This document shows positions 1-64,000 of a stretch of DNA of 64,000 bases, one piece after another (position 1 is the stretch's first letter; the number at the start of each line of letters is the position of its first letter). The position numbers were made by a program, and so were the translations under genes. The notes below the pieces were generated by a model. It was not told the origin of the DNA. It was given only the letters and a program-made list of their open reading frames with translations, and did no database searches. The stretch covers positions 160,001-224,000 of the IMG/VR virus record IMGVR_UViG_3300021387_001774; one strand, 5' to 3'. The stretch is from a virus. Its lineage: Duplodnaviria > Caudoviricetes.

Positions 1-1146
1 ATAATTTATCTTTCTTAGTTTTGTAGTATATATCGTATCATACCAGAAAGCAATAATATCTTTAATACTAACCTTTTCAACATACTTATTATCATACATT
101 ATATTAGAAATAGGTATAGTTTTAGACAATACTAATTTCTCGAGATCTCTAGCTACTTCGAGTATATTAGCATTCTTATCAAATATAACTTCATATTCAA
201 TATGAATATCATCAACATGTTCTCTAGAAGTTTTAATATCGATAACATTCAGAACTTTAGATAAGACAGCATGTTGTTTTTCGTGATAATTCTTAATCGT
301 GCTTCTAACATCAGCTTCTGTCATATTATATGGAAGATCTTTAATTATAATCTTATTTTCTTCACGATTCACTTCCATAGTAGCTTTCATTTTAACATTA
401 CCAGGAATATTAAACTTATAGCACTGTTCAATTTCTTCTTTATTCAAGATTATTCCAAAGTTAGGAAAATCAGGATAAAAACCATCTACTAGTTCATAAT
501 TCCTAATATTTTTATTTCTTATAAATTTTTCACATATATCTACAACATCGTTAAGATTATGTGGAAGAATTGATGTCATATAAGAATCGGCGATTCCATA
601 TGAACCATTTATTAAAATTACAGGAATCTTAAATGGTATATAAGCTATTTCTTTATCACTATTATCGAAATTAGGAATAAAATCAACATATTCTTCTTTG
701 ATATCTTCACAAACATCATCAAAGAATTCTGATAATTTACATTCTGTATAACGCATTGCTGCGGCAGATTTTCCTAAAACATTTCCCCAGTTACCTTTAC
801 CGAATACCAATGGATAGTTATTTGTCCAATCTTGACTAAGTGTTACTATTGCTTGGTATGCAGATTGATCTCCATGTGGATGGAATCTACCAATTATATC
901 ACCAACAATAGTTGCAGACTTTACTGTTTTCGTATTACTTCTAATCTTCTTGTTAATCATATCATATAAACCGCGACGATATGCTTCAATAAGACCATCC
1001 TTTACATAAGGGACAGCTCTTGAAAACGTCGTTGTAGCATATATGGTTTTATTATCTCTAATCGATCTATACAGTTCTACATCATCGTGTTTTTCTACAA
1101 ACCCTTCAGGTATATCAAATGAAGTTATTATCTTTTGATTTTTCAT
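1..1146 (-). CDS. gyrA: DNA gyrase/topoisomerase IV subunit A (3' end runs off the window; absent from the ORF track)
   Basis: Manual translation from ATG at 1146 (GGAG SD upstream): RAVPYVKDGL, KSATIVGDIIGRFHPHGDQSAY, GKGNWG, AAAMRYTE (catalytic Tyr), PVILINGSYGIA, LPHNL, PDFP, IKDLPY. Confidence 0.95.
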   Translation of the reverse strand, partial: MKNQKIITSFDIPEGFVEKHDDVELYRSIRDNKTIYATTTFSRAVPYVKDGLIEAYRRGLYDMINKKIRSNTKTVKSATIVGDIIGRFHPHGDQSAYQAIVTLSQDWTNNYPLVFGKGNWGNVLGKSAAAMRYTECKLSEFFDDVCEDIKEEYVDFIPNFDNSDKEIAYIPFKIPVILINGSYGIADSYMTSILPHNLNDVVDICEKFIRNKNIRNYELVDGFYPDFPNFGIILNKEEIEQCYKFNIPGNVKMKATMEVNREENKIIIKDLPYNMTEADVRSTIKNYHEKQHAVLSKVLNVIDIKTSREHVDDIHIEYEVIFDKNANILEVARDLEKLVLSKTIPISNIMYDNKYVEKVSIKDIIAFWYDTIYTTKLRKINY

Positions 1147-1193
1147 ACAATATACTCCTTTCTCATTCTTACTACACCTCTATAATATATAAT

Positions 1194-1478
1194 CTATTTT
1201 ATTTCTTTTTTAACACTTACATCATCAAAATTCAGTGTTACTTTAGTAGAAGCATTAGGATCTTTTTCTAATCGTTCTTTCTCTTCATCCGTCATCTTCC
1301 CTAATGCATCATACAAGAAATTACTCTTATGAATCTTTTCAGCATATTCTTTTGTAATCTTCTTCATTTTAAAATGCTGATATATTTTTACACCATAAGT
1401 TACAAAAATAATAATCAATGTAGCATTTCCAAGAAAAAATACTATACCATTATATATTTTAAGTAAAATATTAACCAT
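1194..1478 (-). CDS. small membrane protein
   Basis: 94 aa, N-terminal hydrophobic helix, GGAGG SD. Confidence 0.7.
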   Translation of the reverse strand: MVNILLKIYNGIVFFLGNATLIIIFVTYGVKIYQHFKMKKITKEYAEKIHKSNFLYDALGKMTDEEKERLEKDPNASTKVTLNFDDVSVKKEIK

Positions 1479-1529
1479 TATTAAACCTCCAAATATATAA
1501 AGATGTAATATTACAAATAAATAAAAAAA

Positions 1530-1553
1530 GAGCGGTAGTTTACACTACCGCCC
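1530..1553 (-). terminator. intrinsic terminator
   Basis: GCGGTAGT-TTAC-ACTACCGC stem with an A-run on its left (U-tract on minus strand), downstream of the 1577-2035 gene. Confidence 0.75.
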
Positions 1554-1576
1554 TAGATGACCTTTAGAAGAAGTTA

Positions 1577-2035
1577 TTATTTCTTCTTAGAAACTTCTTT
1601 CTTCTCTTCTTTCTTTTCTACGATCTTCTTAACTGAAGATTCATCAGAATCAGGACTATTTCCTCCACTAAGAATCTTATCAGCAATCTTAAGAACACCG
1701 AGAATTGCTCCACCGATACCAATAGCGGATCCAGTCTTACGAATCACGTCTGTGATTGTATAACGAAGATCTGAACGCTTATTCATTTCTTCTGTAATAC
1801 GCATCAATTTGATGTCATGTTCGCGCTTAGCTTTTTCGGCAGCTTCAACCATTACATTGTTTTCTTTCATGATTTGAGCTTCCATCTCACAATGTGGTTT
1901 TACAACCTCATCATTGTAAGTTTTTGCAAAGCTTTTGATCTTATCAAGGTTCTCTCTTGTTGTGAGTTCCTTGAAATCCTTTGTACCATCGCATTCAAGT
2001 GCGACCTCGTCTTTGTTGATCTTCAATGTGATCAT
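1577..2035 (-). CDS. hypothetical protein (coiled coil, Gly-rich hydrophobic segment, basic tail)
   Basis: 152 aa, AGGAGGAG SD, 4-nt overlap with the upstream gene. Confidence 0.75.
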   Translation of the reverse strand: MITLKINKDEVALECDGTKDFKELTTRENLDKIKSFAKTYNDEVVKPHCEMEAQIMKENNVMVEAAEKAKREHDIKLMRITEEMNKRSDLRYTITDVIRKTGSAIGIGGAILGVLKIADKILSGGNSPDSDESSVKKIVEKKEEKKEVSKKK

Positions 2036-2262
2036 TTGTCTCCTCCTATAAGGAATGTGTCTTTAACACATTTGATAACTATTAATGGAAACCACATGCC
2101 TGTCATGAATACAATCGCGTTTACTTTAGCTGCATCCTTAGCAAGCAATGGTTCATTTTTATTATCGAATATCTTTAAGATCAGGAATTCGATTAAGAAT
2201 CCAACTCCGATCAAAAAGGATACTCCATAATACCATCCCACACAAACAAGAATTTCATTCAT
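2032..2262 (-). CDS. small two-TM membrane protein
   Basis: 76 aa with two hydrophobic stretches, in operon context. Confidence 0.7.
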   Translation of the reverse strand: MNEILVCVGWYYGVSFLIGVGFLIEFLILKIFDNKNEPLLAKDAAKVNAIVFMTGMWFPLIVIKCVKDTFLIGGDK

Positions 2263-2285
2263 AATTCTTGCCCCCTTTGTTATAT

Positions 2286-3110
2286 TTAGTCGATATGAAA
2301 TTTGTTTTTCAAAGCGACTACATTTCTAGATGCTACATCGTGATAGTCAATAATTGTTGTTCCAACGATAGGTTTTTCTTTTCCTTCTGGATCAACGAAT
2401 GTATTGCTTACTACCAGAGCAACATCATAAATGTCTTCAACATTGTCTGTATTATTGAATTTCTTTAATACTTCGAAGAATGCATCAATAATTTCAGACT
2501 GGTATTGAACCATCTTATCAGCCAACTGATCTCTTGACGCAATAAGAATCTCTACACCTTTTGCATTATTCATTGCTTTCATTTGATTGATATTATTTTC
2601 AAGATCATTTACTTCTTGAGTGATCTGAGCAATTTCACTCATATTTTTCATTCCAACAATGACCTGATTATCATCAAACTTAGACAGTGGAGATAAGAAT
2701 TCCATACCTACATCATGAGTAATCAAACCTTTATTACTTGTAATGCAGAATTTTGCTACTGGCTTCTCCATAAATTCTTTTGTAAACTTCTCACTACCAT
2801 GATTACAATCAATAAAACCTTGAAACATCATAGAAATAAACTGAAGAAGTTCATTTCCTTTATCATAATTAAATTTTAGTTCTTTGTCCTTAAATCCACC
2901 ATTATCACAGATAATTACACGGATTGTATCATTAGGACCATTTTCGAGATTGTAGAACTTGTCTCCAAGAATTCTACGTACGCTCGTAATAGGAAGTTCG
3001 AACCTATTAGGTTCCATCTTACTTACTGGCTCCAGTTTGCCAAACGCCTTCTCAACGCTCTCAGCAGCAATGGGACTAGCATTCTTAAAGAAAGAATGTT
3101 GAATGATCAT
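2286..3110 (-). CDS. hypothetical protein
   Basis: 274 aa, GGAGG SD, AATTATATATTAT promoter motif directly upstream (3131-3143). Confidence 0.8.
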   Translation of the reverse strand: MIIQHSFFKNASPIAAESVEKAFGKLEPVSKMEPNRFELPITSVRRILGDKFYNLENGPNDTIRVIICDNGGFKDKELKFNYDKGNELLQFISMMFQGFIDCNHGSEKFTKEFMEKPVAKFCITSNKGLITHDVGMEFLSPLSKFDDNQVIVGMKNMSEIAQITQEVNDLENNINQMKAMNNAKGVEILIASRDQLADKMVQYQSEIIDAFFEVLKKFNNTDNVEDIYDVALVVSNTFVDPEGKEKPIVGTTIIDYHDVASRNVVALKNKFHID

Positions 3111-3152
3111 TACGCTTTACCTCCATAGATATAATATATAATTATTAAATAT

Positions 3153-5732
3153 TTATTTGGTTTTTATATTTTTGAATGGATTGTTATTTTCGTCTATTCC
3201 TGCTTTCTTCATTAAGTCAGGAATATTCTTATAATGTAATCCATCCAAGAACTCGTATGGATCTTCCTCATCAATGTCACCAATTTCCAATCCTATAGCT
3301 GATAAATATGCTACCAACTGTCTAGCTGGTATTGTATCGCAATCTATAGTATCATCATCATATGGTAAATCATGTAAACGAGTTGGATCTGCAAACAATA
3401 ACATTTCTGCACATTCAGATCTCATTTGTGGATCGGTTGATTGTACAGCTAAGAATCTAGAAACTTTCTTTGGATCTACAAGATTTTTAAGGTCTGTATT
3501 ATCCATTTCTGAGAACTGGTTAGCTGTATCACCATAAGGTTTACCAACTTCAACTTTCTTTGCTGACTTATTAGGTAATCCAAGTGGCGTCATAGAACCT
3601 AGAGATCTAACACTAAATGCTGCTGAAGGTAATTGTTTAAGAATCATCAAATAAACATCACCAATTACGATAGGATGTTTAGAAACGAATTCTCTTACAA
3701 TAGTATCTTCATTAAGTCTATATACTTTTGATTTAGATGTATCAAAAGAACTCTTATCTTTACACTGATTCATTATGAAATCATCTTTCTCAAATTGTCC
3801 TTCTAGTTCTTGAATAGTATTGATATAATGAACGAGTTCACTTTCATCATCTTTAGCGTTTCCAATATCTTCATATCCTATTTCATCATCAGACCATACA
3901 TAATCATCTGTCCATGAATTTTCTTTATAATCTTTTGATGATAATTTCAATGGATTCTTTTTCTGATTTCTTGCATCATCCACTGTGTATTCATTAAATG
4001 ATTTCTCTAATCCTAATACAGTTTTCTTTCCTTCTTTCTTCTTTACTACATTTGTACTTGTATCAAATGTATAATTTTCCATAAAATCTTTTACAAATTG
4101 AACTGTTTCTTTTGTATCATATAATGCTGCTATTTCTGGTGTTACTTTGTACTGTTTACACATCTTAACTTTAGATGGTTGAATCTTAAATTTTTTACAA
4201 ATATTCTTTATGAGGTCCCAACCAATTGCACCAAATGCTGGTGGATCATAAACGTATAAACCATTCTTTGATTTATAAAGAGCATCCAAATATTCTTCAC
4301 GTTCTTTCTTCGATCTGTCTCTATCAACATTTTCATTATATTCTCCCCATTTTGGAGACATATATTTAAAATATGAATTCTGAATTTCTATTGCTTTTTC
4401 TGGTGTCGTAGCTTTCTTCATCTTTTCTTCAATCATATCTGATGTGAAGTTAATGTGTTGTTCAAAAACCTGTTGAATATTTGCACGTCCGATAATACCA
4501 TTAGCGGAAGCAATTACATCTGCGCGTCTACCATATTCATCTACAGGCATCATTTCATCAGGCCATATATGTGAAACAACAGCTTTGCCACCACATCTAT
4601 TTGTAGTTTTCATAGCTTGTGTCAATGATTGTGTCTCACAAGTATAAATTGTAATATGTGCAAATTCAAAATTACTATTACTTGAATATTTTACATTTGG
4701 ACTAATATAGTTTCTTGCATTATATAAAGCATTATCAAGTTTGTCAGTTGTACGATTTCTTTTATCATTTACAATTCCTTGTAACACATTAACGATTTCT
4801 TGGTTATATCTAAACTGATCATTATATACTTCAAACAATTGTTGTCTATGCAAGTCTTTCTGTAATTCTTCTACATCATTTACTTTAATATCAATGTCAA
4901 CGACCTTTCCATGTGCTCCAAACTTATTATCTGTATAATAAATATTTGTAAGAGCCATATCTGTAAAATCTGCAGACAAATTCTTCTTATCCATTTTACG
5001 AGTAGCTATAAGAATACCTTTATCAGATACTTCTTCACCAACTACTGGGAAGGATTTATAATTTTTAAGATCTCCATAAATATTCAAAAGAATATCGTTC
5101 TTGTTAATAACAAGTTCTGTTTTAGTAATAAGATCAAATGTTGTATTCTTGGCTGCTGTTTCTGACATTACAATTGCATCATCTTTAACTTCAGGTATGA
5201 GCAAATATGCAACTTTGTAGTTTCTACCATAACGATAATTACCAAATTCATCAAGAGAATTAGCTTTATAAACAAACTCTCCTGGACGAATAGTATTACC
5301 AGGTACTTTATCATCCATATATGAAAATGGTCTTAAATAACCATGTTGATCAGAAAGCTTTTCATAATGTGATACTTTAATTATATCATAATTATTTGTA
5401 CCTATTTCACGTACTACTAACAAGTAAGCAATCTCTGGGAACGATTGATGTCTAACTATTTTAGCAACAATTTCCCAATTCTTTTCTGACTTATAAAACG
5501 AATTTAAATATTTTCCAAACTGATTTTCCCATCCAGTAAATGTTCTAGGTGTTTCTGGGTTCTTTAGCATAATATGCTGTGCATAGTGTACAGAAAACAT
5601 GTGAAGGCGTGGTCCAGATGATTCAAATGGATGTGTTAATAATCCTGTAGTAAATAATTTGTTAACTTGGTCTCCTGAATACTTATCTATCAAATATTTC
5701 ATTTCTTCTTCTGTAATATTTGCGCTATCCAT
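3153..5732 (-). CDS. split multisubunit RNA polymerase beta subunit, C-terminal part (probably non-virion RNAP)
   Basis: RpoB motifs: SSGPRLHM..H..Q, DDAIVMSE, KTTNRCGGKAVV...EMMPVDEYGRRADVI...GIIGRANIQQVFE, IGDVYLMILKQ, QFSEMD (GQRFGEME equivalent). Confidence 0.92.
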   Translation of the reverse strand: MDSANITEEEMKYLIDKYSGDQVNKLFTTGLLTHPFESSGPRLHMFSVHYAQHIMLKNPETPRTFTGWENQFGKYLNSFYKSEKNWEIVAKIVRHQSFPEIAYLLVVREIGTNNYDIIKVSHYEKLSDQHGYLRPFSYMDDKVPGNTIRPGEFVYKANSLDEFGNYRYGRNYKVAYLLIPEVKDDAIVMSETAAKNTTFDLITKTELVINKNDILLNIYGDLKNYKSFPVVGEEVSDKGILIATRKMDKKNLSADFTDMALTNIYYTDNKFGAHGKVVDIDIKVNDVEELQKDLHRQQLFEVYNDQFRYNQEIVNVLQGIVNDKRNRTTDKLDNALYNARNYISPNVKYSSNSNFEFAHITIYTCETQSLTQAMKTTNRCGGKAVVSHIWPDEMMPVDEYGRRADVIASANGIIGRANIQQVFEQHINFTSDMIEEKMKKATTPEKAIEIQNSYFKYMSPKWGEYNENVDRDRSKKEREEYLDALYKSKNGLYVYDPPAFGAIGWDLIKNICKKFKIQPSKVKMCKQYKVTPEIAALYDTKETVQFVKDFMENYTFDTSTNVVKKKEGKKTVLGLEKSFNEYTVDDARNQKKNPLKLSSKDYKENSWTDDYVWSDDEIGYEDIGNAKDDESELVHYINTIQELEGQFEKDDFIMNQCKDKSSFDTSKSKVYRLNEDTIVREFVSKHPIVIGDVYLMILKQLPSAAFSVRSLGSMTPLGLPNKSAKKVEVGKPYGDTANQFSEMDNTDLKNLVDPKKVSRFLAVQSTDPQMRSECAEMLLFADPTRLHDLPYDDDTIDCDTIPARQLVAYLSAIGLEIGDIDEEDPYEFLDGLHYKNIPDLMKKAGIDENNNPFKNIKTK

Positions 5733-5840
5733 TTATACTTTCCTCCATATTGATAGTTTAGCATCTGTATAATATATAAATAAAAAATATGTTAGAATGT
5801 GTGAATCAAAGTTCACACATTCTATTTTAAAATCTATTAA

Positions 5841-6080
5841 TTATTTATTCTTTTTAGCTTCGGCTTCTTCTTGCTTCTTTTTAAAGAAAGCTTCGAATGG
5901 TCTATACTTGTAAGTTCCGTCATCTTTCTTTACTGGTTTTTTCTTATCTTCTTCTTTTGTCTCTTTATTATTTTTCTTTTCAGTATTCTCTTTAGTTGTG
6001 GATACTTTCTTTGTTTTATCATTCTTTTTTGATTCCTTAATTCTTTCCTTCATTTTCTCATCGTTAATTTTGATACCCAT
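5841..6080 (-). CDS. small Lys/Glu-rich protein
   Basis: 79 aa, AGGAG SD, followed by a hairpin terminator at ~5795-5822. Confidence 0.7.
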   Translation of the reverse strand: MGIKINDEKMKERIKESKKNDKTKKVSTTKENTEKKNNKETKEEDKKKPVKKDDGTYKYRPFEAFFKKKQEEAEAKKNK

Positions 6081-6139
6081 AAAATTTACGCTCCTATTTT
6101 TAAGGTTTATATTGTATATGTAATACCTTATTTAATTTT

Positions 6140-7666
6140 TTATTCACCATTAGCCCAACAATATTCAGTATCACCAATCTTTGAAGTCCTATTATCCAAT
6201 TCAAATACTCTTTGAGTATTAGTCAATTCACCATTAGATACCAAGAACATCTCCATATCAGCATCGTTGAAACCAATATTCGGTCCTTCTCTTCTACACA
6301 TAGACATATTAAAGTTATCAGCAATTTCCTGATATTCTTCATCAACTACCCAACCACGATTTACATAAGAAGGATAATCCATAGAATGTGAAAGAATTGT
6401 AGCAACTCTAGCTTCAAATGGAATTTCTTCAAATGTATTAAGATCGGGTGGAGTTTCACGATTGATATATCTACTCAACAAGAATAATCTAGTTGTAAAA
6501 CTAAGAGCTCTTGCAAGTAATGGATTCTCGTGACATTTCTGAAGAAGGTTCTTTCTAGTAAATGATACTTCAGGTAATACACAAAGATGATAATTCATTG
6601 GATTACCTTTAACACCATATAAACCCTCGCTATAAAGAATTTCAAAATCAGTAAGTTCTGGTTTATATCCTGTTTCACCATCGAATACCATAGGATAACG
6701 AATTCCTTCAGGACCATTCTTATTCTTAAGAATATCCATAAGAGAAATCAAACCATGTACAGATGGACCATAAATCTGTTGCTTTTCATTGAACATTCTT
6801 TCCCTAATAGATAGCTGCCCAACACAGAAAGATTGGTACAAAAGTTCATTTCCACCTTTAACTTTCTGATTAAATTTCATACCAGGAAGTTGTGGTTTAG
6901 GAGGATTGTATCTATCAAGTACTGGAATTTCTACAAGGTGGTTAATCATGATTACACAAATCTTTGCTTCACAGCACTTCTTCTTAATTTCATTAATAAA
7001 GATTGTATTATCTTTAGCAATCTGCATAGCATCCATATTAGATGTACCAGCTACTGAATCTGTAGATTTAACATTACCTTCTTTATCGAATTCAAGATCT
7101 GTCTTAGAACGTACTGCTGCAATAGAGTCAATCAATACATAAGTTGTAGGAAGAACTTTGATAGATTCACCAAGAATATTTCTAACTCCTGTATCTACTT
7201 CAAGTTGTTTTCTATTCTTAATTTTCATTTCTGCATATTTAGCAATATCATTGTAAATTTCAATAATAGACCAAGGTTCTGAAACCATATGAACTGTTTC
7301 AGCCATAGTCTGTTCATCCCAACCAGTAAGCTTCTGAATACGATCAGGAGTAGTATGCATTTCAACATTATAGAAAAGAAGATCTGATACAGGACCATAC
7401 CATCTTCTCCAATTATCAATACAACCACCAACTACTTGAATCCATAGAGTAGTTTTACCAACAGCAGAAAGTCCAATTTCTGTATAAGGATTATTAAACA
7501 TTCCACCATTGATAATATCTACATCTAACTGATTAACATGCTCAATGTTTGCAGATAAAATATCAATTGGTGTAAAACCGCTGAATGTACCCAAGTCAGA
7601 ATCAAATGATCCTGCCTTCCTAAAAGCATCATTTACTTTGTTCATTGTGCTTAGCAGAAAGCTCAT
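6140..7666 (-). CDS. uvsX: UvsX/RecA-like recombinase
   Basis: Walker A GLSAVGKTT, Walker B VLIDSIAA, INHL and KGG motifs; long C-terminal extension as in jumbo-phage RecA homologs. Confidence 0.88.
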   Translation of the reverse strand: MSFLLSTMNKVNDAFRKAGSFDSDLGTFSGFTPIDILSANIEHVNQLDVDIINGGMFNNPYTEIGLSAVGKTTLWIQVVGGCIDNWRRWYGPVSDLLFYNVEMHTTPDRIQKLTGWDEQTMAETVHMVSEPWSIIEIYNDIAKYAEMKIKNRKQLEVDTGVRNILGESIKVLPTTYVLIDSIAAVRSKTDLEFDKEGNVKSTDSVAGTSNMDAMQIAKDNTIFINEIKKKCCEAKICVIMINHLVEIPVLDRYNPPKPQLPGMKFNQKVKGGNELLYQSFCVGQLSIRERMFNEKQQIYGPSVHGLISLMDILKNKNGPEGIRYPMVFDGETGYKPELTDFEILYSEGLYGVKGNPMNYHLCVLPEVSFTRKNLLQKCHENPLLARALSFTTRLFLLSRYINRETPPDLNTFEEIPFEARVATILSHSMDYPSYVNRGWVVDEEYQEIADNFNMSMCRREGPNIGFNDADMEMFLVSNGELTNTQRVFELDNRTSKIGDTEYCWANGE

Positions 7667-8360
7667 TCTTTACCTCTCTATTCAAAGAAAAATCTTTTTC
7701 TCGTTTTTCATATACATTATATATATTTAAAGATAATTTACAAATGTGTTTCATATCATAATCATTAAGCCATTCTGTCATTTTATCTGCACTTTCATTA
7801 TTATTCTGCATTCTATTATAAAATTCAGCTTGAGCAATTTCATTTTCATTGAAGCGTTTAAGAAGATCATTCTTTACATATTCTGACACAAAGAATAATG
7901 GTGAAGGTTTATCTTTTTTAGTTCTTGTAAAATATGTATCTGTAGAAAAACCAGAATAATATTTAAACAACAGACTCTTAACAAAATCAGATGTTTCAGA
8001 AATGTAAATCATATATACACGATTTACAAAGTAATTTAAAAATGGTGTTACAGTTCCATTATCATCAAATGTAACATCTGGACGTAATAGATAAGAAATC
8101 AAATCACGATAATGACCACTAACAAACATTTTAACTTTAGAGTTTTCAGAAAACTGAATATCTTTTGATACATAAATACTCAATGATTTATTTATTGCTT
8201 CGTCAATAGCTTCATATACCATAGACATATCAGATTTCTTTTGCTCTGGAGATAATGGAATCATCATTTCGCCTAGTTTTGAACCAAATAATGGTTTTAA
8301 CCCAATATACAATAAAATAAAACTTATAATAATCATAAAGATCATAAAAGTCATTTCCAT
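7629..8360 (-). CDS. membrane-anchored hypothetical protein
   Basis: 243 aa, N-terminal TM helix, stop/start coupled to neighbours. Confidence 0.8.
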   Translation of the reverse strand: MEMTFMIFMIIISFILLYIGLKPLFGSKLGEMMIPLSPEQKKSDMSMVYEAIDEAINKSLSIYVSKDIQFSENSKVKMFVSGHYRDLISYLLRPDVTFDDNGTVTPFLNYFVNRVYMIYISETSDFVKSLLFKYYSGFSTDTYFTRTKKDKPSPLFFVSEYVKNDLLKRFNENEIAQAEFYNRMQNNNESADKMTEWLNDYDMKHICKLSLNIYNVYEKREKDFSLNREVKNELSAKHNEQSK

Positions 8361-8647
8361 TACATACCTCGTTTATTAAAGATGTATCTGAACGTACGTT
8401 CATTCATTGTAAATATTTTTCTTTGCCTATCAATTACTATATATTCCATTGGATGTACAAGAATTGTTTCATCATTGTCTACAAGTCGTAGTTCATCACC
8501 ATCAACAAGTGTACAATCATCACAAAAAGCACCTTTCAAATATTTCGGAAATAGATGTATATTTGTGTATGAAACTTGTACAGCTAGAATAGTATTAATT
8601 GAGGGGCCATTCTGGATATCGAATAGTTCGAACTTGGGGGGTACCAT
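8360..8647 (-). CDS. small phage protein (AVQ...EYIV...F..F family), paralog of 9385-9843
   Basis: 95 aa; motif pattern shared with 9385-9843. Confidence 0.65.
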   Translation of the reverse strand: MVPPKFELFDIQNGPSINTILAVQVSYTNIHLFPKYLKGAFCDDCTLVDGDELRLVDNDETILVHPMEYIVIDRQRKIFTMNERTFRYIFNKRGM

Positions 8648-9407
8648 TTAACAGAAAATCCTCCGTTTTAATATTTTTATAAACATAATTCTCTTTATTA
8701 AAGAACCAAATAAGTGGTAAGTATGGTTTTAGATTAGATTCAAGAATCGTATCACCACACAATATCTCTTTTAGATCCCACTTATACATACAGAATTTTA
8801 TATCTTTCTGCATATTCATTTCAAACATCTTTTGAATATCTTTATGGAGTGGAATCTTCGGTTCTTTTTCACTCATTAATTTATAACGTATAGCATTTAC
8901 AGAATTTGTTTTATCTACAGAAGTTATCAAACTATACAATACATCATTCAGTTTTTCAAAATCAGCATATTCATTATTATAACCAAATATTCTATATTTA
9001 GGTTTTTCTTCAAATAGTTTATAAAGTTTATATTTCTGTTCGAACGAAAGTAGTAACCAGAAATAATAGTTACTACTATACATACAAAGATTATAAACAG
9101 TTTCATCATCCACACCAAGCTTCTTATAACTTTCTGGAAGAATAATTTTACCATTCTCTAATCCAAATGGAGTAAGATGATAAAAAATATTATCCTTATC
9201 TGGATCTCGTTCTTTTCGTTTTACTGTACCATATTCTGATGAATTTTGAGCAATAAATGTATTCTTTTTCATTTTCTCATCAATGATTACTTTTATCTCT
9301 CTATCACTGTAACCATTGCACATAAGAAATCTCATAAAATCAATATATTCATCAGGTACAGAAGCAATGTTTATTAAGCCGTAATTACGAGTTATCTCTA
9401 CCATCAC
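8595..9407 (-). CDS. hypothetical protein
   Basis: 270 aa, AAGGAG SD, in operon. Confidence 0.75.
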   Translation of the reverse strand: MMVEITRNYGLINIASVPDEYIDFMRFLMCNGYSDREIKVIIDEKMKKNTFIAQNSSEYGTVKRKERDPDKDNIFYHLTPFGLENGKIILPESYKKLGVDDETVYNLCMYSSNYYFWLLLSFEQKYKLYKLFEEKPKYRIFGYNNEYADFEKLNDVLYSLITSVDKTNSVNAIRYKLMSEKEPKIPLHKDIQKMFEMNMQKDIKFCMYKWDLKEILCGDTILESNLKPYLPLIWFFNKENYVYKNIKTEDFLLNGTPQVRTIRYPEWPLN

Positions 9408-9843
9408 TAATCTCCTTTTCTAAAGGAATATATGTCTTTTCAAACTCTTCATTCGGAACAGTTGATGTAAATCCATTATCATAAATAACTTCATACTCAT
9501 CATTATTCTTTTTTCTTGCTTTTACTATACTAATCTTTGTATAAATTTTATATTCTTTGTTATCTGGTTCTACGTATCCAGAAAACAAATATTCAAAAGT
9601 TTTAGAATCATAAATAACAAATTCTCCATTATCTAATACAATCCAATCATTCTTTTTGATTTCTAGTTTATTACCATCTTTTAACCAAAGATATGGAATA
9701 GGAAAGAAATCTGGCGAGAATGGTTTTTCTATAATTATTAAGCGTTCTTTACCTACGAACTCTTGTAGTTCTTTTGCATTTATACCATCGAACTTAATTG
9801 CTGTTAATGGTTGTTGTTTTCTCATAACTAAAGTTGTTGACAT
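9385..9843 (-). CDS. small phage protein (RK.P..AI.FDG...NDWIV...GEF...F, plus a YEVIYDNG...FEKTY module)
   Basis: 152 aa, AAGGAG SD, recognisable phage motif pattern. Confidence 0.75.
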   Translation of the reverse strand: MSTTLVMRKQQPLTAIKFDGINAKELQEFVGKERLIIIEKPFSPDFFPIPYLWLKDGNKLEIKKNDWIVLDNGEFVIYDSKTFEYLFSGYVEPDNKEYKIYTKISIVKARKKNNDEYEVIYDNGFTSTVPNEEFEKTYIPLEKEISDGRDNS

Positions 9844-9845
9844 AT

Positions 9846-10622
9846 TTACTCCTTTTGATTCAAAAGTTTAGTTATTTCTTCATTGGTTATTTTAGAAACC
9901 CTATCTTCCAATAAGAGTTTATCCAATTTCTCCACAGTCAATAACGTTTTATTAGAAGCATTAATTACTGTAGGTTTATATTCATAGTTCTTAGGAACTT
10001 CCAATTCTGCAGAATGATTTGCTGTTAACCATTCTATATATTTAGATCTTGTATGTTCTGGTATAAAACGTTCATATTCTTTATAAAACTTTTCATAATT
10101 ACCAATAATAAGATCAGGATGAATATCAAGTTTTCCATCATGAACCTGTTGATGTGATGTTGGATCTAGTGGAACTAAACCAACCATAAATTTATAATGA
10201 AGCATAGCTACTTCTTTACAGACTTCCATTTCTAGTACATATGGTTCTTCACTATTTAATTCGTCAAGTTGTTTATTCACTACAGCTTCAGTATAATCAA
10301 ACAATGTAAATGGATGATGATGAAATTCAAGTTTCATTCCATTGTCTACAGAATATCCTTTAAAGAAAACACAAGATTTAACATCAAGTGTTTTCTTTAG
10401 CATATCTATAAACCAAGAATATTCAAACGAAGGACGTATTAATGTTTCAAAGTATTTTACTAACTCAGCTTTATTAGACTCATTAATAAAATACCTTTCA
10501 TCATACGGCTCTTCATCAATTAAATCATCATCTATATCATAAACCATTTCTTTAGAAGTTTTCAATATCTTATTTTCAATTTCTTTCTCCAGTTTTTCAG
10601 CACGATCTTCTAATTTAGCCAT
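9846..10622 (-). CDS. HNH-like conserved jumbo-phage protein, paralog of 59987-60694
   Basis: C-x-FF...LEFHHHPFTLFDY...LHYK..VGLVPL...HQQVH. Confidence 0.75.
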   Translation of the reverse strand: MAKLEDRAEKLEKEIENKILKTSKEMVYDIDDDLIDEEPYDERYFINESNKAELVKYFETLIRPSFEYSWFIDMLKKTLDVKSCVFFKGYSVDNGMKLEFHHHPFTLFDYTEAVVNKQLDELNSEEPYVLEMEVCKEVAMLHYKFMVGLVPLDPTSHQQVHDGKLDIHPDLIIGNYEKFYKEYERFIPEHTRSKYIEWLTANHSAELEVPKNYEYKPTVINASNKTLLTVEKLDKLLLEDRVSKITNEEITKLLNQKE

Positions 10623-11829
10623 AATAGAAATTTACTCCTAAATTAAATACTGGAAGATTTTCTTCAGAAATATATATAATTCTATTATTTACTTTATCAA
10701 ATACTGCTTCTTCTGGTATAGTATCAGAATTAATTATCTTTTCAATAACTGGATCCTTATTAACATTATAAATAGTAGGATACATAGTTTTTATAAACTC
10801 TTTAAAAATATGCAAAACGTTCAATTCGTCAATATAAGGATTATTTTCTTTATTATTATTTGATGAAATTTCTATCATTCTAAGTTTGACTGGGAATTCT
10901 GGTAATTTATTTTCAATCTGACCGAATATTCCTGCATTGATATAATCAATAAAACCATTAAACTTATCAAATTCAGCTTTATTCTTAAACAATTTACCAT
11001 TAACTGGTTCAAAAGTAAGTTTTAGTTTACTTTTATAATCTTTATAGTTATAAACAAAGAATGGATCAACAATTGAACCAATATAATCGATAGTAATTTT
11101 ATCATTAGAAACATTCATTGTTGCACCATCAATTGTATCGTAGAGCAATGTTGTTTTACCAAGACTTAACATAAATGGATTAGCATTAAATGATGCAGAT
11201 ACAACACCATCAACTTTATCACTAAATGATAATTGATAGTCTTTAAGTTTTGTCATACATTCGATAGAATTTGCTGAAAATAATGGAATAGCAGTATTCC
11301 TATTTACAAATGTAATATAAGATGAATCAATTACAGAATCATAAAGATCTATATACAATCTAGAATTCTTTCTCAAATCATCTGCATTAAATTTAAGACA
11401 ATATTTATCAAGTTCAGCTAAAGTTCTATGTAATGCAAGAATATATTTCTTAGCATGAATTGTATTTGAAATATTTGCTTCAGTTATAGCCATACCAAAC
11501 GTTGCTACAGCCGTTGTTAAGCTTTTTACATTTATTGCTACTTTGGTAACGAATCTGTTTATCGTTGTATTTAAAGCTTTTGGGAAACGATTTATATACA
11601 TATCGTTTAACATGTATTTGATAACTTTATTAAAGAAAATATCCATCTGAGCTTCATGATCTATATAAACATAAGAACGTTCATCAAAAACTTTATCATC
11701 ATCTCCATCATTAGTATAACAACTACACAGGTATTTAAAAAATACAGGAGTGGATACTTTACCGTCTGAAAAATTTGTAACATCATCAAGTTTTATTCCA
11801 AATTTGTTACTTAATATATCTGTTAACAT
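10615..11829 (-). CDS. hypothetical protein
   Basis: 404 aa, AAGGAG SD. Confidence 0.8.
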   Translation of the reverse strand: MLTDILSNKFGIKLDDVTNFSDGKVSTPVFFKYLCSCYTNDGDDDKVFDERSYVYIDHEAQMDIFFNKVIKYMLNDMYINRFPKALNTTINRFVTKVAINVKSLTTAVATFGMAITEANISNTIHAKKYILALHRTLAELDKYCLKFNADDLRKNSRLYIDLYDSVIDSSYITFVNRNTAIPLFSANSIECMTKLKDYQLSFSDKVDGVVSASFNANPFMLSLGKTTLLYDTIDGATMNVSNDKITIDYIGSIVDPFFVYNYKDYKSKLKLTFEPVNGKLFKNKAEFDKFNGFIDYINAGIFGQIENKLPEFPVKLRMIEISSNNNKENNPYIDELNVLHIFKEFIKTMYPTIYNVNKDPVIEKIINSDTIPEEAVFDKVNNRIIYISEENLPVFNLGVNFYYG

Positions 11830-11920
11830 AAAAACTCCTTAATTATTAATTTATCAAAATATATAATAATATATTTAAAAGATTAATTATTTATATATTT
11901 TGTATATGAGGAGTTCATAT

Positions 11921-12691
11921 ATGAGTGTGACAGTTGACAAAGTCATAAACAATAACATCAATTCACATATAATAAATTCAAATATAGTTGAGTATAATAT
12001 AGCTAAAGCTTATCCAACTATTCTCTCAATGTTAGATCCAAGGTATGAATATTTATTAGACTTAAGTAAAGATCAATACATCGAAGAAATAAATAAGATA
12101 TTTTCCTTGAATAAGGGTATAAAGAAAGATATAGAAAATAAAACAATTGAATTATACAATGACTGGTTAACTAGAAATAGAATAAACAAGAATAACTTTA
12201 TTGCGACAACGACTGATAGTATTATTATAAATAATCAATTAGCACCTATAAATAATATTGGTGATCTAGTATTTAGAAATAAAGACAAGATATCTTACAC
12301 AAGTTTATTTTATATAAATAAAGATATCTATATTCTATTTGATAGAATTACAAAGAAATTAAGAATATGTGGAGTATATAAAGATCCATTCATCAATACT
12401 TATCCTTTTGTAAATAAAGTACTTAAGGATTTGTGTTGTATATGTAACGAATATACATATGAAACGAAATATGATTGTTTAAGACGTATAGGAAAATTAC
12501 GTTATAAATATATCTGTTCAGATGATAAAACTATTTATGGAGATATACTCCATAATGGTGATTATAAATATAATATAGATGGAAACTTTGTATATACACC
12601 AGAATTATATACTTCTAAAGACGATATAAATCTTGTGATTGAAGATAATTACATGAATTTTATTCTACCTTTAATTCAAAGTCTGTTCTAG
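11921..12691 (+). CDS. divergent family-B DNA polymerase palm-like protein
   Basis: IVEYNIAKAYPTIL resembles motif A (DxxSxYP) and TTTDSIII resembles motif C; start moved to ATG 11921 after the GAGGAG SD. Confidence 0.55.
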   Translation: MSVTVDKVINNNINSHIINSNIVEYNIAKAYPTILSMLDPRYEYLLDLSKDQYIEEINKIFSLNKGIKKDIENKTIELYNDWLTRNRINKNNFIATTTDSIIINNQLAPINNIGDLVFRNKDKISYTSLFYINKDIYILFDRITKKLRICGVYKDPFINTYPFVNKVLKDLCCICNEYTYETKYDCLRRIGKLRYKYICSDDKTIYGDILHNGDYKYNIDGNFVYTPELYTSKDDINLVIEDNYMNFILPLIQSLF

Positions 12692-12702
12692 GGAGGAACG
12701 TA

Positions 12703-13095
12703 ATGAATATATTTAAACGGTACAAACAAATGGAAATCTATTATTCTGAAATACGAATAATTAATAAGTGTACTTCAGATATAAAAGATCTGATGCATGA
12801 AACATCTATAATAACAAATAAACTCTTAGATATAGAAAAGAAATTATCCAATGTGGATAAAAATGATGAATCTATGAAAGCAGCATTATTAATAAATTAT
12901 GAAACAGAAGAAAAAGAACTTGAATCGATTGTTGAAAAAGCTATAAATTATGGTATAAGTAAATTTGGTCTATGGCTAAGGAGAAAAAGAAATGACAAAA
13001 CTATTATCTATATTTCTCATTTCTGTAGAAAAAATATCGATTACTTATTAAAGAAACAAGAAAAAATAACAAAGAAAATTAAGTCTTGGTTCTAA
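12703..13095 (+). CDS. hypothetical coiled-coil protein
   Basis: 130 aa, GGAGG SD. Confidence 0.7.
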   Translation: MNIFKRYKQMEIYYSEIRIINKCTSDIKDLMHETSIITNKLLDIEKKLSNVDKNDESMKAALLINYETEEKELESIVEKAINYGISKFGLWLRRKRNDKTIIYISHFCRKNIDYLLKKQEKITKKIKSWF

Positions 13096-13100
13096 TATAT

Positions 13101-13124
13101 AAGAGTACACATATGTGTACTCTT
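13101..13124 (+). terminator. intrinsic terminator
   Basis: Perfect palindrome AAGAGTACACATATGTGTACTCTT followed by a T-tract. Confidence 0.8.
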
Positions 13125-13251
13125 TATTTTTTTGTTTACTGTTCAAACTATACTGTCTAATCATATATTATATTTATGGAAGATAGAAATAGAGTAGGGT
13201 GTTACCGCACCCTACTCTATAAATTTAATTATCTTTCAAGGAGGTGATTGT

Positions 13252-13419
13252 ATGGTAAGAAAATACATCTATTTTACATCCAAAATGGATGAGAATGGAA
13301 ATGTATGTAAAGACCCCGATTTTATTCTTCTCGATAGAGATGAATATAAACGAACCCTAGGGGTTTATCCAGAACAAACTGGAGCCAGCTCAATGCTAGT
13401 TCCAAAAGACTGGAGATAA
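13252..13419 (+). CDS. 55-aa small protein, paralog of 55948-56094 (absent from the ORF track)
   Basis: AAGGAGGTG SD; MVRKYIYFTSKMDENGNVCKDPDFILLDRDEYKRTLGVYPEQTGASSMLVPKDWR; KY.Y, DE.GN, L.RDE[YF].R, P...GA conserved with the paralog. Confidence 0.8.
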   Translation: MVRKYIYFTSKMDENGNVCKDPDFILLDRDEYKRTLGVYPEQTGASSMLVPKDWR

Positions 13420-13493
13420 GACATACTTTCTTATTCTCTCATGGGCTCAAAGAAAGATAATATACTATAATGTATATTATTAAATAGAAAAAT

Positions 13494-13576
13494 AAACTCC
13501 ATAATGAAGACTCGTTGAAGACATTATGGAGTTTGACAGGTCAACTGATATTAACGTATCAGTACCTGTTTTTTTT
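13494..13576 (+). ncRNA. putative two-hairpin structured RNA (cassette 3' element)
   Basis: 13-bp stem 13494-13506/13522-13534 covaries with copy 2; ACAGGT/ACCTGT stem followed by a U-tract. Confidence 0.6.
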
Positions 13577-15770
13577 ATTTTTTAAGCGTATAATAATCTC
13601 TAGTAAATTCACAAATATAATAATCTTTATCTACTTGGAACTCTGTATTCGTTGAAGGAACTCTTACATATTCATCGCCTTCTTTTGTGAAGTAGACTTG
13701 ATGTTGATTATAACCTAAAGCCTTTTCATCTTGGGAAACAAACCTGAATTCCTTTTTAAATGACGTTACATGAGCATCACCAATGTATGTTTTCTTTTCA
13801 GAGTCATATCTATAATAGACTGTATTCTCTATTGGACCATAAAGAAGTTCAGTATAGTTAAGTTTATGATAAGCATCATTTATCTTATCTCTTCTTACAA
13901 CTTGAAGTTTATAAGCAGAAACTCCTTCAAATACATCATCATATCCATGTCTATACCATTTCTCTGGAGCAAAGAAAACATTTTCACATTTATTTACAAA
14001 GTCATGACAAACACCATTCATTATAACAATATCATCAATATTCCAGTTTTCATTTATGAAATAGTTCTTTGTAGGTTTATTAAGTTTTATTTCTTCTCTA
14101 TTTTCTACAACTTCGATATCATAAGCTTTAGCAGCAATATTATCAAATTCGATAATAGCGTAAGTTCTATTTCTGAATTGTTCTACAACTACATCAAATG
14201 CTGAATGAGCATAATGATAGTTATCAGAACCAGAGGTTTCTCTCCACTCTTCTAGAGCTTGAGAATATTCTTGATATGCTGCATTGATACCTTCTTCATC
14301 GTCATTATGTAACTTTAAAAAGTCTTCAATCTTTGGTGATGCTACAATATCGTGAGATACTTGAGTAGAAAGATATTCTCTCATTCTTGAATACATTTCT
14401 GTGTAAAGAATATCGAATTCTAATTCGATAGTATTCAAGAATATAGATCCATCATCTTGTACTTCCCAAGAATCTTTATCAACAATCGTATTACCACAAA
14501 GAAGAATACTTTTATCTTTATTGACCTTATGTGAGAAATTAAGTTTATTTACCAACCAATAAGATTTGTTTGCTTCTTCTGCTACCGTTTTTAAAACCTT
14601 TCCCGTATGTAAAGGTTCAGTAAATGACGTTATAGAAATATTATCCCACTTGTAAATACGGATATCGAATACATAATTGTAACCAATCTTTTCTCTAGGT
14701 ATATCATATTTGATTATATCTATACCTTCTGCATTCTTTTCACCTACAGTTTTAGTACGAACTAAATAATCATCAATATTCACACCACTAATAAGTGTTT
14801 TAGGTTGTATAGCAGCATATTTAACAACGTCTTTAAGATATATTTGATTTTCTGATGGTCCTGGTATATAACCAACAATAACACCATTGAGAATGATAAA
14901 CAGATTAGTTAAATCTGTATATGGTTTATTCTCATTATCAATAAATGTCAATAATAAGTCATCAAACTTATGATTATTATTATTAGTATAAGTACCATTT
15001 GCAACAGTTTTTTCATCAATACTTGCTAATTTATAAGAGAATCTTGGCGAATTAGTAGCATGTACAGAATCTTTAGCATCCTTTTCTGTATCTGTAAATA
15101 CAATTCTAGGACACTCTTCAAACTTATATGTACCATCACCACGTTCAACAGAGTAAATGTAAGCGCTCTTATTGTATTGATCTCTTACAAAATACATAGC
15201 TTTAGGAATTTTGTTAACATCGGTAATTTGACAAAGAGTTACGAAATAATTATCTGTAAATGTACAATCGAATATTGTATTATCGCACACTTTAGTATAT
15301 ATAGAAGATTCCATAATATTTTCATTAATTGTACCTGTAAAGAAAGTACTGAAAATATTATCGGAATAATTTTTTACTGCAAAGTGAGGTCTAATCTTTC
15401 CAAGATCTATCCACTTACCATACTTATTTTTATAGTATTCATGTTGGAGTCCATATTTAAAAATCATTTCACGAATTACATCTAAGAAACGATATTGTCT
15501 ATGGGCTATATTTTTTTCTTCAGCAGTATCTATATAAGATGGTAAGACATGAAAAATAGGATGTAGACCAGATCTATCAACTCCAGCTTCATAGTTCTCA
15601 ATTCCATATGTAATATTTTGATCAGTTTGAGCATAGAGATAATCCAACGTAACTGCAATAGGAGTTATTCCATGCCCAAAATCAAATACTACAGTTCTAT
15701 TATAGAATTGATCAACCTTTTTAAAAGCTTGAGAAGTAGATATTACAGATTCAATAGCTAAATCTTCCAT
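13575..15770 (-). CDS. probable virion structural protein
   Basis: 731 aa, beta-rich with repeated LNG/MNG turns, last gene of a large operon preceded by the NACA-N6-TA motif. Confidence 0.7.
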   Translation of the reverse strand: MEDLAIESVISTSQAFKKVDQFYNRTVVFDFGHGITPIAVTLDYLYAQTDQNITYGIENYEAGVDRSGLHPIFHVLPSYIDTAEEKNIAHRQYRFLDVIREMIFKYGLQHEYYKNKYGKWIDLGKIRPHFAVKNYSDNIFSTFFTGTINENIMESSIYTKVCDNTIFDCTFTDNYFVTLCQITDVNKIPKAMYFVRDQYNKSAYIYSVERGDGTYKFEECPRIVFTDTEKDAKDSVHATNSPRFSYKLASIDEKTVANGTYTNNNNHKFDDLLLTFIDNENKPYTDLTNLFIILNGVIVGYIPGPSENQIYLKDVVKYAAIQPKTLISGVNIDDYLVRTKTVGEKNAEGIDIIKYDIPREKIGYNYVFDIRIYKWDNISITSFTEPLHTGKVLKTVAEEANKSYWLVNKLNFSHKVNKDKSILLCGNTIVDKDSWEVQDDGSIFLNTIELEFDILYTEMYSRMREYLSTQVSHDIVASPKIEDFLKLHNDDEEGINAAYQEYSQALEEWRETSGSDNYHYAHSAFDVVVEQFRNRTYAIIEFDNIAAKAYDIEVVENREEIKLNKPTKNYFINENWNIDDIVIMNGVCHDFVNKCENVFFAPEKWYRHGYDDVFEGVSAYKLQVVRRDKINDAYHKLNYTELLYGPIENTVYYRYDSEKKTYIGDAHVTSFKKEFRFVSQDEKALGYNQHQVYFTKEGDEYVRVPSTNTEFQVDKDYYICEFTRDYYTLKK

Positions 15771-15787
15771 TATCTACTCCTCTTAAA

Positions 15788-17731
15788 CTAAGCAATTACC
15801 TGCATAACTGTTTTAAACACTTCGATGTTAATTAACGTAGAAGTATCATCAACCTCAGTAACAAACTTAGCAAATATGAAGTTACCAGTTCTATTATTGT
15901 TAAGTAATTCATTAACAACATCGTCTTTGTATACATTAACTGTAACTTGAGATGCTGTTGTATTAATCTGTGTTAATGGTGAAATAGGAGTAAATGTTGC
16001 ATCCTTAACCATAAACAACTGTACTTTAGAAGGTTTAACAAGAATACCATTGATCATTCTAGCATACTGGTCTCTAATATAGATTCCTTCTGCATTAAGA
16101 CCCAATGTGATTGTCTTAGAAGCAATAGCATCTTCATACTTAATAGTAGCAAGATTACATTTATTAACAGTATTGTTATTCCATGCATATGTAAATGCAA
16201 GAGAACTAAATAGTCCATCTGTTTCATAACCAAATTGTCTGTAGTTTGTAATAGGCTGTACAAACAATCCTGTTCCAGCACCAGAACCGAACTTAGCAGT
16301 GAATCTAAGGTCTTGAAGAATACCATTAGATCTAACTTGGAAGTTGAACTCTGTATCTTGTGCTTGAATATTTTGTGTATATGTAAAGATAACACACTGT
16401 TGATAAGGATCGTATGTAACAGGACAAGCTGTGAAATCAACAAGAGTCTTTTCATCACCACTTGACTGCACAACTTTCTTACTATCATAGAATGCTTTAG
16501 AAGCATTTGTGATAATACCATCAGAGCTCATTGTGAATACTTTAAGCTTGTATACAACAACTTCAGAACCAATAGAAACGTTAAGATCTGTAACATTATC
16601 AGTCCAAATAACAGGAAGAACCTTATAAAGTTTAGTATAGTTATTTTCCATAACCTGGAACTCTATAGTTTCTTCAATCTTTGAACCAGTTGGATTACCG
16701 TCCGAATCTACTGTTGACCAATAAGTAAATGTTACTGGGAAACGATCGCCTACTGCAGCTCCAGTAGTATTTACATCCCAGCCTTCTCTAGTCAATACAG
16801 GTGTATCGAGTTTATCTGTAATAAGTTTTTCAATACCGTCATCATATACAGCAATAACAGCAAATGAAGTTGTCTTAGATAAATCTTCACCAGCATAAAT
16901 ACCATATACTTTAGAATCAGTATTAGCTGTAATATTATTCTTGAATACAGTAATCTTGAGTTTAACAACTCTAGCTGATGGCAATTGTGTGGCTGTATCA
17001 ACCATAGCTTGAACAGCTTGGAATTGCTTTGTATCAATCAATTCACCATCACTATTGAAGAATTCGACCACATAGAACTCACCATTTATCAATGAAGAAT
17101 ACTGAGCGTCATCAGGATTTGAATCTTCGAAAATCTTAGCTGTACCCATTCTTGTATATCTTGTACCATTGACTGCATCGTTCACAATATGCATACCAAT
17201 CTTAACATCAAGAAGAGTACCATCCTGAACCACCCCTGCAACATATACTTTTTGGTTATTTGTATTCAGAGTTTGTCTACTAATAGTATAATAACTGTAA
17301 TTTGTTGGGAATACTAATGCTGAATTTGGGAATAAAGTTTTTCTACCAATATCATAATAGAACTTATAAGTCTGACCATTATTATAAGCAGACATCAACT
17401 GATTCAAAACACCACGTGTTTCATAATACTTAAGAAGATCTGCTACTTGTTTTGTTTGAGAAGTATAAGTATATTTGATTTCTCCACTAATTGGATCTTT
17501 AGTGATATCTGCTACATAAATATTTCTATCATCGTCGTAGAACTGTTCACCCTGATATGGTGCCAGCAAGTTTGCATTAAGTTCTGCTCTTTCAGATTCA
17601 TCAAGATCTTTTATATATGGATTATCTTTCATTAAACGAATATTGATTATATTCGCAGCAAAGCGACCTTTATAACCATTCTTTGCTACTGAAGCATACG
17701 CTTGTCTTTCAGGACTTGTATCTTCTGCCAT
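15788..17731 (-). CDS. probable virion structural (baseplate/tail) protein
   Basis: 647 aa, Thr/Val/Asn-rich, Ig-like V.AVYDDG segment, AGGAG SD. Confidence 0.7.
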   Translation of the reverse strand: MAEDTSPERQAYASVAKNGYKGRFAANIINIRLMKDNPYIKDLDESERAELNANLLAPYQGEQFYDDDRNIYVADITKDPISGEIKYTYTSQTKQVADLLKYYETRGVLNQLMSAYNNGQTYKFYYDIGRKTLFPNSALVFPTNYSYYTISRQTLNTNNQKVYVAGVVQDGTLLDVKIGMHIVNDAVNGTRYTRMGTAKIFEDSNPDDAQYSSLINGEFYVVEFFNSDGELIDTKQFQAVQAMVDTATQLPSARVVKLKITVFKNNITANTDSKVYGIYAGEDLSKTTSFAVIAVYDDGIEKLITDKLDTPVLTREGWDVNTTGAAVGDRFPVTFTYWSTVDSDGNPTGSKIEETIEFQVMENNYTKLYKVLPVIWTDNVTDLNVSIGSEVVVYKLKVFTMSSDGIITNASKAFYDSKKVVQSSGDEKTLVDFTACPVTYDPYQQCVIFTYTQNIQAQDTEFNFQVRSNGILQDLRFTAKFGSGAGTGLFVQPITNYRQFGYETDGLFSSLAFTYAWNNNTVNKCNLATIKYEDAIASKTITLGLNAEGIYIRDQYARMINGILVKPSKVQLFMVKDATFTPISPLTQINTTASQVTVNVYKDDVVNELLNNNRTGNFIFAKFVTEVDDTSTLINIEVFKTVMQVIA

Positions 17732-17752
17732 AATTCTAAAATCTCCTATATA

Positions 17753-20700
17753 TTAATTATTACGTGACCGTATTGCTTGCTCAGCAAGTATTGCGGCTTG
17801 TAAATCGGGGTTTTCTGAATCAGGTGTAGTGTAATTACATACATCGACATCTGAACCTGTCCACATAACACCATTTCTATCTGGTGCTAATGGGAAATCT
17901 TCTGGATAAAGAATATTAGATAATCTATTGTTACACATTTCGATAACAGTATTATCCAATCTCGTTTCTTCATCGAATTGCTTAATATCTTCCTCAGAAT
18001 TACGTTTTTCTAAGATTTGAATAAGCATTTCGAAAAGCATACGTCTTCTTTCTCCAAAATTCATTGCTGGATAAACTATTTTAATTTTTTCTGTATCCCA
18101 ATCAACTTCATATGGTGGATTATTTACATCAGGTTTCAAACCGTCATAGAATCTTCCAGAATCAACAACAATATCAATTCTATTACCAATGATTACGTTT
18201 TCAAATACAGAGAAATAATTAAGAACTTGGGGATCAATATCTTGACCTTTAAATCCATAAGTTCTAGTTTTTCCAGACTTTGCTAACCAGTTGAGATACA
18301 TTATCTCTAGTGTATCTGTTAAATATGTATTTGTCTCTTCTTCAGCTAATGGATTTTCAGCTTGCTTTACAGAGTCAACATCGATAACAAAACCGTGATT
18401 ATCTCTATAAATATTGAAGAAGTTTCTAGCTTTTTCCCATGCTTCATACCTAAGCTCAATATCATCCAACGATGAATCTGGAGCAGGTATAGAAAGTTCA
18501 TAAGAAGAAGTCTTATCATATTCATAACCGTGTTCTTTAATATAATCTACATATTCTTTATAATATGGATTATCATAATCTTTACCCAAATCTCCAACGA
18601 AATCAGAATAATATGGGTCAACTTTATATACATAATCAATATTTGGTTTATTTCCATCAACATGTTTTGAAGGATCACAATTCCAGAAAATACTTTCAAG
18701 AAGTTTTTCAAATGGACTTGGTTCATAAAGATCTATATATTCTTTAAGTTCGATATCCTTATAAATACTATTTGTAGTAATAAGAATAGAACGTATAGGT
18801 CTTGTAATATTATGTACTCTTATAAGTTTATCAGAAAGAATATCTACGTCATATTCAGACATTTTTAATCCATTGACATAAATATTCATGTATTCTGTTG
18901 ATACAGGATATGGTAATTCAGAAAGATATACTAAACCAAATCTATTATCAATCTCCAAGTCATCATAACCTACGATAAGAATATTTGTTTTATTAGAATT
19001 GAACTGTACAACGATTTCATCATTATGAGCAGTTTGATTCTTGAATATTACATATGAAGTAGATAACTGGGGATTTTTCTCAGGATTCATGAATGTATAA
19101 TCTTTACCAAATATTAATTCTTTTTTATTCTTTGTAATAATAGGTTCTGAGTTATTTATATATGGAATATAATCATCCACAAAGTCTACAACTCTTTCAC
19201 CTAATTCATTAGTTTTATATGCTGTATAAGAGTTGTAAATAGGAATAAGAAGATCATTCTCTTCCATGTATGAGCCATCAGTATTATCAAAACGAATACT
19301 TTCACTTACGTTATATTGTTTTGCTAATAGATAGAAATTACCATTAGTTCTTCTAGCATCATATTCATGCAATTGAATTTCTATACTAAGTTCAGTTTCT
19401 GTCTTAGAAACAACTCTAAAATGTTTAACCATTCTCCATCCATATTTTTCTGGACCTGGATAAATATAATAGAATTCTTCGTTTCTAGAATCATACCAAT
19501 CTTTAGCTACTTTTTCAATAGCACAAATATCATCAGAAACTAAACCTTTTTCAAATGGTAAGTCGTCTATATTATACGTTTTCTTATATACGTATTCACC
19601 TTGTCTATTTATCTCTTGTGTAAATCCATTATTGATATTCTCTCTATAAATGGTTTTCTCTTTATAAGAGAGATCAAACTGGAACATTTCAACAATATTT
19701 ATACCAGACTTATATCCTGTTCCTTCATCATTTTCAACTAATGGAAGTAAAGCATCTTTACTAATAGTAATATAATCAAAATCGTTCTCACGTACTATAG
19801 TAACATATTTAGAATCAAGTATTTCATGATTCAAATATATTTTATAATAAACATTTTGTTCAGGATCAGTAATTTTAGAAATAGAACTCACGTTTATATC
19901 TTGAGTATTACCCATTACAATAAAGCGTTTACTCTTATTGCTGAATTGCTCTAGCAAACGTCTAAGCAAAGATGGTCTTTCAGAAATAAGCATCTTAGCT
20001 CTTTCTGAAGGAGACGAAGTATTGAATGCGAGATTATCATACTTTTTGATAGCTTTCTCTACATCAAATAATTCACCATTCTTAGAAAGCACATCTTTAA
20101 AAGATATATTGTATAAAGGATTATCAAAAACTGAATATGAAAGACTACCCTTCATCTTATCAACACATCTTTTTACACCAAGCATATTTAAAAGATAATA
20201 ATCATCTCCATAAGTTTTAAAACCGAGTTCATCTACTTTAAAACCTATATCTTCGATAAAGAAATCAATTTTAGTTTCATCGAAGGATTCAGCTACTTCT
20301 TTAGTATAATAAATAACATTTTCTTCGAAAGCATTCAAATGACCTAAACGTACATATTCATTATTAAGATTCTTTGTATAATAAATTTTATTTTGTGCAG
20401 GTGGTACACCAACTCTATGAGTAACCTTAACATATTTTTCTGTATCTACAGTATATTCAAAACTGTATCTGGATGTTTGAGTAATCTTTGTATCATCGAT
20501 TCTCTTTCCGTCATAAAAAAATGATACAGCAGATTTAGTTATAGGTCCACCAATAATATCAACAAAATAATTATCGTTCAAATAAAAATGAACTCTAGAT
20601 CCATTATTATTCATTACTGATTCATCAAATTTATGTCTATGAACTATATCTCCAAGAATATACAATTCAACATCGGAACCAATACAACTAGTAGGAAGTT

Positions 20701-21565
20701 GAAGTGTTAACATATCTTCGGTAAGTTCCATTTCGTTAACTTTTTCGAGATATCCATTAACGAACAAAACTATTTTATCAAGAGATATTTCTTTTCTACT
20801 ACTTTTATTATATTGGAATTTTGAATCAGAAAGATCTATTACATATTCATTTTCTGTTGGACTAAATCTATCATAAAAAAGTTCAGATCCAGCTTGACGA
20901 TAATCAATATTGATTACATCATCAATCATTGATTTTTTATCATGAATACTTCCACCCAAATATTTCTCTGGAATAAATACATCAGTAAATGATTTATTAG
21001 CATAAACAAATATTTCGTTATCTGGAATTTTTTTACCATTTATATAGAGAAATAATGAGTCAAGTTCATATATCTGAAGCTTATCGTTTCTTTGTAAAGG
21101 AAATGAATTATATGTATTCTCTATAAGAGATTTCTCTTCTTTAAAAGAATAAACTTCTTTATTTCCTTCTATTCTAGGTGTATTTAACTCATAAATAGAT
21201 TCAACGTTAGTTTTATCTATATATGTATCCTTAATATGTGCAGAATTACGAAAATTTAAAACTGCATTAGTTTTAAATTTAAAATAAGGAATTGGAGTAG
21301 AAATTACACCTGTATTGTCAGTATTTCTTTCGGTATCTGTAAAAAAATTAGACATATCGATAAATAGTCCATCATTTAAGATACCTTTATTTTTATTGAA
21401 TAAGTCTAACTGGGATTGAAAATCATTTCTTGTTTCTCCAGTTTTTATGTATTCTTGTCTTATATCATATGTATTATTTGCATCTGATACTCTCGTCATT
21501 GCTTGATATGAAGGATCATTGTTTCGGAGTAAGATGTAGTTATTTTCATCTAAAATTACACTCAT
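17753..21565 (-). CDS. large probable virion structural protein
   Basis: About 1270 aa with repeated (L/F)Y(I/V)NG.K motifs; start moved to 21565 (GGAG SD, promoter motif at 21592-21603). Confidence 0.75.
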   Translation of the reverse strand: MSVILDENNYILLRNNDPSYQAMTRVSDANNTYDIRQEYIKTGETRNDFQSQLDLFNKNKGILNDGLFIDMSNFFTDTERNTDNTGVISTPIPYFKFKTNAVLNFRNSAHIKDTYIDKTNVESIYELNTPRIEGNKEVYSFKEEKSLIENTYNSFPLQRNDKLQIYELDSLFLYINGKKIPDNEIFVYANKSFTDVFIPEKYLGGSIHDKKSMIDDVINIDYRQAGSELFYDRFSPTENEYVIDLSDSKFQYNKSSRKEISLDKIVLFVNGYLEKVNEMELTEDMLTLQLPTSCIGSDVELYILGDIVHRHKFDESVMNNNGSRVHFYLNDNYFVDIIGGPITKSAVSFFYDGKRIDDTKITQTSRYSFEYTVDTEKYVKVTHRVGVPPAQNKIYYTKNLNNEYVRLGHLNAFEENVIYYTKEVAESFDETKIDFFIEDIGFKVDELGFKTYGDDYYLLNMLGVKRCVDKMKGSLSYSVFDNPLYNISFKDVLSKNGELFDVEKAIKKYDNLAFNTSSPSERAKMLISERPSLLRRLLEQFSNKSKRFIVMGNTQDINVSSISKITDPEQNVYYKIYLNHEILDSKYVTIVRENDFDYITISKDALLPLVENDEGTGYKSGINIVEMFQFDLSYKEKTIYRENINNGFTQEINRQGEYVYKKTYNIDDLPFEKGLVSDDICAIEKVAKDWYDSRNEEFYYIYPGPEKYGWRMVKHFRVVSKTETELSIEIQLHEYDARRTNGNFYLLAKQYNVSESIRFDNTDGSYMEENDLLIPIYNSYTAYKTNELGERVVDFVDDYIPYINNSEPIITKNKKELIFGKDYTFMNPEKNPQLSTSYVIFKNQTAHNDEIVVQFNSNKTNILIVGYDDLEIDNRFGLVYLSELPYPVSTEYMNIYVNGLKMSEYDVDILSDKLIRVHNITRPIRSILITTNSIYKDIELKEYIDLYEPSPFEKLLESIFWNCDPSKHVDGNKPNIDYVYKVDPYYSDFVGDLGKDYDNPYYKEYVDYIKEHGYEYDKTSSYELSIPAPDSSLDDIELRYEAWEKARNFFNIYRDNHGFVIDVDSVKQAENPLAEEETNTYLTDTLEIMYLNWLAKSGKTRTYGFKGQDIDPQVLNYFSVFENVIIGNRIDIVVDSGRFYDGLKPDVNNPPYEVDWDTEKIKIVYPAMNFGERRRMLFEMLIQILEKRNSEEDIKQFDEETRLDNTVIEMCNNRLSNILYPEDFPLAPDRNGVMWTGSDVDVCNYTTPDSENPDLQAAILAEQAIRSRNN

Positions 21566-21591
21566 AATTGCTCCATATATAGATAAAAGTA

Positions 21592-21603
21592 TATAGTTTT
21601 GTC
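21592..21603 (-). promoter_or_regulatory. late-type promoter NACA-N6-TA (representative copy)
   Basis: GACA-AAACTA-TA. Same pattern at 31815(+), 34811-34822(-), 35505-35516(-), 38953-38964(-), 39460(+), 41686(+), 43125(+), 45266-45277(-), 47933(+), 52770-52781(-), 59956(+). Confidence 0.7.
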
Positions 21604-21656
21604 GATAAAGCAAAAAATATAGAAACTGTGGATTTACCACAGTTTCTATTATTTGT

Positions 21657-23138
21657 TTAGTATGATATAAAGAAATCTCTGAATGAATTGCTCTTGTTTA
21701 TCAATAATTCATTAGAAATACTAGTAGGACTATTTATTCTTTCTCTAATATCCTTAATAACATCGAAATTTATTTCATTGAATCCATTAGAATAAAGTTT
21801 TTCATATACATAATTAGAAATTATATTTGTTATTTCAATAAACTGTTTAATAATTTTAATAATTAATGAATATACTTTATTAATAAAGAATTCTGTGTCA
21901 TTTATTAATGTATCAGCATTTTCACCGTATTTATCAATAAATGATTTTAATAATTCTGTTGTAGAAGGTCTTTCTTTTATATAACTTATAGTTTCTTTTA
22001 TAGAATAAATAAATTCACCCTTATTTATAAAACGTAATGAATCAAGATATTGTTGAATCTTATATCTAATTTCATCATAAACACAAGTGATTAATCTGTT
22101 ATCTTTTAGTCCGTTTGTCAAATACTTGTCAAGATAATTATCAATAGCTACACATAAATCGCCATGATCAGAATTTATGAGTTCATTATATTTATAAAGT
22201 CTATCAACATCAATAAATGTATCAATATTCTTATATTCTGAAACTCTACTCATTTCACGAATGATATCAAATATATAGTTGAATTTATCCAAAACTTGAT
22301 TATATTTTGTATAAGATTCATCTATTGTGTCATCAAGTAATAAACTTGGATTCTTAAAAATAGATACTTTTCCTTCACACGCATCGATGGTATATTTAGT
22401 AATTTTATGAGAATATTTCATTAATGATATAGCATTTGAAAAATGGAATCCACATACTGCGGAATATGTTTCTCTAACACAATTATTCTTTTTATCAATC
22501 ATTAAACTTTCATATTTATTTAAGAAAATTGTTTTTATAATTTTTGTTAGCCTTAAAAGTACAAGATATTTTTCAAAGAATTTATTTAATCTTATTCTTA
22601 TATCATGTAATGTCGTTTTAATACATTCTGTATTTTCTTTAAAAATTTCAATAATTAAATATTTATCAGTCTTAGAAATGTATTTATAAATACTTGGTAA
22701 TAAATTTCTAATTTCTTTGTGTTCTTGTTGAATAAAACGGTTGAATGCAATATTGAATGAATCTTCCAAAGGATTTTCTCTATAAAAATCAATATTATAT
22801 CCTTGTATTTTATTAAGTGTATTTGTAACTATTGGATAAAGATATTGATCTCTAAATATTTTCCATAAACGTTTAGAAATAGTTTTATACATTTTATGAT
22901 AAATAGTATTATCATAATATTTAATATAATATTTATATCCATTATTATCGACAAATTCTTCATCGGAATCAATTAAAAATGAACTATGAATTTTAAAACG
23001 AAGCATTCGTTTAAATATTTCAAATTTAGATATAACTGGCTCGAACCGAGTTTTCTCTAAATATTTTTCCAATTCTACGGTATTACAAATCTTTTCAAAT
23101 ACATATTTAGTTTCATCAAAACCATTTATGTTTTCCAT
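21657..23138 (-). CDS. hypothetical protein (very AT-rich, I/K/N/Y-rich)
   Basis: 493 aa, GGAGG SD, terminator at ~21620-21648. Confidence 0.75.
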   Translation of the reverse strand: MENINGFDETKYVFEKICNTVELEKYLEKTRFEPVISKFEIFKRMLRFKIHSSFLIDSDEEFVDNNGYKYYIKYYDNTIYHKMYKTISKRLWKIFRDQYLYPIVTNTLNKIQGYNIDFYRENPLEDSFNIAFNRFIQQEHKEIRNLLPSIYKYISKTDKYLIIEIFKENTECIKTTLHDIRIRLNKFFEKYLVLLRLTKIIKTIFLNKYESLMIDKKNNCVRETYSAVCGFHFSNAISLMKYSHKITKYTIDACEGKVSIFKNPSLLLDDTIDESYTKYNQVLDKFNYIFDIIREMSRVSEYKNIDTFIDVDRLYKYNELINSDHGDLCVAIDNYLDKYLTNGLKDNRLITCVYDEIRYKIQQYLDSLRFINKGEFIYSIKETISYIKERPSTTELLKSFIDKYGENADTLINDTEFFINKVYSLIIKIIKQFIEITNIISNYVYEKLYSNGFNEINFDVIKDIRERINSPTSISNELLINKSNSFRDFFISY

Positions 23139-23139
23139 G

Positions 23140-24348
23140 TTATTTTACCTCCAAAGTTGTGATGTTAATTCCTTCATCCATATAGAAAATATATAATGGA
23201 TCATATCTTATGATATCTCTAAAGTGCCTACTAATATTATAATTATAAAATCTAGAGATTTGATCATTGATTTGATTATGATATTCTTCTAATGAATTCA
23301 ACAAATCGCTGTTTATTATTAAATCATAGAATTGTGTTTTATTTATTTCAAAATCTTGCGTATGTGATGGATTTAATTTTGTCATTTTATCTGAAAGAAG
23401 TTTTAACATAAGTTTATTATTAGAGATAGTTTTCATTAGAGAATTATCAAATATATAATTTACAGCAACTTTATGGTTTTCTATTGTATCGAAATTATTC
23501 TTTATAGAATTTAATTTGTTTAAAACCGCAGTAATTTCTTTATTATTATAATTCAATATTTTCGAATTTGAAACTATTGACATTTCACAATCTTTTACGA
23601 TATCCTTTAATATATCATATCTATTATAATTATCTATAATGCAATATACTGCTGCAATTAAAATATTTATCATAACTTCTTTAAAAATTATTTTCAAGAA
23701 ATTATTATTATATTCATTCATATCTAAACAATCGTAATGCTTAACATGATTAAGCATATTATTCTCTACAAATACATCAGATAACGTAAATACTTTAAAT
23801 TTATCAAACATGAATGAACCATGAAATTTTATTTTAGAATTACATTCTTTAAAACAACCATATAAAGAATATTTCATTAAATTATAATAATTTTTAGAAC
23901 GTAAATAAGAAATCAACCCAGTAATAATAGGATCTATTAAACTAGCAAGATCTATATGATTAGTTACATTTTCCTTAACAAATTTTTTATTTACTTCGAG
24001 ATAATCAACAATAAAATCATTATAAACAGAATCACAAAATTTCATATCAGAAAATAAATATTTAGACATCACATTAGTGATTATTAATAAATGAGCACGA
24101 ATAAATTTATCATATTCTACAGTATATTCTTTATTTTTCTTTTTAATAAGTGAATCGTAGTCACATATTCTATCAAAATCTAGCATACGTTTATATTCAT
24201 CTTTTTCATAGGGATTACAAAACCTTTTAGTATTTTTAATGTATTTATTTCTAGATTTTTTCATATTTGTATAAATTACATGCAACAAAAACTCTCTACT
24301 ATATTCATCAGATTTAAAAAAAGTTTTTAGATATTCTACTTCGTCCAT
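23140..24348 (-). CDS. hypothetical protein (very AT-rich)
   Basis: Start moved to 24348 after the AGGAGG SD. Confidence 0.75.
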   Translation of the reverse strand: MDEVEYLKTFFKSDEYSREFLLHVIYTNMKKSRNKYIKNTKRFCNPYEKDEYKRMLDFDRICDYDSLIKKKNKEYTVEYDKFIRAHLLIITNVMSKYLFSDMKFCDSVYNDFIVDYLEVNKKFVKENVTNHIDLASLIDPIITGLISYLRSKNYYNLMKYSLYGCFKECNSKIKFHGSFMFDKFKVFTLSDVFVENNMLNHVKHYDCLDMNEYNNNFLKIIFKEVMINILIAAVYCIIDNYNRYDILKDIVKDCEMSIVSNSKILNYNNKEITAVLNKLNSIKNNFDTIENHKVAVNYIFDNSLMKTISNNKLMLKLLSDKMTKLNPSHTQDFEINKTQFYDLIINSDLLNSLEEYHNQINDQISRFYNYNISRHFRDIIRYDPLYIFYMDEGINITTLEVK

Positions 24349-24408
24349 AGTATTCCTCCTCTTAAGATTAAAATAGTCCATGTGTTTATAAACACATGGA
24401 CTTTGTTT

Positions 24409-25113
24409 TTAAAGAACGATGTCCATTAAGTTAAAACTTGCTAGTTTTGAGTTCTTACCAAAATACTTATTTGCTGCAGAAAGAACATCGGCTTTCATAG
24501 CACGAATTCTCTTACATACAAGTTTTCCATATTCTGGTGAGAGCTTATCGTTTTCTACATAAGATTTTCCATTCTCTTCAGTAGGCATAATATCTTCTGT
24601 CCAAACAGAACTATTTGTACCAGAATAGATATCAAGCATAGCTTTAAGAGAAATCTTTTCAAATCTCTCATCTTTCTGTGCTTCAAGTCTATATGTATAC
24701 TGAATAAAATTAATTATATCATCACACTTTCTAATAAACGATTTAATATTGCGAAGCATAGTATCAATTGTCATATTATCAAGCAAAGAATAAACGTATT
24801 CCTTATCGTATTCACATGAAAACATTTCTCTGAATTCGTCAATCATCATCCCATAAATTTCAACAAGTGGTTTACTTTCGATATCAATCTTTCTGAACTG
24901 TGCATACTTAATAATACAATCATAAAGTTCATTAGCTGTAGTAGAAATTTCATAACGCATCAAAGAACAAATTTCTTTAATACCATTATTAGTATATGCT
25001 GCCTTTTTAATCTTTGCTGAGAGATCGCGTCCACACATAGTCATAGATTTACCATAACTATACTTCACATCTTCATACAGATTTTTAAGAAAGAACTTAT
25101 CTGCGAAATCCAT
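24409..25113 (-). CDS. hypothetical protein
   Basis: 234 aa, coupled to the RNAP beta-prime gene; palindromic terminator at 24375-24402. Confidence 0.8.
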   Translation of the reverse strand: MDFADKFFLKNLYEDVKYSYGKSMTMCGRDLSAKIKKAAYTNNGIKEICSLMRYEISTTANELYDCIIKYAQFRKIDIESKPLVEIYGMMIDEFREMFSCEYDKEYVYSLLDNMTIDTMLRNIKSFIRKCDDIINFIQYTYRLEAQKDERFEKISLKAMLDIYSGTNSSVWTEDIMPTEENGKSYVENDKLSPEYGKLVCKRIRAMKADVLSAANKYFGKNSKLASFNLMDIVL

Positions 25114-26600
25114 TATTCTTTATCTCCTTTGATTTCATTACTCTCGTCTGGCACAAATGCAAACAAGAACATCATCAGATCTTTTGGTAATCCGAAGTCT
25201 GAGTTATAGACTTTATATCCAGAAGTTTTATTAACTATAAGACTTCTAGGATTAAATCCACGATTAAATGCGTCTGCGACACATTTTTCTTTAATACTAT
25301 AGACACTCAATGTATCACCATCAAAGTCAGCATTCCATGCAATAAGAGATGTCAATGGAACCTCCATATGATATTCTCTTGCATTTGGTAATACATCTAC
25401 GACTCTAAGCATCTGTAAAGAACCGAGATCCATCGTCGGTGGTCTATTTACTAAACAATACATTCCGTCTTTATGATTCTCTATCAACCATTTCATAACA
25501 GAATAGATTGCAGGATGTACTCTATTAGAATACTTTTCTACATCTAACCACTCTGCTATTTCGTATAGAGTTTTATCAACAAAGTAATTTGTTGCAACTC
25601 CACGTTTCAAACAATTCATTATTTCATAAATATATAATTCTAAGAAAGCTTTATACGAAATTACTAATCCATCAATATTAAAATTACTTGAAGTCAAAGC
25701 TGTAATAACCATACGTGATGACCAAGAAACTTTAGTTCCTTGAATCTTGCGCCTAGGTAATTTCTTTTTACCATCAAGTTTTTGAAGTATCAAACAATAA
25801 AGTTTAAACAATTCTGACTGAATAGTAAACAAATATTTATTAATATTCATATACTGATCTGTAATTTCTGCTTTCGCTATAAGTGATGCATTATTAATAA
25901 TAATTGAATAAGCTGTATTTATTCCATCGAATCTAAATTTCTTTTCAACAGAGTTTACGAATGCTGGTCTTAGTTCCTGTGCTAATACATTTATCTTAGA
26001 AGTCCATATTCTATTCTTGTATTTAATCAAGAACTCTGCATCTTCCATTTTACGTTTTTGCTTACCATAGAATCTAATTATTTCATCAAACCTTTTATAG
26101 AATTCAGTCATGCCTATTTTCATAAAAGGATGTTTCTTATTCACTTCCGACGATCCAATAACAATATTTCCTTGTAAGTCAATATTATCATTAAAATCAA
26201 TGATATCGTTAAGATTTGATTCACCAATTAAATCTTTAATCTTAGCAAATGCTGCTGGTTGAAGTATCTTATGTGAACCGAGAGTTATCCAACCATTTCT
26301 ATTAAATGATACAGCATAATTATTTTTTACTATCTGATGACATATAGGACATTCCATCCCTTCATATACTCTACCTACAAGATAACGACATGAAGTAGAA
26401 CAAGAATATTCACTTACATCAATATCATCTTCAATAAGACTTCCAATTTTACTAGAATAAATTCCACCTTCTTGAGGAACGATCTTTTTCTTTGTGTACT
26501 TTACACCCTCTTTATTAAAGAGGTTTACTGCTTCTCCTTTTAATACCTGATCATAATGTATTAGTTCTTGATTTTGATAACGTAAAATCTTTGTTCCCAT
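25113..26600 (-). CDS. split multisubunit RNA polymerase beta-prime subunit, N-terminal/catalytic part (probably non-virion RNAP)
   Basis: Zn ribbon (CSTSC...CPIC), LRP, SSRMVI, NRPPT and catalytic NADFDGD. Confidence 0.93.
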   Translation of the reverse strand: MGTKILRYQNQELIHYDQVLKGEAVNLFNKEGVKYTKKKIVPQEGGIYSSKIGSLIEDDIDVSEYSCSTSCRYLVGRVYEGMECPICHQIVKNNYAVSFNRNGWITLGSHKILQPAAFAKIKDLIGESNLNDIIDFNDNIDLQGNIVIGSSEVNKKHPFMKIGMTEFYKRFDEIIRFYGKQKRKMEDAEFLIKYKNRIWTSKINVLAQELRPAFVNSVEKKFRFDGINTAYSIIINNASLIAKAEITDQYMNINKYLFTIQSELFKLYCLILQKLDGKKKLPRRKIQGTKVSWSSRMVITALTSSNFNIDGLVISYKAFLELYIYEIMNCLKRGVATNYFVDKTLYEIAEWLDVEKYSNRVHPAIYSVMKWLIENHKDGMYCLVNRPPTMDLGSLQMLRVVDVLPNAREYHMEVPLTSLIAWNADFDGDTLSVYSIKEKCVADAFNRGFNPRSLIVNKTSGYKVYNSDFGLPKDLMMFLFAFVPDESNEIKGDKE

Positions 26601-26678
26601 ACTGGCTGATCTCCTAAAGAAAAATTAAAAAAGTAAATGCTATTTTACTAGCATTTACTTTTATCTCTCTACATATTA

Positions 26679-27611
26679 TTAGAAGTTATTGAAACGTGAT
26701 CCATTGTTCCAACCATCATATCCCTGACCATAATAACCATCGTTAAAACGACTAATGTTACCACGAGACATACCAGTGATATCCTGCATAGCATCGATAA
26801 TTGTACTGAATGAATTTGACTGATTATTTCTCATTCCGTTATTAGAACGAATTGCTTTATTAAATGTATTATTACTAAAATCTGCAACACGAATACAACC
26901 TGTTACAAGATCATATCCTTGCTGAAGTTTTGGATCTGTACTTACAAACTTTCTCACAAGACCACCAAACATTTTCATTGGGAGAATTGATGAGAATCTT
27001 TCCATTACACTATATCTATCATCTGTCATTTTATCGACAAGATATGGAGAGATAGTGCTTGCTATTGTAACAAACATATCTCTCTTAGATGTATCATCAA
27101 CAATAACTTGCTGCTGTCCATTTGCTTGTCTACTGATATTTGAGAAATAATTTCTAAGTACTGTATGAGTTGATGGATATGCTTGGATTACGTTTACTAC
27201 ATTTCTGATATCGCCAAATGTAAATGGTGTCTTCTCTTTGATAGTATCTTGGATCTTACAATTCAAAGCTATTGTATCAAAAGCTTGAACTGCTGGCAAA
27301 ATCACAGATGCTCCAAGTCTGAAGACATCACTTTTCTTACATTTGTATGGAGTTGGATCTTTTCTATGCTTTATTGAATCAACAATCAACGGTATTGAAT
27401 TAATCGCAGCCGTTGATATCAATGAGAAAATGTCAGATTTAATCTTATGTTTTCTCTCTCTTTTCATATTTTCCATTTCTACTTCTTCACTTACGTTAAT
27501 TGAATCAGTATCTTCTGCATCATACACTGTAGCTTTGAAATCACCATTATTCTGATAATTATCATTAGCATAAGCTGCACCATCTTCACCAACAAATTCT
27601 TTAATAGCCAT
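26679..27611 (-). CDS. hypothetical protein
   Basis: Start moved to 27611 (AAGGAG SD, MAIKEF); terminator at ~26629-26662. Confidence 0.8.
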   Translation of the reverse strand: MAIKEFVGEDGAAYANDNYQNNGDFKATVYDAEDTDSINVSEEVEMENMKRERKHKIKSDIFSLISTAAINSIPLIVDSIKHRKDPTPYKCKKSDVFRLGASVILPAVQAFDTIALNCKIQDTIKEKTPFTFGDIRNVVNVIQAYPSTHTVLRNYFSNISRQANGQQQVIVDDTSKRDMFVTIASTISPYLVDKMTDDRYSVMERFSSILPMKMFGGLVRKFVSTDPKLQQGYDLVTGCIRVADFSNNTFNKAIRSNNGMRNNQSNSFSTIIDAMQDITGMSRGNISRFNDGYYGQGYDGWNNGSRFNNF

Positions 27612-27660
27612 ATTCTTTGTACTCCTTGTAGAAATAATACGTAATTGAAAAGTTTTTTGT

Positions 27661-28851
27661 TTAAGCGGTCTTCTTTTCTGAAGATACTTTAACAACGGAA
27701 TCCGTCTTAATAGCAGACTTCTTGTTAACACTGTCTACCAAAGCATTACCGTCATACACAGTAACATCTTCCTTCTTTTCAATAATGGCTTCTTCAGGAA
27801 TTTCAAATTCACGATATTCAAAAGTCTTTGTTACGCAACCATTTCCAATAACTGAACCAATTGTAGCACCAAGAGCTGTATCACATATTGTAGAATTAAT
27901 CATGTGGTTAGTAGCAACCTTAGCGATTGTACCATATCCTGCAATAGGATCAACTTCAGCAAAGTCATAACTCTTAGCGAGTTCTTCCTTAAGCTTCTTC
28001 AACTGTTTCTTTTCAGAAATCTTTCTTACTGCCTTAAGACCAAGTTCACCAATACCAGAAAGTACACCAAATGATGTAGCTGCTGCAAGAACCTTATTGT
28101 TACTAATCTTCTCTTCAGCTACCTTGTTGATCAAGAGCTTAACAGCTGCAGGAGCAACAACAGTTGCTACAGTATGCTGTGCAGCAAACTTGAATTTCTC
28201 CTTACGGATCGTTGATCTAATAAGATCAGCTTCGGCAGATGTAATTACATTTGGATCAAACATACTGTTAATCTTCTCATCATTAGTTGAGAAGAACATC
28301 TGACCAAACATATTTGTACCAGCTGCGATAGCTGAACAAGCAATAATACCATTCTTGTTTCCGTACTTCAAAGAAGTTTCCATAGCATCGTTTACAACGA
28401 TCTTAGAAGTATTCTTCAAAGCAAACTTAACTGCTTCAGAAACCTTTGATTTCTTATCGCCAGAAAGATCAATACCTGTACAAGCTTTAACAATCTTGTT
28501 CTTAAATGGCTCATTTGTAAGCATTGTATCAAGTTCTTTACAAGCTGAATCATAAGCTGCTGTTCTAATAGCTGATCTATCAGTTCCAGTTGTACCTTCG
28601 AGACCTACAGGATCTTTTGCTGGTTCAACCGGTTTTGGATTGGTGTGTACAATCTTTCCAACGATTTCTTTGATTCTCATATCGTTATCTTCCTCCTCTG
28701 TGTAGTCCTTTGTTTTTCTAATTGCATTAGAAGCCATAGCTGCGGACAATCTAGCTATGGCCTCACCTTCAAGATTATTTGTGTACTCTTCACCCAATGC
28801 TGCTCTAATGCGTCGTGAAGGATCAAATGCACTTGTGTCGTTGATGGCCAT
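27661..28851 (-). CDS. hypothetical Ala-rich, possibly membrane-associated protein
   Basis: 396 aa, AAAGGAG SD, several Gly/Ala-rich hydrophobic helices. Confidence 0.8.
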   Translation of the reverse strand: MAINDTSAFDPSRRIRAALGEEYTNNLEGEAIARLSAAMASNAIRKTKDYTEEEDNDMRIKEIVGKIVHTNPKPVEPAKDPVGLEGTTGTDRSAIRTAAYDSACKELDTMLTNEPFKNKIVKACTGIDLSGDKKSKVSEAVKFALKNTSKIVVNDAMETSLKYGNKNGIIACSAIAAGTNMFGQMFFSTNDEKINSMFDPNVITSAEADLIRSTIRKEKFKFAAQHTVATVVAPAAVKLLINKVAEEKISNNKVLAAATSFGVLSGIGELGLKAVRKISEKKQLKKLKEELAKSYDFAEVDPIAGYGTIAKVATNHMINSTICDTALGATIGSVIGNGCVTKTFEYREFEIPEEAIIEKKEDVTVYDGNALVDSVNKKSAIKTDSVVKVSSEKKTA

Positions 28852-28865
28852 GTTTTATTTCTCCT

Positions 28866-31304
28866 TTAGTGTTGTACTGGATTATTTTTTGCTGCCAATG
28901 AATCAATGATGTAGTTTGCTGCTTCGAACAAGAATAACTTAAACTTAGAATCTCCAGAAGAAGACTCTCTAAGATATTTCTTGTAGTTAAGCTGGGACTG
29001 CTTATAAAGAATTCTTTCACTATCTTCAGAATTTCTATCCTCAAGCATTGTGAGAGAAACCTTAATAATATCATTAATGCTTTCGCTAGATTCAATCATA
29101 TTCAATGCATATGGCATTACATCAAATATAACTGGTTTATTATGTAAGAATTCTTCGAATCCTCTACTTCTTATAAACTGGAAACGTCCTTCTTTAGTAG
29201 ATATATCATAGTTTGACCACAATGATTTATCGTACTTACGCTGAATAGCTATAGGTGAAAGATATCTTCTATCGATACGTCCAACTTCGAAGTCGAATGT
29301 ACCTTCCATCTTTCTACGAGATGGAGGAAGGATAAACATTCCATCCATAACATTTGGATCGATTTTCTGATTGAGAGCTGGTTCAAGTCCATCTCTTTCA
29401 TCAAGCATTGCTACTACAGCTGGTGAAACCAATCCATCTCTATCATATTCAAACGTAATAGAATAAGGTGTTCCTGGTGCATATGTATTCTTATGCTCTT
29501 TAATTATACATGCTATAATTGTTTCCAAACCATCAAGAATAATTATTGGATTACATTCGTTATACTGCAAAATACTATATTCAACATACCTTTCATTTCT
29601 AGGAATAGCTGGATTCCTTAATCTCATATCATTCTTAATAATTCTTGCTGACAATACGAACTGAATATTGTATTCTTCCTGAGACGGAGGCTGATATTGT
29701 CCCAAATCTCTAAAGATCTGATTACGTCTAATAGCTCGCTTATCATTTACTGTTTTCTTATCAAGTACTATAATACCGATTGTCATGTTAGAAGGTTTAG
29801 ACATAGCTAATGGTGAATTGTCTGGCTTCTTTGAATCCATATCACCTTTTTCAAACATGTCGACATATCTTGGTTCTGTTGTATAAGCTACAACATAATT
29901 ACGATTTAACTTTACCTTATATTTCTGCTTATAATACTTGTATCCAATGAGTTTCTTCAAAGATGAAATAACTGATGTTGGTCTAGCTTTTGCATCATCG
30001 AGATAAAGTACACGTAGTTTAATAGTTCTATTATTAAATCCTTTAAATTGGAATGGAACTTTTCTAGAGATTAACATAGGATTCAATCTATACTGATCAG
30101 TATCATCTGTATCGATACAGATTAATCTTATTCCTGTACTATAATCAATAACTGGTATATAAGATGAATCTTCATTAATAGTAATATAAGAAAATATTTT
30201 ACTCATATCTGCGTATCTATCAGATACCATTACTTCTTTATGAATCTTATAGAAAGCCGATTCAAAGAAGTCTCTATCAGATACACGCTTATCATCAAAT
30301 ATTGAACTTTCTTCTTCATCATTAGTAATATTGAAAATTGTTCTATCGATTCTATATTGCTTGTATTTTTCTGCCTGTGATCTATTGTATTCTTGCTGCT
30401 TACGAATATATTCATCCTGAATAATATTCACATTGTTTGGATCTTTTCCATCATCATTTTCTATATGACTTTCAATCAAATGATTTCTTTTTCTTTCTTC
30501 GATTGCATCTGCGAAAAGACCAGCTGTAAGCACATAAAGATCACGCAATGCTAGTTCATTAGCAAAATCGATAGCTAATGAGAATTTACAATAGTTCATT
30601 ATAAATGTATCTGAGAAATCTTTTCTATTATTATCTTTATCAATAAAGTCACTAATATAATTTACAAGATCATCTTCTTTATATCTTGTATAAATATCTT
30701 TTACTGCATCTTTGAAGCGTTTTACCATATCGCTTCTAAAATTGATATCGAGTTCTGTATCTTCTTCTTTAGTTTTTACTAATGCTTCATCAGGAAGTTC
30801 ATTTTCATTCTTTTCTTCTACAACTTCTTCTTTTGATTCTTCGATCTTTTCTTCATCATTATTTTCTGTTTCTTCTACTGTACCTTCTACTGTACCTTCT
30901 GTTTCTTGTACATGAACTTCTTCTGTTTGTTCAGTTTCAACTGGTTCAGGATCACTTATTTCTGCTATTTTATCAGAATTATATTCTGTAAGCAATTTTG
31001 ATCCTTCTTCATTAATTTTTTCTTCTTCTGTAATTTCTTCAGTAGAATCAAATTTTTCTACTTCTGAAACTGTTTCTTCCGCTTCATCATTAGTTTCCTC
31101 ATCACCTTCAATGAGTTCCTTGATTGTAGCATTTTCCATGCCGTAATCGGTATCATCTTCTACTTCATCAGATGTGTTTTCTTCGTCTAATGGTGTAGAG
31201 TCTATTTCGTAATCATCATCGTCTGATTCGAAAATAGTTTTATCGATTTCGCCAGGTCTAATGTTTCTGTAATCAAGATCATCGTCATCGTACCTTTTAG
31301 CCAT
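28866..31304 (-). CDS. hypothetical protein with ~190-aa acidic N-terminal region
   Basis: 812 aa, AAAGGAG SD. Confidence 0.85.
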   Translation of the reverse strand: MAKRYDDDDLDYRNIRPGEIDKTIFESDDDDYEIDSTPLDEENTSDEVEDDTDYGMENATIKELIEGDEETNDEAEETVSEVEKFDSTEEITEEEKINEEGSKLLTEYNSDKIAEISDPEPVETEQTEEVHVQETEGTVEGTVEETENNDEEKIEESKEEVVEEKNENELPDEALVKTKEEDTELDINFRSDMVKRFKDAVKDIYTRYKEDDLVNYISDFIDKDNNRKDFSDTFIMNYCKFSLAIDFANELALRDLYVLTAGLFADAIEERKRNHLIESHIENDDGKDPNNVNIIQDEYIRKQQEYNRSQAEKYKQYRIDRTIFNITNDEEESSIFDDKRVSDRDFFESAFYKIHKEVMVSDRYADMSKIFSYITINEDSSYIPVIDYSTGIRLICIDTDDTDQYRLNPMLISRKVPFQFKGFNNRTIKLRVLYLDDAKARPTSVISSLKKLIGYKYYKQKYKVKLNRNYVVAYTTEPRYVDMFEKGDMDSKKPDNSPLAMSKPSNMTIGIIVLDKKTVNDKRAIRRNQIFRDLGQYQPPSQEEYNIQFVLSARIIKNDMRLRNPAIPRNERYVEYSILQYNECNPIIILDGLETIIACIIKEHKNTYAPGTPYSITFEYDRDGLVSPAVVAMLDERDGLEPALNQKIDPNVMDGMFILPPSRRKMEGTFDFEVGRIDRRYLSPIAIQRKYDKSLWSNYDISTKEGRFQFIRSRGFEEFLHNKPVIFDVMPYALNMIESSESINDIIKVSLTMLEDRNSEDSERILYKQSQLNYKKYLRESSSGDSKFKLFLFEAANYIIDSLAAKNNPVQH

Positions 31305-31351
31305 TTAGATCTCCTTTCTCACATCGATAAAATATATATTTAAAATATTTT

Positions 31352-31744
31352 TTATTTTTGTGCAACAATCTTAGAAATTTTAACAGCTTTATTGTTATCG
31401 ATAGCTCTTCCTGAACCAAAAGCTTTAACAAAATCGTCACCCATAATAGCTGCAAGTTCAGTAGCCTGAGCATTATCCATAGGTGATTTATCAGTATTTA
31501 ACTTACCATCAATTTCCAAACCATTTTCATCCACAGTTACTGAACCACGAGGAATTCTAGCACCTCTAAGGAATTCATTAGTAAACTTCTTCTTTTGTTC
31601 AGTTTTTTCAAACACCAAATTATCTGCAGGTACTGGTTTTCCATCTGCATCATAAAGTGCCCCATCATCATTAAAAGTATCTGGTGATGCTGGTAGAGGT
31701 TCAACTGACTGATACTCAAGGCCTTCTGTTTCATTTTCTGCCAT
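31352..31744 (-). CDS. hypothetical protein
   Basis: 130 aa, AAGGAG SD. Confidence 0.8.
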   Translation of the reverse strand: MAENETEGLEYQSVEPLPASPDTFNDDGALYDADGKPVPADNLVFEKTEQKKKFTNEFLRGARIPRGSVTVDENGLEIDGKLNTDKSPMDNAQATELAAIMGDDFVKAFGSGRAIDNNKAVKISKIVAQK

Positions 31745-31846
31745 GATATTACTCCTTATATAAGTTCTAAATTATATATCAATATTTTGGTATTTTTAAT
31801 ATTTTAATGCAAAAAACATTAAAATATAGCGTAAAAGGATGATTTT

Positions 31847-33436
31847 ATGAGTAAAAACTTTGATTTTTTTGATTTTTTCCCAGGGTTGAATCAGAGTAAG
31901 GAAGTTTATTTTGGTTCATCTGCTCCCCTAGCACAACACCTAAATTTGTATTCTTCTCAGCTTAAAACTCTTTTTAGTAAGGTTAAAACAATAAAACAAA
32001 AAGAATTACTAAAAGAATTAAATCAAATTGTAACGAACTTTAATAGAGACGTTGCTAAAGATCTTAATTGTGAACGTGTACAATTATCTGTAATTAACGA
32101 TCCACAAGATAATGCTTGCGCATTCTGTGTATACTGGTGTGCTGATGTAATGACTACTATGAGAGATCAAAGTGGTAAAACTACTTATCTCGATTTTGAT
32201 AAAGTAGCCGATCTAGAAGATATTGTAATAACTAAAGAAGGTTACAAATATAAAGATCCAAAAGGTAAGATATTACTAATATGTATAAATACTGGTTCTA
32301 TTATGAAAAATGATGTAGAAGGAATATCTGCTACTATAGCTCACGAAATAGGCCACTGTTTCCAAGATGGTATTTTTGGTATATACAAAGATATTGCTGA
32401 TTGTGAATTGATGTCGAGAATAAAATACGCTATGAACTCTTCATCAGTTATTTCAAATGGTTCAATTGGTAAAACTTTTGTATTATTCATCCAATGGCTA
32501 TTCTTCCCATTAAAATTCTTGGCAAATGTTGGACGTTTAGTTAGAGCTAAAAAATTTGGTTCTTTATTTAAAACTATAAATAAAGAAAAAACTTTCTTAA
32601 TGAAAGACGAATTAGAGAAACTTGATAAAGGTGAAACTAATAGAATAAAAACCGATAAGGGAGTCATTGTTACAAGTAATAAGCTTATTAAAGTAGCTGA
32701 CGATGATAAAAATGGAATAGTAAATGAATTAGATGCTCAAATTAAAGATGAATTTGTAAAGAAATATGATGATCTAAAGGATACTGAAGAAGAAGAAAAA
32801 GCTAAAGCTAAAAAACGTGGACCTGTATTAAATTTCTTTAGAAGTCTCTTTGCTAATATCAATGCTTGTTCATTGAACGTTTTACATACTATGACTTTAA
32901 GTAACTATACATTGAAAAAATATAATGAAAAGAGTTTTATAAAGAAGTACGAATTCTTTGCAGATATTTTTGCTTCTTCGTACGGATATGCTCCAGCGTT
33001 GTATAGTTCTTATACTCGTTATAGTAACGAAATGATTAAGAAGGCTGTAGAAAAAGATTTAGTAGGCATGAATGATCCTTCATTGCTTAAAATGGGATAT
33101 ATGAGAAATGAATGGAAACTTATCCGTAGAGCAATGCATAATGATTGTCATGGTGTTTGGATTCAACGCGGTAATGCCATGTATACTGCTCTTCAGTATG
33201 AATTAAAAAATAATACATCATTAACTACTTCGCAACGTAAAGAAATTGAACAACACATGACTATGTTAAAAGAAGCAGATGAAACATATTATAAGGATCA
33301 AACTGAAAATAGTGGTTTCTGGTTAAAATTCTATGAAACTATTATTGAAGATCGAATTGATGGTAAAGATTATAAAACCGAAGAAGAAATACTTATTCCT
33401 ATTCAGAAATGTGCTGATGAATGTATGGTAGTTTAA
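31847..33436 (+). CDS. zincin-type metallopeptidase-like protein
   Basis: IAHEIGHCF and distal EFFADIFA; late-type promoter at 31815; terminator at ~33447-33475. Confidence 0.7.
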   Translation: MSKNFDFFDFFPGLNQSKEVYFGSSAPLAQHLNLYSSQLKTLFSKVKTIKQKELLKELNQIVTNFNRDVAKDLNCERVQLSVINDPQDNACAFCVYWCADVMTTMRDQSGKTTYLDFDKVADLEDIVITKEGYKYKDPKGKILLICINTGSIMKNDVEGISATIAHEIGHCFQDGIFGIYKDIADCELMSRIKYAMNSSSVISNGSIGKTFVLFIQWLFFPLKFLANVGRLVRAKKFGSLFKTINKEKTFLMKDELEKLDKGETNRIKTDKGVIVTSNKLIKVADDDKNGIVNELDAQIKDEFVKKYDDLKDTEEEEKAKAKKRGPVLNFFRSLFANINACSLNVLHTMTLSNYTLKKYNEKSFIKKYEFFADIFASSYGYAPALYSSYTRYSNEMIKKAVEKDLVGMNDPSLLKMGYMRNEWKLIRRAMHNDCHGVWIQRGNAMYTALQYELKNNTSLTTSQRKEIEQHMTMLKEADETYYKDQTENSGFWLKFYETIIEDRIDGKDYKTEEEILIPIQKCADECMVV

Positions 33437-33477
33437 AAAAAAAATAAAAAGGGGGTAGAATTCTACCCCCCTTTTAT

Positions 33478-33795
33478 TTATTCTGTTACTGCTTTATTAC
33501 CAGCTTCTTTTCTGATCTCTTCAAGATCATTCCTCATAATCTTTTCAATATCAGAAAATACTTCACCGACAAGTTCAGTACTAGCGATGACCTTTTCAAA
33601 TGAATTAAAGAAATGCTCATTTACTGGATCTCCAGGTTTTTCGATTCTTCTCTTTTTAATATATTCTAGTATATCACTAGAAATATTAATGAGATTATTA
33701 CGAACGTTAATAATAGGTTCGTATATTTTTTTCACGATAGTATCGAATTCTTCAGAAGGATCGATACCTTTACGATCTTTTTCACAAATAGACAT
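33478..33795 (-). CDS. hypothetical helical protein
   Basis: Start moved to 33795 (AAGGAG SD); early-type promoter at ~33869-33882 and leader hairpin at 33824-33852. Confidence 0.7.
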   Translation of the reverse strand: MSICEKDRKGIDPSEEFDTIVKKIYEPIINVRNNLINISSDILEYIKKRRIEKPGDPVNEHFFNSFEKVIASTELVGEVFSDIEKIMRNDLEEIRKEAGNKAVTE

Positions 33796-33884
33796 AATAT
33801 AACTCCTTACGATAAATAAATTTAATGGAGTGAGTGAAAACACTCACTCCATTTGTTATCGTCAGTAATATAATATATAATTAT

Positions 33885-34790
33885 TTATTTCTTCTTCTTG
33901 AACCATTTACTGAGAGCATTATCGATATTAATTCCAATTTTCTGGAAGAATCCAATAACGCTCTCAGGTATATCTTCTGGAACTTCTTCTGTAGGTTGAT
34001 CTACAACTTCTGGTTCATTTTCTTTATTAGGATCATCTACTACAGGTGGTTCTACTGGAACAGGAACTTCAACAATTTTCTCAACTTCTTTTTCAATATA
34101 TTCTGTCTTAGTAACAACTTTAACGTCCGGATTTTCATCATTAAATTTATTTATAGCTTCAGATTTAACAAGATATGCAAAACCAAATGATGTAAACATA
34201 ATAAATTCACAAATCATTCCAACAGGGAAATTAACAGGGAGATATTGTTTTACATAACTTGTAGACATAACACCCATACTTATGGCAGCAACAAGAATAA
34301 GAATACCACAAATCTTATATATTATGTTTCGTATCTTCTTTTTCTTTGTAGGTTCTTTGCCCGTTTTAGTAAAAAGAAACAAAAGATTAAATGCTATTAC
34401 TATAAAGAATGTTCCAGCCGTTATACAGTGAAGCTTATGTGAAAGATGTGATTCCAAACAGAAAATACCAGTTGTATCAGGCTTAGTATAATTGTAATTA
34501 GGAAATACGATTACACCTAATACAGTTATAGCTTGAACAATAGATAAGAATCTATCTTTCCAATCATAACCTTTATAACTAAAGAAGAATATCGAAGTAG
34601 CAAAAATCAATCCAATCATACAAATATTAGCATTTGAATAAAAAGATGACGATATGCTATGATACCAGTTAGTTGGATTAGTTTTTAATCCAAATAAACC
34701 AAATAAAAGGACAGATGGCACAAGTGCTATACATAATGCACCAAGAATTCTTCGCTGATGTAACATCGTATATTTTTCAATACTAGTCAT
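33885..34790 (-). CDS. multi-pass membrane protein (DUF998-like) with Pro/Glu-rich tail
   Basis: About 6 TM helices with SISS.FY, YKGYD and LH...AG.FF patterns; GGAGG SD. Confidence 0.7.
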   Translation of the reverse strand: MTSIEKYTMLHQRRILGALCIALVPSVLLFGLFGLKTNPTNWYHSISSSFYSNANICMIGLIFATSIFFFSYKGYDWKDRFLSIVQAITVLGVIVFPNYNYTKPDTTGIFCLESHLSHKLHCITAGTFFIVIAFNLLFLFTKTGKEPTKKKKIRNIIYKICGILILVAAISMGVMSTSYVKQYLPVNFPVGMICEFIMFTSFGFAYLVKSEAINKFNDENPDVKVVTKTEYIEKEVEKIVEVPVPVEPPVVDDPNKENEPEVVDQPTEEVPEDIPESVIGFFQKIGINIDNALSKWFKKKK

Positions 34791-34865
34791 ATAACCTCCA
34801 ATTTTAGATATATAGGGTTGTCAATTAAATATAGTGTACCCTCTATTAAAGAGGGTACACATTAA

Positions 34866-35483
34866 TTATGGTTCAATAGTTACACAATTTTCTTCAGTTT
34901 TGTTTGTAGAACCGTATCCACCTTCTCCACGAGTGTTATTAAAACGATCGGGTGAGAATTCAGGTACATTTACAACATCACCAACACGAATTGGTTCAAA
35001 TACAATCTGGAAAATTCTTTCACCAGCTTCAATTATGATATCCTCTTTAGAACAATTGAAAACTGTTCCTGTGATTTCTCCACGATAATCAGAATCAATT
35101 CTTCCAGGTGCATTAACAAGAATAAGTCCCTTATCTCCAGTGGAAGATCTCATACTGAGTGATCCTACTGAACCAAAAGGAATCTTCATCTTTACACCTG
35201 TTCTAAGCTTATGATGTATTTCACCAGGCTTAATAGTCACCGTTTCCATAGATTTAAGATCATAACCAGCAGAACCAGAAGTTTTCTTCTCAGGCATCTG
35301 TTCCATAGTAGCATCTTCACAAAGAAGAACTTCTACACGGAAAGGTTTTCTAAACCTACGTCTACCATTAAACCTTTTTCTAAAGAACTTACGACGAGGT
35401 CTTTCTGTATACTCTGTTGTTTCTTCTACATCTCTTTCCTCATCACCTTCATACTCTTCATAACGAATCCTTTCTTTTTTCAT
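34866..35483 (-). CDS. dut: trimeric dUTPase with acidic/Arg-rich N-terminal extension
   Basis: SAGYDL, RSS, GRIDSDYRGEI, ERIFQ, RGEGGYGST. Confidence 0.95.
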   Translation of the reverse strand: MKKERIRYEEYEGDEERDVEETTEYTERPRRKFFRKRFNGRRRFRKPFRVEVLLCEDATMEQMPEKKTSGSAGYDLKSMETVTIKPGEIHHKLRTGVKMKIPFGSVGSLSMRSSTGDKGLILVNAPGRIDSDYRGEITGTVFNCSKEDIIIEAGERIFQIVFEPIRVGDVVNVPEFSPDRFNNTRGEGGYGSTNKTEENCVTIEP

Positions 35484-35531
35484 CGAATATCTCCTATAAG
35501 ATTATAAGTATATGTATTTTTTCATGAATTT

Positions 35532-35942
35532 TTAATTATTTAAAAAAGATAAATCATCCATTATTATTGATGATGCTATAGCTGTAACATTTTCGCTCTC
35601 ATCTCTCTGTCGTATACGAATTTTATTATAAGATTCATTATTAACAATAAGACCATTTTCAAATCCATAAATAATTATAGAATTAACAGGTACATAATTG
35701 TAATTTTTTAATTTTGTTAAACGTATTTCTATATTTTCTAATGGACACCATTCTTTATGTTCTTTATATAACTCATAAATACGTTTTGCTTGTTTAATAC
35801 GTAGATCATTGTATTCTTTTGGGTTATCTATAGGACTAATTATCTGATTAAATAATTCTACATCTTCTTCACGTTTATTGTATGAAATCACAAAACATAT
35901 AGGTGAACGAAATTGACTAATTTCTTTTACAGAAATATTCAT
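35532..35942 (-). CDS. hypothetical protein
   Basis: 136 aa, in operon. Confidence 0.7.
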   Translation of the reverse strand: MNISVKEISQFRSPICFVISYNKREEDVELFNQIISPIDNPKEYNDLRIKQAKRIYELYKEHKEWCPLENIEIRLTKLKNYNYVPVNSIIIYGFENGLIVNNESYNKIRIRQRDESENVTAIASSIIMDDLSFLNN

Positions 35943-35954
35943 ACTAAATACCTA

Positions 35955-36419
35955 TTATTTATTTTTAAGAGTTTTTAAACTCTTCTTTTTAGTATCATTA
36001 GTATTATCTTTAGGACCATCAATATAAATATAAACTTTTAAACATGGTCCACCATTTTTACTTTCAGCAAATGAGCTTTTGAAATCATGGATAACACCTT
36101 TCTCTTTAGCCAATTTCATAATATCTGTAGTTATATAATCCCTAATAGAACAATATGCAAAATCACTAGGTTCAAAATTTAGTTTTTCAAATACTTTAAC
36201 AAGAATTTTAAGCCATATATTTTCTTCAATTTCAATACATTTGTCATTTTCTACAGCTATTCCCCAACCATTATACATATTAAAAGTCCAATCATATGTT
36301 TTCAAAACATCTGAAATAGCTTTAACAATTGCTTCTGGTTTAGATTTCTTGCAACCAGCTACCCATTTGTCATTCTTTTCCTTAAAATACTTTACCATCT
36401 GTTTAATTGATGTACTCAT
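35955..36419 (-). CDS. hypothetical protein
   Basis: 154 aa, GGAAGG SD. Confidence 0.7.
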   Translation of the reverse strand: MSTSIKQMVKYFKEKNDKWVAGCKKSKPEAIVKAISDVLKTYDWTFNMYNGWGIAVENDKCIEIEENIWLKILVKVFEKLNFEPSDFAYCSIRDYITTDIMKLAKEKGVIHDFKSSFAESKNGGPCLKVYIYIDGPKDNTNDTKKKSLKTLKNK

Positions 36420-36484
36420 ATTATCTTTCCTTCCTATTCTTTGGTCATAGGTAACCTATTTTTTATATATTCTCTCCTTTATTT

Positions 36485-37300
36485 TTAGCATCCAAACATA
36501 TATCTATCTGCATCAGCTAATGTTTTCGGATGAAATTCTTCCTTCTTAATTTGTGTTTCTTTTTTAGTTTCTTCATTAATTTTTTCTTCTTCTGTAATTT
36601 CATCCTTCTTAGTTTCATCTAAGAAAATTAATTCTTTAGCATAAGGTAGAGTTCTTACCCAATTAATAAATGAATTTCTCCATTCTGTTAATTTATGATT
36701 TCTTCTTTGATCTTTAGAACACATAGCATATAAATTTTCATAATTCATAGTAATTGTACGTTTTTGTAAATAGCTTTCTGGTAGTTTTCTTATCAATTCT
36801 TTCCAATATCTTATATCTGTAGTTTCATTATATTTCTGTCTAAGATATTCCAAATTTTTTATATCATCGTCCCATATCTTAGCTAAATCAAAATTATCTT
36901 CTGGATTTAAAAGCCAATAAACATCATCCATTTCAAAAGATTCTCTTGTTATTGGTGTTGAAGCTAATTTATGCATAGTTGAACAAGAATTACTAACTGT
37001 ACCAACTTTATACGTATCAAATTCTTTCCACCAATATAGTGATCCAGTAATATCGACAGATACAAATATCTGTCTCATAAATTTTCTATGTACACTTCCT
37101 GCTTTTATCAATTTCTGTGCAAGTGTCATATCATTAGGGCCTATAACATAACTTCCAAATAGATAGTCATTAGATACACGTGGATCACCAGGTAAATTAT
37201 AATGACTATCACTTAAATTCCAACTGTTTTTAGGATTACGCATACCACGTAATGCACCTTCAAAATTAAATACCTCTGCATTCTCAAATTTCATCTTCAT
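36485..37300 (-). CDS. ThyX-like (flavin-dependent thymidylate synthase fold) phage protein
   Basis: RGMRNP..SW, H.KFMRQI.V..DIT..LYWWKEFDTY, S.STMH, LPESY.Q.R, NYENL, QRRNHKL.EW match a widespread phage family related to ThyX; start near the AAAGGAG SD. Confidence 0.6.
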   Translation of the reverse strand: MKMKFENAEVFNFEGALRGMRNPKNSWNLSDSHYNLPGDPRVSNDYLFGSYVIGPNDMTLAQKLIKAGSVHRKFMRQIFVSVDITGSLYWWKEFDTYKVGTVSNSCSTMHKLASTPITRESFEMDDVYWLLNPEDNFDLAKIWDDDIKNLEYLRQKYNETTDIRYWKELIRKLPESYLQKRTITMNYENLYAMCSKDQRRNHKLTEWRNSFINWVRTLPYAKELIFLDETKKDEITEEEKINEETKKETQIKKEEFHPKTLADADRYMFGC

Positions 37301-37472
37301 TATCTCCTTTATCTTTAGAATCCACATCTATTAATGTAGTTTGTTTAATAAAATTTTTAGCTTTATTAGATAGATAACCATCATTACATATTCCAAAAAT
37401 TTCTTTCAATTTTATTTTTTCAGGCAATCTATCATGTTTGGTTCGTTTACCAAATTGTCTTTGTTCTCTCAT
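37284..37472 (-). CDS. small hypothetical protein
   Basis: 62 aa, overlaps the start of the next gene. Confidence 0.45.
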   Translation of the reverse strand: MREQRQFGKRTKHDRLPEKIKLKEIFGICNDGYLSNKAKNFIKQTTLIDVDSKDKGDNEDEI

Positions 37473-37581
37473 ATATTAAAATGATATCCTTATTTTAAAA
37501 AAATATGTATTTTTTATTTATATATTATATTAATGGAGAGTTAGAAATAACTCTACTATTTATATTTTATGGAGTATTAAT

Positions 37582-37872
37582 ATGATTATTAAAGATGCTA
37601 ATGGTAAAGTTATAGGTTCTATTGAATTTACTGATAAAGAATTAGAGTTAGAAAAAGAAAAATTTGAAAAAATTACAGAATTAGGAAACAATATGTTAAA
37701 ATCACATGAAAATATTACTATAAGTAATAATAATGTAATATTAACAAAAAATAATAATTTTCATAATACATTAGGTAATGTAGTAAACTCTGTTAGAGAT
37801 TTTAGTATGGAAATGGATTTAAACAACAAACGTTCTATGTTTCACTATGATCCAGAAAATCAACAACAATAA
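37582..37872 (+). CDS. hypothetical early protein
   Basis: Own TATATATTAT promoter (37519), GAAA-loop leader hairpin, GGAG SD, terminator at 37876-37903. Confidence 0.75.
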   Translation: MIIKDANGKVIGSIEFTDKELELEKEKFEKITELGNNMLKSHENITISNNNVILTKNNNFHNTLGNVVNSVRDFSMEMDLNNKRSMFHYDPENQQQ

Positions 37873-37907
37873 TTAATAAAGGTGGGATATATCCCACCTT
37901 TATTTTT

Positions 37908-38927
37908 TTATCTCTTAATACAAGCTGCTATTTCTTTTACAATATCATAACTAGCTAATTGTAAATAATTCTTTATAATCATATCATTAAATAATCCTAA
38001 AGAAGCTTTACCTAAAATAAGCATATTAATAAATGCTGATGCAGAATCTAATGCAAATATAGCATTTTTATTCATACGTTTTACAAAGAATAAATTAAGA
38101 TTTTCTGATTTCAATGCATCATTTTCAATAAATTCATATTCTTCACAAATAATTTTACAGAAATTATCCAATGGAAATATAGTATTATAATCTACATTAG
38201 TCATAATATTTTTATCTGTTTGATAATATAAACATTCATTTTTCAATATTGTAGGATTAGATATAAATTTACTTTTCAAAGCATTATTTATAGCATCTTC
38301 TTTATCTACTCCAAACATAGCTTGAAGACAGAAAATCATAGATAAAAAGAATACTTTATCATATCCAGTATTTGAAGTAGATATAATAGGAAACATATTA
38401 TCAATAATTTTACTTACTATTAATGCATATGATTCTGATACTTTAGTTAAAAATGATTTATTTGTACTTAATTGAGGATCTTCAACTAATTGTAATTGTA
38501 CATATGCAGCAGAAAGTAAATGATATAGAGTCAAATCTGGTATATCATAATAAGTAATAACTCCTTGAGGAGTTTTCAAATATTTTCCTTTTATACTAAG
38601 ATCTACATAATTTACTATTTTACCATTATTGATACCATTCATACTAAATAATGATCTAGGTAATTTATAATCTATAAATAAATCTTTTGCAGATTTATTA
38701 GTAGTAGACATTGTAAAATCACAAGGAATAACTTTTCTAGTTTTAACAGCTTCAATAACATTATCTACAAATGGATATTTATATCCTTTGAAAGCAGATA
38801 ATCTATCCATAATTACATCATCAGGTAATTTATAGTCCATAAAATTAATTTTTTGAAATAATTGACTATAATTATACTTTTTATTTATAAAAGAAAAGAA
38901 TTTTGATTCAGTTAATTTGTTAATCAT
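37908..38927 (-). CDS. hypothetical protein (possibly virion)
   Basis: 339 aa, late-type promoter at 38953-38964. Confidence 0.75.
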   Translation of the reverse strand: MINKLTESKFFSFINKKYNYSQLFQKINFMDYKLPDDVIMDRLSAFKGYKYPFVDNVIEAVKTRKVIPCDFTMSTTNKSAKDLFIDYKLPRSLFSMNGINNGKIVNYVDLSIKGKYLKTPQGVITYYDIPDLTLYHLLSAAYVQLQLVEDPQLSTNKSFLTKVSESYALIVSKIIDNMFPIISTSNTGYDKVFFLSMIFCLQAMFGVDKEDAINNALKSKFISNPTILKNECLYYQTDKNIMTNVDYNTIFPLDNFCKIICEEYEFIENDALKSENLNLFFVKRMNKNAIFALDSASAFINMLILGKASLGLFNDMIIKNYLQLASYDIVKEIAACIKR

Positions 38928-38994
38928 ATCCTAAATACTCCATTCATTGATATACTATATTGTCAAAAATATAAAGAAAATAGAAAAATTGATA

Positions 38995-39420
38995 AAAAAA
39001 ATTATAGAAAATTAAAAATAAAAAATACCCCCATCTAATTCGTATCGCGAATCTTAAAACGCGTTAAAACTATTTATTTTTGAATTTTTTTCACGAAACG
39101 TTAAAACGCGTAAAACTAAATACAAAAGATTAAAATAATTATAACTAATGAGATACTATGTAATTAAAATTTTTTTTAAATTTTTTAGTTAAAATAATTA
39201 AAAATATAGTTTTTGAAGATAAAAAATTAAATAAAAATTATAGAGAAATTAAAAATAGGAAATTACCCCATTTAAATCGTATCACGAAAGTTGAAACGCG
39301 TTAAGCTAATGTATTTTAGATTTTAATCGCGATCATTTTCGACGCGTTAAAACTAAATACAAAAGATTAATCAAAATAATTTCTAAAATGATACTATGTA
39401 ATTAAAAAATTTTTTAATTT
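38995..39420. repeat. tandem ~237-bp-period duplication with four TCRCGA-N8/9-ACGCGT boxes; candidate replication origin
   Basis: ACGCGT at 39059, 39106, 39296, 39342; AAAACTAAATACAAAAGATTAA and GATACTATGTAATTAAAA each present twice; located in a ~560-bp non-coding gap at the coding-strand switch. Confidence 0.85.
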
Positions 39421-39505
39421 TACGAATTGATATAAAAGTTCTATAATTTATTAAAAAATCACATCTTAATATAGAAGTAATTTATACATATGAATGGAGT
39501 TTTAT

Positions 39506-39919
39506 ATGGCTGATAAAGTTTTGATTAATCCAACATTTCGGCTAGATGTAAATGGTAAACTATTTCGAAATAAAAATTCTAATGAAGATATACAAGAAAC
39601 TGTTTTGTTCAATAATCTTATGACTAGATTATCTATAAATAAAGGAGATTTACCTTTATTTCCAGGTTTAGGACTAAAACAATTTTTTGGTAAATTCGAT
39701 TTCATGGATCAAGTAGAAATATCATTAAATCTACAGAAATTTGAAGCCGAACTTGAAGCTCAAATGAATAGGGAATGTCATCTAAAATATTCGTTTGATA
39801 AAGAAAATAAACATGTTGATGTTAGAATTGAGATGGAAGGACTGAAATACCCAGTCAAGGTTAGGTATTTTAATAACAATGGATCTATACGTGTTATAGA
39901 ACCTCAATTTAATGACTAA
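39506..39919 (+). CDS. baseplate wedge gp25-like protein
   Basis: RLSINKGDLPLFPGLGL resembles the gp25/GPW L.T..GE.P..P.FG motif; late-type promoter at 39460; start after the GGAG SD. Confidence 0.55.
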   Translation: MADKVLINPTFRLDVNGKLFRNKNSNEDIQETVLFNNLMTRLSINKGDLPLFPGLGLKQFFGKFDFMDQVEISLNLQKFEAELEAQMNRECHLKYSFDKENKHVDVRIEMEGLKYPVKVRYFNNNGSIRVIEPQFND

Positions 39920-39933
39920 AATGGAGTTTATAT

Positions 39934-40662
39934 ATGGAAAATAACAACTATGCTTCTAGATTTGGTAATACGAATCTTCTTACAGATGAAGAAAAATCTT
40001 CATACAGAGAATTTGCTCAAAAAGTTCATAAAATGAGCCATAAGGATATATTTCTCCTTAATAGTAATATGAGAGATACATTAACTACGGAACAGCAAGA
40101 TATTGTAGCTTGGGAACTTAAATTAAGAGAACTCGAAATATATAAGAAAAAGAATATTAAACCTGAAGAAACTTTTGACACAATGAATGTAACTGGAAAC
40201 GTTCCATTGGATTATGAACTATCTTATGCAGAATTACAGAATAGAGTAAATGCTGAAAAGAAAGCTATGATTGGTATGGATGATAAATTACTTGAAAGAA
40301 GTAAGAAAATTTTGGAAGAACACCCGGTAGTTATTTCTGCTAACAATTTACATAATGTACGTGGTGGTGGTGTAAATATGTTAGCTAAAAGTTATATCGT
40401 AGAAGACGATAATGGTAAACGAATTTCTGTAGATAATCAAAAGATTCAAGAGCATTATCGTAAGATGTATATAAGACGTATGTCTGAAGTTACAGGCATC
40501 GATTATACTCAATATGATTTAACTCCAGATGAAGAAAATATGGATTATCTTGATCCTCCAACAAATACTGATAATAATAAACCTATAAATACTCAAGAAG
40601 ATTTTGTAGGAATGGAAGTTTCTTCTAATATTAATTTGAACGACTATGAAGATGACGATTAA
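39934..40662 (+). CDS. hypothetical protein
   Basis: 242 aa, GGAG SD. Confidence 0.8.
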   Translation: MENNNYASRFGNTNLLTDEEKSSYREFAQKVHKMSHKDIFLLNSNMRDTLTTEQQDIVAWELKLRELEIYKKKNIKPEETFDTMNVTGNVPLDYELSYAELQNRVNAEKKAMIGMDDKLLERSKKILEEHPVVISANNLHNVRGGGVNMLAKSYIVEDDNGKRISVDNQKIQEHYRKMYIRRMSEVTGIDYTQYDLTPDEENMDYLDPPTNTDNNKPINTQEDFVGMEVSSNINLNDYEDDD

Positions 40663-40698
40663 TTAAATTATATATTATATACTTGTGGAGGAACAAAT

Positions 40699-41265
40699 AT
40701 GAAAGAGTTCGAAATCAAAAATCCAATCAACGAAAATGATCAAGAATTTGATCTTTTCTGTGACGGTATGTATAAAGATTGTTATCAAGGTTTATTATAT
40801 CTTGAAGATATCTTTGTAGGTGTAACATTCTATAATAATGGTAGATTTTTACCTTATACTTTTGTAATCCCAAAAGCTTCTACAGAAGTAGCTATTGAGA
40901 AAGACACAGGAATTATTCGTGCTACGTCTAATAGTTGGTTTAAATTTGATTTGCCGGATTTCCCAGAAATCAAATTTCAAATATACGAAACGTTGTATAG
41001 ATATTTCCAAAAAGCTTTCAAGCATTTTGTAAATGGTACAAATTCTGGTTACAACGAATCTAAAATTCAATGGAATTATGTAACATTTGAACCTGTAAGG
41101 TTTAAATTGGAAAGTCGTTCTAATGTAACTATAGGATTTTTAAATAATGTAAAAGGTTACGTTAGTATAAACGATGATATTGTAAAGAAGTATGCTGAAT
41201 CTAATTTGGAAGAACTCGATAAAGCTGTCGATAAAGTCCAATTAGATCTACCATTTGAAGATTAA
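40699..41265 (+). CDS. hypothetical protein
   Basis: 188 aa, early-type promoter at ~40666, GGAGG SD, terminator at ~41268-41296. Confidence 0.8.
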   Translation: MKEFEIKNPINENDQEFDLFCDGMYKDCYQGLLYLEDIFVGVTFYNNGRFLPYTFVIPKASTEVAIEKDTGIIRATSNSWFKFDLPDFPEIKFQIYETLYRYFQKAFKHFVNGTNSGYNESKIQWNYVTFEPVRFKLESRSNVTIGFLNNVKGYVSINDDIVKKYAESNLEELDKAVDKVQLDLPFED

Positions 41266-41335
41266 TTAAAAAGAGGGCTATACGCCCTCTTTTTTTAATT
41301 ATATATTATATAAAGGTTAGGAGGATTTAGGTATT

Positions 41336-41632
41336 ATGTTTAATTTAAAAGAGTTTTATGTTTATACTGTGAAAAAAGGTAAACTAAAGATGTACTATAA
41401 TAAAGGTAATAAACCAATATCCTCGAAGAAAAGACAAAAATTAATTAATGATTTTTATGCAGATGTAAATGAATTAAACATGGAAAGAGAAAAATTTCTT
41501 AAAAGAAATCCAGAACTTGTTCAACTTCATAATGAACTAAAAAAAGAAGATAGAATAGCAATATGTCAATTTTTAGGAGTTATTGTAGCTTTAATTGTAG
41601 TTATTATATTACTTTTGAAATTAATATTTTAG
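41336..41632 (+). CDS. tail-anchored membrane protein
   Basis: 98 aa, C-terminal TM helix, early-type promoter at 41297. Confidence 0.75.
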   Translation: MFNLKEFYVYTVKKGKLKMYYNKGNKPISSKKRQKLINDFYADVNELNMEREKFLKRNPELVQLHNELKKEDRIAICQFLGVIVALIVVIILLLKLIF

Positions 41633-41719
41633 ATTATATATTTAAAGAAGAACGTTTTACGTTCTTCTATTTATTTTTTTCCGACGACAACCCTATATAC
41701 TTAAGATGAGGTATCTATT

Positions 41720-43108
41720 ATGAAAATGATTAAAACAGTAGATAATAAGATAACCAAATATAAAGATGTTGATAAGATGCAACAAATTTATTTAGAAAAT
41801 GACGAAGTTAAATTTGTATCTACGGAATATGAAAATAAAGAAGTTCCATTAGATGATGTATGTAAATTGTATAATATTCTTATGGGAACAATAACCAAAT
41901 ATGATTCTCAATATAAACATGATGATACAAAAACGAAAGAATATATTATCAATGAGTTAAAGAATGAACGTCAAATGTTTATGCTTTATATGGATAATGA
42001 TTCTGTTAAAGGTTTTGTTACATTTGGTAAAAATGGTAATGATATTAATGTAAATAAATTAGTTGTTGATGATAACTATAGAAAACAAGGAATCGGTACA
42101 TATATTCTCAAGTATGTAGAATATGTTGCAGATAATATGTATGAAAGTTCTAAGATTACTTTAAACGTAGCTGATAAAAATACTACTGCTATAGATTTCT
42201 ATAGAGATTATGGTTTTATGTCAGAAGATGAATCAAAAGAATCGTTTTGGTTTATTTCTGTAGAAGATTATAAGAATACAGGAAGCAAGAAATACATTTA
42301 TAATAATAGAAAAGATGTAGGCGGAAGACGTAGATTCAAATGTTTAGATTGTGGACAACGTTTTCATGAATTTAATGACCTTGTAAAACATGCTTCCAAA
42401 TATCATAAAGATTTAGTTGGTGATGAAGATATTTATAAATATCTTTATGAAAAAAGAAATCCTGGTCCATATATCTGTCCTATATGTAATAAAAATCCTA
42501 GACCTTGGGATCCTGTAAAACGTAAATATAAACGTATTTGTGATTCTCCAGAATGTGCTAAGAAAAGTAGAGAAGCTTTTAAAAAGAATATGAAAAAGGT
42601 TTATGGTACAGATAATCTTCTTAAAGATCCAGAACATCAAGCTAAAATGATGGCTAATAGACATATTTCTGGTAAGTTTAAATTCCCAGATGGTGTAGAA
42701 ATTACTTATGTAGGGAATTATGAATTGGATTTTTTGAGATATCTTGTAGATAAATATAAATTTGATTCTACTGATATCATTGAATGTCCTAGAGAATTAT
42801 ATATTCAGTATTATGATATTTACACTGAAAAGGAACGTTGGTATATTCCAGATTTCTTCTTACCAAAATTTGATCTTGTTGTAGAAATAAAAGATGGAAG
42901 CAAATATCCAAAGGATTCTAAACAGAAATCATTACTTAAAGATAAAGCAGTGATTAAAGAAGATAAGTTTAATTATATTAAAATCGTTGATAAGGACTAT
43001 ACAGATTTTGATAACTTTATTAATATGGTTATCGAGAATCATTATAGTGAAGAGAAGAGGGATACTAAACATATCTTTATGATTCCGGTACAAAAGTTTG
43101 CTTTATAA
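41720..43108 (+). CDS. GNAT acetyltransferase / C2H2 zinc finger / PD-(D/E)XK nuclease fusion
   Basis: LVVDDNYRKQGIGT and N..AIDFY...GF (GNAT); FKCLDCGQRF...LVKHASKYH (C2H2); CPIC...C...C; YIPDFFLPKFDLVVEIKD (nuclease). Confidence 0.8.
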   Translation: MKMIKTVDNKITKYKDVDKMQQIYLENDEVKFVSTEYENKEVPLDDVCKLYNILMGTITKYDSQYKHDDTKTKEYIINELKNERQMFMLYMDNDSVKGFVTFGKNGNDINVNKLVVDDNYRKQGIGTYILKYVEYVADNMYESSKITLNVADKNTTAIDFYRDYGFMSEDESKESFWFISVEDYKNTGSKKYIYNNRKDVGGRRRFKCLDCGQRFHEFNDLVKHASKYHKDLVGDEDIYKYLYEKRNPGPYICPICNKNPRPWDPVKRKYKRICDSPECAKKSREAFKKNMKKVYGTDNLLKDPEHQAKMMANRHISGKFKFPDGVEITYVGNYELDFLRYLVDKYKFDSTDIIECPRELYIQYYDIYTEKERWYIPDFFLPKFDLVVEIKDGSKYPKDSKQKSLLKDKAVIKEDKFNYIKIVDKDYTDFDNFINMVIENHYSEEKRDTKHIFMIPVQKFAL

Positions 43109-43268
43109 TTTTTTATATATAAAGAACAAATAGATGTATTTCTATTACAGTAGATAGTGTAAAAACTGAAAATTTTTTAGTTATATATTATATGACTGAA
43201 TGTAGAGATACATCCAAAAACAAAGTAGCCAAAGCGCGCGCTACTAAATATTTCTTCAGGAGGGCCAT

Positions 43269-43433
43269 ATGGCTGACAATGAAAAGAAGGGATTTGTAAA
43301 GTCTGTAACAGACTCAGTTAAGGACGTGGTACCAAAGACCACAGGTGGAAAGGTTGCTGGCGGTGTATTCGCCGGATTGCTTTCTGTTGGATCCTTCTTT
43401 ATTGGAAGGATTACAAAGAAATCAAAGAAGTAA
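43269..43433 (+). CDS. 54-aa single-TM small protein (absent from the ORF track)
   Basis: AGGAGG SD; MADNEKKGFVKSVTDSVKDVVPKTTGGKVAGGVFAGLLSVGSFFIGRITKKSKK; early-type promoter at ~43181. Confidence 0.8.
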   Translation: MADNEKKGFVKSVTDSVKDVVPKTTGGKVAGGVFAGLLSVGSFFIGRITKKSKK

Positions 43434-43443
43434 TCTTTCTGGT

Positions 43444-43504
43444 AGCACTATAGTTTAAATGGTAAAACAGTTTATCTATGGGAGTTCAAATCTCCCTAGT
43501 GCTG
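43444..43504 (+). ncRNA. tRNA mimic lacking the anticodon arm
   Basis: Acceptor AGCACTA/TAGTGCT, D-arm GTTT-AAATGGTA-AAAC, T-arm GGGAG-TTCAAAT-CTCCC; only 11 nt between the D and T arms. Confidence 0.8.
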
Positions 43505-43577
43505 TATGAAAATCTTATTAACTAAAGATTTTCATAATTGACTCCTTGGGGACCCGGTAGTAACCGGGTCCCATTTT
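43505..43577 (+). ncRNA. putative antisense sRNA (hairpin, anti-SD linker, terminator)
   Basis: 12-bp hairpin, linker ATTGACTCCTT, GGGACCCGGT/ACCGGGTCCC terminator; 43526-43547 is complementary to 58440-58462. Confidence 0.65.
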
Positions 43578-43590
43578 ATATTTTTTTTCT

Positions 43591-43603
43591 AATTATATAT
43601 TAT
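43591..43603 (+). promoter_or_regulatory. early-type promoter AATTATATATTAT (representative copy)
   Basis: Motif recurs upstream of genes/RNAs at ~13159, 37519, 40666, 41297, 43181, 51010, 55501, 55860, 56254, 57431, 58378, 59108 (+) and ~1182, 3131, 5768, 33869, 52906 (-); similar to the TATATTAC early promoter of phiKZ. Confidence 0.8.
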
Positions 43604-43623
43604 ATAAGTGGAGGATTTAAACT

Positions 43624-44517
43624 ATGAATTTAGGAACAGATTTTGAGGTCTTGAGTGAATATCCACTTTGGACATACGACGAACATGATAAGCCAGTATT
43701 GATACAGAATACATACGATAATATCAATGTAATTCGTTATTGGCCTATGGGTAAAAAGAATCATCATTTTTATGATATCCCTATTGAAGAACCAATTACA
43801 GCATTTATGCCGTTTGGAACATTCTTCTTTAAAACACAAGAAGAATGTGCTAGATTTGGTAAATTAATCGATTCTCAAGAGGGTAAGCAGACAGTTCTAG
43901 AAAATTCGTATGAGTGTTCTAGAAAAAATAAACATATAGTTAAAATGAGTTGTAGAGATGATATACCTAATGGTATATATTCTACTAAAGTATTAGACGA
44001 TATTATAAATGCTGATGAACTCTTTAACTTACGTTATGTAGATGAAGAGTGTAAAATAAAAGAAATTATGCAAGCTAATGACATCATTAATAAATATGTA
44101 AGAGAATACATGAAGATGTTTACTTTTACAGAACGTCATGATTTACGATATGAGAGAGTTTTATTTGAATTATATAAAGAAGGAAATAAACTATATATTA
44201 ATCACGTTTTTATAAGTTGCGGTAGTTATTTTACAAATAATGATATTTTATTACATTCAAGGATAATGAATTATCCTATTTGTGTAGCACCAAATTGTGC
44301 TAAAACTGTACAAATAGTTTTGACAAATGGTGGTTTTAATGCATTGAGTATGCAAGAACGACAAATTTCTTTGAAAAATATTAAAGATGCAAAAGCTAGA
44401 AAAGAAAGACATAAAAAATTAGCTAAAAATATTGCTAAGATGTGTGGAGAATATGCTTGGGAACATAAAGGTGAGATATTCATGAAACTAAAGAGCTTAG
44501 TGTCTACAGTTGTATAA
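43624..44517 (+). CDS. hypothetical early protein
   Basis: 297 aa, GGAGG SD, terminator at ~44522-44547. Confidence 0.8.
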   Translation: MNLGTDFEVLSEYPLWTYDEHDKPVLIQNTYDNINVIRYWPMGKKNHHFYDIPIEEPITAFMPFGTFFFKTQEECARFGKLIDSQEGKQTVLENSYECSRKNKHIVKMSCRDDIPNGIYSTKVLDDIINADELFNLRYVDEECKIKEIMQANDIINKYVREYMKMFTFTERHDLRYERVLFELYKEGNKLYINHVFISCGSYFTNNDILLHSRIMNYPICVAPNCAKTVQIVLTNGGFNALSMQERQISLKNIKDAKARKERHKKLAKNIAKMCGEYAWEHKGEIFMKLKSLVSTVV

Positions 44518-44554
44518 AACTAGTGGGAGGATATAATTCCTCCCACTTATTTTT

Positions 44555-45244
44555 TTATTTAAGTCTAGAAATTACAGAAGTTAATGCTTTGTCCATATCA
44601 TTTAACTTCGTAGACATATCGTTCACTTTTCCAAGGATATTATTGTCAGAGAATTGTGAATTGATTTGCTTAGCAGACGTTTCTAATGAAATCATTGATA
44701 ATAATGAATCATTAGCTTTATCTATAATAGCTCTAGATTTTTCTAGTTGGGATCCTACAGAATCTAATGAATTATCATAAATTTCTGTAAATTCAATAGA
44801 TACTTTTTCTTTTTCTATATTATAAGCTTTATCTATAGCATTTTTTATAGTTTTTACAATATCATCTTTGTTAAATGTATCTGTATTAGAAAGATTCTTT
44901 ATTTTAAACTCCATCTTATATACGTGACTTTCATTTATAATCTCTGTTTTATCAAAATCAATAATATCGTCCCAAAGGATTAAATGATCATTAGTAATTA
45001 TCCATTCACCATTTTTGTTTTCAACTACAGCACAATCATAATAAATTTGATTTTTAAGATATTCTAGTGTATCTCCATCACCAACATTATTAATGAATTT
45101 TTCATTAATAGCTACATTTTCTACCATAGAATTATATTGGGAAGCACGTTCATAATTAATATATCCCAATATTTTAACTTGTTTGTTTTCTATGTAATTG
45201 GATGTAGTAAATACAGAATAAAGCTTATTTATATTTAATTTCAT
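44555..45244 (-). CDS. hypothetical protein with C-terminal coiled coil
   Basis: 229 aa, AGGAG SD, late-type promoter at 45266-45277. Confidence 0.8.
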   Translation of the reverse strand: MKLNINKLYSVFTTSNYIENKQVKILGYINYERASQYNSMVENVAINEKFINNVGDGDTLEYLKNQIYYDCAVVENKNGEWIITNDHLILWDDIIDFDKTEIINESHVYKMEFKIKNLSNTDTFNKDDIVKTIKNAIDKAYNIEKEKVSIEFTEIYDNSLDSVGSQLEKSRAIIDKANDSLLSMISLETSAKQINSQFSDNNILGKVNDMSTKLNDMDKALTSVISRLK

Positions 45245-45349
45245 ATAATTACTCCTATTATGGTATATTAGAATGTTTTTCTTATAAATATTAAAAATAT
45301 TTAAAATAATAAAATATAATGAGTTTTATTTTTCGAAAAGGAGTCTTAT

Positions 45350-45883
45350 ATGAAAGAGATCGTTGATAATTTTACTATTCATTTTGGAAATATAAAATTT
45401 TTTGATGTGGCAGATGGTCCTGGAGTTAGAATAGCTTTGTATGTTTCTGGTTGTCCTCATGCTTGCGAGGGATGCCACAATAAAGAATCTTGGGATTATA
45501 ATTACGGTAAAAAGTTTACTAATGATGAAATGACTATAATTGTAGAAAATCTTAAAAAAGAATTTATTACTGGATTTTCTATACTTGGTGGAGAACCTCT
45601 TGATCCTAAGAATCGTTCAGATGTTTATTCTATTATAGAACTAATAAAAGAACAATTTCCTGATAAAAGTATTTGGGTATGGACCGGTTATACATGGGAA
45701 GAATTAATGGAAAAGAAAGCTATTCCACAAGACATTTTAAAACTTATAGATGTAATTGTAGATGGACGATTTATTCTTTCCCAAAGAGATATTACACTAA
45801 AATATAGAGGTTCACCAAATCAAAGAGTTATCGATGTACAGAAAACTCTAAAAAGTAATTCGATTACATATTATTGTGACTGA
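45350..45883 (+). CDS. nrdG: anaerobic ribonucleotide reductase activating enzyme
   Basis: DGPGVR...SGCPHACEGCHN..SW, GGEPL, WTGY, DVIVDGRF, RGSPNQRVID. Confidence 0.95.
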   Translation: MKEIVDNFTIHFGNIKFFDVADGPGVRIALYVSGCPHACEGCHNKESWDYNYGKKFTNDEMTIIVENLKKEFITGFSILGGEPLDPKNRSDVYSIIELIKEQFPDKSIWVWTGYTWEELMEKKAIPQDILKLIDVIVDGRFILSQRDITLKYRGSPNQRVIDVQKTLKSNSITYYCD

Positions 45884-45897
45884 AAAGGAACAAGAAT

Positions 45898-46971
45898 ATG
45901 AATATTTTATGTATTGGTGATATCCATTTTGGAAAATTGAATAATGATGATTATGTTTATGAATGTCTTAGAAAACATTTTATAGAATACGCTAAGAAGA
46001 ATAAAGTTGATCTTATAGTAATATGTGGAGATTCGTATGATTGTAGAGTAATGGTAGATTCTACAGCAAATATTAATTTTAATAAATTTATATCTGATTG
46101 TATTTCTACCGGTGCTACAATTATAGTAATAGAAGGAACTGAATCACATGAAAGATATCAAATAAATGGATTACTTCATTATATATCAGACAAATTCTTT
46201 ATAGTTAATACTGTAACTAAGTTAAATATATTAGGTCTAAAATTACTTATTCTTCCAGAAGAATATGTTAGAGATCAATCATATTATAAAGAATATCTTG
46301 ATGATAAATATGACTTTATATTTGGTCATGGTATGAGTACTCATGTAGGTTTTGCTGGTAAAGTAAGCGATGAGATTATGAAATCACCATATGTTTGGGA
46401 TGCTAAAAAATTGGAACAGATTTGTAGATACTATACTGTGTTTGGTCATATACACACCCATTCTGAATACCATCATTTTATTTATACTGGATCATTCTCT
46501 AGATTAAACTTTGGAGAAATGGAACCCAAAGGTTTTATTCACATTAAACTCGATAAGAAATGTACTTACGAATTTATTGAAAATACAGATGCTCCGAGAT
46601 TTACAGATATAATAGAATCTAAATTACCAAATGATACAGAAGCATTATTAAAACATCTACGTGGTTATCAAGAAAATAATGACTTTCTTAGAATTATTAT
46701 AGATCAATCCGATGATAGTAAGTTCAATACGATAAAAGGATTTGTAATGAATCATAAAAATTGTTGTACTAAGAAAGTTATAAATACATCAGAGAAGAAA
46801 CTTGAAGAAATATCTGAGAATATAAAGGAGAAACAAAATTTATTAAACGATAAGATGAAAGATTATAATAATATGAATTTTGTACAAATTACACAGAAGA
46901 TAGCAAAAGATGAATATCATGAAGATTTTTCTCAAGAAGAGATAAATACAATTCTAAACTACGTTGTATAA
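45898..46971 (+). CDS. SbcD/Mre11-like metallophosphoesterase nuclease
   Basis: GDIHFG, GDSYD, GTESHE, GHG, GHIH, YTGS...FGE.E.KGF. Confidence 0.9.
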   Translation: MNILCIGDIHFGKLNNDDYVYECLRKHFIEYAKKNKVDLIVICGDSYDCRVMVDSTANINFNKFISDCISTGATIIVIEGTESHERYQINGLLHYISDKFFIVNTVTKLNILGLKLLILPEEYVRDQSYYKEYLDDKYDFIFGHGMSTHVGFAGKVSDEIMKSPYVWDAKKLEQICRYYTVFGHIHTHSEYHHFIYTGSFSRLNFGEMEPKGFIHIKLDKKCTYEFIENTDAPRFTDIIESKLPNDTEALLKHLRGYQENNDFLRIIIDQSDDSKFNTIKGFVMNHKNCCTKKVINTSEKKLEEISENIKEKQNLLNDKMKDYNNMNFVQITQKIAKDEYHEDFSQEEINTILNYVV

Positions 46972-46986
46972 AGGAGAGTAGACGTA

Positions 46987-47436
46987 ATGACAGTGACTGA
47001 ACTTAGGGTAACAATGGATGAATTGTTGGGTTTTAATGAGTTTTTAAAACGTAATGATTTTGGTGATAAAATTCTTTATAAAGCAAAATCACTTACTGAT
47101 CAGCCATATATAGATATGACGTCATTGGCTAGGAGAATGTATAAATTTTGTTATCAGAGAATTTCAAATGAAACAATAGAAAAGAAAATTAATAAAGGTA
47201 AATATGAAACTTGGAACGAATTTATTGGTTCATACAGAATCATTTTAAAAGATAACAATCCTAGGGACTTCGATGGTGTTGATTTGCCTGGAGAAGAAAA
47301 AACTGAAGATGCGACTGATTTTGCAAAAATGCTTTTTATGTGTATATACGATTTCTGTTATAAACAAATAGTTAGTATTTCTAAAGATATATATGGTAAC
47401 TTTTTACACAATGTTGCTATTGAAACCAAAAAATAA
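46987..47436 (+). CDS. hypothetical protein
   Basis: 149 aa, AAGGAG SD. Confidence 0.75.
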   Translation: MTVTELRVTMDELLGFNEFLKRNDFGDKILYKAKSLTDQPYIDMTSLARRMYKFCYQRISNETIEKKINKGKYETWNEFIGSYRIILKDNNPRDFDGVDLPGEEKTEDATDFAKMLFMCIYDFCYKQIVSISKDIYGNFLHNVAIETKK

Positions 47437-47485
47437 ATAAAATATATATAATATATGTGAATTAAATACGCCAAGGAGTTTTACC

Positions 47486-47917
47486 ATGACTAGAGAAGAA
47501 CCAATGGATTTTGGTGGATCACCTATTGATATACAAGACTGTATCAGTGATGATCTTATTAGTAGGATTAAAGGATTGAATCCTGATTTAGGTGTAGCAG
47601 GAAAAGATCCTTTATATGAACATTATGCACAGCACCGTGACGAAATTGAAAATGCTGAACTTATAATCATAGATGCTAATAGTCTTAATAGAAGTTCTAT
47701 TATGAATCTTGATTTGTTCGGAGATATTTCTGGTATACAAGATCTACCGGCAGATTATTTCCAGTTGAGAGATGACACTCTTGAATATGGATTTGGTAGA
47801 GATGAATTTAGTGTAGACTGGAGTGATAATAGTAATGAAGGTTTCGGAGATGAATTTGGTGGATACACTGACTTTGGAGAAACTGAATTTAGTCTAGAAT
47901 CAGATGGTATTTATTAA
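47486..47917 (+). CDS. acidic hypothetical protein
   Basis: 143 aa, AAGGAG SD. Confidence 0.75.
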   Translation: MTREEPMDFGGSPIDIQDCISDDLISRIKGLNPDLGVAGKDPLYEHYAQHRDEIENAELIIIDANSLNRSSIMNLDLFGDISGIQDLPADYFQLRDDTLEYGFGRDEFSVDWSDNSNEGFGDEFGGYTDFGETEFSLESDGIY

Positions 47918-47943
47918 AAGTTAAAAATACTGAACAAATAAAT

Positions 47944-48006
47944 GTAGCAGAGGAAATACTTGTATCCAAAAATCCCATCCCACTCATACTGTATGACCTC
48001 TGCTAT
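47944..48006 (+). ncRNA. putative sRNA with C-rich loop in the tRNA-Asn leader
   Basis: GTAGCAGAGG/CCTCTGCTAT stem enclosing two mini-hairpins and CCAAAAATCCCATCCCAC; begins at the late-type promoter at 47933. Confidence 0.5.
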
Positions 48007-48016
48007 TTTTATAAAT

Positions 48017-48090
48017 GTCTCTTTAGCTCAGTTGGTTAGAGCTCCAGCCTGTTAAGCTGGATGTCGTAGGTTCGAGCCCTACAAGAGACG
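48017..48090 (+). tRNA. tRNA-Asn(GTT)
   Basis: Full cloverleaf: GTCTCTT/AAGAGAC, anticodon loop CTGTTAA, TTCGAGC T-loop; CCA not encoded. Confidence 0.95.
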
Positions 48091-48170
48091 TTCTGCTAAC
48101 AAATAACATTCATAGGCTGGTGTGTTTTTGTTCTCCTTTTTATGGTAGCTTGTTAAGCTACCATATTTTT
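48091..48170 (+). ncRNA. tRNA trailer: hairpin, CTCCTT anti-SD linker, terminator
   Basis: AACAAA.../...TTTGTT imperfect hairpin, CTCCTTTT, TATGGTAGCTT/AAGCTACCATA terminator. Confidence 0.5.
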
Positions 48171-48212
48171 TTTTGTTTTTATTCTAAATAAATTAATATA
48201 TGAGGTTTTATT

Positions 48213-49568
48213 ATGCATAGACATTATGAATATTTTTTCGATATATTATTTACGATACCTGCTAGAAACATTTCTTTTAAACCTTATTCAATGGTAGAAT
48301 TTGTTAAAGAATGTAATTATCATAATAGTACCATTCCTTCATATAAACTTAAATGTAAAATAAAAGATAAGAATTTAAACGTTTTACGTTTATATGATAA
48401 AGAAGTAATGGTAAATATAAAACAATATATGTATTATGGAGAAAAAAGAGAAAATTTAAGTGATTGTAAAATATTATTGGATCTAGATTTTGCTTGTTAC
48501 TTTGATAAGAATTCGTTACCTAATTATATGGCTTCTGCTAAAAAGGCTAGTCCTACAATAGGTGAGAAAGACGAATATTTACCAAATACTCTTGGTGTAG
48601 AAACACCACACGAAATTCAATTTTTTCTTTTATTAAAAGATGATTTGAAAATGAAAACATTTATACATAATTATGTATTTGGTTCAGAAGAAATGCCTGC
48701 GTCAACTATAGATGCGGTAATGACTATAGTTGAACAGAATCCATATGTAAAAGAAGTACTTATAGATCCTCCAGATAATACGAATAAATATACAGATATT
48801 ATAGTTGAACCAGCAGAACTAAAAGATGCTATTAAAAATATACAATATAAATATGGTATATATTCTAAAGGATTAGAATTATTTTTTGATAACGGAATGC
48901 TTTATATTTTAAATAAAATGGAAATAAATCATTCTAAACGAGAGAAAGAATTAAATGTTATTCAGATAAGAGCTAATGAAAGAACAGATATACCAAGTAC
49001 AATAGATTATGCTCTAATTAATGAAGACGAAGGATATATAGGATATGAACGAAAAACAACAGTTTCTAAAATGGATTTTGAAGCAATAGAAGGTATTTAC
49101 TCTGGTGATAAATTTGTATTTAGCAATTATGGAACGGTTATAAATTCTATGTTTGGTGATAAAGGTAAAACAACATTTGTTTCACCATTGAATAGCGTTG
49201 ATAGACCTAGACCAGCTAGAGTAGATGTAGGAGTTAAAAAAATATTGGATTACGATATGCTAAATAATCCATTTAATATGAGTTCATATATGTTCGAAAA
49301 GACACCGGGTGTACCTATAAGTTTAGCTATAACATCTATGAATCCTGAACATTTTACTCCTAATAAAATGGTTAAGATAGGTTTTGATACATCCGAATCA
49401 CAAAAGATGTATTCTGGTTTATATAATATACAATCTGCTTCTTTTGTTTATAGACAAACTCAATCTAATCCTGCAAAACGTTTTAATGCTTTTGGACATG
49501 CTGTATTAGTATTGGGTAATAAACAAGAAGGATATGATAAAGATTATGAACCATTAAAAGAAAAATAA
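48213..49568 (+). CDS. hypothetical protein (possible tail/baseplate hub)
   Basis: 451 aa; Q..YGIY..G...FFD and C-terminal SGLYNI..ASF patterns reminiscent of baseplate hub proteins. Confidence 0.65.
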   Translation: MHRHYEYFFDILFTIPARNISFKPYSMVEFVKECNYHNSTIPSYKLKCKIKDKNLNVLRLYDKEVMVNIKQYMYYGEKRENLSDCKILLDLDFACYFDKNSLPNYMASAKKASPTIGEKDEYLPNTLGVETPHEIQFFLLLKDDLKMKTFIHNYVFGSEEMPASTIDAVMTIVEQNPYVKEVLIDPPDNTNKYTDIIVEPAELKDAIKNIQYKYGIYSKGLELFFDNGMLYILNKMEINHSKREKELNVIQIRANERTDIPSTIDYALINEDEGYIGYERKTTVSKMDFEAIEGIYSGDKFVFSNYGTVINSMFGDKGKTTFVSPLNSVDRPRPARVDVGVKKILDYDMLNNPFNMSSYMFEKTPGVPISLAITSMNPEHFTPNKMVKIGFDTSESQKMYSGLYNIQSASFVYRQTQSNPAKRFNAFGHAVLVLGNKQEGYDKDYEPLKEK

Positions 49569-49606
49569 AATAAACAGGGAGATATTTCTCCCTGTTTATT
49601 TACTTA

Positions 49607-50944
49607 TTATAAAGGTTTAAAAATATTTAAAGTTGAACACAGAGAATAAGTCAAATTATCCACTGGATGCAAACTATTTACGGTATTTTGATTATTAAAC
49701 ATATCAACAAATGGATTACCAGTTGATACATTAGCTTTCATAACTCTAGAATATTCTTTATTTCTAGCTTCACGTTCAGCAGACAATTTTTTATAAAGTT
49801 TTGGCAAGAAATCTGGATTATTAATGATATATCTTTCGTAATCATTTCCTCCACATCTTACTTTATTTTCATTAGGAAGTTCTTCCCAATAAGGCAAATC
49901 TTCACGCAAAAGATTAGCCAAAGATTCAATGAATCTAGGTTGTTCATCGATCATTTCACCAAAACACATGGAGTTATAATGCCAGAAACCAAGAACATGA
50001 CCAATCTCATGTATTAAGACTTTATGAATTACATTACCTTTAGTGTTTTTAAAATATTGTTCTCGAATTTTAACAATACTTCCATGACCTAAACCTCTAT
50101 AGATATTAGCTGGCCACCATCCACCTTGAGTAACAGCGGCACCAATCTTGTCACTATTTGGACAAGCACCAAGACTAAATGTGTTTCTAGTTTGTGGACC
50201 ACCATAATGTGATGAACCAATTCCCCATACTTTTAATAAATGATTTAAATCTTCATCTTCAGTAAGGTCAATACACATGATTTCTTCTGGTGTATTCGTT
50301 GGGAAATTTTTATAATTATTTGTACCTGCGCCAGTATCATCTTTATATTCTGGTAAGATTCTAAATTTTTTACCAACAATTTTTTCGAAATTACGTAAAG
50401 TTTTTACCATTTCTTCAGATTGCATAGTGTATGCTAGATTAGTGATAGCCATTAAAATATTTTTAACGTCTTCTTTTGTTTGTCTTTTCTTTGCACCATA
50501 TTCGCAATACATTGGAATAGTAACATTCCAACAAATGTTCATATTTAGAAGTTTTTTATATCGTTCATCTTCTACTTCTACACTCATTTTGAATTCGTTA
50601 TATTTATCCATAACTCCAGTCTTAATGATAATATTCTCCAAAGGTTCAATAGTTAATGTAAAAATTTTATGTTTACCTTCAGCAAGCACTGGATATTCAA
50701 AATATACATCAACTTCGAGTGTGTATAATGAATAATTCATCAATTCGATAGTATCTTTATATTCGCCATATTTAACTACTAATGGATCTCTAAGTGGAAT
50801 AACTTGACCAGAGTACCAATGATCTGTACTAGGATCCAACACATTTTTAGATGTTATTGAAGGTTTGATAAATTTGAAGGGGTTCTCATAAGTAGGAACA
50901 GATTCAGAAACCTCAACAACATCGTCATTAAAAATTTGACTCAT
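49607..50944 (-). CDS. metzincin-like zinc metallopeptidase
   Basis: HEIGHVLGFWH (HExxHxxGxxH) followed by a Met-containing turn (NSM). Confidence 0.75.
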   Translation of the reverse strand: MSQIFNDDVVEVSESVPTYENPFKFIKPSITSKNVLDPSTDHWYSGQVIPLRDPLVVKYGEYKDTIELMNYSLYTLEVDVYFEYPVLAEGKHKIFTLTIEPLENIIIKTGVMDKYNEFKMSVEVEDERYKKLLNMNICWNVTIPMYCEYGAKKRQTKEDVKNILMAITNLAYTMQSEEMVKTLRNFEKIVGKKFRILPEYKDDTGAGTNNYKNFPTNTPEEIMCIDLTEDEDLNHLLKVWGIGSSHYGGPQTRNTFSLGACPNSDKIGAAVTQGGWWPANIYRGLGHGSIVKIREQYFKNTKGNVIHKVLIHEIGHVLGFWHYNSMCFGEMIDEQPRFIESLANLLREDLPYWEELPNENKVRCGGNDYERYIINNPDFLPKLYKKLSAEREARNKEYSRVMKANVSTGNPFVDMFNNQNTVNSLHPVDNLTYSLCSTLNIFKPL

Positions 50945-51071
50945 ATTACTCTCCGATAAAAAAGAATTAGAAAGATCATAACGACCTTTCTATATTTTAA
51001 TGTTATTTAAATTACATATTATATTCGTGGATAGTAGAAATACTATACTAAATAATATAAGGAAGGAAGAA

Positions 51072-51338
51072 ATGGTATTTTACAATTCATTGACCGGATA
51101 TGTAAACGTTAAGGATCTTTCAAAAGATGTTTTTGAAAGTATTATGAAAAAGATTGGATGTGAATATTCTATCCATAAAGAAGATGGGGAAGAATACTAT
51201 AAATTCACATACAAGCGTACAAACAATTTTTCAATGTCTAATGGAACTGCAGCTAAATTAGATTTTAGTGGAGTTACAATGGAAGATGTTGATTTAGTCG
51301 CCAATCAATTAACTGAAACTGTTGATAATTTGGTTTAA
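51072..51338 (+). CDS. hypothetical early protein
   Basis: Start moved to 51072 (AAGGAAGGAAG SD); promoter at 51010 and GAAA leader hairpin. Confidence 0.7.
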   Translation: MVFYNSLTGYVNVKDLSKDVFESIMKKIGCEYSIHKEDGEEYYKFTYKRTNNFSMSNGTAAKLDFSGVTMEDVDLVANQLTETVDNLV

Positions 51339-51351
51339 GAGGGTAGATAGA

Positions 51352-51525
51352 ATGAATGATAAAGTTAATTTCGATTCTGTCTATATTGATGATTACGTCA
51401 ATGCGAAAGAGCCTGATAAAAAGGAATTCGCAATGATACGTGCTAGGTTTTATGTAAAAGATAAATATGGGGTCGTTGTAGAAGATCCTATAAAATATCT
51501 TATTGCTATAAGATCTGGTAAATAA
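51352..51525 (+). CDS. small hypothetical protein
   Basis: GAGGGT SD, terminator at ~51526-51560. Confidence 0.6.
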   Translation: MNDKVNFDSVYIDDYVNAKEPDKKEFAMIRARFYVKDKYGVVVEDPIKYLIAIRSGK

Positions 51526-51565
51526 AATAAATAGGGGAGAATTAATTCTCCCCTATTTATTTTTT

Positions 51566-52768
51566 TTAATTCATTGTTGCTACAGTTATTGATTTTTTTG
51601 CTCTAGTTATACCAGTATATAACCAGCGGAAATATATGTGTGATGGTATTCTGTCTTCGACTACTAGTAATACATTATCGGCTTCTGATCCTTGATATTT
51701 ATGTACAGAAGCAGCATATCCATAGTCAATCATACATATATCACCTAATGTTTCATCATCTATATTTTCATTATATAGCTCTTCTATAAATGCTTCTTTA
51801 GCTGGATTCTTTTGATACTGCTCAAATATTTGACAGAAGCATTTAGGTTTCAATGATAATTCAGGATTAGTATTATCTAAGAAATCTGGAGTGAAATTTA
51901 GATCGACTAATTCTAAATCATTATAATCTGTAATCTTTGCATCTTGATTTACAATACCAAACATTCCATTTATAATATAAATAGGAATATCTTGGTAATC
52001 AATCATGTAATTATAATTATTCATTAAACACATAATTCGTTCACCTTTTACTGGATAAACACTTGTATATCCTTTAAGTTGACGAATATATAAATTTAAT
52101 TTTCTTCTCATAGCATTTGAAAAACAAAGTACTATGTCGTAATCTAATATTTTTTCACCAATTTCTTCAAAATGTACCACTTTACTAGCATTATAAGTTC
52201 CATATTCCAATTGTTGACAACTTCTAGCTATACTAGCTAATTGTAATATACCACTAGAGTCATCTTGTCTCATAGGTTTTGATAAGAATACATCTGAATA
52301 TTTTTCAGGTTCTGCAATCAAAAAATTAATTTTTCCGAGACAAGGTAACTGAAACCAGTCACCTAAACAAATAGTCGGAACTCCAAACGATAATATATCT
52401 TGTAGCATTTTTTCTGTAACCATAGAAACTTCATCTATAACTATAAGTTTTATATTTGGATTAATATGTTTTTTGAGATTAAACCCAAATGAAGTTCTCG
52501 TTTTGAATACAGAATAAAATGTTTTATGCACTGTGTTAGCTGGATTACCTTTCATTCTTAGAACTAAAGCTGCTTTACCAGTTAATGTACAGAAAATTAC
52601 ATCTTGATTATTTAATCCTAGCATTTTAATAATGATACTAAGTACAGTTGATTTACCAGTTCCTGCTAAACCAAATATAGTAAAATATGGTTTAAATACA
52701 GAATCAGTAAAATACCATTGTACACATTTCTTCACAGCGTCTAACTGTTGATCATTTAAAGTAATCAT
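51566..52768 (-). CDS. Dda/RecD2-like SF1B helicase
   Basis: LNDQQ, GLAGTGKST, TGKAA, TVH, DEVSMV, GD..QLP, MRQ, YAASVHKYQGSE, LYTGITRAK. Confidence 0.92.
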   Translation of the reverse strand: MITLNDQQLDAVKKCVQWYFTDSVFKPYFTIFGLAGTGKSTVLSIIIKMLGLNNQDVIFCTLTGKAALVLRMKGNPANTVHKTFYSVFKTRTSFGFNLKKHINPNIKLIVIDEVSMVTEKMLQDILSFGVPTICLGDWFQLPCLGKINFLIAEPEKYSDVFLSKPMRQDDSSGILQLASIARSCQQLEYGTYNASKVVHFEEIGEKILDYDIVLCFSNAMRRKLNLYIRQLKGYTSVYPVKGERIMCLMNNYNYMIDYQDIPIYIINGMFGIVNQDAKITDYNDLELVDLNFTPDFLDNTNPELSLKPKCFCQIFEQYQKNPAKEAFIEELYNENIDDETLGDICMIDYGYAASVHKYQGSEADNVLLVVEDRIPSHIYFRWLYTGITRAKKSITVATMN

Positions 52769-52789
52769 ATATTGTTGTGTTTCTGGAAA

Positions 52790-52901
52790 AAAATAAAAAG
52801 GAGGAGATCGCTAACTGGGTGGGAAGAAATGCGACCTCCTCCTAACATAAGGAAGAAAAATGGGGAAAGCTATTAGAGAATGGACACTCTATAGCTTCCA
52901 T
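52790..52901 (-). ncRNA. stand-alone sRNA with anti-SD/anti-AUG linker and loop
   Basis: Early-type promoter at 52906-52920 (minus), hairpin 1, linker CCAUUUUUCUUCCUUAU, 13-bp terminator hairpin with loop AUUUCUUCCCACCC and U-tract. Confidence 0.65.
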
Positions 52902-52976
52902 GTAAATAATATATAATTATAAATTCTTTTATTTTTATTCTAAAATATATCTATATAATGTTTTAGGAGTTTAATT

Positions 52977-53501
52977 ATGTCTAATAAAAAAGAAAAAGAT
53001 GTAGAAATGACTAATTATCAGGAATATTTTAAACCTGAATTAGATGCACTTGATAACCAATATAATAAGAATGAAAAATTGTATGATGAAGTGCATAAAA
53101 GTCTTGAGAAAAAGCTCGATACACTAGAAGGTAAATCTATGTTTGGTTCTGGTTCACCACATCGTGATGTAGCAGAACTTGGTAAAGTGCTTAATGATAT
53201 TCGTGGTAATCAGGTTCAAACTATTAAAGAAAGGACCAATGTAAAGAAGACTATTAAAGATTTTGAATTACGTGAACGTAATCTTAATACTGCTACTACT
53301 GAAACAGAAGCACTTCAGGAAGTTATGAAGAAAGTAGTAACAAGTATTCAATATAGTAATCCTACAGCTGTTTTACCTACTGCTAGTGAAAAAGCTAATA
53401 ATGATGGCATAGAAAAACTTAAAGATCTTGATCCTCAAAAGTTAGGTTTGAATGAGAATGATCTAAAGATGATTGACCGTTTTAAGAAAGCAAATTCTTA
53501 A
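52977..53501 (+). CDS. hypothetical coiled-coil protein
   Basis: 174 aa, AGGAG SD. Confidence 0.8.
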   Translation: MSNKKEKDVEMTNYQEYFKPELDALDNQYNKNEKLYDEVHKSLEKKLDTLEGKSMFGSGSPHRDVAELGKVLNDIRGNQVQTIKERTNVKKTIKDFELRERNLNTATTETEALQEVMKKVVTSIQYSNPTAVLPTASEKANNDGIEKLKDLDPQKLGLNENDLKMIDRFKKANS

Positions 53502-53510
53502 GGAGTAATA

Positions 53511-55502
53511 ATGAATCTTCTTAAAGATACACCGTGTACATTCCGTTATGGTTTGTATCATACATCAGATCATAAAGTTCTTATAGTGTTTCTAAAATCT
53601 AAAGAAGAAATTAATGATTATTCTAGTACTATTCTAGAAACACTCTATGAAAATGCTATATTTCTTAATTATAAAATAAATAAGAACGAAACCGTTAAAG
53701 TTACATGTAGTGATAATCAAGTAACTATGAAACAATTCGATTCAGATATTAACAATTATTGTAAAAAATATGGTAATACTACAGATGAAATACGTGTAAT
53801 AAATGCAACACCAGAGCATAAATTGCTTTTTGGTATTGATGTATTTACTACTATAGTAAATAATACAAAGAATCTGTATATGGAACTTGGTGAAAGTGGT
53901 TTTCATGTTAGTTCTTCAGAGTTTAATACGCTTGATACGTTTACTATTCAAACAGGTAAGTTATATCCAGAATCAACAGTTAATCTTTATGTAAAGAAAA
54001 TATCTGTTATGAATCTAGAAATAACTGTAGCTAATAAAGATGAAGATATTCATGCTTTTAACTTTATTATTTCTTCGTTTGCAAATATAATTTATCTCAA
54101 ACTCTATTCTACTATTACTACAATTATTACTGCTGGTTCTAAAGAAGGCGAAAATATTTCTAATGCAAAACTTATTTCTAACTATATTGAATTTTATGGT
54201 GAAGAAAAAGTAGAAGATAATAATAAAGAACGATTAGGAATATTTGGATTCAAGAGTGCATTAATTGGTGAGATTCAAGTAAATGAAGAAGTTGTTGTAG
54301 GTAATATTCTTAAAGTTGATAAATTAGTTTCATTTACTTTAAATAGATTTCATAGAAAGATTAATTCTATGTCTAATGGATATGGGGTTTGTATATATAG
54401 AGTAGCTAATGTAAATCTTTCTGATTTATCATATGAGATAACTAAAGATTCCGATATTCCTAAGGATGTATCTATTGTACATTTCCTTAAAGATACAGAT
54501 AGTGGTTTCCATAAAAAGATATTTTTATACAATTCTTCTATTAAAAATGCGACCGATAATAATATTACGTTACTTTCATTAGAAGAAACAACTGTAGAAA
54601 ATGTTTATATTTCTGATTGTGAAATTGGTAATGGAGTAACATTTATAAAGAAACACGACGATACTGAAATATTAAAATTAACATTTAATAATATTACTAT
54701 GGATGTTATAGAAGATATCTTGTTTAATAATGTAGATAAACTCTATTTTACAAATTGCATATTTACTACTCTTGGTACTATAAGTGTAACTAGCGAATTT
54801 ATAAGTATCAACGGAGGAATGTGGAAGTTTAAGAAGTGTGAACTTGGAAATAGTAACTTTATTTCACATAATGTAAATATACAGAATGTTGAATTCCATG
54901 GAGACATCTTTAATGTATTAAATGATAGAGCAAATTCTCTAGATGGAAAATTTTTCGATAATGATAGTAAAATAGATGTAGAAAAAATAACTGTTGATGG
55001 ATATCAGACATCTTTAGCTGGTACCGTGTTATATAGCAAATCGTTTGTATGTGGTTGTGATAAAACACTTACTTTAACTCGTGCAACTATAGATATAAAA
55101 GAATCCTCAGAAATTACAGCAAATTGTTCATTGTCTGGTACTCTTATGGCTATTAGTGATGATCCAGAATACAAACTAAACATTAAAGTAGAAGATAAAG
55201 AGAAGTTCTTATCTAATAATACCTTAGATATTATAAGTATTGGTGGAGAATCACCAATTATTAAATGTATTACAAATAATACATTAAAGGTGAAACTTAT
55301 AAATGATAGTAATGATATTTTCTATATTGATTATCTTAGTGATTATAATTCTGATCAGAACTCTAGAATAACTTTTGTACCATTATTTGATAATCCTATA
55401 GATTACAAAGTTATCACAGATACTGAAAAACTTGTTCAGATAAATAAAATGGAATCCTCCAAAGAAAATAGCGATATAGTTTTTGAAGTAATCAAAAAAT
55501 AA
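53511..55502 (+). CDS. hypothetical protein with probable beta-helix region
   Basis: 663 aa with repeated I/F-x-N/D-C-x-I/F strand patterns; AAGGAG SD. Confidence 0.75.
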   Translation: MNLLKDTPCTFRYGLYHTSDHKVLIVFLKSKEEINDYSSTILETLYENAIFLNYKINKNETVKVTCSDNQVTMKQFDSDINNYCKKYGNTTDEIRVINATPEHKLLFGIDVFTTIVNNTKNLYMELGESGFHVSSSEFNTLDTFTIQTGKLYPESTVNLYVKKISVMNLEITVANKDEDIHAFNFIISSFANIIYLKLYSTITTIITAGSKEGENISNAKLISNYIEFYGEEKVEDNNKERLGIFGFKSALIGEIQVNEEVVVGNILKVDKLVSFTLNRFHRKINSMSNGYGVCIYRVANVNLSDLSYEITKDSDIPKDVSIVHFLKDTDSGFHKKIFLYNSSIKNATDNNITLLSLEETTVENVYISDCEIGNGVTFIKKHDDTEILKLTFNNITMDVIEDILFNNVDKLYFTNCIFTTLGTISVTSEFISINGGMWKFKKCELGNSNFISHNVNIQNVEFHGDIFNVLNDRANSLDGKFFDNDSKIDVEKITVDGYQTSLAGTVLYSKSFVCGCDKTLTLTRATIDIKESSEITANCSLSGTLMAISDDPEYKLNIKVEDKEKFLSNNTLDIISIGGESPIIKCITNNTLKVKLINDSNDIFYIDYLSDYNSDQNSRITFVPLFDNPIDYKVITDTEKLVQINKMESSKENSDIVFEVIKK

Positions 55503-55531
55503 TTATATATTATTTATTTGGAGGTCAAGTT

Positions 55532-55798
55532 ATGGAAACATATGTATTTTCAACTGATGAAAAACAAGCTAAACCAAACAGTATTATTCTTAAAAGGTAC
55601 AAAATACCCTTTCTAAGAATAGAGAAAGAGTACAAAGTAGATGAGAATGGAAAGAAACACAAAACAAGAACCGAAGTATCAATGTGTGAAGACAAAGATA
55701 TGGGAAAATCGGCAGCAATAGTCATTGTATCAAGTATAGGATTTTCTACACTGTGTACAGGACTTGCAAAACTTGTAAATGCTTTTAAGAAAAATTAA
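55532..55798 (+). CDS. small tail-anchored protein
   Basis: 88 aa, C-terminal hydrophobic helix, early-type promoter at 55501, terminator at ~55802-55830. Confidence 0.75.
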   Translation: METYVFSTDEKQAKPNSIILKRYKIPFLRIEKEYKVDENGKKHKTRTEVSMCEDKDMGKSAAIVIVSSIGFSTLCTGLAKLVNAFKKN

Positions 55799-55836
55799 TT
55801 AATAAGAGTGGTCCTAACGACCACTCTTATTTTTTT

Positions 55837-56228
55837 TTACTGTTCAAACTATACCATCTAATTATATATTATATTAATGAGGTAAAGATTAGGGAGGGTA
55901 CACCACACCCTCCCTAAAATTGTGTTATCTCAAAGGAGGTAATCAGTATGCTTTTTAAATACTATTATTCGTTCCTAGACGAAGATGGTAACCTGAAAGC
56001 TGATCATACTTATCTTAGTAGAGATGAGTTCATCAGAATTACAGGTGGAATAGATCCTGTTGAAGCTGGTGCCGAAGTTTACCGAAGGCATTAAATTTCA
56101 ACAGGATCAAGTTCTTTGAGATAATATACTATAATGTATAATATTAAATAGAAAAATATTCTTTATAATGAAGCTTCGTTGAAAACATTATAAAGAATGA
56201 CAGGTCAACTAACAGTACCTGTTTTTTA
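55837..56228 (+). repeat. dispersed cassette copy 2 (homolog of 13137-13576)
   Basis: Same order of conserved blocks as copy 1, with compensatory changes in stems. Confidence 0.9.
55948..56094 (+). CDS. 48-aa small protein, paralog of 13252-13419 (absent from the ORF track)
   Basis: AAAGGAGGT SD; MLFKYYYSFLDEDGNLKADHTYLSRDEFIRITGGIDPVEAGAEVYRRH. Confidence 0.8.
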   Translation: MLFKYYYSFLDEDGNLKADHTYLSRDEFIRITGGIDPVEAGAEVYRRH

Positions 56229-56285
56229 TTTTTTCTGTTCAACGTGCAAGTATAATTATATATTATATGTATGGGAGGTGTTAAG

Positions 56286-56531
56286 ATGAATAGTCTGGAT
56301 CTACTTTGTCTTAACGTTGTTGCCCCTGTTAAAAAGATTGAACAAAGTGGGTTGTTCAATAATAAATATAGGGGAACAGGGATTGACTTTCAGAAGATGA
56401 TAGAAGAAGAATCTAAAAAGTCTTCTGGAAGAAAAGAAGAGGTTCGTTCAAGTACCTCAAATCAAAACTTGGATTATGCCTATATTGCCATGGCTTCTTT
56501 CTTGGTAAAGAAAGATGACAAGAAAATATAG
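56286..56531 (+). CDS. hypothetical early protein
   Basis: GGAGGTG SD before ATG 56286; promoter at 56254; terminator at ~56540-56570. Confidence 0.7.
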   Translation: MNSLDLLCLNVVAPVKKIEQSGLFNNKYRGTGIDFQKMIEEESKKSSGRKEEVRSSTSNQNLDYAYIAMASFLVKKDDKKI

Positions 56532-56587
56532 GCAAAATAAAAAGAAGTATCCAGGATAGATACTTCTTTTTTTAAGGGAGAACAGTT

Positions 56588-56989
56588 ATGAAAAAGAAAT
56601 TATTTATATTCTTTTTATTTATTTTATTTTTTGTTATTAATTCTGGTGCATTAGGTAATGAGATTGTTAAGACAGAAGTGAAAAATGGTCTTTATAAATA
56701 TAATAGAGATATTAATATAGAATGGATTTATTATAAAGACTATAATGAAGTTTTATGTTTTTCATACATGGAAATGACTGAAGAAATCGATAAAGATAAT
56801 CATCATAAATATGGAGATGAACTCGAATCTGCAACATACATTTTTGTTTCATATTATAAGAATTATTTTTATAGTTCTAAACACTATAAATCTTATAAAT
56901 TTTTAAAGAAGAATTTACATTATAATGTGATACTAAAAGATGGAAAAAGCTATATTATTATGGAAATGAGATTCATATTAAAACAATAA
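56588..56989 (+). CDS. secreted/membrane-anchored protein
   Basis: Signal-peptide-like MKKKLFIFFLFILFFVINSGALG; GGGAG SD. Confidence 0.7.
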   Translation: MKKKLFIFFLFILFFVINSGALGNEIVKTEVKNGLYKYNRDINIEWIYYKDYNEVLCFSYMEMTEEIDKDNHHKYGDELESATYIFVSYYKNYFYSSKHYKSYKFLKKNLHYNVILKDGKSYIIMEMRFILKQ

Positions 56990-56999
56990 AAATATTTTT

Positions 57000-57073
57000 G
57001 AGCCTATAGCTCAGTTGGTTAGAGCTGCAGACTCATAATCTGTAGGTCCTTGGTTCAAGTCCAAGTAGGCTCA
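57000..57073 (+). tRNA. tRNA with CAT anticodon (Met or lysidine-Ile2)
   Basis: GAGCCTA/TAGGCTC, loop CTCATAA, TTCAAGT T-loop. Confidence 0.93.
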
Positions 57074-57076
57074 TTT

Positions 57077-57198
57077 GGTAATAGGAATGAAGATAGAAAG
57101 GTTGTTACACAAGAAATCTTTTTATTGAGATATGTCTTTGAGTGTACAATAGGGGATATATCGAGATAAAATAATATTTTCATTCATTAACTATTGCC
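57077..57198 (+). ncRNA. putative structured RNA in tRNA spacer
   Basis: GGTAATAG/CTATTGCC, GAATGAAGATA/TATTTTCATTC and GATATGTCTTT/GGGGATATATC nested stems. Confidence 0.5.
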
Positions 57199-57212
57199 GT
57201 TAGATAATAATA

Positions 57213-57328
57213 AACAACTCAAGTGTATTAAAACTGAGACAATGATAGATAATCGGCCGTAAAAAATCTTGTTTTCTAAACTCTTTATTATCATCAGATA
57301 AATAAAGAGCTAGTTTTAATGAGTTGTT
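57213..57328 (+). ncRNA. putative structured RNA (3-way junction) in tRNA spacer
   Basis: AACAACTCA/TGAGTTGTT, ATTAAAACT/AGTTTTAAT, GAGACAA/TTGTTTT, CTCTTTATT/AATAAAGAG. Confidence 0.5.
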
Positions 57329-57334
57329 AATTTT

Positions 57335-57399
57335 CGTCTTATAGCTCAGTGGTAGAGCGGTGGACGCATAATCCGTTGGTCCGAATCCAAGTAAGACTC
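57335..57399 (+). pseudogene. degenerate tRNA (CAT) lacking the variable loop and part of the T-stem
   Basis: GTCTTA/TAAGAC acceptor, canonical D-arm, loop CGCATAA (G33), TTGG-TCCGAAT-CCAA abutting the anticodon stem. Confidence 0.65.
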
Positions 57400-57468
57400 A
57401 TATTTTAAGTATTTAAACTAAATATAATATAATTATATATTATATTAGTGAATAAAGAAATTTATTTT

Positions 57469-57549
57469 GGGGAAGTGGTGGAATGCAGACACATGAGCCT
57501 TAAGAGCTTACGCCGTATTGGCATACGGGTTCGAGTCCCGTCTTCCCTA
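57469..57549 (+). tRNA. tRNA-Leu(TAA)
   Basis: GGGGAAG/CTTCCCT, loop CTTAAGA, long variable arm, TTCGAGT T-loop. Confidence 0.92.
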
Positions 57550-57550
57550 A

Positions 57551-57660
57551 GGCAGAAAACATAAGTCTATCGTGAAAAGGGATTAAGTTCCCCTATGATA
57601 GATGGTCGAACTAGGATGGAATATCCTCAGGAAGAGAGTTTTGCACGTATTAGATCTTCC
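57551..57660 (+). ncRNA. putative pseudoknotted RNA directly after tRNA-Leu
   Basis: GCAGAA/TTTTGC, TCTATCGTG/TATGATAGA, AGGAT/ATCCT, crossing GGAAGA/TCTTCC. Confidence 0.5.
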
Positions 57661-57672
57661 AACTTTGTTTAA

Positions 57673-57820
57673 GGTATAGCAAAACGGCTAGTCATTGATA
57701 CGTATCATTAGGTGATAGGACTTCTTAAGCGTAGTTCAAACCATTATAGTTGAAACTTATTGCTGGGAAGACTTAATGATATTAGTACTTTGATTGTGAG
57801 TTCGATCCTCACCTATACCA
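57673..57820 (+). ncRNA. tRNA-like RNA with a long rod replacing the anticodon arm
   Basis: GGTATAG/CTATACC-A acceptor, GTGAG-TTCGATC-CTCAC T-arm, stemless GG-containing D region, four stacked helices. Confidence 0.7.
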
Positions 57821-57823
57821 ATC

Positions 57824-58077
57824 GGTGGTTTATAACAAAGTGGCTAAAAAGTATGCCCACCATCAAGCTTCTTTCTTCATTGTATACTGGGGAGAAAAGA
57901 AGTATAAATATCCTACCACGCATGCGTGATCGCTTATACTGCTGTAGCCATGAGAAAGTCGCTAGTATAAGACGGAAGAGTAGGTACTTTTACAAATGAA
58001 CAGTCCCTTTGCCTGTTTCGAGAACGACGGCATTTGTAGAAGTAATGGTTTATAGCTGGTTATGAAATAGGCACTTT
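57824..58077 (+). ncRNA. ~255-nt multi-pseudoknot structured RNA
   Basis: At least nine helices, including long-range pairings (see findings); bounded by the tRNA-like RNA and tRNA-Lys. Confidence 0.7.
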
Positions 58078-58150
58078 GGACTTTTAGCTCAGTTGGTAGA
58101 GCAACGCCCTTTTAAGGCGTGGGTCGCGGGTTCAAATCCCGCAAAGTTCA
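58078..58150 (+). tRNA. tRNA-Lys(TTT)
   Basis: GGACTTT/AAAGTTC, loop CTTTTAA, TTCAAAT T-loop. Confidence 0.95.
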
Positions 58151-58157
58151 TTTTTAT

Positions 58158-58230
58158 TCGGATGTCGTCAAGTGGTAAGACAATGGCTTTTGGTGCCATC
58201 ATTCCGCAGGTTCGAATCCTGCCATCCGAA
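58158..58230 (+). tRNA. tRNA-Gln(TTG)
   Basis: TCGGATG/CATCCGA, loop TTTTGGT, TTCGAAT T-loop. Confidence 0.93.
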
Positions 58231-58232
58231 AG

Positions 58233-58354
58233 AGTATATAGGTGAAGGGCAACAACCTGTATACTTATATGATTAGAGCCAACTTGGTAGAGGCTTTAGT
58301 TGTATGTACCTCTTATATTGAAGAGTGGGTTTCGCCGCCCACTCTTCTTTTTTT
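58233..58354 (+). ncRNA. tRNA trailer: two hairpins, ACCTCTT linker, terminator
   Basis: AGTATATAGGT/ACCTGTATACT, ATATGATTAGAGCC/GGCTTTAGTTGTAT, GAAGAGTGGG/CCCACTCTTC plus U-tract. Confidence 0.55.
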
Positions 58355-58451
58355 ATACTGTTAGAGAGAGAGTGTCAATTATATATTATATTAATAGTAA
58401 GGAATGGAAATTGGTTCCATATCCGAAAGAGATTTCATTAAGGAGTCAATT

Positions 58452-59039
58452 ATGGAAAATCTCAGAGAAATTAATGATGACATTATGCTTTATGTCATTA
58501 AAAGATCAAGCAGTTCACATGAAGAATATACGGGGATTCCACTCCCCGTATATTTTGTAGATCTACGTGATCTTTACAAAAATGCTATTGAGGTCGGCAT
58601 TTTTGATTATATAGCTGACCTCACGGCTGGATCGTCAGCATTCTGTTTCAGATACGGAATAGTTTGCGATGAACGGATCAAGAATAATTCTGAATTGGCC
58701 TTTATTCTTCATCATGAGGCAGGTCATATCTTAAATGGAGACATTTATGAACCTTCTGATGATGATGAAAAGGAGTATGCTGCAGATCGTCATGCTTATG
58801 ATGTGACACACCATATTCCTGATTTTAGTAAGATGATCATTGATTATGCGATTCATTGTTTCGATGAATTCACTGATCAAGAGATCAATGAAATAACTTC
58901 AGGGAATTTCAGCGGCCTTGAAGATTATAGAATGACTGCTGAAAAGATGCTTTCTGAGAGCGAATGTGGAGAAGCTTTGACTCTTAGAAAATTAAAACTG
59001 CAAGAGTACATAAACTCTAAAAACGAGTTTAATTATTAG
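58452..59039 (+). CDS. HExxH metallopeptidase-like protein (ImmA/IrrE or M48-like)
   Basis: FILHHEAGHI...EYAADRHA; start moved from 58404 to 58452 (AAGGAG-N6-ATG); terminator at ~59054-59090. Confidence 0.75.
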   Translation: MENLREINDDIMLYVIKRSSSSHEEYTGIPLPVYFVDLRDLYKNAIEVGIFDYIADLTAGSSAFCFRYGIVCDERIKNNSELAFILHHEAGHILNGDIYEPSDDDEKEYAADRHAYDVTHHIPDFSKMIIDYAIHCFDEFTDQEINEITSGNFSGLEDYRMTAEKMLSESECGEALTLRKLKLQEYINSKNEFNY

Positions 59040-59243
59040 TAGTCCTGAATTAATTAAATCGTGGGGGGTGAAATGCTCCCACGATTTAATTTTTTTAATA
59101 TTTTTTTAATTATATATTATATTAATGTAAAAGGATCGTTGATCCTTAAATATTTTAACCAAAAAGTACCTGAGTAGGAGAAATGAAAGGGTCGCCTAGA
59201 GAAAGGTCTACTATGTTATAGGGATAATCACAAAGGAGCAATT

Positions 59244-59849
59244 ATGAAATATACTGCTAAGACAAACGGAAAGATTACTTATGATGTTAAGGCAACAGAC
59301 AATGCTACAGGCGTCATTACTAATCTTTGGAAAAAGATCTCAGGCATTATTTCAAATTCAAAAGAAGACACCAGTACCCAAAAGGTTGAAAAACCTGAAG
59401 GGGGGTTGATCGCTGGTGGTGTTTTCGAATGGAATGTCGAAGCAAATCTCGATATTACAGTCGAAGAAATGGCTGAGTTATTTAAGATCAGCAAGGAGAA
59501 TGATCTCCATGCCTGGGATCTTCTCAAAACCGCCGGAAAAGATCTCGTAAAGGGATCAAGAGTCCTTCTCAACGAATTCAAGGCACAGGGTCCAGAATGG
59601 ATGGACGCTGTGCACTCCATGGACCTCATATCTGAGGATCAGGAAAAGGAGCGTGAGCTCCATAAGTTCAGAAATGAACGTGAGCTCGATGCCGAGATTA
59701 AGAAGGCTGGCTGGACTCGTAAAGGTTCATTCTGGTATGAAAATGAGACAGAGGGTCGTAAAACCTCAGTCCATTTCAACGGCTTCAAGAAGGACAAAAA
59801 GGATGAACCTCACAAGGGTTCATTCGACAACCTCAACGACGAGGAGTAG
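59244..59849 (+). CDS. hypothetical early protein (higher GC, long structured leader)
   Basis: 201 aa, AAAGGAG SD, promoter at 59108, terminator at 59897-59928. Confidence 0.8.
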   Translation: MKYTAKTNGKITYDVKATDNATGVITNLWKKISGIISNSKEDTSTQKVEKPEGGLIAGGVFEWNVEANLDITVEEMAELFKISKENDLHAWDLLKTAGKDLVKGSRVLLNEFKAQGPEWMDAVHSMDLISEDQEKERELHKFRNERELDAEIKKAGWTRKGSFWYENETEGRKTSVHFNGFKKDKKDEPHKGSFDNLNDEE

Positions 59850-59986
59850 GATTTCTCCCTCTGTAAAAAGAGGGAGTTAGACTAAAAAACGGAGGAAGAG
59901 GTAGAGAGATTTACATCTCTCTACCTCTATTTTTTTTCTTTTATACTTAAAGAAAGACAATTCTATATACGAAAAGGTACTATTTT

Positions 59987-60694
59987 ATGCGTAAACTAAA
60001 TGAATTAACAACAAACAAGATGGTAAATTTAGTATCTAAAGAAACCAAAAATGGCAATGTAATTATATCTATGGAAGATTCTAAGTATTACTATTTACCA
60101 TTTGATAAATCGTATTTGGATCTTAGTGATCCTAAAATACGTACTTCTTTTATAAAACATGTAGAGAAAATTGTTAGAACTAGTAAATTATATAAGAAAT
60201 ATATTAATTATCTTAAAACTGATATTGGATTAACACATTGTGCAGTATTTGGTAATATTGATGCTAAAAAAGGAGATAAGACTAAAATAGAAATGCATCA
60301 TGGACCAGTATTTACACTTTATGATTATGTAAGTATTGTTCTTGAGAAATATATTACTGAGAAAAAAGATATTAATACATTTGATATTGCTGATGAAGTA
60401 TTAGATCTTCATAAAAGAAAATTAGTACAAACAGTAATGTTATCACAATCTGTACATAAATCAATGGATAATAAAAAATTAGCACCATTTATTTCATTAG
60501 ATATGACATTTGGTGATTTATTTGGTTTTATAAAAGAATATGGAAGATATTTCTCTCCGCAACACAGAGCTGATCTTAAAATATATCTTAATAAACATAT
60601 TACTAATTCTAATATGGATTTGAATATGTTTAAACCAATATTTACAAAATACAATATTAAATTTGTAGATAAACGATTAGGAGAACCAACATGA
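59987..60694 (+). CDS. HNH-like conserved jumbo-phage protein, paralog of 9846-10622
   Basis: CAVFG...IEMHHGPVFTLYDY...LHKR..VQTVML...HKSMD; late-type promoter at 59956. Confidence 0.75.
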   Translation: MRKLNELTTNKMVNLVSKETKNGNVIISMEDSKYYYLPFDKSYLDLSDPKIRTSFIKHVEKIVRTSKLYKKYINYLKTDIGLTHCAVFGNIDAKKGDKTKIEMHHGPVFTLYDYVSIVLEKYITEKKDINTFDIADEVLDLHKRKLVQTVMLSQSVHKSMDNKKLAPFISLDMTFGDLFGFIKEYGRYFSPQHRADLKIYLNKHITNSNMDLNMFKPIFTKYNIKFVDKRLGEPT

Positions 60695-63600
60695 GTTTTG
60701 AATCAGTATATCGAAGTAGACAAGGTGTTGGAGAAATAACAAAGATATCAGATTTTATAGGTTCATTAGTTATAAAAAATCAATACGAAGCAAACAAAGC
60801 TGAGACATCTGAATCATTATACGAATACATAAAGTATCATGGAGCTTATACTAAAACAGATGACTTTACAGATTATGCTCTAGAAGATAGACGTTTGTAT
60901 AAAGATTTTGCTTATGGTTATCTTAGAACTATAAATAAATCTTATGCTTTCGATAAATCTATTCTTAATACTATTACTGAGTTTAGAATAGATACTCTTA
61001 ATAAACGACTTGATATAAAAGATCCTCTTATAACAGATTATCTTACAGCTTTACGTTTAGCTAGAATATATATGTATGACGAAAAGAATCTATATTATCG
61101 TCAATTTCTTGGTAAACCTTCTCCATTATCTGAACCTATTTGGGTAATAAATAAAGATGTTGGTATTGATGGATTTACTAAAGTTGAAGATCTGTCTTCT
61201 CCACCAATTCCCACATATATTTATTATTCAAAAGATCCAAACAGTGTAGAGAATAATTTTATTCTTTTAGGTCAGTTATCTTCATGGACCAAAATCGATG
61301 AAGAAACTGGTAATGAAGTTCCTATAGCAGATGAATTTTATTTTTTGAATTATATAAAGATAGAAGAAATATCAGATAAAGATACGACACCATTAACGTA
61401 TAACTTCTATATTTTACAAAATCATATAGCAGAAATTATTAAAGATCATCCAGATGAATATTATCTTAGATTTATTGGATCAGGATTTACACCTTTCTAT
61501 CTTAGATCTCTAGAGAATTATTCTATCATTAAATATGATAATACTGTATTATCTAATACAGAGCTTTTTTATTTCTTTAAAGCTTATGATAAAGCAAAGA
61601 AACAAGTTGTTTTGGATTACATAAATGGTTTTGATTCTAAACAACCATTATACAATTTATTGATGATACAGAATCTTTTGTATTATACTGTAATAAATTA
61701 TTCTAATTCATATATAGAACGTTATTCAGTAGGCATTTATACAAAAGAAAATTGTGATGATATTTTATCATCTTATGGATATGATTCACTTATAAATGTT
61801 TCTGACCTTTCTATTAAACAGAGAATTGTTAGAAATCTTAATGAATTGATATCTAATAAAGGTAACAACTATATTCTTGAAATTATTCTTAATAAAATAC
61901 TACAGGATCCAAATGTAGAACTTAAACGTTATTATCTTGAAAAGAAATATAGAGTAAAAGATACTGATGCATCTATTGATATCGATACAACAAAAGGATT
62001 AGAGAATTCTATTTCGTTAGTATTCCGTGAAGTTCCCGCTTTGTCTATTCAAGATTCACATTCTTCAGCAGATAAATATAGGGATTATGATCAGTTTGTT
62101 GATAATGATGATATGTGGGGTGGAATAACCTCTAATGATTCAAACGATGTCAAAATAACTAAGAAAGAATATATAAAGAAGAAATTGATTTCAAGTAACT
62201 TTAGTTCTATATTAACTAAATATATAACTCTTACAAGAACTATTGATATTCAAGAATCTCAACGTTCTTTGAGAGATATGATTTATATGATGCTCAAATA
62301 TATAAATGAGTATTATTCTGATGAATTCTTTAAACTAAAAATAAATTTTGATAAATACAGTGTTACACCTGCTGGGTTATTTGCTGCATTATGTTGGACA
62401 CAACAAATGAAGAACTCTAAGAATCTTATTAGTGATTCTGGTTTGGAAGCAGAAGATGTGGTACAAAACAATCGTTTTGACGATGCTGATGTAATCTGTT
62501 ATGATGAATGTGTTATAACTAGTTCTGTAGTTTTCCGTAAGATGGGGTTACTTTCTGTTGATATAAACAATATTGAAAATAATATGATTATAATTAACGG
62601 AAAACCTGTTAAAGTTATGGATATATCTCCAGAGATTGCATCATGGAAAGTTATAGATTTTATAAAAGAAAACCCAGATCTTTTTGTAGAATTATTAAAA
62701 GATATAGATATTGATGGTACAACTATTCCTACAGCCAGATTCACAGATGTTAAACTGATGGATGGTGTTGTTAGCGAAAAAGGTATACTTACTATGGAAG
62801 AAGCTCCAAAAGATGGATTTAAACATCTTGTTGATTATAATGAACAAATTGATGACTTCCTAGTACATTTCCGTTATTATGAGAATGGTGAACAACTTGG
62901 TGAAATTACCGCTAAGACAACCTTCGCTGAATTAGTAATGGATTATAAAAATCAATATCCTAATCTTATAGATAAGATAACAAAGAAATTACAAAAGTCT
63001 TATGACTTCAGAGAATTCCAAGCTTGGCAATATATGCTCCAGCAGTCTAGGACTAATAACTCTATAGGATTCATATTTAAAGGTTATCACAGATTTACAG
63101 ATTTCTTAGATTATGTGGAATCGAATGGTCTTATAGATTATTTAAACACAGTTATTCCAGTAAGAAATGGTAGATATAAACTATCCGATGTTATATTTGC
63201 TCAAAATGAAATAAATACAGCATTTAAAACGTGGGTTACAGATTCATTCTCAACATTAGTCTACACAGGATCAATGAATGATGACGGTACAGTAAATACA
63301 GCAAGTGATAGTTCATTCGTTAATGATATGAAACTTTTATTTGATGAATTTTTATCTGTATTTTCTCAGTTGTATTCTGTTGATTATGATTATTCGTTTG
63401 GTGGTGGGGCTGAAACCGGTGGTCTATATTTACAGTTATTCTACAATCCAATCTCGACATTAATAAAAGATAGTTATCGTGATAAGATAGGTATTTATGG
63501 TGGACTGAAATCTAATTCAGAAGATAATTTTGAAGATAAGATTGAACTCAAACATACGTATACTACAGAAAAAACTGATAGTTTCTACGACAACATTAAT

Positions 63601-63825
63601 AATAATGTTGAAATAGATGAGGATGATAATGTAATTCTCGACGATCAGTTTAAATATGAAGCTTCTACTCATATGGGAGAATCATTCTATGATAAGATTG
63701 GAGTAACTGAAAAAACAAATATTCATGCTGCGGATTATATCGAAGACTCGATGAAATTACGTGGTATTCTTACAATAACTACATCTTCAGGAGAAAAGAA
63801 GGTATATTATGAAAAAGATAATTAA
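60691..63825 (+). CDS. large probable virion (baseplate/tail) protein
   Basis: 1044 aa in a late-type operon; E.N.YYR..LG.P and L...KG patterns seen in jumbo-phage structural proteins. Confidence 0.65.
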   Translation: MSFESVYRSRQGVGEITKISDFIGSLVIKNQYEANKAETSESLYEYIKYHGAYTKTDDFTDYALEDRRLYKDFAYGYLRTINKSYAFDKSILNTITEFRIDTLNKRLDIKDPLITDYLTALRLARIYMYDEKNLYYRQFLGKPSPLSEPIWVINKDVGIDGFTKVEDLSSPPIPTYIYYSKDPNSVENNFILLGQLSSWTKIDEETGNEVPIADEFYFLNYIKIEEISDKDTTPLTYNFYILQNHIAEIIKDHPDEYYLRFIGSGFTPFYLRSLENYSIIKYDNTVLSNTELFYFFKAYDKAKKQVVLDYINGFDSKQPLYNLLMIQNLLYYTVINYSNSYIERYSVGIYTKENCDDILSSYGYDSLINVSDLSIKQRIVRNLNELISNKGNNYILEIILNKILQDPNVELKRYYLEKKYRVKDTDASIDIDTTKGLENSISLVFREVPALSIQDSHSSADKYRDYDQFVDNDDMWGGITSNDSNDVKITKKEYIKKKLISSNFSSILTKYITLTRTIDIQESQRSLRDMIYMMLKYINEYYSDEFFKLKINFDKYSVTPAGLFAALCWTQQMKNSKNLISDSGLEAEDVVQNNRFDDADVICYDECVITSSVVFRKMGLLSVDINNIENNMIIINGKPVKVMDISPEIASWKVIDFIKENPDLFVELLKDIDIDGTTIPTARFTDVKLMDGVVSEKGILTMEEAPKDGFKHLVDYNEQIDDFLVHFRYYENGEQLGEITAKTTFAELVMDYKNQYPNLIDKITKKLQKSYDFREFQAWQYMLQQSRTNNSIGFIFKGYHRFTDFLDYVESNGLIDYLNTVIPVRNGRYKLSDVIFAQNEINTAFKTWVTDSFSTLVYTGSMNDDGTVNTASDSSFVNDMKLLFDEFLSVFSQLYSVDYDYSFGGGAETGGLYLQLFYNPISTLIKDSYRDKIGIYGGLKSNSEDNFEDKIELKHTYTTEKTDSFYDNINNNVEIDEDDNVILDDQFKYEASTHMGESFYDKIGVTEKTNIHAADYIEDSMKLRGILTITTSSGEKKVYYEKDN

Positions 63826-64000
63826 TTTGTCTGACGGTATTGTTACCAGAGATTCGATAAAAATCGATGAACATAAGACAGGTTTCAATACAGAAATTCT
63901 TATAACTGCAAAGAACTGTCGTCATGATGGTTCCATTGAACAACAAGTTCTTCATAATCAAACTGTTTTGCCAGGAAGAACGCAACTTCTAGAAAGTGTT
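63809..64000 (+). CDS. probable virion protein, runs off the window end
   Basis: ATG 63809 overlaps the previous stop; open to the end: MKKIINLSDGIVTRDSIKIDEHKTGFNTEILITAKNCRHDGSIEQQVLHNQTVLPGRTQLLESV. Confidence 0.65.
   Translation, partial: MKKIINLSDGIVTRDSIKIDEHKTGFNTEILITAKNCRHDGSIEQQVLHNQTVLPGRTQLLESV

Follow-up and report, generated by a model that had tools for sequence, protein, structure and literature searches.

A mobile early-gene cassette with a predicted late antisense off switch in an AR9-like jumbo phage

Among described loci, the aapA/IsoA system of Helicobacter pylori (PMC5416894) and hok/Sok resemble most closely the cassette reported here. [quoted passage not shown] Toxicity, 3' processing and RNase III cleavage belong to those systems, whereas the present cassette is known from sequence alone. 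A hydrophobic membrane peptide is the rule in most type I toxin families, though not in all.

The PeSL cassettes of the T4-type phages RB49 and phi1 are similar in another respect: units of an early promoter and a stem-loop flank small accessory ORFs and are gained, lost and shuffled in tandem between related phages (PMC2839356). Mini-circles that arise by recombination between cassettes are a PeSL trait (PMC2839356). For phage AR9, the transcription study gives early and late promoter registers, reports seven late promoters that drive antisense RNA, and states that late transcription requires prior protein synthesis (PMC5312081); the late register is AACA-6N-TA/G(+1) (PMC7598289). We found no description of a cassette of the present kind in jumbo phages in the open-access literature.

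The virus record is 263,686 bp long (the 264-kb genome; 29.5% GC) and contains the 64,000-nt window, the whole stretch of DNA that was analysed, to which coordinates refer unless the genome or a locus is named. Since it encodes two RNA polymerase (RNAP) beta-type sets and a homolog of a subunit of the AR9 non-virion RNA polymerase (nvRNAP; E 5e-41), we regard the virus as an AR9-like jumbo phage. Its relatives seem, from the names of their records, to come from ruminant gut metagenomes. The window also carries tRNA genes for Asn, Met, Leu, Lys and Gln (48016-48091 and 56999-58231), and a weak tRNA-like match was noted at 57335-57399.

The cassette is present three times in the 264-kb genome, and a genome-wide search returned no copy beyond these. 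The sequence-only reading, on which this work builds, had counted two. The third (c3) lies outside the window, at genome 131,692-132,083 (L001:2693-3084). All sequences named earlier in copies 1 and 2 (c1 and c2) were found where they had been placed. The elements of copy 1, followed by copy 2 as a whole, are these:

13136..13153, plus strand: left end of the cassette with the upstream element ACTGTT, which stands 13-14 nt before many early promoter cores
13157..13178, plus strand: early promoter of the virion RNA polymerase (vRNAP), TATATTAT-6N-G, inferred +1 at G13178; 17.9 bits with a genome-derived matrix, in the AR9 register (PMC5312081)
13178..13186, plus strand: 5' end segment, predicted to pair with the pre-SD box and so to free the SD; from a consensus fold with two-sided changes and a cross matrix
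13189..13220, plus strand: GC-rich hairpin, with compensatory changes
13228..13237, plus strand: pre-SD box, for which pairing predictions give three partners that exclude one another (5' end, SD, 3' arm)
13238..13245, plus strand: Shine-Dalgarno sequence AAGGAGGT, by its sequence
13252..13419, plus strand: 55-aa ORF for a soluble mini-domain (beta-hairpin and helix) of a seemingly undescribed family; from pN/pS, the model of a paralogue, and homologs
13452..13461, plus strand: 3' arm, able to pair with the pre-SD box; in the predicted antisense RNA, nt 3-12 would be the complement of this arm
13463..13474, minus strand: putative late promoter of nvRNAP, TACA-6N-TA, facing the ORF, inferred +1 at 13463; 9.8 bits, AR9 register
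13178..13463, minus strand: predicted late antisense RNA of ~270-290 nt over ORF, SD and leader, from the promoter match
13494..13534, plus strand: 13-bp hairpin, variable (short in c3, nearly lost in c4)
13536..13576, plus strand: terminator with a CA-bulged ACAGGT/ACCTGT stem and a U tract; it forms the right end of the cassette
55837..56229, plus strand: copy 2, with early +1 at 55879, 48-aa ORF at 55948-56094, antisense late +1 at ~56127 and terminator at 56200-56229

As had been claimed, the non-coding parts are better conserved than the ORF: over aligned columns, the identity of c1 and c2 is 0.74 in the leader, 0.62 in the ORF and 0.87 in the 3' part. The leading 18-mer is present but is not specific to the cassette, since the upstream element that it holds recurs at many early promoters of the genome. 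Copy 1 is preceded by a 130-aa gene and converges on a minus-strand block of ORFs of 731, 647 and 1295 aa (flanks considered, 8595-21640 and 53511-55502). On a contig of GCA_016852305.1, the copy-1 site holds another paralogue and a 44-aa ORF.

Promoter matrices were derived from the genome's own upstream regions, with the cassette ORFs left out. The early matrix was built from 60 sites and the late matrix from 40 sites (RACA-6N-TATA) ahead of long genes, and the two reproduced the AR9 registers, TATATTAT-6N-G(+1) and AACA-6N-TA/G(+1), respectively. Unlike in AR9, G stands at -11 in over half of the genome's late promoters. The early promoter of copy 2 (26.3 bits) is stronger than that of copy 1 (17.9 bits). 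Copy 3 has a 7-nt deletion in the early promoter core, which is retained in relatives, and keeps its ORF and its antisense promoter; it is probably silent in the present genome.

The palindromic block in the 3' part had been taken for early promoters on both strands. It fails the early matrix on either strand, scoring between -9 and -1 bits where real sites reach 15.6 or more, and holds one late-type site on the minus strand (9.8 bits in c1, 7.6 in c2 and 9.8 in c3). By its sequence, the conserved 3' palindrome is a candidate late promoter on the opposite strand. When antisense late scores were compared behind 211 genes, all three copies ranked among the top five. The c1 site was outside the training set; it scores below the weakest training site (11.1 bits), its T at -11 is rare (2 of 40 training sites), and 55 sites in the genome are equally good.

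To us, the convergence of unrelated sequences on an antisense late site near the stop codon seems a stronger argument than the c1 score. In L023 and L170, a different sequence supplies the late site, which scores 11.7 bits and closely follows the stop codon. The site of L172-L176 (7.3-9.4 bits) overlaps the last codons or comes immediately behind them. L122, L166 and L185 show the plain AR9 late consensus with TG on the antisense strand; by our own estimate, plain AACA-6N-T[AG] is expected by chance about once per ten 100-nt stretches. In L022, a near-identical late-promoter block has been relocated behind the terminator. The candidate site of L183 has a 7-nt spacer, and L177 has no antisense late site. 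Read on the minus strand, the GC-rich hairpin at 13189..13220 would be a weak terminator and likely marks the end of the antisense RNA. Two degenerate loci were also seen: L022:640-745 is a truncated remnant (leader, SD, a few codons and an antisense late-type block) directly before an intact cassette, and L176:2919-3063 holds a frameshifted family member with an intact antisense promoter.

We propose that the cassette is a mobile early gene that is shut off by a late cis-antisense RNA, a reading that we favour and to which we give about an even chance. It would be a self-contained unit of 370-440 bp with a built-in off switch. At infection, as the promoter match and the timing in AR9 suggest, the vRNAP would make an mRNA of ~400 nt. 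The new 5' end is predicted to pair with the box before the SD, in competition with the box:SD hairpin, so that the ribosome site of copy 1 would be open in nascent RNA and would close in part as the 3' arm emerges. The protein, of 43-55 aa, may then act early in infection; its most likely mode of action would be to bind a host protein or a nucleic-acid-processing enzyme, in takeover or counter-defence. Once present, the nvRNAP would fire an opposite-strand promoter located at the stop codon or shortly behind it; a match to such a promoter is seen in many lineages. The antisense RNA would be fully complementary only to its own copy, with its 5' end closed by the long-range helix, and would block or destroy the remaining mRNA, so that synthesis of the protein would end before late development. 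An RNA-regulated, mobile small-protein unit had been suggested from the sequence. This is supported by the antisense promoter, by alternative folds of the leader, and by the finding of an empty site and of gains in tandem; early promoters on both strands and a conserved pseudoknot, which were part of that suggestion, did not survive.

Predicted RNA folding bears on this proposal. The transcripts of the three genome copies fold far better than shuffles (z ~ -10), and no existing Rfam family matches them: nothing reached a gathering score, and the best weak matches lay far under the cut-offs. For homology and covariation, nhmmer and pairing tests were used in place of a covariance model. The best-conserved helix joins the 5' end to the pre-SD box and is kept in all 12 leaders tested. 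The cross matrix of 5' ends against boxes in these 12 leaders is near-diagonal, each 5' end fitting its own box type best or nearly best. When the same pairing was ranked among 35 early leaders of the genome, the top three were c2, c1 and the related leader at 33793-33863. For c4, L022 and a large part of the second clade, strong pairing of the box with the SD is predicted.

The helix between 13228-13237 and 13452-13461, for which compensatory changes had been claimed, holds up in part. Complementarity is real in clade 1, where it beats shuffled tails in 10 of 10 variants (no more than 1 of 300 shuffles attained the duplex energy). Of the four longest matches of box to 3' arm among 179 genes, three belong to the copies in this genome. 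However, the helix is minor in the full-length mRNA of copy 1 (P 0.04-0.08, against 0.97 in copy 2), it is absent from L022 and the second clade, and it shows few two-sided changes, a count that 356 of 500 shuffles reach. It starts at nt 3 of the predicted antisense RNA and closes the antisense fold in 10 of 10 variants, and thus may serve both strands. As for the pseudoknot, c1, c2 and L022 have the loop that would form it, but c3 and c4 lack this loop, although the partner is invariant and already paired in the terminator; a conserved pseudoknot was rejected because of the loss in c3 and c4.

Opening of the copy-1 ribosome site is predicted to cost 1.2 kcal/mol in nascent RNA and 5-6 in longer RNA. 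The medians for 59 other early genes, which served as the control, are 3.2 kcal/mol nascent and ~5.5 longer. The cost for copy 1 is no higher than for these genes, which argues that copy 1 is not specially silenced. In c4, L022 and the second clade, the site is mostly predicted to be closed even in nascent RNA (5-9 kcal/mol), and in full-length RNA the cost amounts to 12-16 kcal/mol in c4 and 11-16 in most second-clade copies. These modelled closed sites would fit a silenced toxin message better than an early gene that is merely shut off late, and a plain late shut-off leaves the retention of three to four divergent copies unexplained.

The main rival, possible in our view though doubtful, is a genuine type I toxin-antitoxin module whose toxin is soluble. 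Here, the early mRNA would be stored in folded form and activated slowly by 3' trimming, and the late antisense RNA would remove it only if infection proceeds. Should late transcription fail, owing to host defence or to loss of phage DNA from a carrier cell, toxin would be made and the cell arrested, as by an addiction module or dead-man switch. The toxin reading is still live because several traits recall aapA/IsoA (PMC5416894): many divergent, tandem and mobile copies, each with its own predicted antisense RNA; a 3' arm that, in c4 and c3-L007, reaches across the entire SD and includes G-U pairs favouring the mRNA strand; and copy 3, which lost 7 nt of its sense promoter and kept the antisense promoter, like ghost copies. 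One relative's family member is frameshifted as well, and the SD hairpin has P ~0.88 in four of the six second-clade copies folded. On the other hand, an antisense promoter of the late class would place the supposed antitoxin after the mRNA, which is the reverse of the usual type I order, and the antitoxin could not pre-empt the toxin. The ribosome site of copy 1 is not unusually closed, and L177 and L183 are intact copies with no or a weak antisense site. The peptide had rightly been described as soluble: its best 17-aa hydropathy window is 0.06-0.66, and it has neither a membrane helix nor a hydrophobic helix. Moreover, no copy was found in 185,579 prokaryote genomes (GTDB), a search limited by its peptide patterns.

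The likeness to type I loci that was seen in the sequence thus extends to the anatomy and stops at the promoter class, the copy-1 ribosome site and the peptide. We do not class the cassette as type I toxin-antitoxin because its peptide is not hydrophobic and because, to judge from the class of its promoter alone, the antitoxin would be neither constitutive nor made first: the antisense site matches the late matrix but not the early one. Late shut-off of an early gene is preferred because the antisense RNA cannot precede the mRNA and nascent copy 1 looks translatable. We consider it rather unlikely that the cassette is a two-polymerase fail-safe, in which a new family of soluble toxins, with mRNA from the vRNAP, would be cancelled only by antisense RNA from the nvRNAP and would spread as a selfish cassette. 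If this is true, a block to phage development or the loss of phage DNA would in each case lead to arrest of the cell, whether infected or a carrier.

Further copies were found in relatives at about ten different sites. A search for empty sites, which had been suggested as a check, gave one: genome 25,570-25,581 is empty, whereas L007-L012 hold there, before the tail-tube gene, a c3-type cassette with 93% identity (L007:323-695, L009:2883-3255). The inserted DNA runs from the promoter upstream element to the terminator T tract and replaces 11 nt without target duplication; in L007/L009 it begins at the position that matches the left end of copy 1 (13136..13153). An insertion sequence or MITE was rejected, as there is no target-site duplication at the empty site and the inverted repeats are internal, not terminal. 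In L002 and L130, a fourth paralogue stands in tandem before copy 2, between repeats of the promoter upstream element. L122 has a different paralogue at the copy-3 site, and a second phage, a 276-kb relative, has four copies at other sites. All loci with enough flank to compare resemble the present phage genome except L166, which has no nucleotide match. L122, L130, L138 and L146 came from a metagenome scan with a loose terminator pattern, which returned mostly chance matches. The unit is present in some relatives and absent from others; its gain, loss, tandem duplication and transfer from one intergenic site to another presumably occur by DNA recombination that involves neither a transposase nor target-site duplication.

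Parts of the cassette occur apart from the protein family. The 3' hairpin and the CA-bulged terminator also stand, in relatives, behind unrelated early genes of 76 aa (L146:700-1010, with a hydrophobic N-terminus) and 116 aa (L138:670-1170), and both sites have other content in the present genome. In the window, an unrelated 105-aa ORF (33478-33863, minus strand) has the same leader type, i.e. an early promoter and a stem of 5' end and pre-SD box around a hairpin; it has no SD masking, no notable antisense late site and no Pfam match.

As in PeSL cassettes, an early promoter and a stem-loop terminator flank the ORF, and the unit is gained and lost between relatives (the empty site and the tandem gain). 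The cassette might be an ordinary accessory early gene in a reusable frame of promoter, leader and terminator, with a leader that only stabilises the RNA and an antisense site that is incidental or insulating. We regard this as improbable. The leader at 33793-33863 and the terminators of L146 and L138 do show the frame in use with other genes, and most early leaders of the genome start with a hairpin. However, the antisense late site accompanies the protein family from clade to clade although sequences and terminators differ, and few other genes have one behind them. In the second clade, the site lies across the final codons, where conservation of the protein is highest.

Purifying selection acts on the ORF, with pN/pS of 0.14-0.32 in six comparisons (0.17-0.24 for the copy-1 ORF). 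The model of the copy-2 paralogue (pLDDT 93.7) is globular, with a beta-hairpin, a helix and a short helix. Iterated searches gave 7, 18 and then 51 clusters of 43-100 aa, none of which bears a family name; P0078, P0079, P0081 and P0084 form a subfamily of 70 aa whose members have an additional segment at the C-terminus. Pfam, PHROGs, PADLOC, PDB sequences and ESM Atlas features gave no significant match and no toxin family, and annotated phage records gave no DNA match and one protein match at E 0.2. Fold searches in BFVD, PDB and Atlas produced no clear match, which does not in itself make the fold novel. To judge from these searches, the family appears to be undescribed. No Pfam match supports an XkdX-like reading.

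AR9-like phages can have uracil DNA, and the protein could be a p56-like DNA mimic that inhibits the host uracil-DNA glycosylase (Ung) early, a function compatible with late shut-off. Despite a similar hairpin turn and helix start, this is very improbable: the top wide fold match, VMY22 p56-Ung (Z 3.3, rmsd 4.9 over 41 residues; phi29 p56 at rank 8), is within background, the profile probability is 0.3%, the motif E-x(2)-Y-x(0,2)-G (PMC10303552) is absent in register, the net charge of family members is 0 to -5, and the genome has a dUTPase-family gene. That gene lies at 34905-35300 on the minus strand. A search of the phage genome found neither thymidylate synthase A nor Ugi, and a Ugi gene was rejected.

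If our preferred reading of an early gene shut off by late antisense RNA is correct, one 400-bp unit would set two phage polymerases against each other. The unit persists in at least two phage clades while its sequence changes, and so offers a direct test of antisense shut-off of early genes in jumbo phages. The protein family itself, apparently undescribed, well folded in the model, of 45-55 aa, multi-copy and mobile, is a good candidate for a function in host takeover, in counter-defence or as a toxin.

Compared with aapA/IsoA and hok/Sok, the sense and antisense strands would here be read by two phage polymerases at different times, the antisense last. Moreover, the predicted antisense RNA would cover the whole ORF, and the peptide is a soluble folded domain. 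PeSL cassettes have a sigma70-like promoter read by the host polymerase (PMC2839356), whereas ours has a phage vRNAP promoter; it also has a predicted three-way structured leader, a candidate antisense late promoter and one protein family that stays with the frame. The early and late promoter registers are the same as those in the available part of the AR9 study, which does not describe its antisense transcripts within a repeated mobile small-protein cassette (PMC5312081); the base at -11 differs. The p56 Ung inhibitor of phi29 and VMY22 (PMC3711442, PMC10303552) is likewise an early phage protein of ~50 aa with a beta-hairpin followed by a helix, but it gives no significant sequence or fold score; its Ung-binding motif is absent from the cassette protein, which is less acidic. 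Judged by its layout and distribution, the cassette would work like a small-protein locus under cis-antisense control and move like a PeSL cassette.

Follow-up and report, generated by a model that had tools for sequence, protein, structure and literature searches.

An anticodon-less tRNA-like domain joined to a conserved anti-SD/anti-AUG seed in an AR9-like jumbo phage: a predicted small RNA directed at early gene starts

In a 64,000-nt stretch of phage DNA (the window, positions 160001-224000 of a 263,686-bp record with a G+C content of 29.5%), an RNA element was found in which a tRNA-like domain without an anticodon arm is followed by a hairpin, an open linker carrying an antisense seed, and a terminator. 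The element is a real, selected RNA gene that was previously uncatalogued. Judging from sequence, it is proposed, with slightly better than even confidence, to be a repressor of early-gene translation released by RNase P and RNase Z.

The source phage is an AR9-like jumbo phage of the ruminant gut, and the sequencing runs containing the stretch were mainly cattle and sheep gut metagenomes. About 67 sites in this phage match the AR9 early-promoter consensus, which in AR9 marks the early genes transcribed by the injected polymerase without new protein (PMC5312081). An endonuclease gene near the element is about 35% identical to its homologues in AR9/PBS1, Staphylococcus jumbo phages, LPJP1 and phiR1-37. 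The AR9 and Staphylococcus orthologues align to the endonuclease part only, not to the GNAT domain that is fused to it. A connection between this upstream GNAT domain and a tRNA decoy was considered and dropped, since adjacency was its sole support. The unit is flanked by the GNAT-endonuclease gene and by genes of unknown function; no Ro60 gene was found among them.

From its parts, the element is predicted to close an early-promoter transcript, which would be composed as follows (window coordinates).

41720-43108, upstream of the RNA unit: GNAT acetyltransferase domain fused to a conserved Zn-finger endonuclease
43182..43198, plus strand: early-type phage promoter, TATATATTAT-N6-G, a match to the AR9 early consensus; predicted start 43198
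43269..43433, plus strand: 54-aa ORF with its own SD, a central hydrophobic stretch and a basic tail; first in the transcript
43444..43504, plus strand: anticodon-less tRNA-like domain (Rfam tRNA) with acceptor stem, D-arm and T-arm; no encoded CCA
43505..43536, plus strand: hairpin of 12 bp adjoining the discriminator, in which the anti-AUG end of the seed is masked
43531..43548, plus strand: 18-nt anti-SD/anti-AUG seed, of which 43537-43548 is unpaired (toehold)
43549..43590, plus strand: intrinsic terminator, 10-bp stem (43549-43572) and U-rich tail

The small ORF was used to fetch the orthologous loci of the near clade and of a sister clade, which yielded 12 orthologues of the unit (13 loci were compared for hairpin and seed). 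Relatives of this ORF form six clusters with 61-100% identity; no Pfam match was obtained. The tRNA-like domain lies 3' of it at every locus fetched. The promoter is kept in both clades and is predicted to be active. The terminator closes the unit ahead of the next early promoter and is present in all orthologues with unrelated sequence, which identifies the plus strand as the transcribed one. No RNA run was among those listed as containing the stretch, and two metatranscriptome runs contained no contig on it, which is evidence neither way. A 61-aa variant of the small ORF (P0025) has a tail that matches one translation of the tRNA-like domain, which suggests that sequence was deleted or misassembled. 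Paralogous early ORFs of 43-48 aa with a strong SD occur at window 55948-56094 and at genome position 131810.

The first-pass annotation had described 43444-43504 as a tRNA mimic without an anticodon, and the structure was indeed found, with a 7-bp acceptor stem, a 4-bp D-stem and a 5-bp T-stem. The D-arm carries A14, G18 and G19, the T-loop is a canonical 7-nt loop, and the gap between D- and T-stem is exactly 11 nt. With the anticodon arm deleted, the domain scored 46.7 bits against the Rfam tRNA family (RF00005, cut-off 29); neither ARAGORN nor a whole-window Rfam scan called it. The acceptor stem, the GG of the D-loop and the T-loop consensus of RF00005 are present, and the 5-bp anticodon stem, 7-nt loop and stable anticodon of that family are missing. 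The cloverleaf folds at -15.5 kcal/mol, compared with -16.9 kcal/mol for the minimum free energy structure, so that the D-arm is slightly disfavoured on free energy alone. The six true tRNAs of the phage likewise have no encoded CCA.

Acceptor and T-stems were 100% paired in 10 orthologues, and three of the five T-stem pairs were altered on both sides, a covariation whose shuffle counts are not probabilities because the independent lineages are few. The acceptor stem, U8, A9, A14, G18, G19, U48 and the T-loop were kept in all loci, with a weaker D-stem in some orthologues. The anticodon region is 11-13 nt long in one clade and consists in the other of stem-loops with 5-9-nt loops and no common triplet; the discriminator base is G, A or U. 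These parts vary while stems and elbow are kept: selection acts on shape and not on decoding.

The layout behind the domain, also proposed earlier, is an open anti-SD toehold with the anti-AUG part masked in a hairpin, and it was confirmed and is conserved across loci. The hairpin-linker-terminator region folds with z = -5.4, and the 12-nt linker between hairpin and terminator is open (P unpaired 0.9-1.0). In the genome, the seed at 43531-43548 is the sole copy outside a gene start that spans the whole SD-to-AUG segment.

The comparison between clades showed how strongly this segment is held. The flanking proteins are 64-66% and 37-41% identical and fourfold sites 38-55% identical, and 17 of the 18 seed positions are the same across clades (13 loci). 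The only variable position is U or G: there is no seed variation within the near clade, and the sister clade has G. The hairpin re-forms in 13/13 loci with 5-12 bp of differing sequence and begins 0-5 nt past the discriminator in each; the masking hairpin and the open toehold are thus rebuilt from new sequence in the orthologues.

These data bear on the simplest alternative, namely a functionless decayed tRNA gene next to a chance or relic inverted gene start. Other damaged-looking tRNAs in the phage and an SD-ATG on the opposite strand speak for it. However, the minus-strand frames yield 3-44 unrelated residues and no ORF is conserved, which removes the relic-gene reading, and the conservation of seed and stems stands out from silent sites that are near saturation. 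Decay is therefore largely refuted, and is the most improbable of the explanations considered.

Beyond the two clades, blastn against cultured phages gave no homologue of the unit. Apart from ordinary tRNAs, a covariance model of the unit recovered just weak matches in AR9, Machias and LPJP1, and no such unit is annotated behind the endonuclease orthologues of these phages. Scans of IMG/VR added no orthologue, and the same anti-SD word was not found behind any other anticodon-less domain.

Pairing of the seed was evaluated by RNAduplex and cofold against 211 start regions, called with a simple ORF/SD script. The candidates in the window are listed below.

58378..58462, plus strand: region from the early promoter through the leader to the start of the HExxH gene, containing the best predicted target (58439-58456)
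58452..59039, plus strand: 195-aa HExxH metallopeptidase-like gene, predicted target; weak Peptidase_M48 and phrog_87 matches
59232..59249, plus strand: weaker candidate, the start region of a 201-aa early gene; in close strains it pairs at -20 to -21 kcal/mol

The complementarity of 43526-43547 to 58440-58462 (15 bp plus 7 bp past a bulge) that started this work is exact. Of the 22-bp pairing dedicated to the HExxH gene that was deduced from it, the 15-bp core stands; the 7-bp extension changes between strains and was rejected as a conserved pairing. With G.U pairs allowed, 43531-43548 pairs 18/18 with 58439-58456 at -24.6 kcal/mol, a match retained in three related strains, and the start at 58452 was the best of the 211 (mean -10.9, sd 3.3 kcal/mol). 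The HExxH family consists of one 50% cluster. The leader of the HExxH gene (58425-58462) can fold on itself, with the AUG paired and the SD in a loop.

The HExxH gene could not be upheld as the dedicated target: pairing is nearly as good for a second gene that has this leader, and no orthologue of the peptidase was found in the sister clade, which keeps the RNA. A second exact 15-mer target lies at genome position 108254, outside the window, and the start of the 109-aa gene at genome 108242 forms 16 bp with the seed at -23.1 kcal/mol (rank 2 of 211). The leaders of 58452 and 108242 are homologous (nhmmer E 2e-4), the genes themselves are unrelated, and both starts are kept in related strains. 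On account of the common leader the two best targets count as one event and, the genes being unrelated, the leader class and not the peptidase is the natural target. The sole lead for the 108242 gene (L040:914-1243, minus strand) is a cluster with 12% FlbD members (score 0.87). The pairing with the RBS of 59244, also claimed previously, is real at -20.0 kcal/mol, though weaker; it was rejected as a conserved target, since in a sister-clade sample the start of its orthologue fails to match.

All of the top five seed partners have an early promoter within 200 nt, compared with 57 of the 211 genes (27%). When the spacer was randomised with SD and AUG fixed, 1.85% of trials produced an exact 15-mer and 1.5% a best energy equal to the observed one, giving p about 0.02 for the 211 phage starts. 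Net binding after unfolding, as obtained by cofold, was modest (-9 to -12 kcal/mol). The complementarity is weakened as evidence because every RNA of anti-SD/anti-AUG type will pair with many starts. One trait of a trans-acting RBS-blocking sRNA, a conserved and accessible seed complementary to a distant start, is present.

In the sister clade, the G-variant seed had no exact partner among the 44-77 starts available. A 148-kb contig was walked and the matching leader was not reached, because gene order differs. One weak candidate, a 186-aa gene with 16 bp to the G seed (-20.4 kcal/mol, against -17.0 with the U seed), was discarded, its start being different in L043.

It was also considered that the seed is kept in order to silence mRNAs of the host or of a competing phage, or to damp many host starts in the manner of csRNAs, the match to the phage's own leaders being secondary. 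The seed outlives the HExxH gene across clades, its end reads an invariant ATGAA that both phage targets match only through G.U pairs, and it has a weak sequence likeness to a streptococcal csRNA (26 bits, cut-off 57), all of which this explanation would accommodate. On the other hand, 107 exact 18-mer matches in one-genome-per-species data included no recurring gene in gut taxa, and the 15-mer had no exact match in 60 unselected Lachnospiraceae genomes against two in the 264-kb phage. We regard a host target as unlikely.

A feedback loop, in which the RNA would repress the 54-aa peptide of its own transcript like an antitoxin, would agree with the constant linkage to this small hydrophobic ORF and with 10 of 11 pairs formed with the SD of that ORF in one sister-clade locus. 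That duplex reaches only -14.7 kcal/mol, the ORF start is outside the top 12 in this genome, and its start region, unlike the seed, varies, which makes such a loop very improbable.

From the anatomy, the conservation and the complementarity with its rank, which were established directly, we infer transcription, two cuts, repression and their timing as follows. The virion RNA polymerase would transcribe the early unit comprising the 54-aa ORF, the tRNA-like domain, the hairpin, the seed and the terminator. Host RNase P would cut at 43444 and RNase Z after 43504, and the two cuts would free an RNA of about 72 nt with the hairpin capping its 5' end; such a hairpin may shield a processed 5' end. 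The open anti-SD toehold would then bind one class of early mRNAs of the phage itself (most strongly 58452 and 108242, others less so), the duplex would invade over the AUG, and loading of the 30S subunit would be blocked. As RNA and targets share a promoter class, translation of the targets would come in an early pulse and then be damped as the stable RNA accumulates. The structural requirements for both cleavages are present in the domain: a seven-pair acceptor stem is a main determinant for RNase P (PMC4201824), RNase Z contacts the T-arm and acceptor stem, not the anticodon (PMC7479834), and it cuts CCA-less precursors right after the discriminator (PMC8549757).

Alternatively, the tag might be retained or have a task of its own: once RNase P has cut, it might cap and protect the 5' end, or it might act as decoy for defence proteins that bind tRNAs, and the seed would work in an RNA of about 135 nt. 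The acceptor stem is invariant in sequence, beyond what processing needs; unrelated phages have anticodon-less tRNA-like elements with no comparable seed behind them; and a related RNA, S3, has a seed and no tag. Against this, the hairpin starts 0-5 nt after the discriminator everywhere, the trailer never begins with C, which suits RNase Z (a weak argument in AT-rich DNA), and the full-length folds of some orthologues bury the seed. A retained tag is considered doubtful, and release by the two enzymes is preferred.

S3 is an early RNA of hairpin-linker-terminator type without a tRNA tag, and is probably a sister element of the tRNA-tagged RNA.

52787..52899, minus strand: S3; seed at 52844-52863

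It possesses an early promoter, a hairpin, an open linker and a terminator. Its seed is antisense to the largest early-leader family of this genome, another family than that predicted as target of the tagged RNA, and eight of its ten top-ranked partners in this genome are early genes. The sister-clade S3 has a different seed, whose top ranks among 44 starts are three genes with that clade's own common leader, two of the three from short contigs assigned by sample or homology; this seed reaches -20.6 on one start of the present genome. The pattern suggests that seeds follow early leaders across the clades of this lineage.

Further RNAs of the region were noted. The trailer of tRNA-Asn (window 48092-48170, plus strand) has a hairpin, an anti-SD linker and a terminator, and its best duplex (-21.4) is with the start of a 396-aa gene at 28851, conserved in near strains. 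Two degenerate tRNA-like units occupy the site of tRNA-Asn in the sister clade (L191:14829-15200; L043:14445-14830), and behind the second comes a hairpin whose loop is anti-SD. A loop motif rich in C (CCCACCC-like) was seen at window 47944-48006, in the S3 terminator loop (~52810-52825) and at L043:14530-14600; as it recurs in several RNAs of both clades, it is possibly a protein-binding site or a second seed. A tRNA-like element at window 57335-57399 (plus strand) gave 32.4 bits with Rfam and has a CAT anticodon loop, the 5' strand of its T-stem being missing. At window 57673-57822 (plus strand) an acceptor stem, D-loop and T-arm occur with a long stem of about 100 nt replacing the anticodon arm, and relaxed ARAGORN called a permuted tmRNA over 57636-58150. 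Outside the window, at 243620-243730 (plus strand) of genome G000, a 585-nt gap devoid of genes has an anti-SD/anti-AUG segment before a terminator; the segment matches no phage start over 13 nt. Tentatively, and with somewhat less than even confidence, the lineage may run its own set of sRNAs, each assigned to a duplicated early-leader family and some freed by host enzymes through anticodon-less tRNA tags, as an RNA-only timer that would end early regulons under continued transcription by the virion polymerase.

For the later turning-down of AR9-type early genes, a trans-acting sRNA on common leaders would offer a testable explanation. Were the proposal true, the tag could be a compact device for freeing a defined sRNA from an mRNA, and a possible role would emerge for the anticodon-less tRNA-like elements of unrelated phage contigs that tRNA finders miss. 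One strict anticodon-less pattern gave 39 matches in IMG/VR, 16 with a full 7-bp acceptor stem; we read 13 of the 39 as resembling tmRNA 3' ends, and none repeats this seed arrangement. Of the elements L001-L039, which lie in many unrelated contigs, L014 and L023 are followed at a distance of about 45 nt by an anti-SD/anti-AUG-like segment. The present domain differs from tmRNA, which is split by a tag ORF and has G3.U70 and CCA, in its 11-nt connector, its C3-G70 pair and the absence of CCA.

The element was likened to MALAT1 mascRNA, a non-decoding tRNA-like module with RNase Z acting at the junction. The same holds for the TMERs of murine gammaherpesvirus 68 (PMC4337559), where a viral non-decoding tRNA-like module is co-transcribed with a trans-acting small RNA and RNase Z acts at the junction, as is predicted here. 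TMERs and mascRNA are eukaryotic Pol III/miRNA or lncRNA systems, whereas here a bacteriophage and a predicted RBS-blocking output are concerned, no anticodon arm whatever exists in this clade, and there is no homology. Among bacterial RNAs, E. coli 3'ETS-leuZ (PMC8166272) is also a regulatory RNA behind a tRNA fold freed by tRNA processing (predicted here); however, leuZ is a working tRNA whose spacer sponges sRNAs with Hfq, in contrast to a non-decoding mimic with an mRNA-start antisense, and the two are not homologous. Bacterial and phage Y RNAs such as YrlA mimic the D-arm, T-arm and acceptor stem without a decoding anticodon, and M. smegmatis YrlA is cut by RNase P (PMC4201824). The YrlA acceptor stem is an internal, permuted stem-loop with Ro60 encoded nearby, whereas the present domain has normal tRNA topology with an open 5'/3' acceptor stem, and Rfam gave no Y RNA match on the element.

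The seed part resembles the streptococcal csRNAs (RF02379; PMC3091779), which are short RNAs with an unpaired anti-SD and anti-AUG segment and a terminator as second stem-loop. Such a segment between two stem-loops is present here, with its anti-AUG part inside the first stem. The element falls outside that family at 26.1 bits (cut-off 57), has a phage AR9-type early promoter where the csRNAs are under CiaR control, stands behind a tRNA-like domain, has its anti-AUG part masked, and finds its best partners among phage genes. In the largely open-access literature searched, no paper was encountered that describes an anti-RBS RNA fused to a tRNA mimic in a phage. Each part is of a known kind, and no earlier description appears to exist of their combination in a phage with that phage's early leaders as aim; if true, it would be a bacterial-virus counterpart of the herpesviral tRNA-miRNA units.

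What the first reader, a model, noticed from the sequence alone, without database searches (positions are those of the whole stretch)
52790..52901. Stand-alone early sRNA presenting two anti-SD/anti-AUG sequences
Seen: a minus-strand early-type promoter (52906-52920) points at a ~110-nt unit with no protein-sized ORF that ends in a 13-bp hairpin plus U-tract. The helicase beyond has its own promoter motif. The linker CCAUUUUUCUUCCUUAU and loop (C)AUUUCUUCC are both complementary to SD-spacer-AUG sequences. GGAAGAAATG (52822-52831 on plus) equals the RBS/start of the gene at 51072 (51065-51074), and ATAAGGAAG (52847) matches 51057. Inference: a translational repressor sRNA of the same design as 43505-43577.
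Basis: partly seen in the sequence, partly recalled or inferred. Interest (0 to 1): 0.7.

Follow-up and report, generated by a model that had tools for sequence, protein, structure and literature searches.

The report
Early anti-RBS small RNA, jumbo phage
A giant rumen phage probably makes, at the very start of infection, a short non-coding RNA whose exposed middle exactly covers the ribosome start site shared by about eight of the phage's own early genes. It looks like an RNA off-switch, but its expression and its effect have not been shown.

Summary
The window lies in a 264-kb, 29.5% GC jumbo phage from ruminant gut that uses AR9-type promoters.

On the minus strand I find:
- a perfect-core early (virion-polymerase) promoter at 52918-52900, with the start at G 52899;
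- a 5'-terminal hairpin;
- a 21-nt unpaired pyrimidine linker;
- a 13-bp terminator hairpin with a U tract, giving an RNA of 105-113 nt.

It is the only one of about 58 early promoters that meets a strong terminator before any ORF. Both flanking genes have their own late-type promoters, and the helicase start is leaderless. Two relatives lack the unit.

A second allele (a metagenome contig) keeps the promoter, linker and U tract unchanged. Its terminator stem is rebuilt with 4 compensatory pairs. Both small ORFs are destroyed in that allele, so the unit is non-coding.

The linker is a perfect 15-16-nt antisense match to the RBS of five members of an eight-copy early 5'-UTR cassette that lies outside the window. 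All eight rank in the top ten of 55 early mRNAs in co-folding, and no linker shuffle comes close. The second (loop) motif is not conserved.

Best reading: a stand-alone early anti-RBS sRNA of csRNA-like design. Transcription and repression are inferred only. Another reader of this scan had already noted the same stretch.

The parts
52900..52918 (-). Early (virion RNA polymerase type) promoter: core AATTATATATTAT at 52918-52906, spacer TTACAT at 52905-52900
   Evidence: It matches the genome-wide early motif and the AR9 early consensus with G+1 six nt downstream (PMC5312081). It is identical in allele L008.
52899..52899 (-). Predicted transcription start (G+1)
   Evidence: Inferred from the AR9 rule 'consensus-(6N)-G+1'. 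Not measured.
52865..52899 (-). 5'-terminal hairpin (RNA nt 1-35, about -14.7 kcal/mol)
   Evidence: Folds. 26 of 58 early starts begin with a hairpin of -4 kcal/mol or better within 4 nt, against 24% of control 40-mers. The basal stem is kept and the apical part shortened in L008.
52844..52864 (-). Unpaired linker CCCAUUUUUCUUCCUUAUGUU: proposed seed, with anti-AUG (CAU) and anti-SD (CUUCCUU)
   Evidence: Mean unpaired probability is 0.93. Its complement AACATAAGGAAGAAAA matches 15-16 nt exactly at 5 early RBSs. It drives the co-fold with all 8 cassette mRNAs. 0 of 75 linker shuffles reach the observed target counts. The last 20 nt are identical in L008 and in the X18 allele.
52799..52843 (-). 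Terminator hairpin: 13-bp stem AGGAGGAGGUCGC/GCGAUCUCCUCCU and a 19-nt C-rich loop holding CAUUUCUUCC
   Evidence: About -23 kcal/mol. In window versus L008, 4 of 10 stem pairs changed on both sides and were kept, 1 went from G-U to G-C, and 0 are broken. A G-U pair exists on the minus strand only. The loop core UUCCCACCCA is conserved; the anti-AUG part is not.
52787..52798 (-). U tract of the intrinsic terminator
   Evidence: Read from the sequence. Identical in L008. One extra U in the run X2 contig. In AR9, predicted intrinsic terminators stop phage transcription (PMC5312081).
52770..52781 (-). Context: late-type promoter AACA-(6N)-TA of the helicase, with predicted start 52770, 2 nt before the ATG
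   Evidence: The late motif AAAACAT-N3-(T/A)ATATA recurs before many genes of this genome and equals the AR9 late consensus. The same arrangement without an SD is found in L001, L008 and L050.
51566..52768 (-). Context: Dda/RecD2-like helicase gene, no Shine-Dalgarno
   Evidence: PHROG 325, E 5e-81. Homologues align from residue 1.
51057..51074 (+). In-window predicted secondary target: RBS and start (ATAAGGAAGGAAGAAATG) of the 88-codon early gene at 51072
   Evidence: Exact words shared with the unit. Co-fold ddG is -17.9, rank 11 of 55. The RBS is not strictly kept in L008.

Best explanation
This is a stand-alone gene for a non-coding RNA of about 105-113 nt, transcribed at the onset of infection by the phage's virion-type RNA polymerase from the early promoter at 52918-52900 (start G 52899). 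Transcription ends at the hairpin plus U tract at 52843-52787. The 5'-terminal hairpin and the terminator hairpin bracket a 21-nt single-stranded pyrimidine linker. The linker base-pairs with the Shine-Dalgarno-to-AUG region AACAUAAGGAAGAAA(A..AUG) that is shared by an eight-copy early 5'-UTR cassette, and less well with other early RBSs of similar design, including the gene at 51072. Pairing would block ribosome entry and so damp or shut off those early genes as the RNA accumulates. Status of each step: the anatomy, the conservation and the complementarity are shown; transcription, termination, repression and its timing are inferred.
For: 1. The promoter core is a perfect match to a motif that is 39/40 intergenic and otherwise sits in front of genes or tRNAs. 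It corresponds to the experimentally mapped AR9 early consensus. The genome encodes beta- and beta'-like RNA polymerase pieces.
2. It is the only early promoter of about 58 with a strong terminator before any SD-led ORF.
3. The terminator stem covaries between two alleles: 4 compensatory pairs and none broken. The G-U pair and the U tract fit the minus strand only.
4. It is non-coding. The 27-codon minus-strand ORF changes frame in L008 and X18, and the 18-codon plus-strand ORF becomes 4 codons.
5. It is independent of its neighbours. The helicase keeps a late-type promoter 2 nt before its ATG in L001, L008 and L050, while L001 and L050 lack the unit.
6. The linker is accessible (unpaired probability 0.93). 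It is an exact 15-16-nt antisense of 5 cassette RBSs.
7. All 8 cassette mRNAs rank in the top 10 of 55 early 5' regions in co-folding, with both sRNA hairpins kept. There are 10 targets at -18 kcal/mol or better, against at most 3 in 75 linker shuffles. Only 0.5% of random genome windows have any such antisense hit.
8. The linker, promoter and U tract are unchanged between alleles, while both hairpins changed.
9. Precedent: short start-to-terminator transcripts are detected as sRNAs in jumbo phage 201phi2-1 (PMC11512511).
Against: - There is no direct evidence of expression, of strand or of the 3' end. The one RNA-library contig (X18, depth about 2) bridges the terminator into the helicase. 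If it really is RNA, that would mean read-through.
- Only two alleles of the unit were found, about 95% identical in their flanks, so an unchanged 21-nt linker is not significant by itself.
- The eight targets are paralogous copies, which amounts to about one independent match. That match could be inherited from a plus-strand cassette remnant rather than selected.
- A pyrimidine-rich linker pairs with many purine-rich RBSs, so duplex energies alone rank coding sites equally high.
- The RBS of the gene at 51072 does not co-vary with the linker in L008.
- An early RNA that represses early genes needs a timing argument that has not been tested.
Confidence: 0.5

Rival explanations
1. Orphan or 'empty' early cassette. 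The promoter and terminator are what remains after an early ORF was lost or a mobile early cassette was inserted. The terminator only insulates the helicase and its late promoter from early transcription. The RNA has no function of its own, and the RBS-like word on the plus strand is an inherited remnant of a cassette 5' UTR.
For: - The unit is absent at the same site in relatives L001 and L050.
- Early genes of this phage sit in reusable promoter/leader/terminator frames (earlier scan notes).
- The plus strand reads hairpin-TAACATAAGGAAGAAAAATG, like the 3' end of the cassette UTR.
- Background identity between the alleles is high, so linker conservation is not decisive.
Against: - A useless promoter is removed more easily by mutation than it is capped by a terminator, yet the 13-nt core is perfect in both alleles.
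- The terminator stem was rebuilt by compensatory changes, so it is under selection.
- Similarity to the cassette does not extend beyond about 16 nt, and neither hairpin has a paralogue in the genome.
- There is no plus-strand early promoter and no conserved plus-strand ORF.
- The minus-strand linker has no SD remnant of a lost minus-strand gene.
Confidence: 0.22
2. 5' leader and transcription attenuator of the helicase. The early promoter provides early helicase mRNA by regulated read-through of the terminator, so the short RNA is a by-product. In AR9, continuously expressed genes have an early and a late promoter in tandem.
For: - The unit lies directly upstream of the helicase on the same strand.
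- AR9 has genes with both promoter classes.
- The X18 RNA-library contig spans 52727-52867, across the terminator.
- Before the 3' arm is made, the linker can pair with the terminator's 5' arm in both alleles.
Against: - The terminator is strong (13 bp, about -23 kcal/mol, long U tract).
- The helicase AUG has no SD. In a read-through RNA it would be internal, whereas its own late-type promoter makes it 5'-terminal.
- The upstream ORF that could couple translation is not conserved in frame.
- The linker-to-5'-arm pairing is no better than in 33% of linker shuffles, so it is a composition effect.
- Relatives L001 and L050 express the same helicase without any such leader.
- No Rfam leader or riboswitch matches.
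Confidence: 0.12
3. A real small RNA with another mode of action. It could act on host mRNAs, or as a decoy or sponge for an RNA-binding protein or for ribosomes through its C-rich loop (UUCCCACCCA) and its SD-like and anti-SD-like stem arms. It could also act as a DNA-level element, for example a promoter-driven R-loop used as a replication origin next to the helicase.
For: - The loop core UUCCCACCCA is conserved between alleles although the loop is otherwise rewritten.
- C-rich unpaired motifs are the working parts of several Firmicute sRNAs (general knowledge).
- The host is unknown, so host targets could not be examined.
Against: - The complement of the loop has no match at any start site in the phage genome.
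- The cumulative GC-skew minimum and the main strand switch lie at about 198-200 kb, 13 kb away from the unit.
- No protein partner is indicated by anything in the sequence.
Confidence: 0.12
4. A coding element: either the 18-codon plus-strand ORF (52860-52916, preceded by a cassette-type RBS) or the 27-codon minus-strand upstream ORF (52848-52765) that overlaps the helicase ATG by ATGA and couples translation.
For: - The plus-strand ATG is preceded by AAGGAAGAAAA, the usual early RBS.
- The minus-strand ORF ends in ATGA at the helicase start.
Against: - In L008 and in the X18 allele the plus-strand ORF stops after 4 codons.
- Indels that are not multiples of three shift the minus-strand ORF, which becomes in frame with the helicase in L008.
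- Neither ORF has an appropriate promoter or SD on its strand.
- An open run of 27 codons ending at a fixed point is expected by chance about 10% of the time at this base composition (my estimate).
Confidence: 0.03

Closest known systems
csRNAs of Streptococcus (CiaR-dependent small RNAs; Rfam RF02379; PMC3091779)
   Same: Same design: about 100 nt, two stem-loops, the second being the terminator. They are separated by an unpaired stretch that carries an anti-Shine-Dalgarno sequence and CAU as anti-AUG, proposed to block translation initiation of several mRNAs.
   Different: - No sequence or covariance-model similarity.
- Driven by a phage virion-polymerase promoter, not a CiaR promoter.
- Encoded by a lytic-type jumbo phage.
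- The predicted targets are the phage's own early mRNAs, which share one 5'-UTR cassette.
Short TSS-to-terminator transcripts ('sRNAs') of jumbo phages 201phi2-1 and phiKZ found by ONT-cappable-seq (PMC11512511)
   Same: A phage-polymerase promoter followed within less than 250 nt by an intrinsic terminator, lying in an intergenic region or 5' UTR of a jumbo phage. Functions are unknown.
   Different: - Those were detected experimentally in Pseudomonas phages and have no proposed targets.
- This one is predicted only, in an AR9-like phage of a low-GC host.
- It has a specific predicted target set, and the downstream gene has its own promoter.
AR9 early transcription units (Bacillus phage AR9; PMC5312081)
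   Same: Promoter consensus ...ATATATTAT-(6N)-G+1, late promoter AACA-(6N)-TA/G, and intrinsic terminators that work for the phage polymerases.
   Different: - AR9 early units described there are protein-coding or tRNA, with 5' UTRs of 26-491 nt. That paper reports no small non-coding early RNA and no leaderless gene.
- The helicases are only about 35% identical.
The other small RNA candidate of the same genome at window 43505-43577 (earlier scan findings e1-5641825 and e1-5633814)
   Same: Hairpin, then an unpaired CU-rich linker, then a terminator. It was also read as anti-RBS against the phage's own early genes.
   Different: - That one follows a tRNA-like element and would be released by processing. 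This one has its own promoter.
- The linkers differ (…GACUCCUUGG… there).
- I did not re-test that unit.

Membership tests
csRNA (Rfam RF02379) | Two stem-loops with an unpaired region between them that carries anti-SD and anti-AUG sequences | tested here: met
   Folds. The linker CCCAUUUUUCUUCCUUAUGUU is unpaired (probability 0.93). The feature is taken from PMC3091779.
csRNA (Rfam RF02379) | Match to the family covariance model | tested here: not met
   cmscan at E up to 10 on 4 kb and on the unit alone lists no csRNA hit.
csRNA (Rfam RF02379) | CiaR-dependent promoter in a Streptococcus genome | tested here: not met
   The promoter is the phage early motif AATTATATATTAT-N6-G, in a 264-kb phage genome.
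AR9-type early (virion RNA polymerase) transcription unit | Consensus AAATATATATTAT-(6N)-G+1 upstream of the transcript | tested here: met
   AATTATATATTAT-TTACAT-G at 52918-52899. That is 12 of 13 positions against AR9 and 13 of 13 against this genome's own core. Activity was not measured.
Intrinsic (factor-independent) terminator | GC-rich hairpin followed directly by a U tract, with the structure maintained in relatives | tested here: met
   13-bp stem of about -23 kcal/mol followed by UUUUUAUUUUUUU. 4 compensatory pairs and 0 broken against L008. The tool's simple scan missed it because the loop (19 nt) exceeds its 3-8 nt limit.
Jumbo-phage TSS-to-TTS small transcripts (PMC11512511) | An enriched discrete transcript of less than 250 nt between a mapped TSS and TTS | not testable with these tools
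   Only assembled contigs of public runs were available. They cannot show ends, strand or abundance.
Transcription attenuator / riboswitch leader | A specific antiterminator alternative to the terminator, and a downstream gene that depends on the leader | tested here: not met
   The linker-to-5'-arm pairing is no better than in 33% of shuffles. The helicase has its own promoter, and relatives lack the leader. No Rfam leader matches.
ctRNA_pT181 (Rfam RF00242) | Score at or above the gathering threshold (56 bits) | tested here: not met
   26.3 bits, E 0.075 on the unit alone.

The most novel reading that the evidence does not exclude
A lytic-type jumbo phage uses RNAs made by its packaged polymerase as a post-transcriptional switch. 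One early sRNA pairs with the RBS that is built into a reusable 5'-UTR cassette. Whatever foreign or swappable gene is placed in that cassette therefore comes under the same RNA off-switch. Together with the second anti-RBS RNA candidate at 43505-43577, this would be a small RNA regulon that controls the phage's own early programme.
Probability: 0.3. Interest if true: 0.7.

Novelty: new member of a known kind. Interest (0 to 1): 0.5.

Why it matters
Regulatory RNAs of strictly lytic and jumbo phages are barely characterised. Short promoter-to-terminator transcripts have been seen in phiKZ-like phages, but without targets. Here the sequence itself proposes both an RNA and its target set: eight early genes that share one RBS. 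That gives a directly testable case of RNA-based control of early genes in a phage that brings its own transcription machinery. It would also explain why unrelated early genes are kept in the same 5'-UTR frame. If it is wrong, the locus is just an insulated orphan promoter and is of little interest.

Tried and rejected
**Searches that found nothing or could not be run**
- Megablast and blastn of the locus against 50,697 phage records: no match.
- Rfam on 4 kb and on the unit alone: nothing near threshold.
- Exact-pattern scans of IMG/VR for the linker plus stem: none.
- The metagenome pattern scan gave 7 loci. 6 were an unrelated membrane-protein gene; only L008 is a true allele.
The contigs of the closest helicase relatives (P0001 at 94%, P0002 at 80%, and the 250-260-kb contigs of P0004 and P0009) could therefore not be read.
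- The alignment-based IMG/VR scan gave mostly helicases of about 30% identity. Only L050 (65%) was useful.

**Ideas tested and dropped**
- Translational coupling through the 27-codon upstream ORF: its frame is not conserved.
- The plus-strand 18-codon ORF: it stops after 4 codons in the other alleles.
- A specific antiterminator: it is a composition effect.
- A replication origin: the GC-skew minimum is about 13 kb away.

**Evidence too weak to count**
- There are no substitutions in 52787-52920 in the DNA contigs of runs X2, X3 and X5. Variation there is patchy, about 2 changes would be expected, and P is about 0.1.
- The X18 RNA-library contig over 52727-52867 has depth about 2, gives no strand, and does not exclude DNA.
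- The genome-wide duplex scan with the linker: coding sites score as well as start sites, so energy alone does not discriminate.
- G001 lacks both the unit and the word AACATAAGGAAGAAA, but that record is only 46% complete.
- Pfam on the eight cassette proteins and on the 51072 protein: no family.
- The phage review PMC12197685 holds none of my search terms on lytic or jumbo phages.

Full report
**Context**

The window is bases 160001-224000 of a single 263,686-bp virus record with 29.5% GC, estimated 94% complete. It has no near relative among 50,697 deposited phage genomes. The gene next to the finding (51566-52768, minus strand) is a Dda/RecD2-like helicase (PHROG 325, E 5e-81). Its best named relatives, at about 35% identity, are helicases of AR9, PBS1, Listeria phage LPJP1 and the Staphylococcus jumbo phages. 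The genome holds two beta-like and one beta'-like RNA polymerase matches. Public runs that hold the locus are bovine and sheep gut metagenomes.

**Promoter classes**

One motif dominates the intergenic DNA: (T-rich)AATTATATATTAT-ATTAAT-G, in about 60 copies. It corresponds to the experimentally mapped early promoter of AR9, AAATATATATTAT-(6N)-G+1, which is read by the virion polymerase (PMC5312081). The strict core plus G occurs 40 times, 39 of them outside ORFs; the reversed control occurs 0 times.

A second motif, AAAACAT-N3-(T/A)ATATA, precedes many other genes. It equals the AR9 late consensus AACA-(6N)-TA/G.

**The observation**

On the minus strand:
- core promoter at 52918-52906, spacer at 52905-52900, predicted start G 52899;
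- a 5'-terminal hairpin (nt 1-35);
- an unpaired linker CCCAUUUUUCUUCCUUAUGUU (nt 36-56, 52864-52844);
- a 13-bp hairpin with a 19-nt C-rich loop (52843-52799);
- the U tract UUUUUAUUUUUUU, ending at 52787.

The 113-nt RNA folds at -38.2 kcal/mol, z = -7.5. The only ORFs are a 27-codon one on the minus strand and an 18-codon ATG ORF on the plus strand.

**Is it a separate unit?**

- Of about 58 early promoters with up to 3 mismatches, this is the only one where a strong terminator comes before any SD-led ORF. All the others run into a gene or a tRNA.
- Right after the U tract comes AACA-CAACAA-TA (52781-52770). This is a good late-type promoter whose predicted start lies 2 nt before the helicase ATG, and the helicase has no Shine-Dalgarno sequence.
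- The same SD-less arrangement (ACA-N6-TATATG) is kept in three relatives: L001 (68% identical helicase), L008 (about 95% DNA identity) and L050 (65%).
- L001 has only about 68 bp between the divergent neighbour and the helicase. L050 has a co-directional gene with its terminator there. Neither has the early promoter or the hairpins. The helicase therefore does not need the unit.
- The plus-strand neighbour (52977) is preceded by a late-like motif with one mismatch, as read from the sequence.
- The early promoter thus drives only the short RNA.

**Second allele and coding tests**

A metagenome contig (L008, ODAI010361048.1) is syntenic and 90-95% identical.

Unchanged in its unit:
- the promoter;
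- the start;
- the last 20 nt of the linker;
- the U tract;
- the helicase promoter.

Changed:
- the 5' hairpin has a shortened top;
- the terminator stem is rewritten (AGGAAGGAGC-C-UGC / GCAGCUCCUUCCU).

RNAalifold counts 4 of 10 stem pairs changed on both sides and kept, one G-U changed to G-C, and none broken. L008 folds into the same two-hairpin shape (z = -6.2).

A 151-nt contig from a bovine metatranscriptome library (X18) carries the same terminator allele and linker, with yet another 3' arm of the first hairpin.

In these alleles the plus-strand ORF ends after 4 codons. The minus-strand ORF is frame-shifted by indels that are not multiples of three. Both coding readings are rejected.

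The G-U pair and the U tract exist only on the minus strand.

**What the linker matches**

The complement of the linker, AACATAAGGAAGAAAA, is found exactly (15-16 nt) just before the start codons of five genes, at genome positions 48111, 82137, 126963, 137829 and 256078. It is found with 12 nt or one mismatch before three more, at 2915, 90615 and 237728.

These eight genes share a complete 5' cassette: early promoter, first hairpin, second hairpin GTAGAGATGATACTAC, then TATAAACATAAGGAAGAAA and the ATG. They encode partly unrelated proteins, several of them K/E/Y-rich repeats, and none has a Pfam family.

Co-folding the RNA with each of 55 early 5' regions (start to ATG+25):
- All eight cassette mRNAs fall in the top ten (ddG -18.8 to -23.0 kcal/mol).
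- Pairing is always through the linker, both sRNA hairpins stay intact, and the SD is covered, often the AUG too.
- The gene at 51072 ranks 11th (-17.9).

Controls:
- With 75 shuffles of the linker alone, the observed counts (10 targets at -18 or better, 16 at -15 or better) were never reached; the maxima were 3 and 9.
- Only 0.5% of random 113-nt genome windows have any 15-nt antisense hit to an early start region, and many of those are cassette copies themselves.
- The linker is unpaired with probability 0.93.

The complement of that core has no start-site match in the phage.

**Limits**

- The eight targets are paralogues, so they amount to roughly one independent match.
- The plus strand reads hairpin-TAACATAAGGAAGAAAAATG, which resembles the cassette's 3' end. 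The complementarity could therefore be inherited from a cassette fragment. That would also be a natural origin for an antisense regulator.
- Flank identity between the alleles is about 95%, so an unchanged linker is only suggestive.
- DNA contigs from three other runs show no substitution in the unit, but variation there is patchy.
- A genome-wide duplex scan ranks some coding sites as high as start sites.
- The X18 contig bridges the terminator. If it is RNA, that would indicate some read-through, but its depth is about 2, contigs carry no strand, and DNA carry-over is possible.

**Rivals**

- *Attenuator or leader of the helicase.* The linker can transiently pair with the terminator's 5' arm, but 33% of linker shuffles do as well. 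The downstream AUG lacks an SD, and relatives lack the leader.
- *Orphan or empty cassette.* This fits the absence in relatives and the modular early cassettes of this phage. It does not explain a perfectly kept promoter together with a compensated terminator.
- *Replication origin.* Not supported: the GC-skew minimum is at about 198-200 kb, whereas the unit is at 212.8 kb.
- *Host targets or protein binding.* These cannot be examined, because the host is unknown.

**Comparison with known systems**

By design the unit is closest to the streptococcal csRNAs: two stem-loops with an unpaired anti-SD/anti-AUG stretch between them (PMC3091779). It is not a member of that family. There is no covariance-model match, the promoter is different, and the genome is a phage.

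By genomic logic it resembles the short TSS-to-terminator transcripts reported as sRNAs in jumbo phages 201phi2-1 and phiKZ, whose functions are unknown (PMC11512511). The AR9 study reports no such RNA and no leaderless genes.

**Verdict**

Most likely (about 0.5) this is a stand-alone early sRNA that blocks the shared RBS of a set of the phage's own early mRNAs. The anatomy, the covariation and the complementarity are shown; transcription and repression are inferred. It is a new member of a known kind (trans-acting anti-RBS sRNA), in an unusual setting.

Another reader of this scan had noted the same stretch with the same target idea (e1-5641826). I reached that reading independently.

Noticed in passing
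window 52765-52790, minus strand; L001 2985-3003; L050 1485-1503: The Dda-like helicase has no Shine-Dalgarno sequence. A late-type promoter (AACA-N6-TA) places the predicted start 2 nt before its ATG. The arrangement ACA-N6-TATATG is kept in relatives with 65-95% identity. This suggests a (near-)leaderless late mRNA, which was not reported for AR9 (UTRs of 26-491 nt). A second candidate is the gene at genome 97872 (AACACAATAATATG).
   Followed up: partly
genome positions 2944, 48140, 82115, 90586, 126989, 137858, 237698 and 256049 (all outside the window): Eight early genes share one 5' cassette (promoter, hairpin 1, hairpin GTAGAGATGATACTAC, TATAAACATAAGGAAGAAA) but encode partly unrelated proteins. 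Several are K/E/Y-rich repeat proteins, and none has a Pfam family.
   Followed up: partly
whole genome; for example window 13140-13178, 55840-55879, 58360-58396: A word ACTGTTCAAAC / ACTGTTAAACC recurs about 10 nt upstream of a subset of early promoters. Its role is unknown; it could be a regulator site, the end of a mobile cassette, or a promoter on the opposite strand.
   Followed up: no
L008 753-2080: In the second allele the helicase reading frame is split into two ORFs (753-1283 and 1325-2080). The linker ATG is in frame with the helicase ATG. The split could be a frameshift, an assembly error or an insertion.
   Followed up: no
window 49627-51004: The 445-codon minus-strand gene (49607-50944) is absent from the otherwise syntenic contig L008. 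The adjacent 51005-51567 region is only 81% identical, against 90-95% elsewhere. This is a variable spot next to the predicted target gene at 51072.
   Followed up: no
window 52799-52811, minus strand: The 3' arm of the terminator, GAUCUCCUCCUUU, resembles the 3' end of Firmicute 16S rRNA as I remember it (GAUCACCUCCUUUCU), and the 5' arm is a strong SD-like AGGAGGAGG. This may be only purine/pyrimidine composition. It was not tested.
   Followed up: no
window 51524-51563: An 18-bp AT-rich palindrome with a GGGGAG core lies between the convergent genes 51322-51525 (+) and the helicase (-). It is flanked by T tracts on both strands and is a likely bidirectional terminator. It gives weak, sub-threshold Rfam sraA/CsrC hits on both strands.
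   Followed up: no
genome 50116, minus strand (outside the window): Another early promoter is followed within about 55 nt by a weak hairpin plus T tract (AAACCCTTCTCTAGGGTTTCTTTTTT) before the next gene. It fell below my terminator threshold and may be a second short early transcript.
   Followed up: no

Follow-up and report, generated by a model that had tools for sequence, protein, structure and literature searches.

The window, a stretch of 64,000 nucleotides (positions 160,001 to 224,000 of IMG/VR record IMGVR_UViG_3300021387_001774), belongs to a virus record of 263,686 bases with a GC content of 29.5%, which, as judged from its sequence, is that of an AR9/PBS1-like jumbo phage of ~264 kb; for a core gene neighboring the locus, the closest isolated relatives are the Bacillus phages AR9 and PBS1, the Yersinia phage phiR1-37 and the staphylococcal jumbo phages. 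The RNA considered here (element C) is set in an ORF-poor tRNA cluster of this phage, in which tRNA-Leu, element A, element B, element C, tRNA-Lys, tRNA-Gln, two hairpins and a terminator follow one another in this order. The principal features are:

57431..57450, plus strand: AR9-type early (virion RNA polymerase) promoter motif, predicted start G at ~57450, matching 12 of 13 AR9 consensus positions plus the 6N-G
57469..57549, plus strand: tRNA-Leu(UAA), the first gene of the operon
57551-57662: element A, a three-hairpin RNA 3' of tRNA-Leu, separate from element C
57673..57820, plus strand: element B, a tRNA-like RNA with acceptor stem, T arm and long variable arm, having the same ends in all alleles
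57824..58077, plus strand: element C, a structured non-coding RNA of 254 nt in the window and 254-317 nt across alleles
58078..58150, plus strand: tRNA-Lys(UUU), its start placed by Rfam alignment and acceptor pairing
58320..58355, plus strand: intrinsic terminator, closing the operon

The promoter motif, scored with the published AR9 early-promoter consensus (PMC5312081), occurs in 68 copies in the genome as compared with 15 in base shuffles. Because this motif lies upstream and the layout of the tRNA cluster ends in a terminator, element C is probably contained within one early transcript of ~900 nt.

Several of the surrounding elements are variable in their own right. Element A, for which no Rfam match was found, stands alone before a terminator in the close relative L003, takes a short form in L059 and is found in L060 as a tandem of long and short copies. 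In element B the acceptor, D region and T arm are invariant across alleles, and the long arm is of two very different types (the element measures 148 nt in the window and 131-132 nt in every other allele), both of which keep the internal-loop motif UGAUAG; its base pair U3-A70 indicates that it is not an alanine acceptor. The tRNA-Leu(UAA) slot (57469-57549 in the window, and the corresponding sites of L037, L042 and L060) has exchanged at least three unrelated alleles. Further upstream, an AU-rich multi-helix element (57076-57334) between tRNA-Met and a degenerate tRNA is conserved in L042, L043 and L060, and the degenerate tRNA itself (57335-57399) has a collapsed anticodon arm and, through a deletion, is 7 nt shorter in the window than in L042; L037 contains an anticodon-less tRNA-Met relic. 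In some relatives an HNH endonuclease gene is inserted into the tRNA cluster just 5' of the promoter, at L043:2871-3446, L060:1945-2532 and L172:7331-7906. On the downstream side, two conserved hairpins lie 3' of tRNA-Gln (58232-58310), the first keeping a GGGCA loop and the second carrying a tRNA D-loop-like loop. Other tRNA spacers are also structured: L060:3357-3623 is a 267-nt helical element, unrelated to element C, between tRNA-Trp and tRNA-Lys, and the more distant relatives L147 (1278-1500) and L157 (1853-2643) contain, respectively, a 222-nt structured spacer with a GGGCCC palindromic loop and a ~790-nt helix-rich spacer with no Rfam match. Outside the window, a sub-threshold group I intron match (G000:C1:40325-40512; 16 bits, E 0.013), near the gene at 38586-40331, is probably a real intron of the source phage.

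Element C was found in nine further loci, drawn from contigs with near-identical neighboring proteins and from a pattern scan of metagenomes, and including the window there are seven distinct alleles: the window, L042 (equal to L044, L049 and L050), L043, L060, L059, L037 and L172. The records of several of these carry the labels of sheep and cattle rumen projects. In all seven alleles the RNA begins with a G located 3 nt past element B and ends at position -1 of a tRNA. In L060 this tRNA is tRNA-Trp, which takes the place of tRNA-Lys and adjoins the same element C 3' end behind a leader one base shorter. The initial annotation of this DNA gave the same limits (57824-58077), with the start 3 nt after a tRNA-like RNA, and described the end as lying at the first base of tRNA-Lys; with tRNA-Lys beginning at 58078, the last nucleotide of element C, 58077, is position -1 of that tRNA.

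A core of 172 nt is common to the alleles (~91% identity), the 5' domain is exchangeable, and insertions and deletions fall within the cassette of P1 and at the tip of P2. The core identity of 91% falls between the values for the two neighboring genes (83-85% and 95-97%), and conservation of the core by itself hence proves nothing. The faster of these genes, a metalloprotease-like gene at 58404-59039 (a weak match to phrog_87; 83-85% DNA identity between alleles), diverges much faster across alleles than the core gene at 59987. The elements of the fold are:

57824..57864, plus strand: 5' domain, P1 (57824-29/57859-64) around an exchangeable cassette
57867..57903, plus strand: P2 hairpin, variable in length, with a ~55-nt structured insertion in L037 and L172
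57912..57984, plus strand: P3 three-way junction, comprising P3 (57912-16/57980-84), P4 (57918-20/57925-27) and P5 (57933-40/57964-71)
57985..58044, plus strand: P6, a 14-bp stem (57985-98/58031-44) with a 32-nt loop
57941..58056, plus strand: PK1, pairing the P5 loop (57941-51) with the tail (58045-56)
58010..58073, plus strand: PK2, pairing the P6 loop (58010-20) with the tail (58063-73); 11 bp, -14.4 kcal/mol as a duplex
57928..58061, plus strand: PK3, a tentative pairing of 57928-32 with the tail (58057-61)

Within the core, formed by P3, P4, P5 and P6, 98% of the pair cells are kept across alleles, and two helices, the 14-bp P6 and the 11-bp PK2, dominate the element. PK2 is paired in every cell, with changes from C-G to U-A and from G.U to A-U in L059, L037 and L172. 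PK1 changes from G.U to C-G in L060 and L059 and has a C-U mismatch in L037 and L172; P4, which is self-complementary over 10 nt in six alleles and 6 nt in L060, shows one G-C to A-U change. PK3 is a weak, tentative pairing: every variant is compatible with it, the changes are one-sided only, and it was selected after the alleles had been seen. The best-supported partners of the 29-nt tail are thus the loops of P5 and P6. As an alternative to PK2, two small hairpins (57999-58003/58013-17 and 58018-20/58025-27) are possible within the P6 loop; they have a compensatory change of their own (C-G to U-A) and are mutually exclusive with PK2. Two-sided changes are accordingly present in P4, PK1, PK2 and the alternative hairpin; given that the alleles are few and related, each of them is probably a single event.

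The 5' domain differs from the core in that its content is swapped among alleles. P1 is fully paired in 7/7 alleles, with a U-A to A-U change, and the enclosed cassette consists of a D-loop-like segment only in the window, of such a segment with a T-arm-like hairpin 3' of it in L060, L037 and L172, and in L059 of a sequence resembling the downstream hairpin (the second of the pair at 58232-58310; score 49 versus 17.5, reached in 0/3000 shuffles). P2 covaries across alleles.

Every motif listed in the initial annotation was located where it had been placed, and P2, P3, P5, P6 and the loop-tail pseudoknot 57941-51/58045-56 that it proposed are kept across alleles. A hairpin at the 5' end also stands, in a register other than the GGTGG/CCACC pairing suggested, which has mismatches in L060 and L059. 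The two hairpins proposed within the 14-bp stem survive as the alternative state described above. The more elaborate proposal, that the loop of the 5' hairpin pairs twice with the 3' end, is not supported, as the 5' domain varies as a cassette and the best-supported partners of the tail are in two core loops. One of the two pairings (AAAGTG.CTA, 57837/58068) is missing from three alleles (L059, L037 and L172) and has no two-sided change in its favor; the other (57829/58059) can form in five alleles, but its 5' strand is deleted in two, it overlaps the stronger PK2, it likewise shows no two-sided change, and PK3 competes with it. PK2 was missing from that helix list.

The statistical signal depends on pseudoknots being allowed. 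The nested minimum-free-energy fold of element C is no better than that of shuffles (z -0.24), but greedy helix packing that permits pseudoknots gives a fold of the 172-nt core that beats shuffles (z -3.1; 1/300 shuffles), and the same packing yields z -2.4 to -3.2 for the core of three other alleles. When helices were taken from the window sequence alone and the same substitutions were placed at random, about 4-6 broken pairs per allele (also given as 4.7-5.8) were expected and 0-2 were found (p 0.0003-0.09 per allele, or 0.0003-0.04 with the latter expectation), although these tests are not independent, because the alleles are related and mosaic. Together, the alleles, the constant ends and the loss of the overlapping ORF (see below) support the earlier proposal that this is a separate non-coding RNA with several pseudoknots, delimited by tRNA processing sites, and we consider it very probable that element C is a real, discrete structured RNA.

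The family appears to be narrowly distributed. The close relative L003 contains tRNA-Leu and element A without elements B and C, and element C is therefore dispensable in some kin. A covariance model of the core, run on 52 jumbo-phage records of greater distance, yielded no convincing match, the best distant match being a group I-like stretch at chance level (17.6 bits, E 0.08-0.13); this model is short in reach, as it was built from four close sequences. Pattern scans of viral contigs and genomes returned nothing or unrelated matches, blastn against isolated phages and plasmids gave matches at chance level only, and a 222-nt spacer before tRNA-Lys in another genome (G003) showed no significant likeness (p 0.07 or worse), nor did P6 to the element B arm (p 0.07 or worse). 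Rfam searches at gathering thresholds and at E<=10 (window) or E<=3 (three allele loci) found no match within element C, in agreement with the earlier statement that it could not be assigned to a family, and a literature search for two core motifs found none. Element C thus apparently represents an uncatalogued structured RNA family, with overlap with a catalogue of phage structured RNAs (PMC10690425) being possible; the 'new class' of the initial annotation is upheld as a new family, so far from one narrow phage clade only.

Element C resembles the RNAs of phage tRNA clusters, namely GOLLD, ROOL and T4 RNA C and D, and is a member of none of these groups. It shares with GOLLD (RF02032) and ROOL (RF03087) a phage-encoded site beside tRNAs, pseudoknots and the lack of an assigned function, and with its tRNA-flanked phage setting and multiple pseudoknots it belongs to the same ornate kind of RNA. 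In comparison with these, element C is short (254-317 nt versus about 550-800+ nt) and its helix order differs. The GOLLD model has no match at the locus (the sole match in the genome, elsewhere, scores 11 bits against a cut-off of 150), and the ROOL model has none, in a search that included no control genome with ROOL, the lengths again differing (254-317 versus about 550-580 nt). The T4 RNAs C and D, which are about 120-140 nt long with tRNA-like ends, lie in the phage tRNA cluster and are cut out together with the tRNAs. They are closer to element B than to element C, and are late transcripts, whereas element C has a promoter of early type in front of it and a core with two pseudoknots. In GOLLD, the 3' region is conserved, the 5' region varies and tRNAs are sometimes contained in the RNA (bioRxiv 10.1101/2024.12.08.627333), and a conserved 3' and variable 5' organization beside tRNAs is likewise seen in element C; the T4 species (rnaC, rnaD) are stable small RNAs without assigned function (PMC9697503). 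Several pseudoknots are also present in ARRPOF and the raiA motif RNA (255 nt and about 205 nt, respectively; PMC12990946), which are akin to element C in size and pseudoknots but occur in plasmid or chromosomal contexts rather than in tRNA operons; element C has no Rfam match. A tmRNA, in one piece or as two pieces together with element B, was rejected, since element B has U3-A70 rather than G3.U70 and element C contains no tag-like frame; the only helix joining elements B and C (57738-47/58042-51), on which a two-piece tmRNA would depend, uses an element B arm missing from other alleles. Pairing of element C with element A or B was more generally rejected, the pairings being lost across alleles.

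The reading that we prefer, with a probability of about 0.5, is that element C is a stand-alone RNA gene of a rumen jumbo phage and that its product, non-catalytic and stable, is set free by host RNase P, locks its liberated tail into its core and acts as a protein-binding scaffold or decoy. Element C would be transcribed early together with tRNA-Leu, elements A and B, tRNA-Lys and tRNA-Gln, between a promoter and a terminator that are seen at the locus and whose activity we infer. Its 5' end would arise from 3' trimming of the tRNA mimic, element B, and its 3' end from a cut by RNase P at the +1 position of the tRNA that follows, as suggested by its position and by the established biology of RNase P and RNase Z. 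The 172-nt core would then fold and the 29-nt tail enter the P5 loop (PK1) and the P6 loop (PK2), an arrangement that the alleles support. PK2 probably locks only after removal of the tRNA, since a helix of 11 bp inside a closed loop completes one whole turn and can be threaded only by a free end; the geometry from which this is reasoned sets 11 bp against loops of 23 and 32 nt. Until the tRNA has been removed, the P6 loop may be kept in its alternative hairpins. The locked tail would bury the 3' end and stabilize the RNA, by analogy with docking at the 3' end of MALAT1, where RNase P cuts at a downstream tRNA-like unit (mascRNA) and the freed tail docks into an upstream stem-loop, shielding the end (PMC8457004). 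This parallel is functional only and implies no homology, the MALAT1 structure being eukaryotic and based on a U-A.U triple helix, in contrast to the Watson-Crick pseudoknots and true tRNAs of element C.

In the last and least supported step, the stable core, in which purine-rich joints are left unpaired, together with its exchangeable cassette of tRNA fragments, would most likely serve as a non-catalytic scaffold or decoy for proteins, possibly in multimeric form, in early takeover or counter-defense. The self-complementary P4 is a lead toward such oligomers. A host-protein scaffold or decoy appears the most likely role because no catalytic motif, no antisense target in the phage and no gene for Ro60 (TROVE), RtcB or CCA-enzyme domains, looked for as partner proteins, was found in the phage. 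A far bolder version, a new RNA fold that becomes topologically locked once the tRNA has been processed, with the tail threading two closed loops by a full helical turn each to give a tangled core that resists exonucleases, is catalytic or self-assembling and carries swappable tRNA-mimic cassettes against host defenses, seems to us distinctly unlikely.

The tail of element C is also the 5' leader of the following tRNA in all alleles, which is compatible with a cis-acting leader that never becomes an independent RNA and that controls whether or when the downstream tRNA is matured, or else protects the precursor against exonucleases. As a switch, such a leader would be sequestered by PK2 at positions -5 to -15 and left free for RNase P by the local hairpins, and both states of the P6 loop do show compensatory change. 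We nevertheless regard this as unlikely: a core of 170 nt with several junctions, to which P1 and P2 are added, exceeds the needs of a switch, element C remains intact where the downstream tRNA is exchanged (L060), and relatives (G003) have the same tRNA-Lys maturing behind an unrelated spacer.

The initial annotation called the RNA ribozyme-like, and a new ribozyme that cuts at its own end, maturing the tRNA in cis as theta ribozymes do, or that acts in trans would fit a compact, pseudoknotted, tRNA-flanked RNA with invariant purine-rich joints. The theta (HDV-like) ribozymes of gut phages start within 5 nt of a tRNA-like 3' end (PMC10879173), and the first G of element C, 3 nt past element B, lies inside this ±5 nt range. 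Element C is, however, several times longer than these ribozymes, with a variable 5' domain that is freely swapped, and it lacks the HDV core; searched for P3-L3, P1.1 and the catalytic C of J4/2, it contained no L3-like motif or C-N-R-A junction. Nor were a hammerhead motif, the P, Q, R, S elements and P4-P6 domain of group I introns, or the CR-I/CR-V pairing that forms P4 with its bulged U in bacterial RNase P RNA found at the locus, and Rfam gave no ribozyme match at E<=10. Most alleles have 4 nt between the PK2 helix and the tRNA, L060 has 3 nt, and this variation favors an RNase P-type cut, measured from the tRNA, over a cis-acting ribozyme core. The ribozyme label was therefore not sustained, and a ribozyme of either sort is in our view quite improbable.

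Equally doubtful is a decayed or selfish RNA, the remnant of a group I intron, a tmRNA-like RNA or a tRNA duplication with no present function. The 5' cassette is indeed tRNA-derived or copied from a neighboring hairpin, the region recombines and acquires HNH genes, and the best distant model match is group I-like, though at chance level; against this, substitutions avoid breaking pairs, and no P4-P6 domain, tag frame or family match was found. A guide or antisense RNA or a small protein gene is highly improbable: although a 79-codon ORF (57760-57999) is open in the window, it starts within the allele-specific arm of element B, is broken or absent in four alleles (L060, L059, L037 and L172), has no PHROG match and is absent from a set of 15 billion proteins, and the best antisense match of element C in the phage genome is 13 nt long and no better than chance (E 0.79).

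The weight of these findings is limited by the narrow distribution of element C and by its origin in an uncultured phage, where it is known from sequence alone. Structured RNAs of phage tRNA clusters such as GOLLD, ROOL and T4 RNA C and D are still without assigned function, and element C is small enough to be transcribed, probed and imaged, while its natural variants show which part is the fixed core and which the swappable tRNA-like cassette. The locking reading predicts that RNase P cleavage switches the P6 loop from its local hairpins to the tail helix; if this is true, element C would be a bacterial-virus parallel of the 3'-end lock of MALAT1, and possibly a rare example of a threaded RNA.
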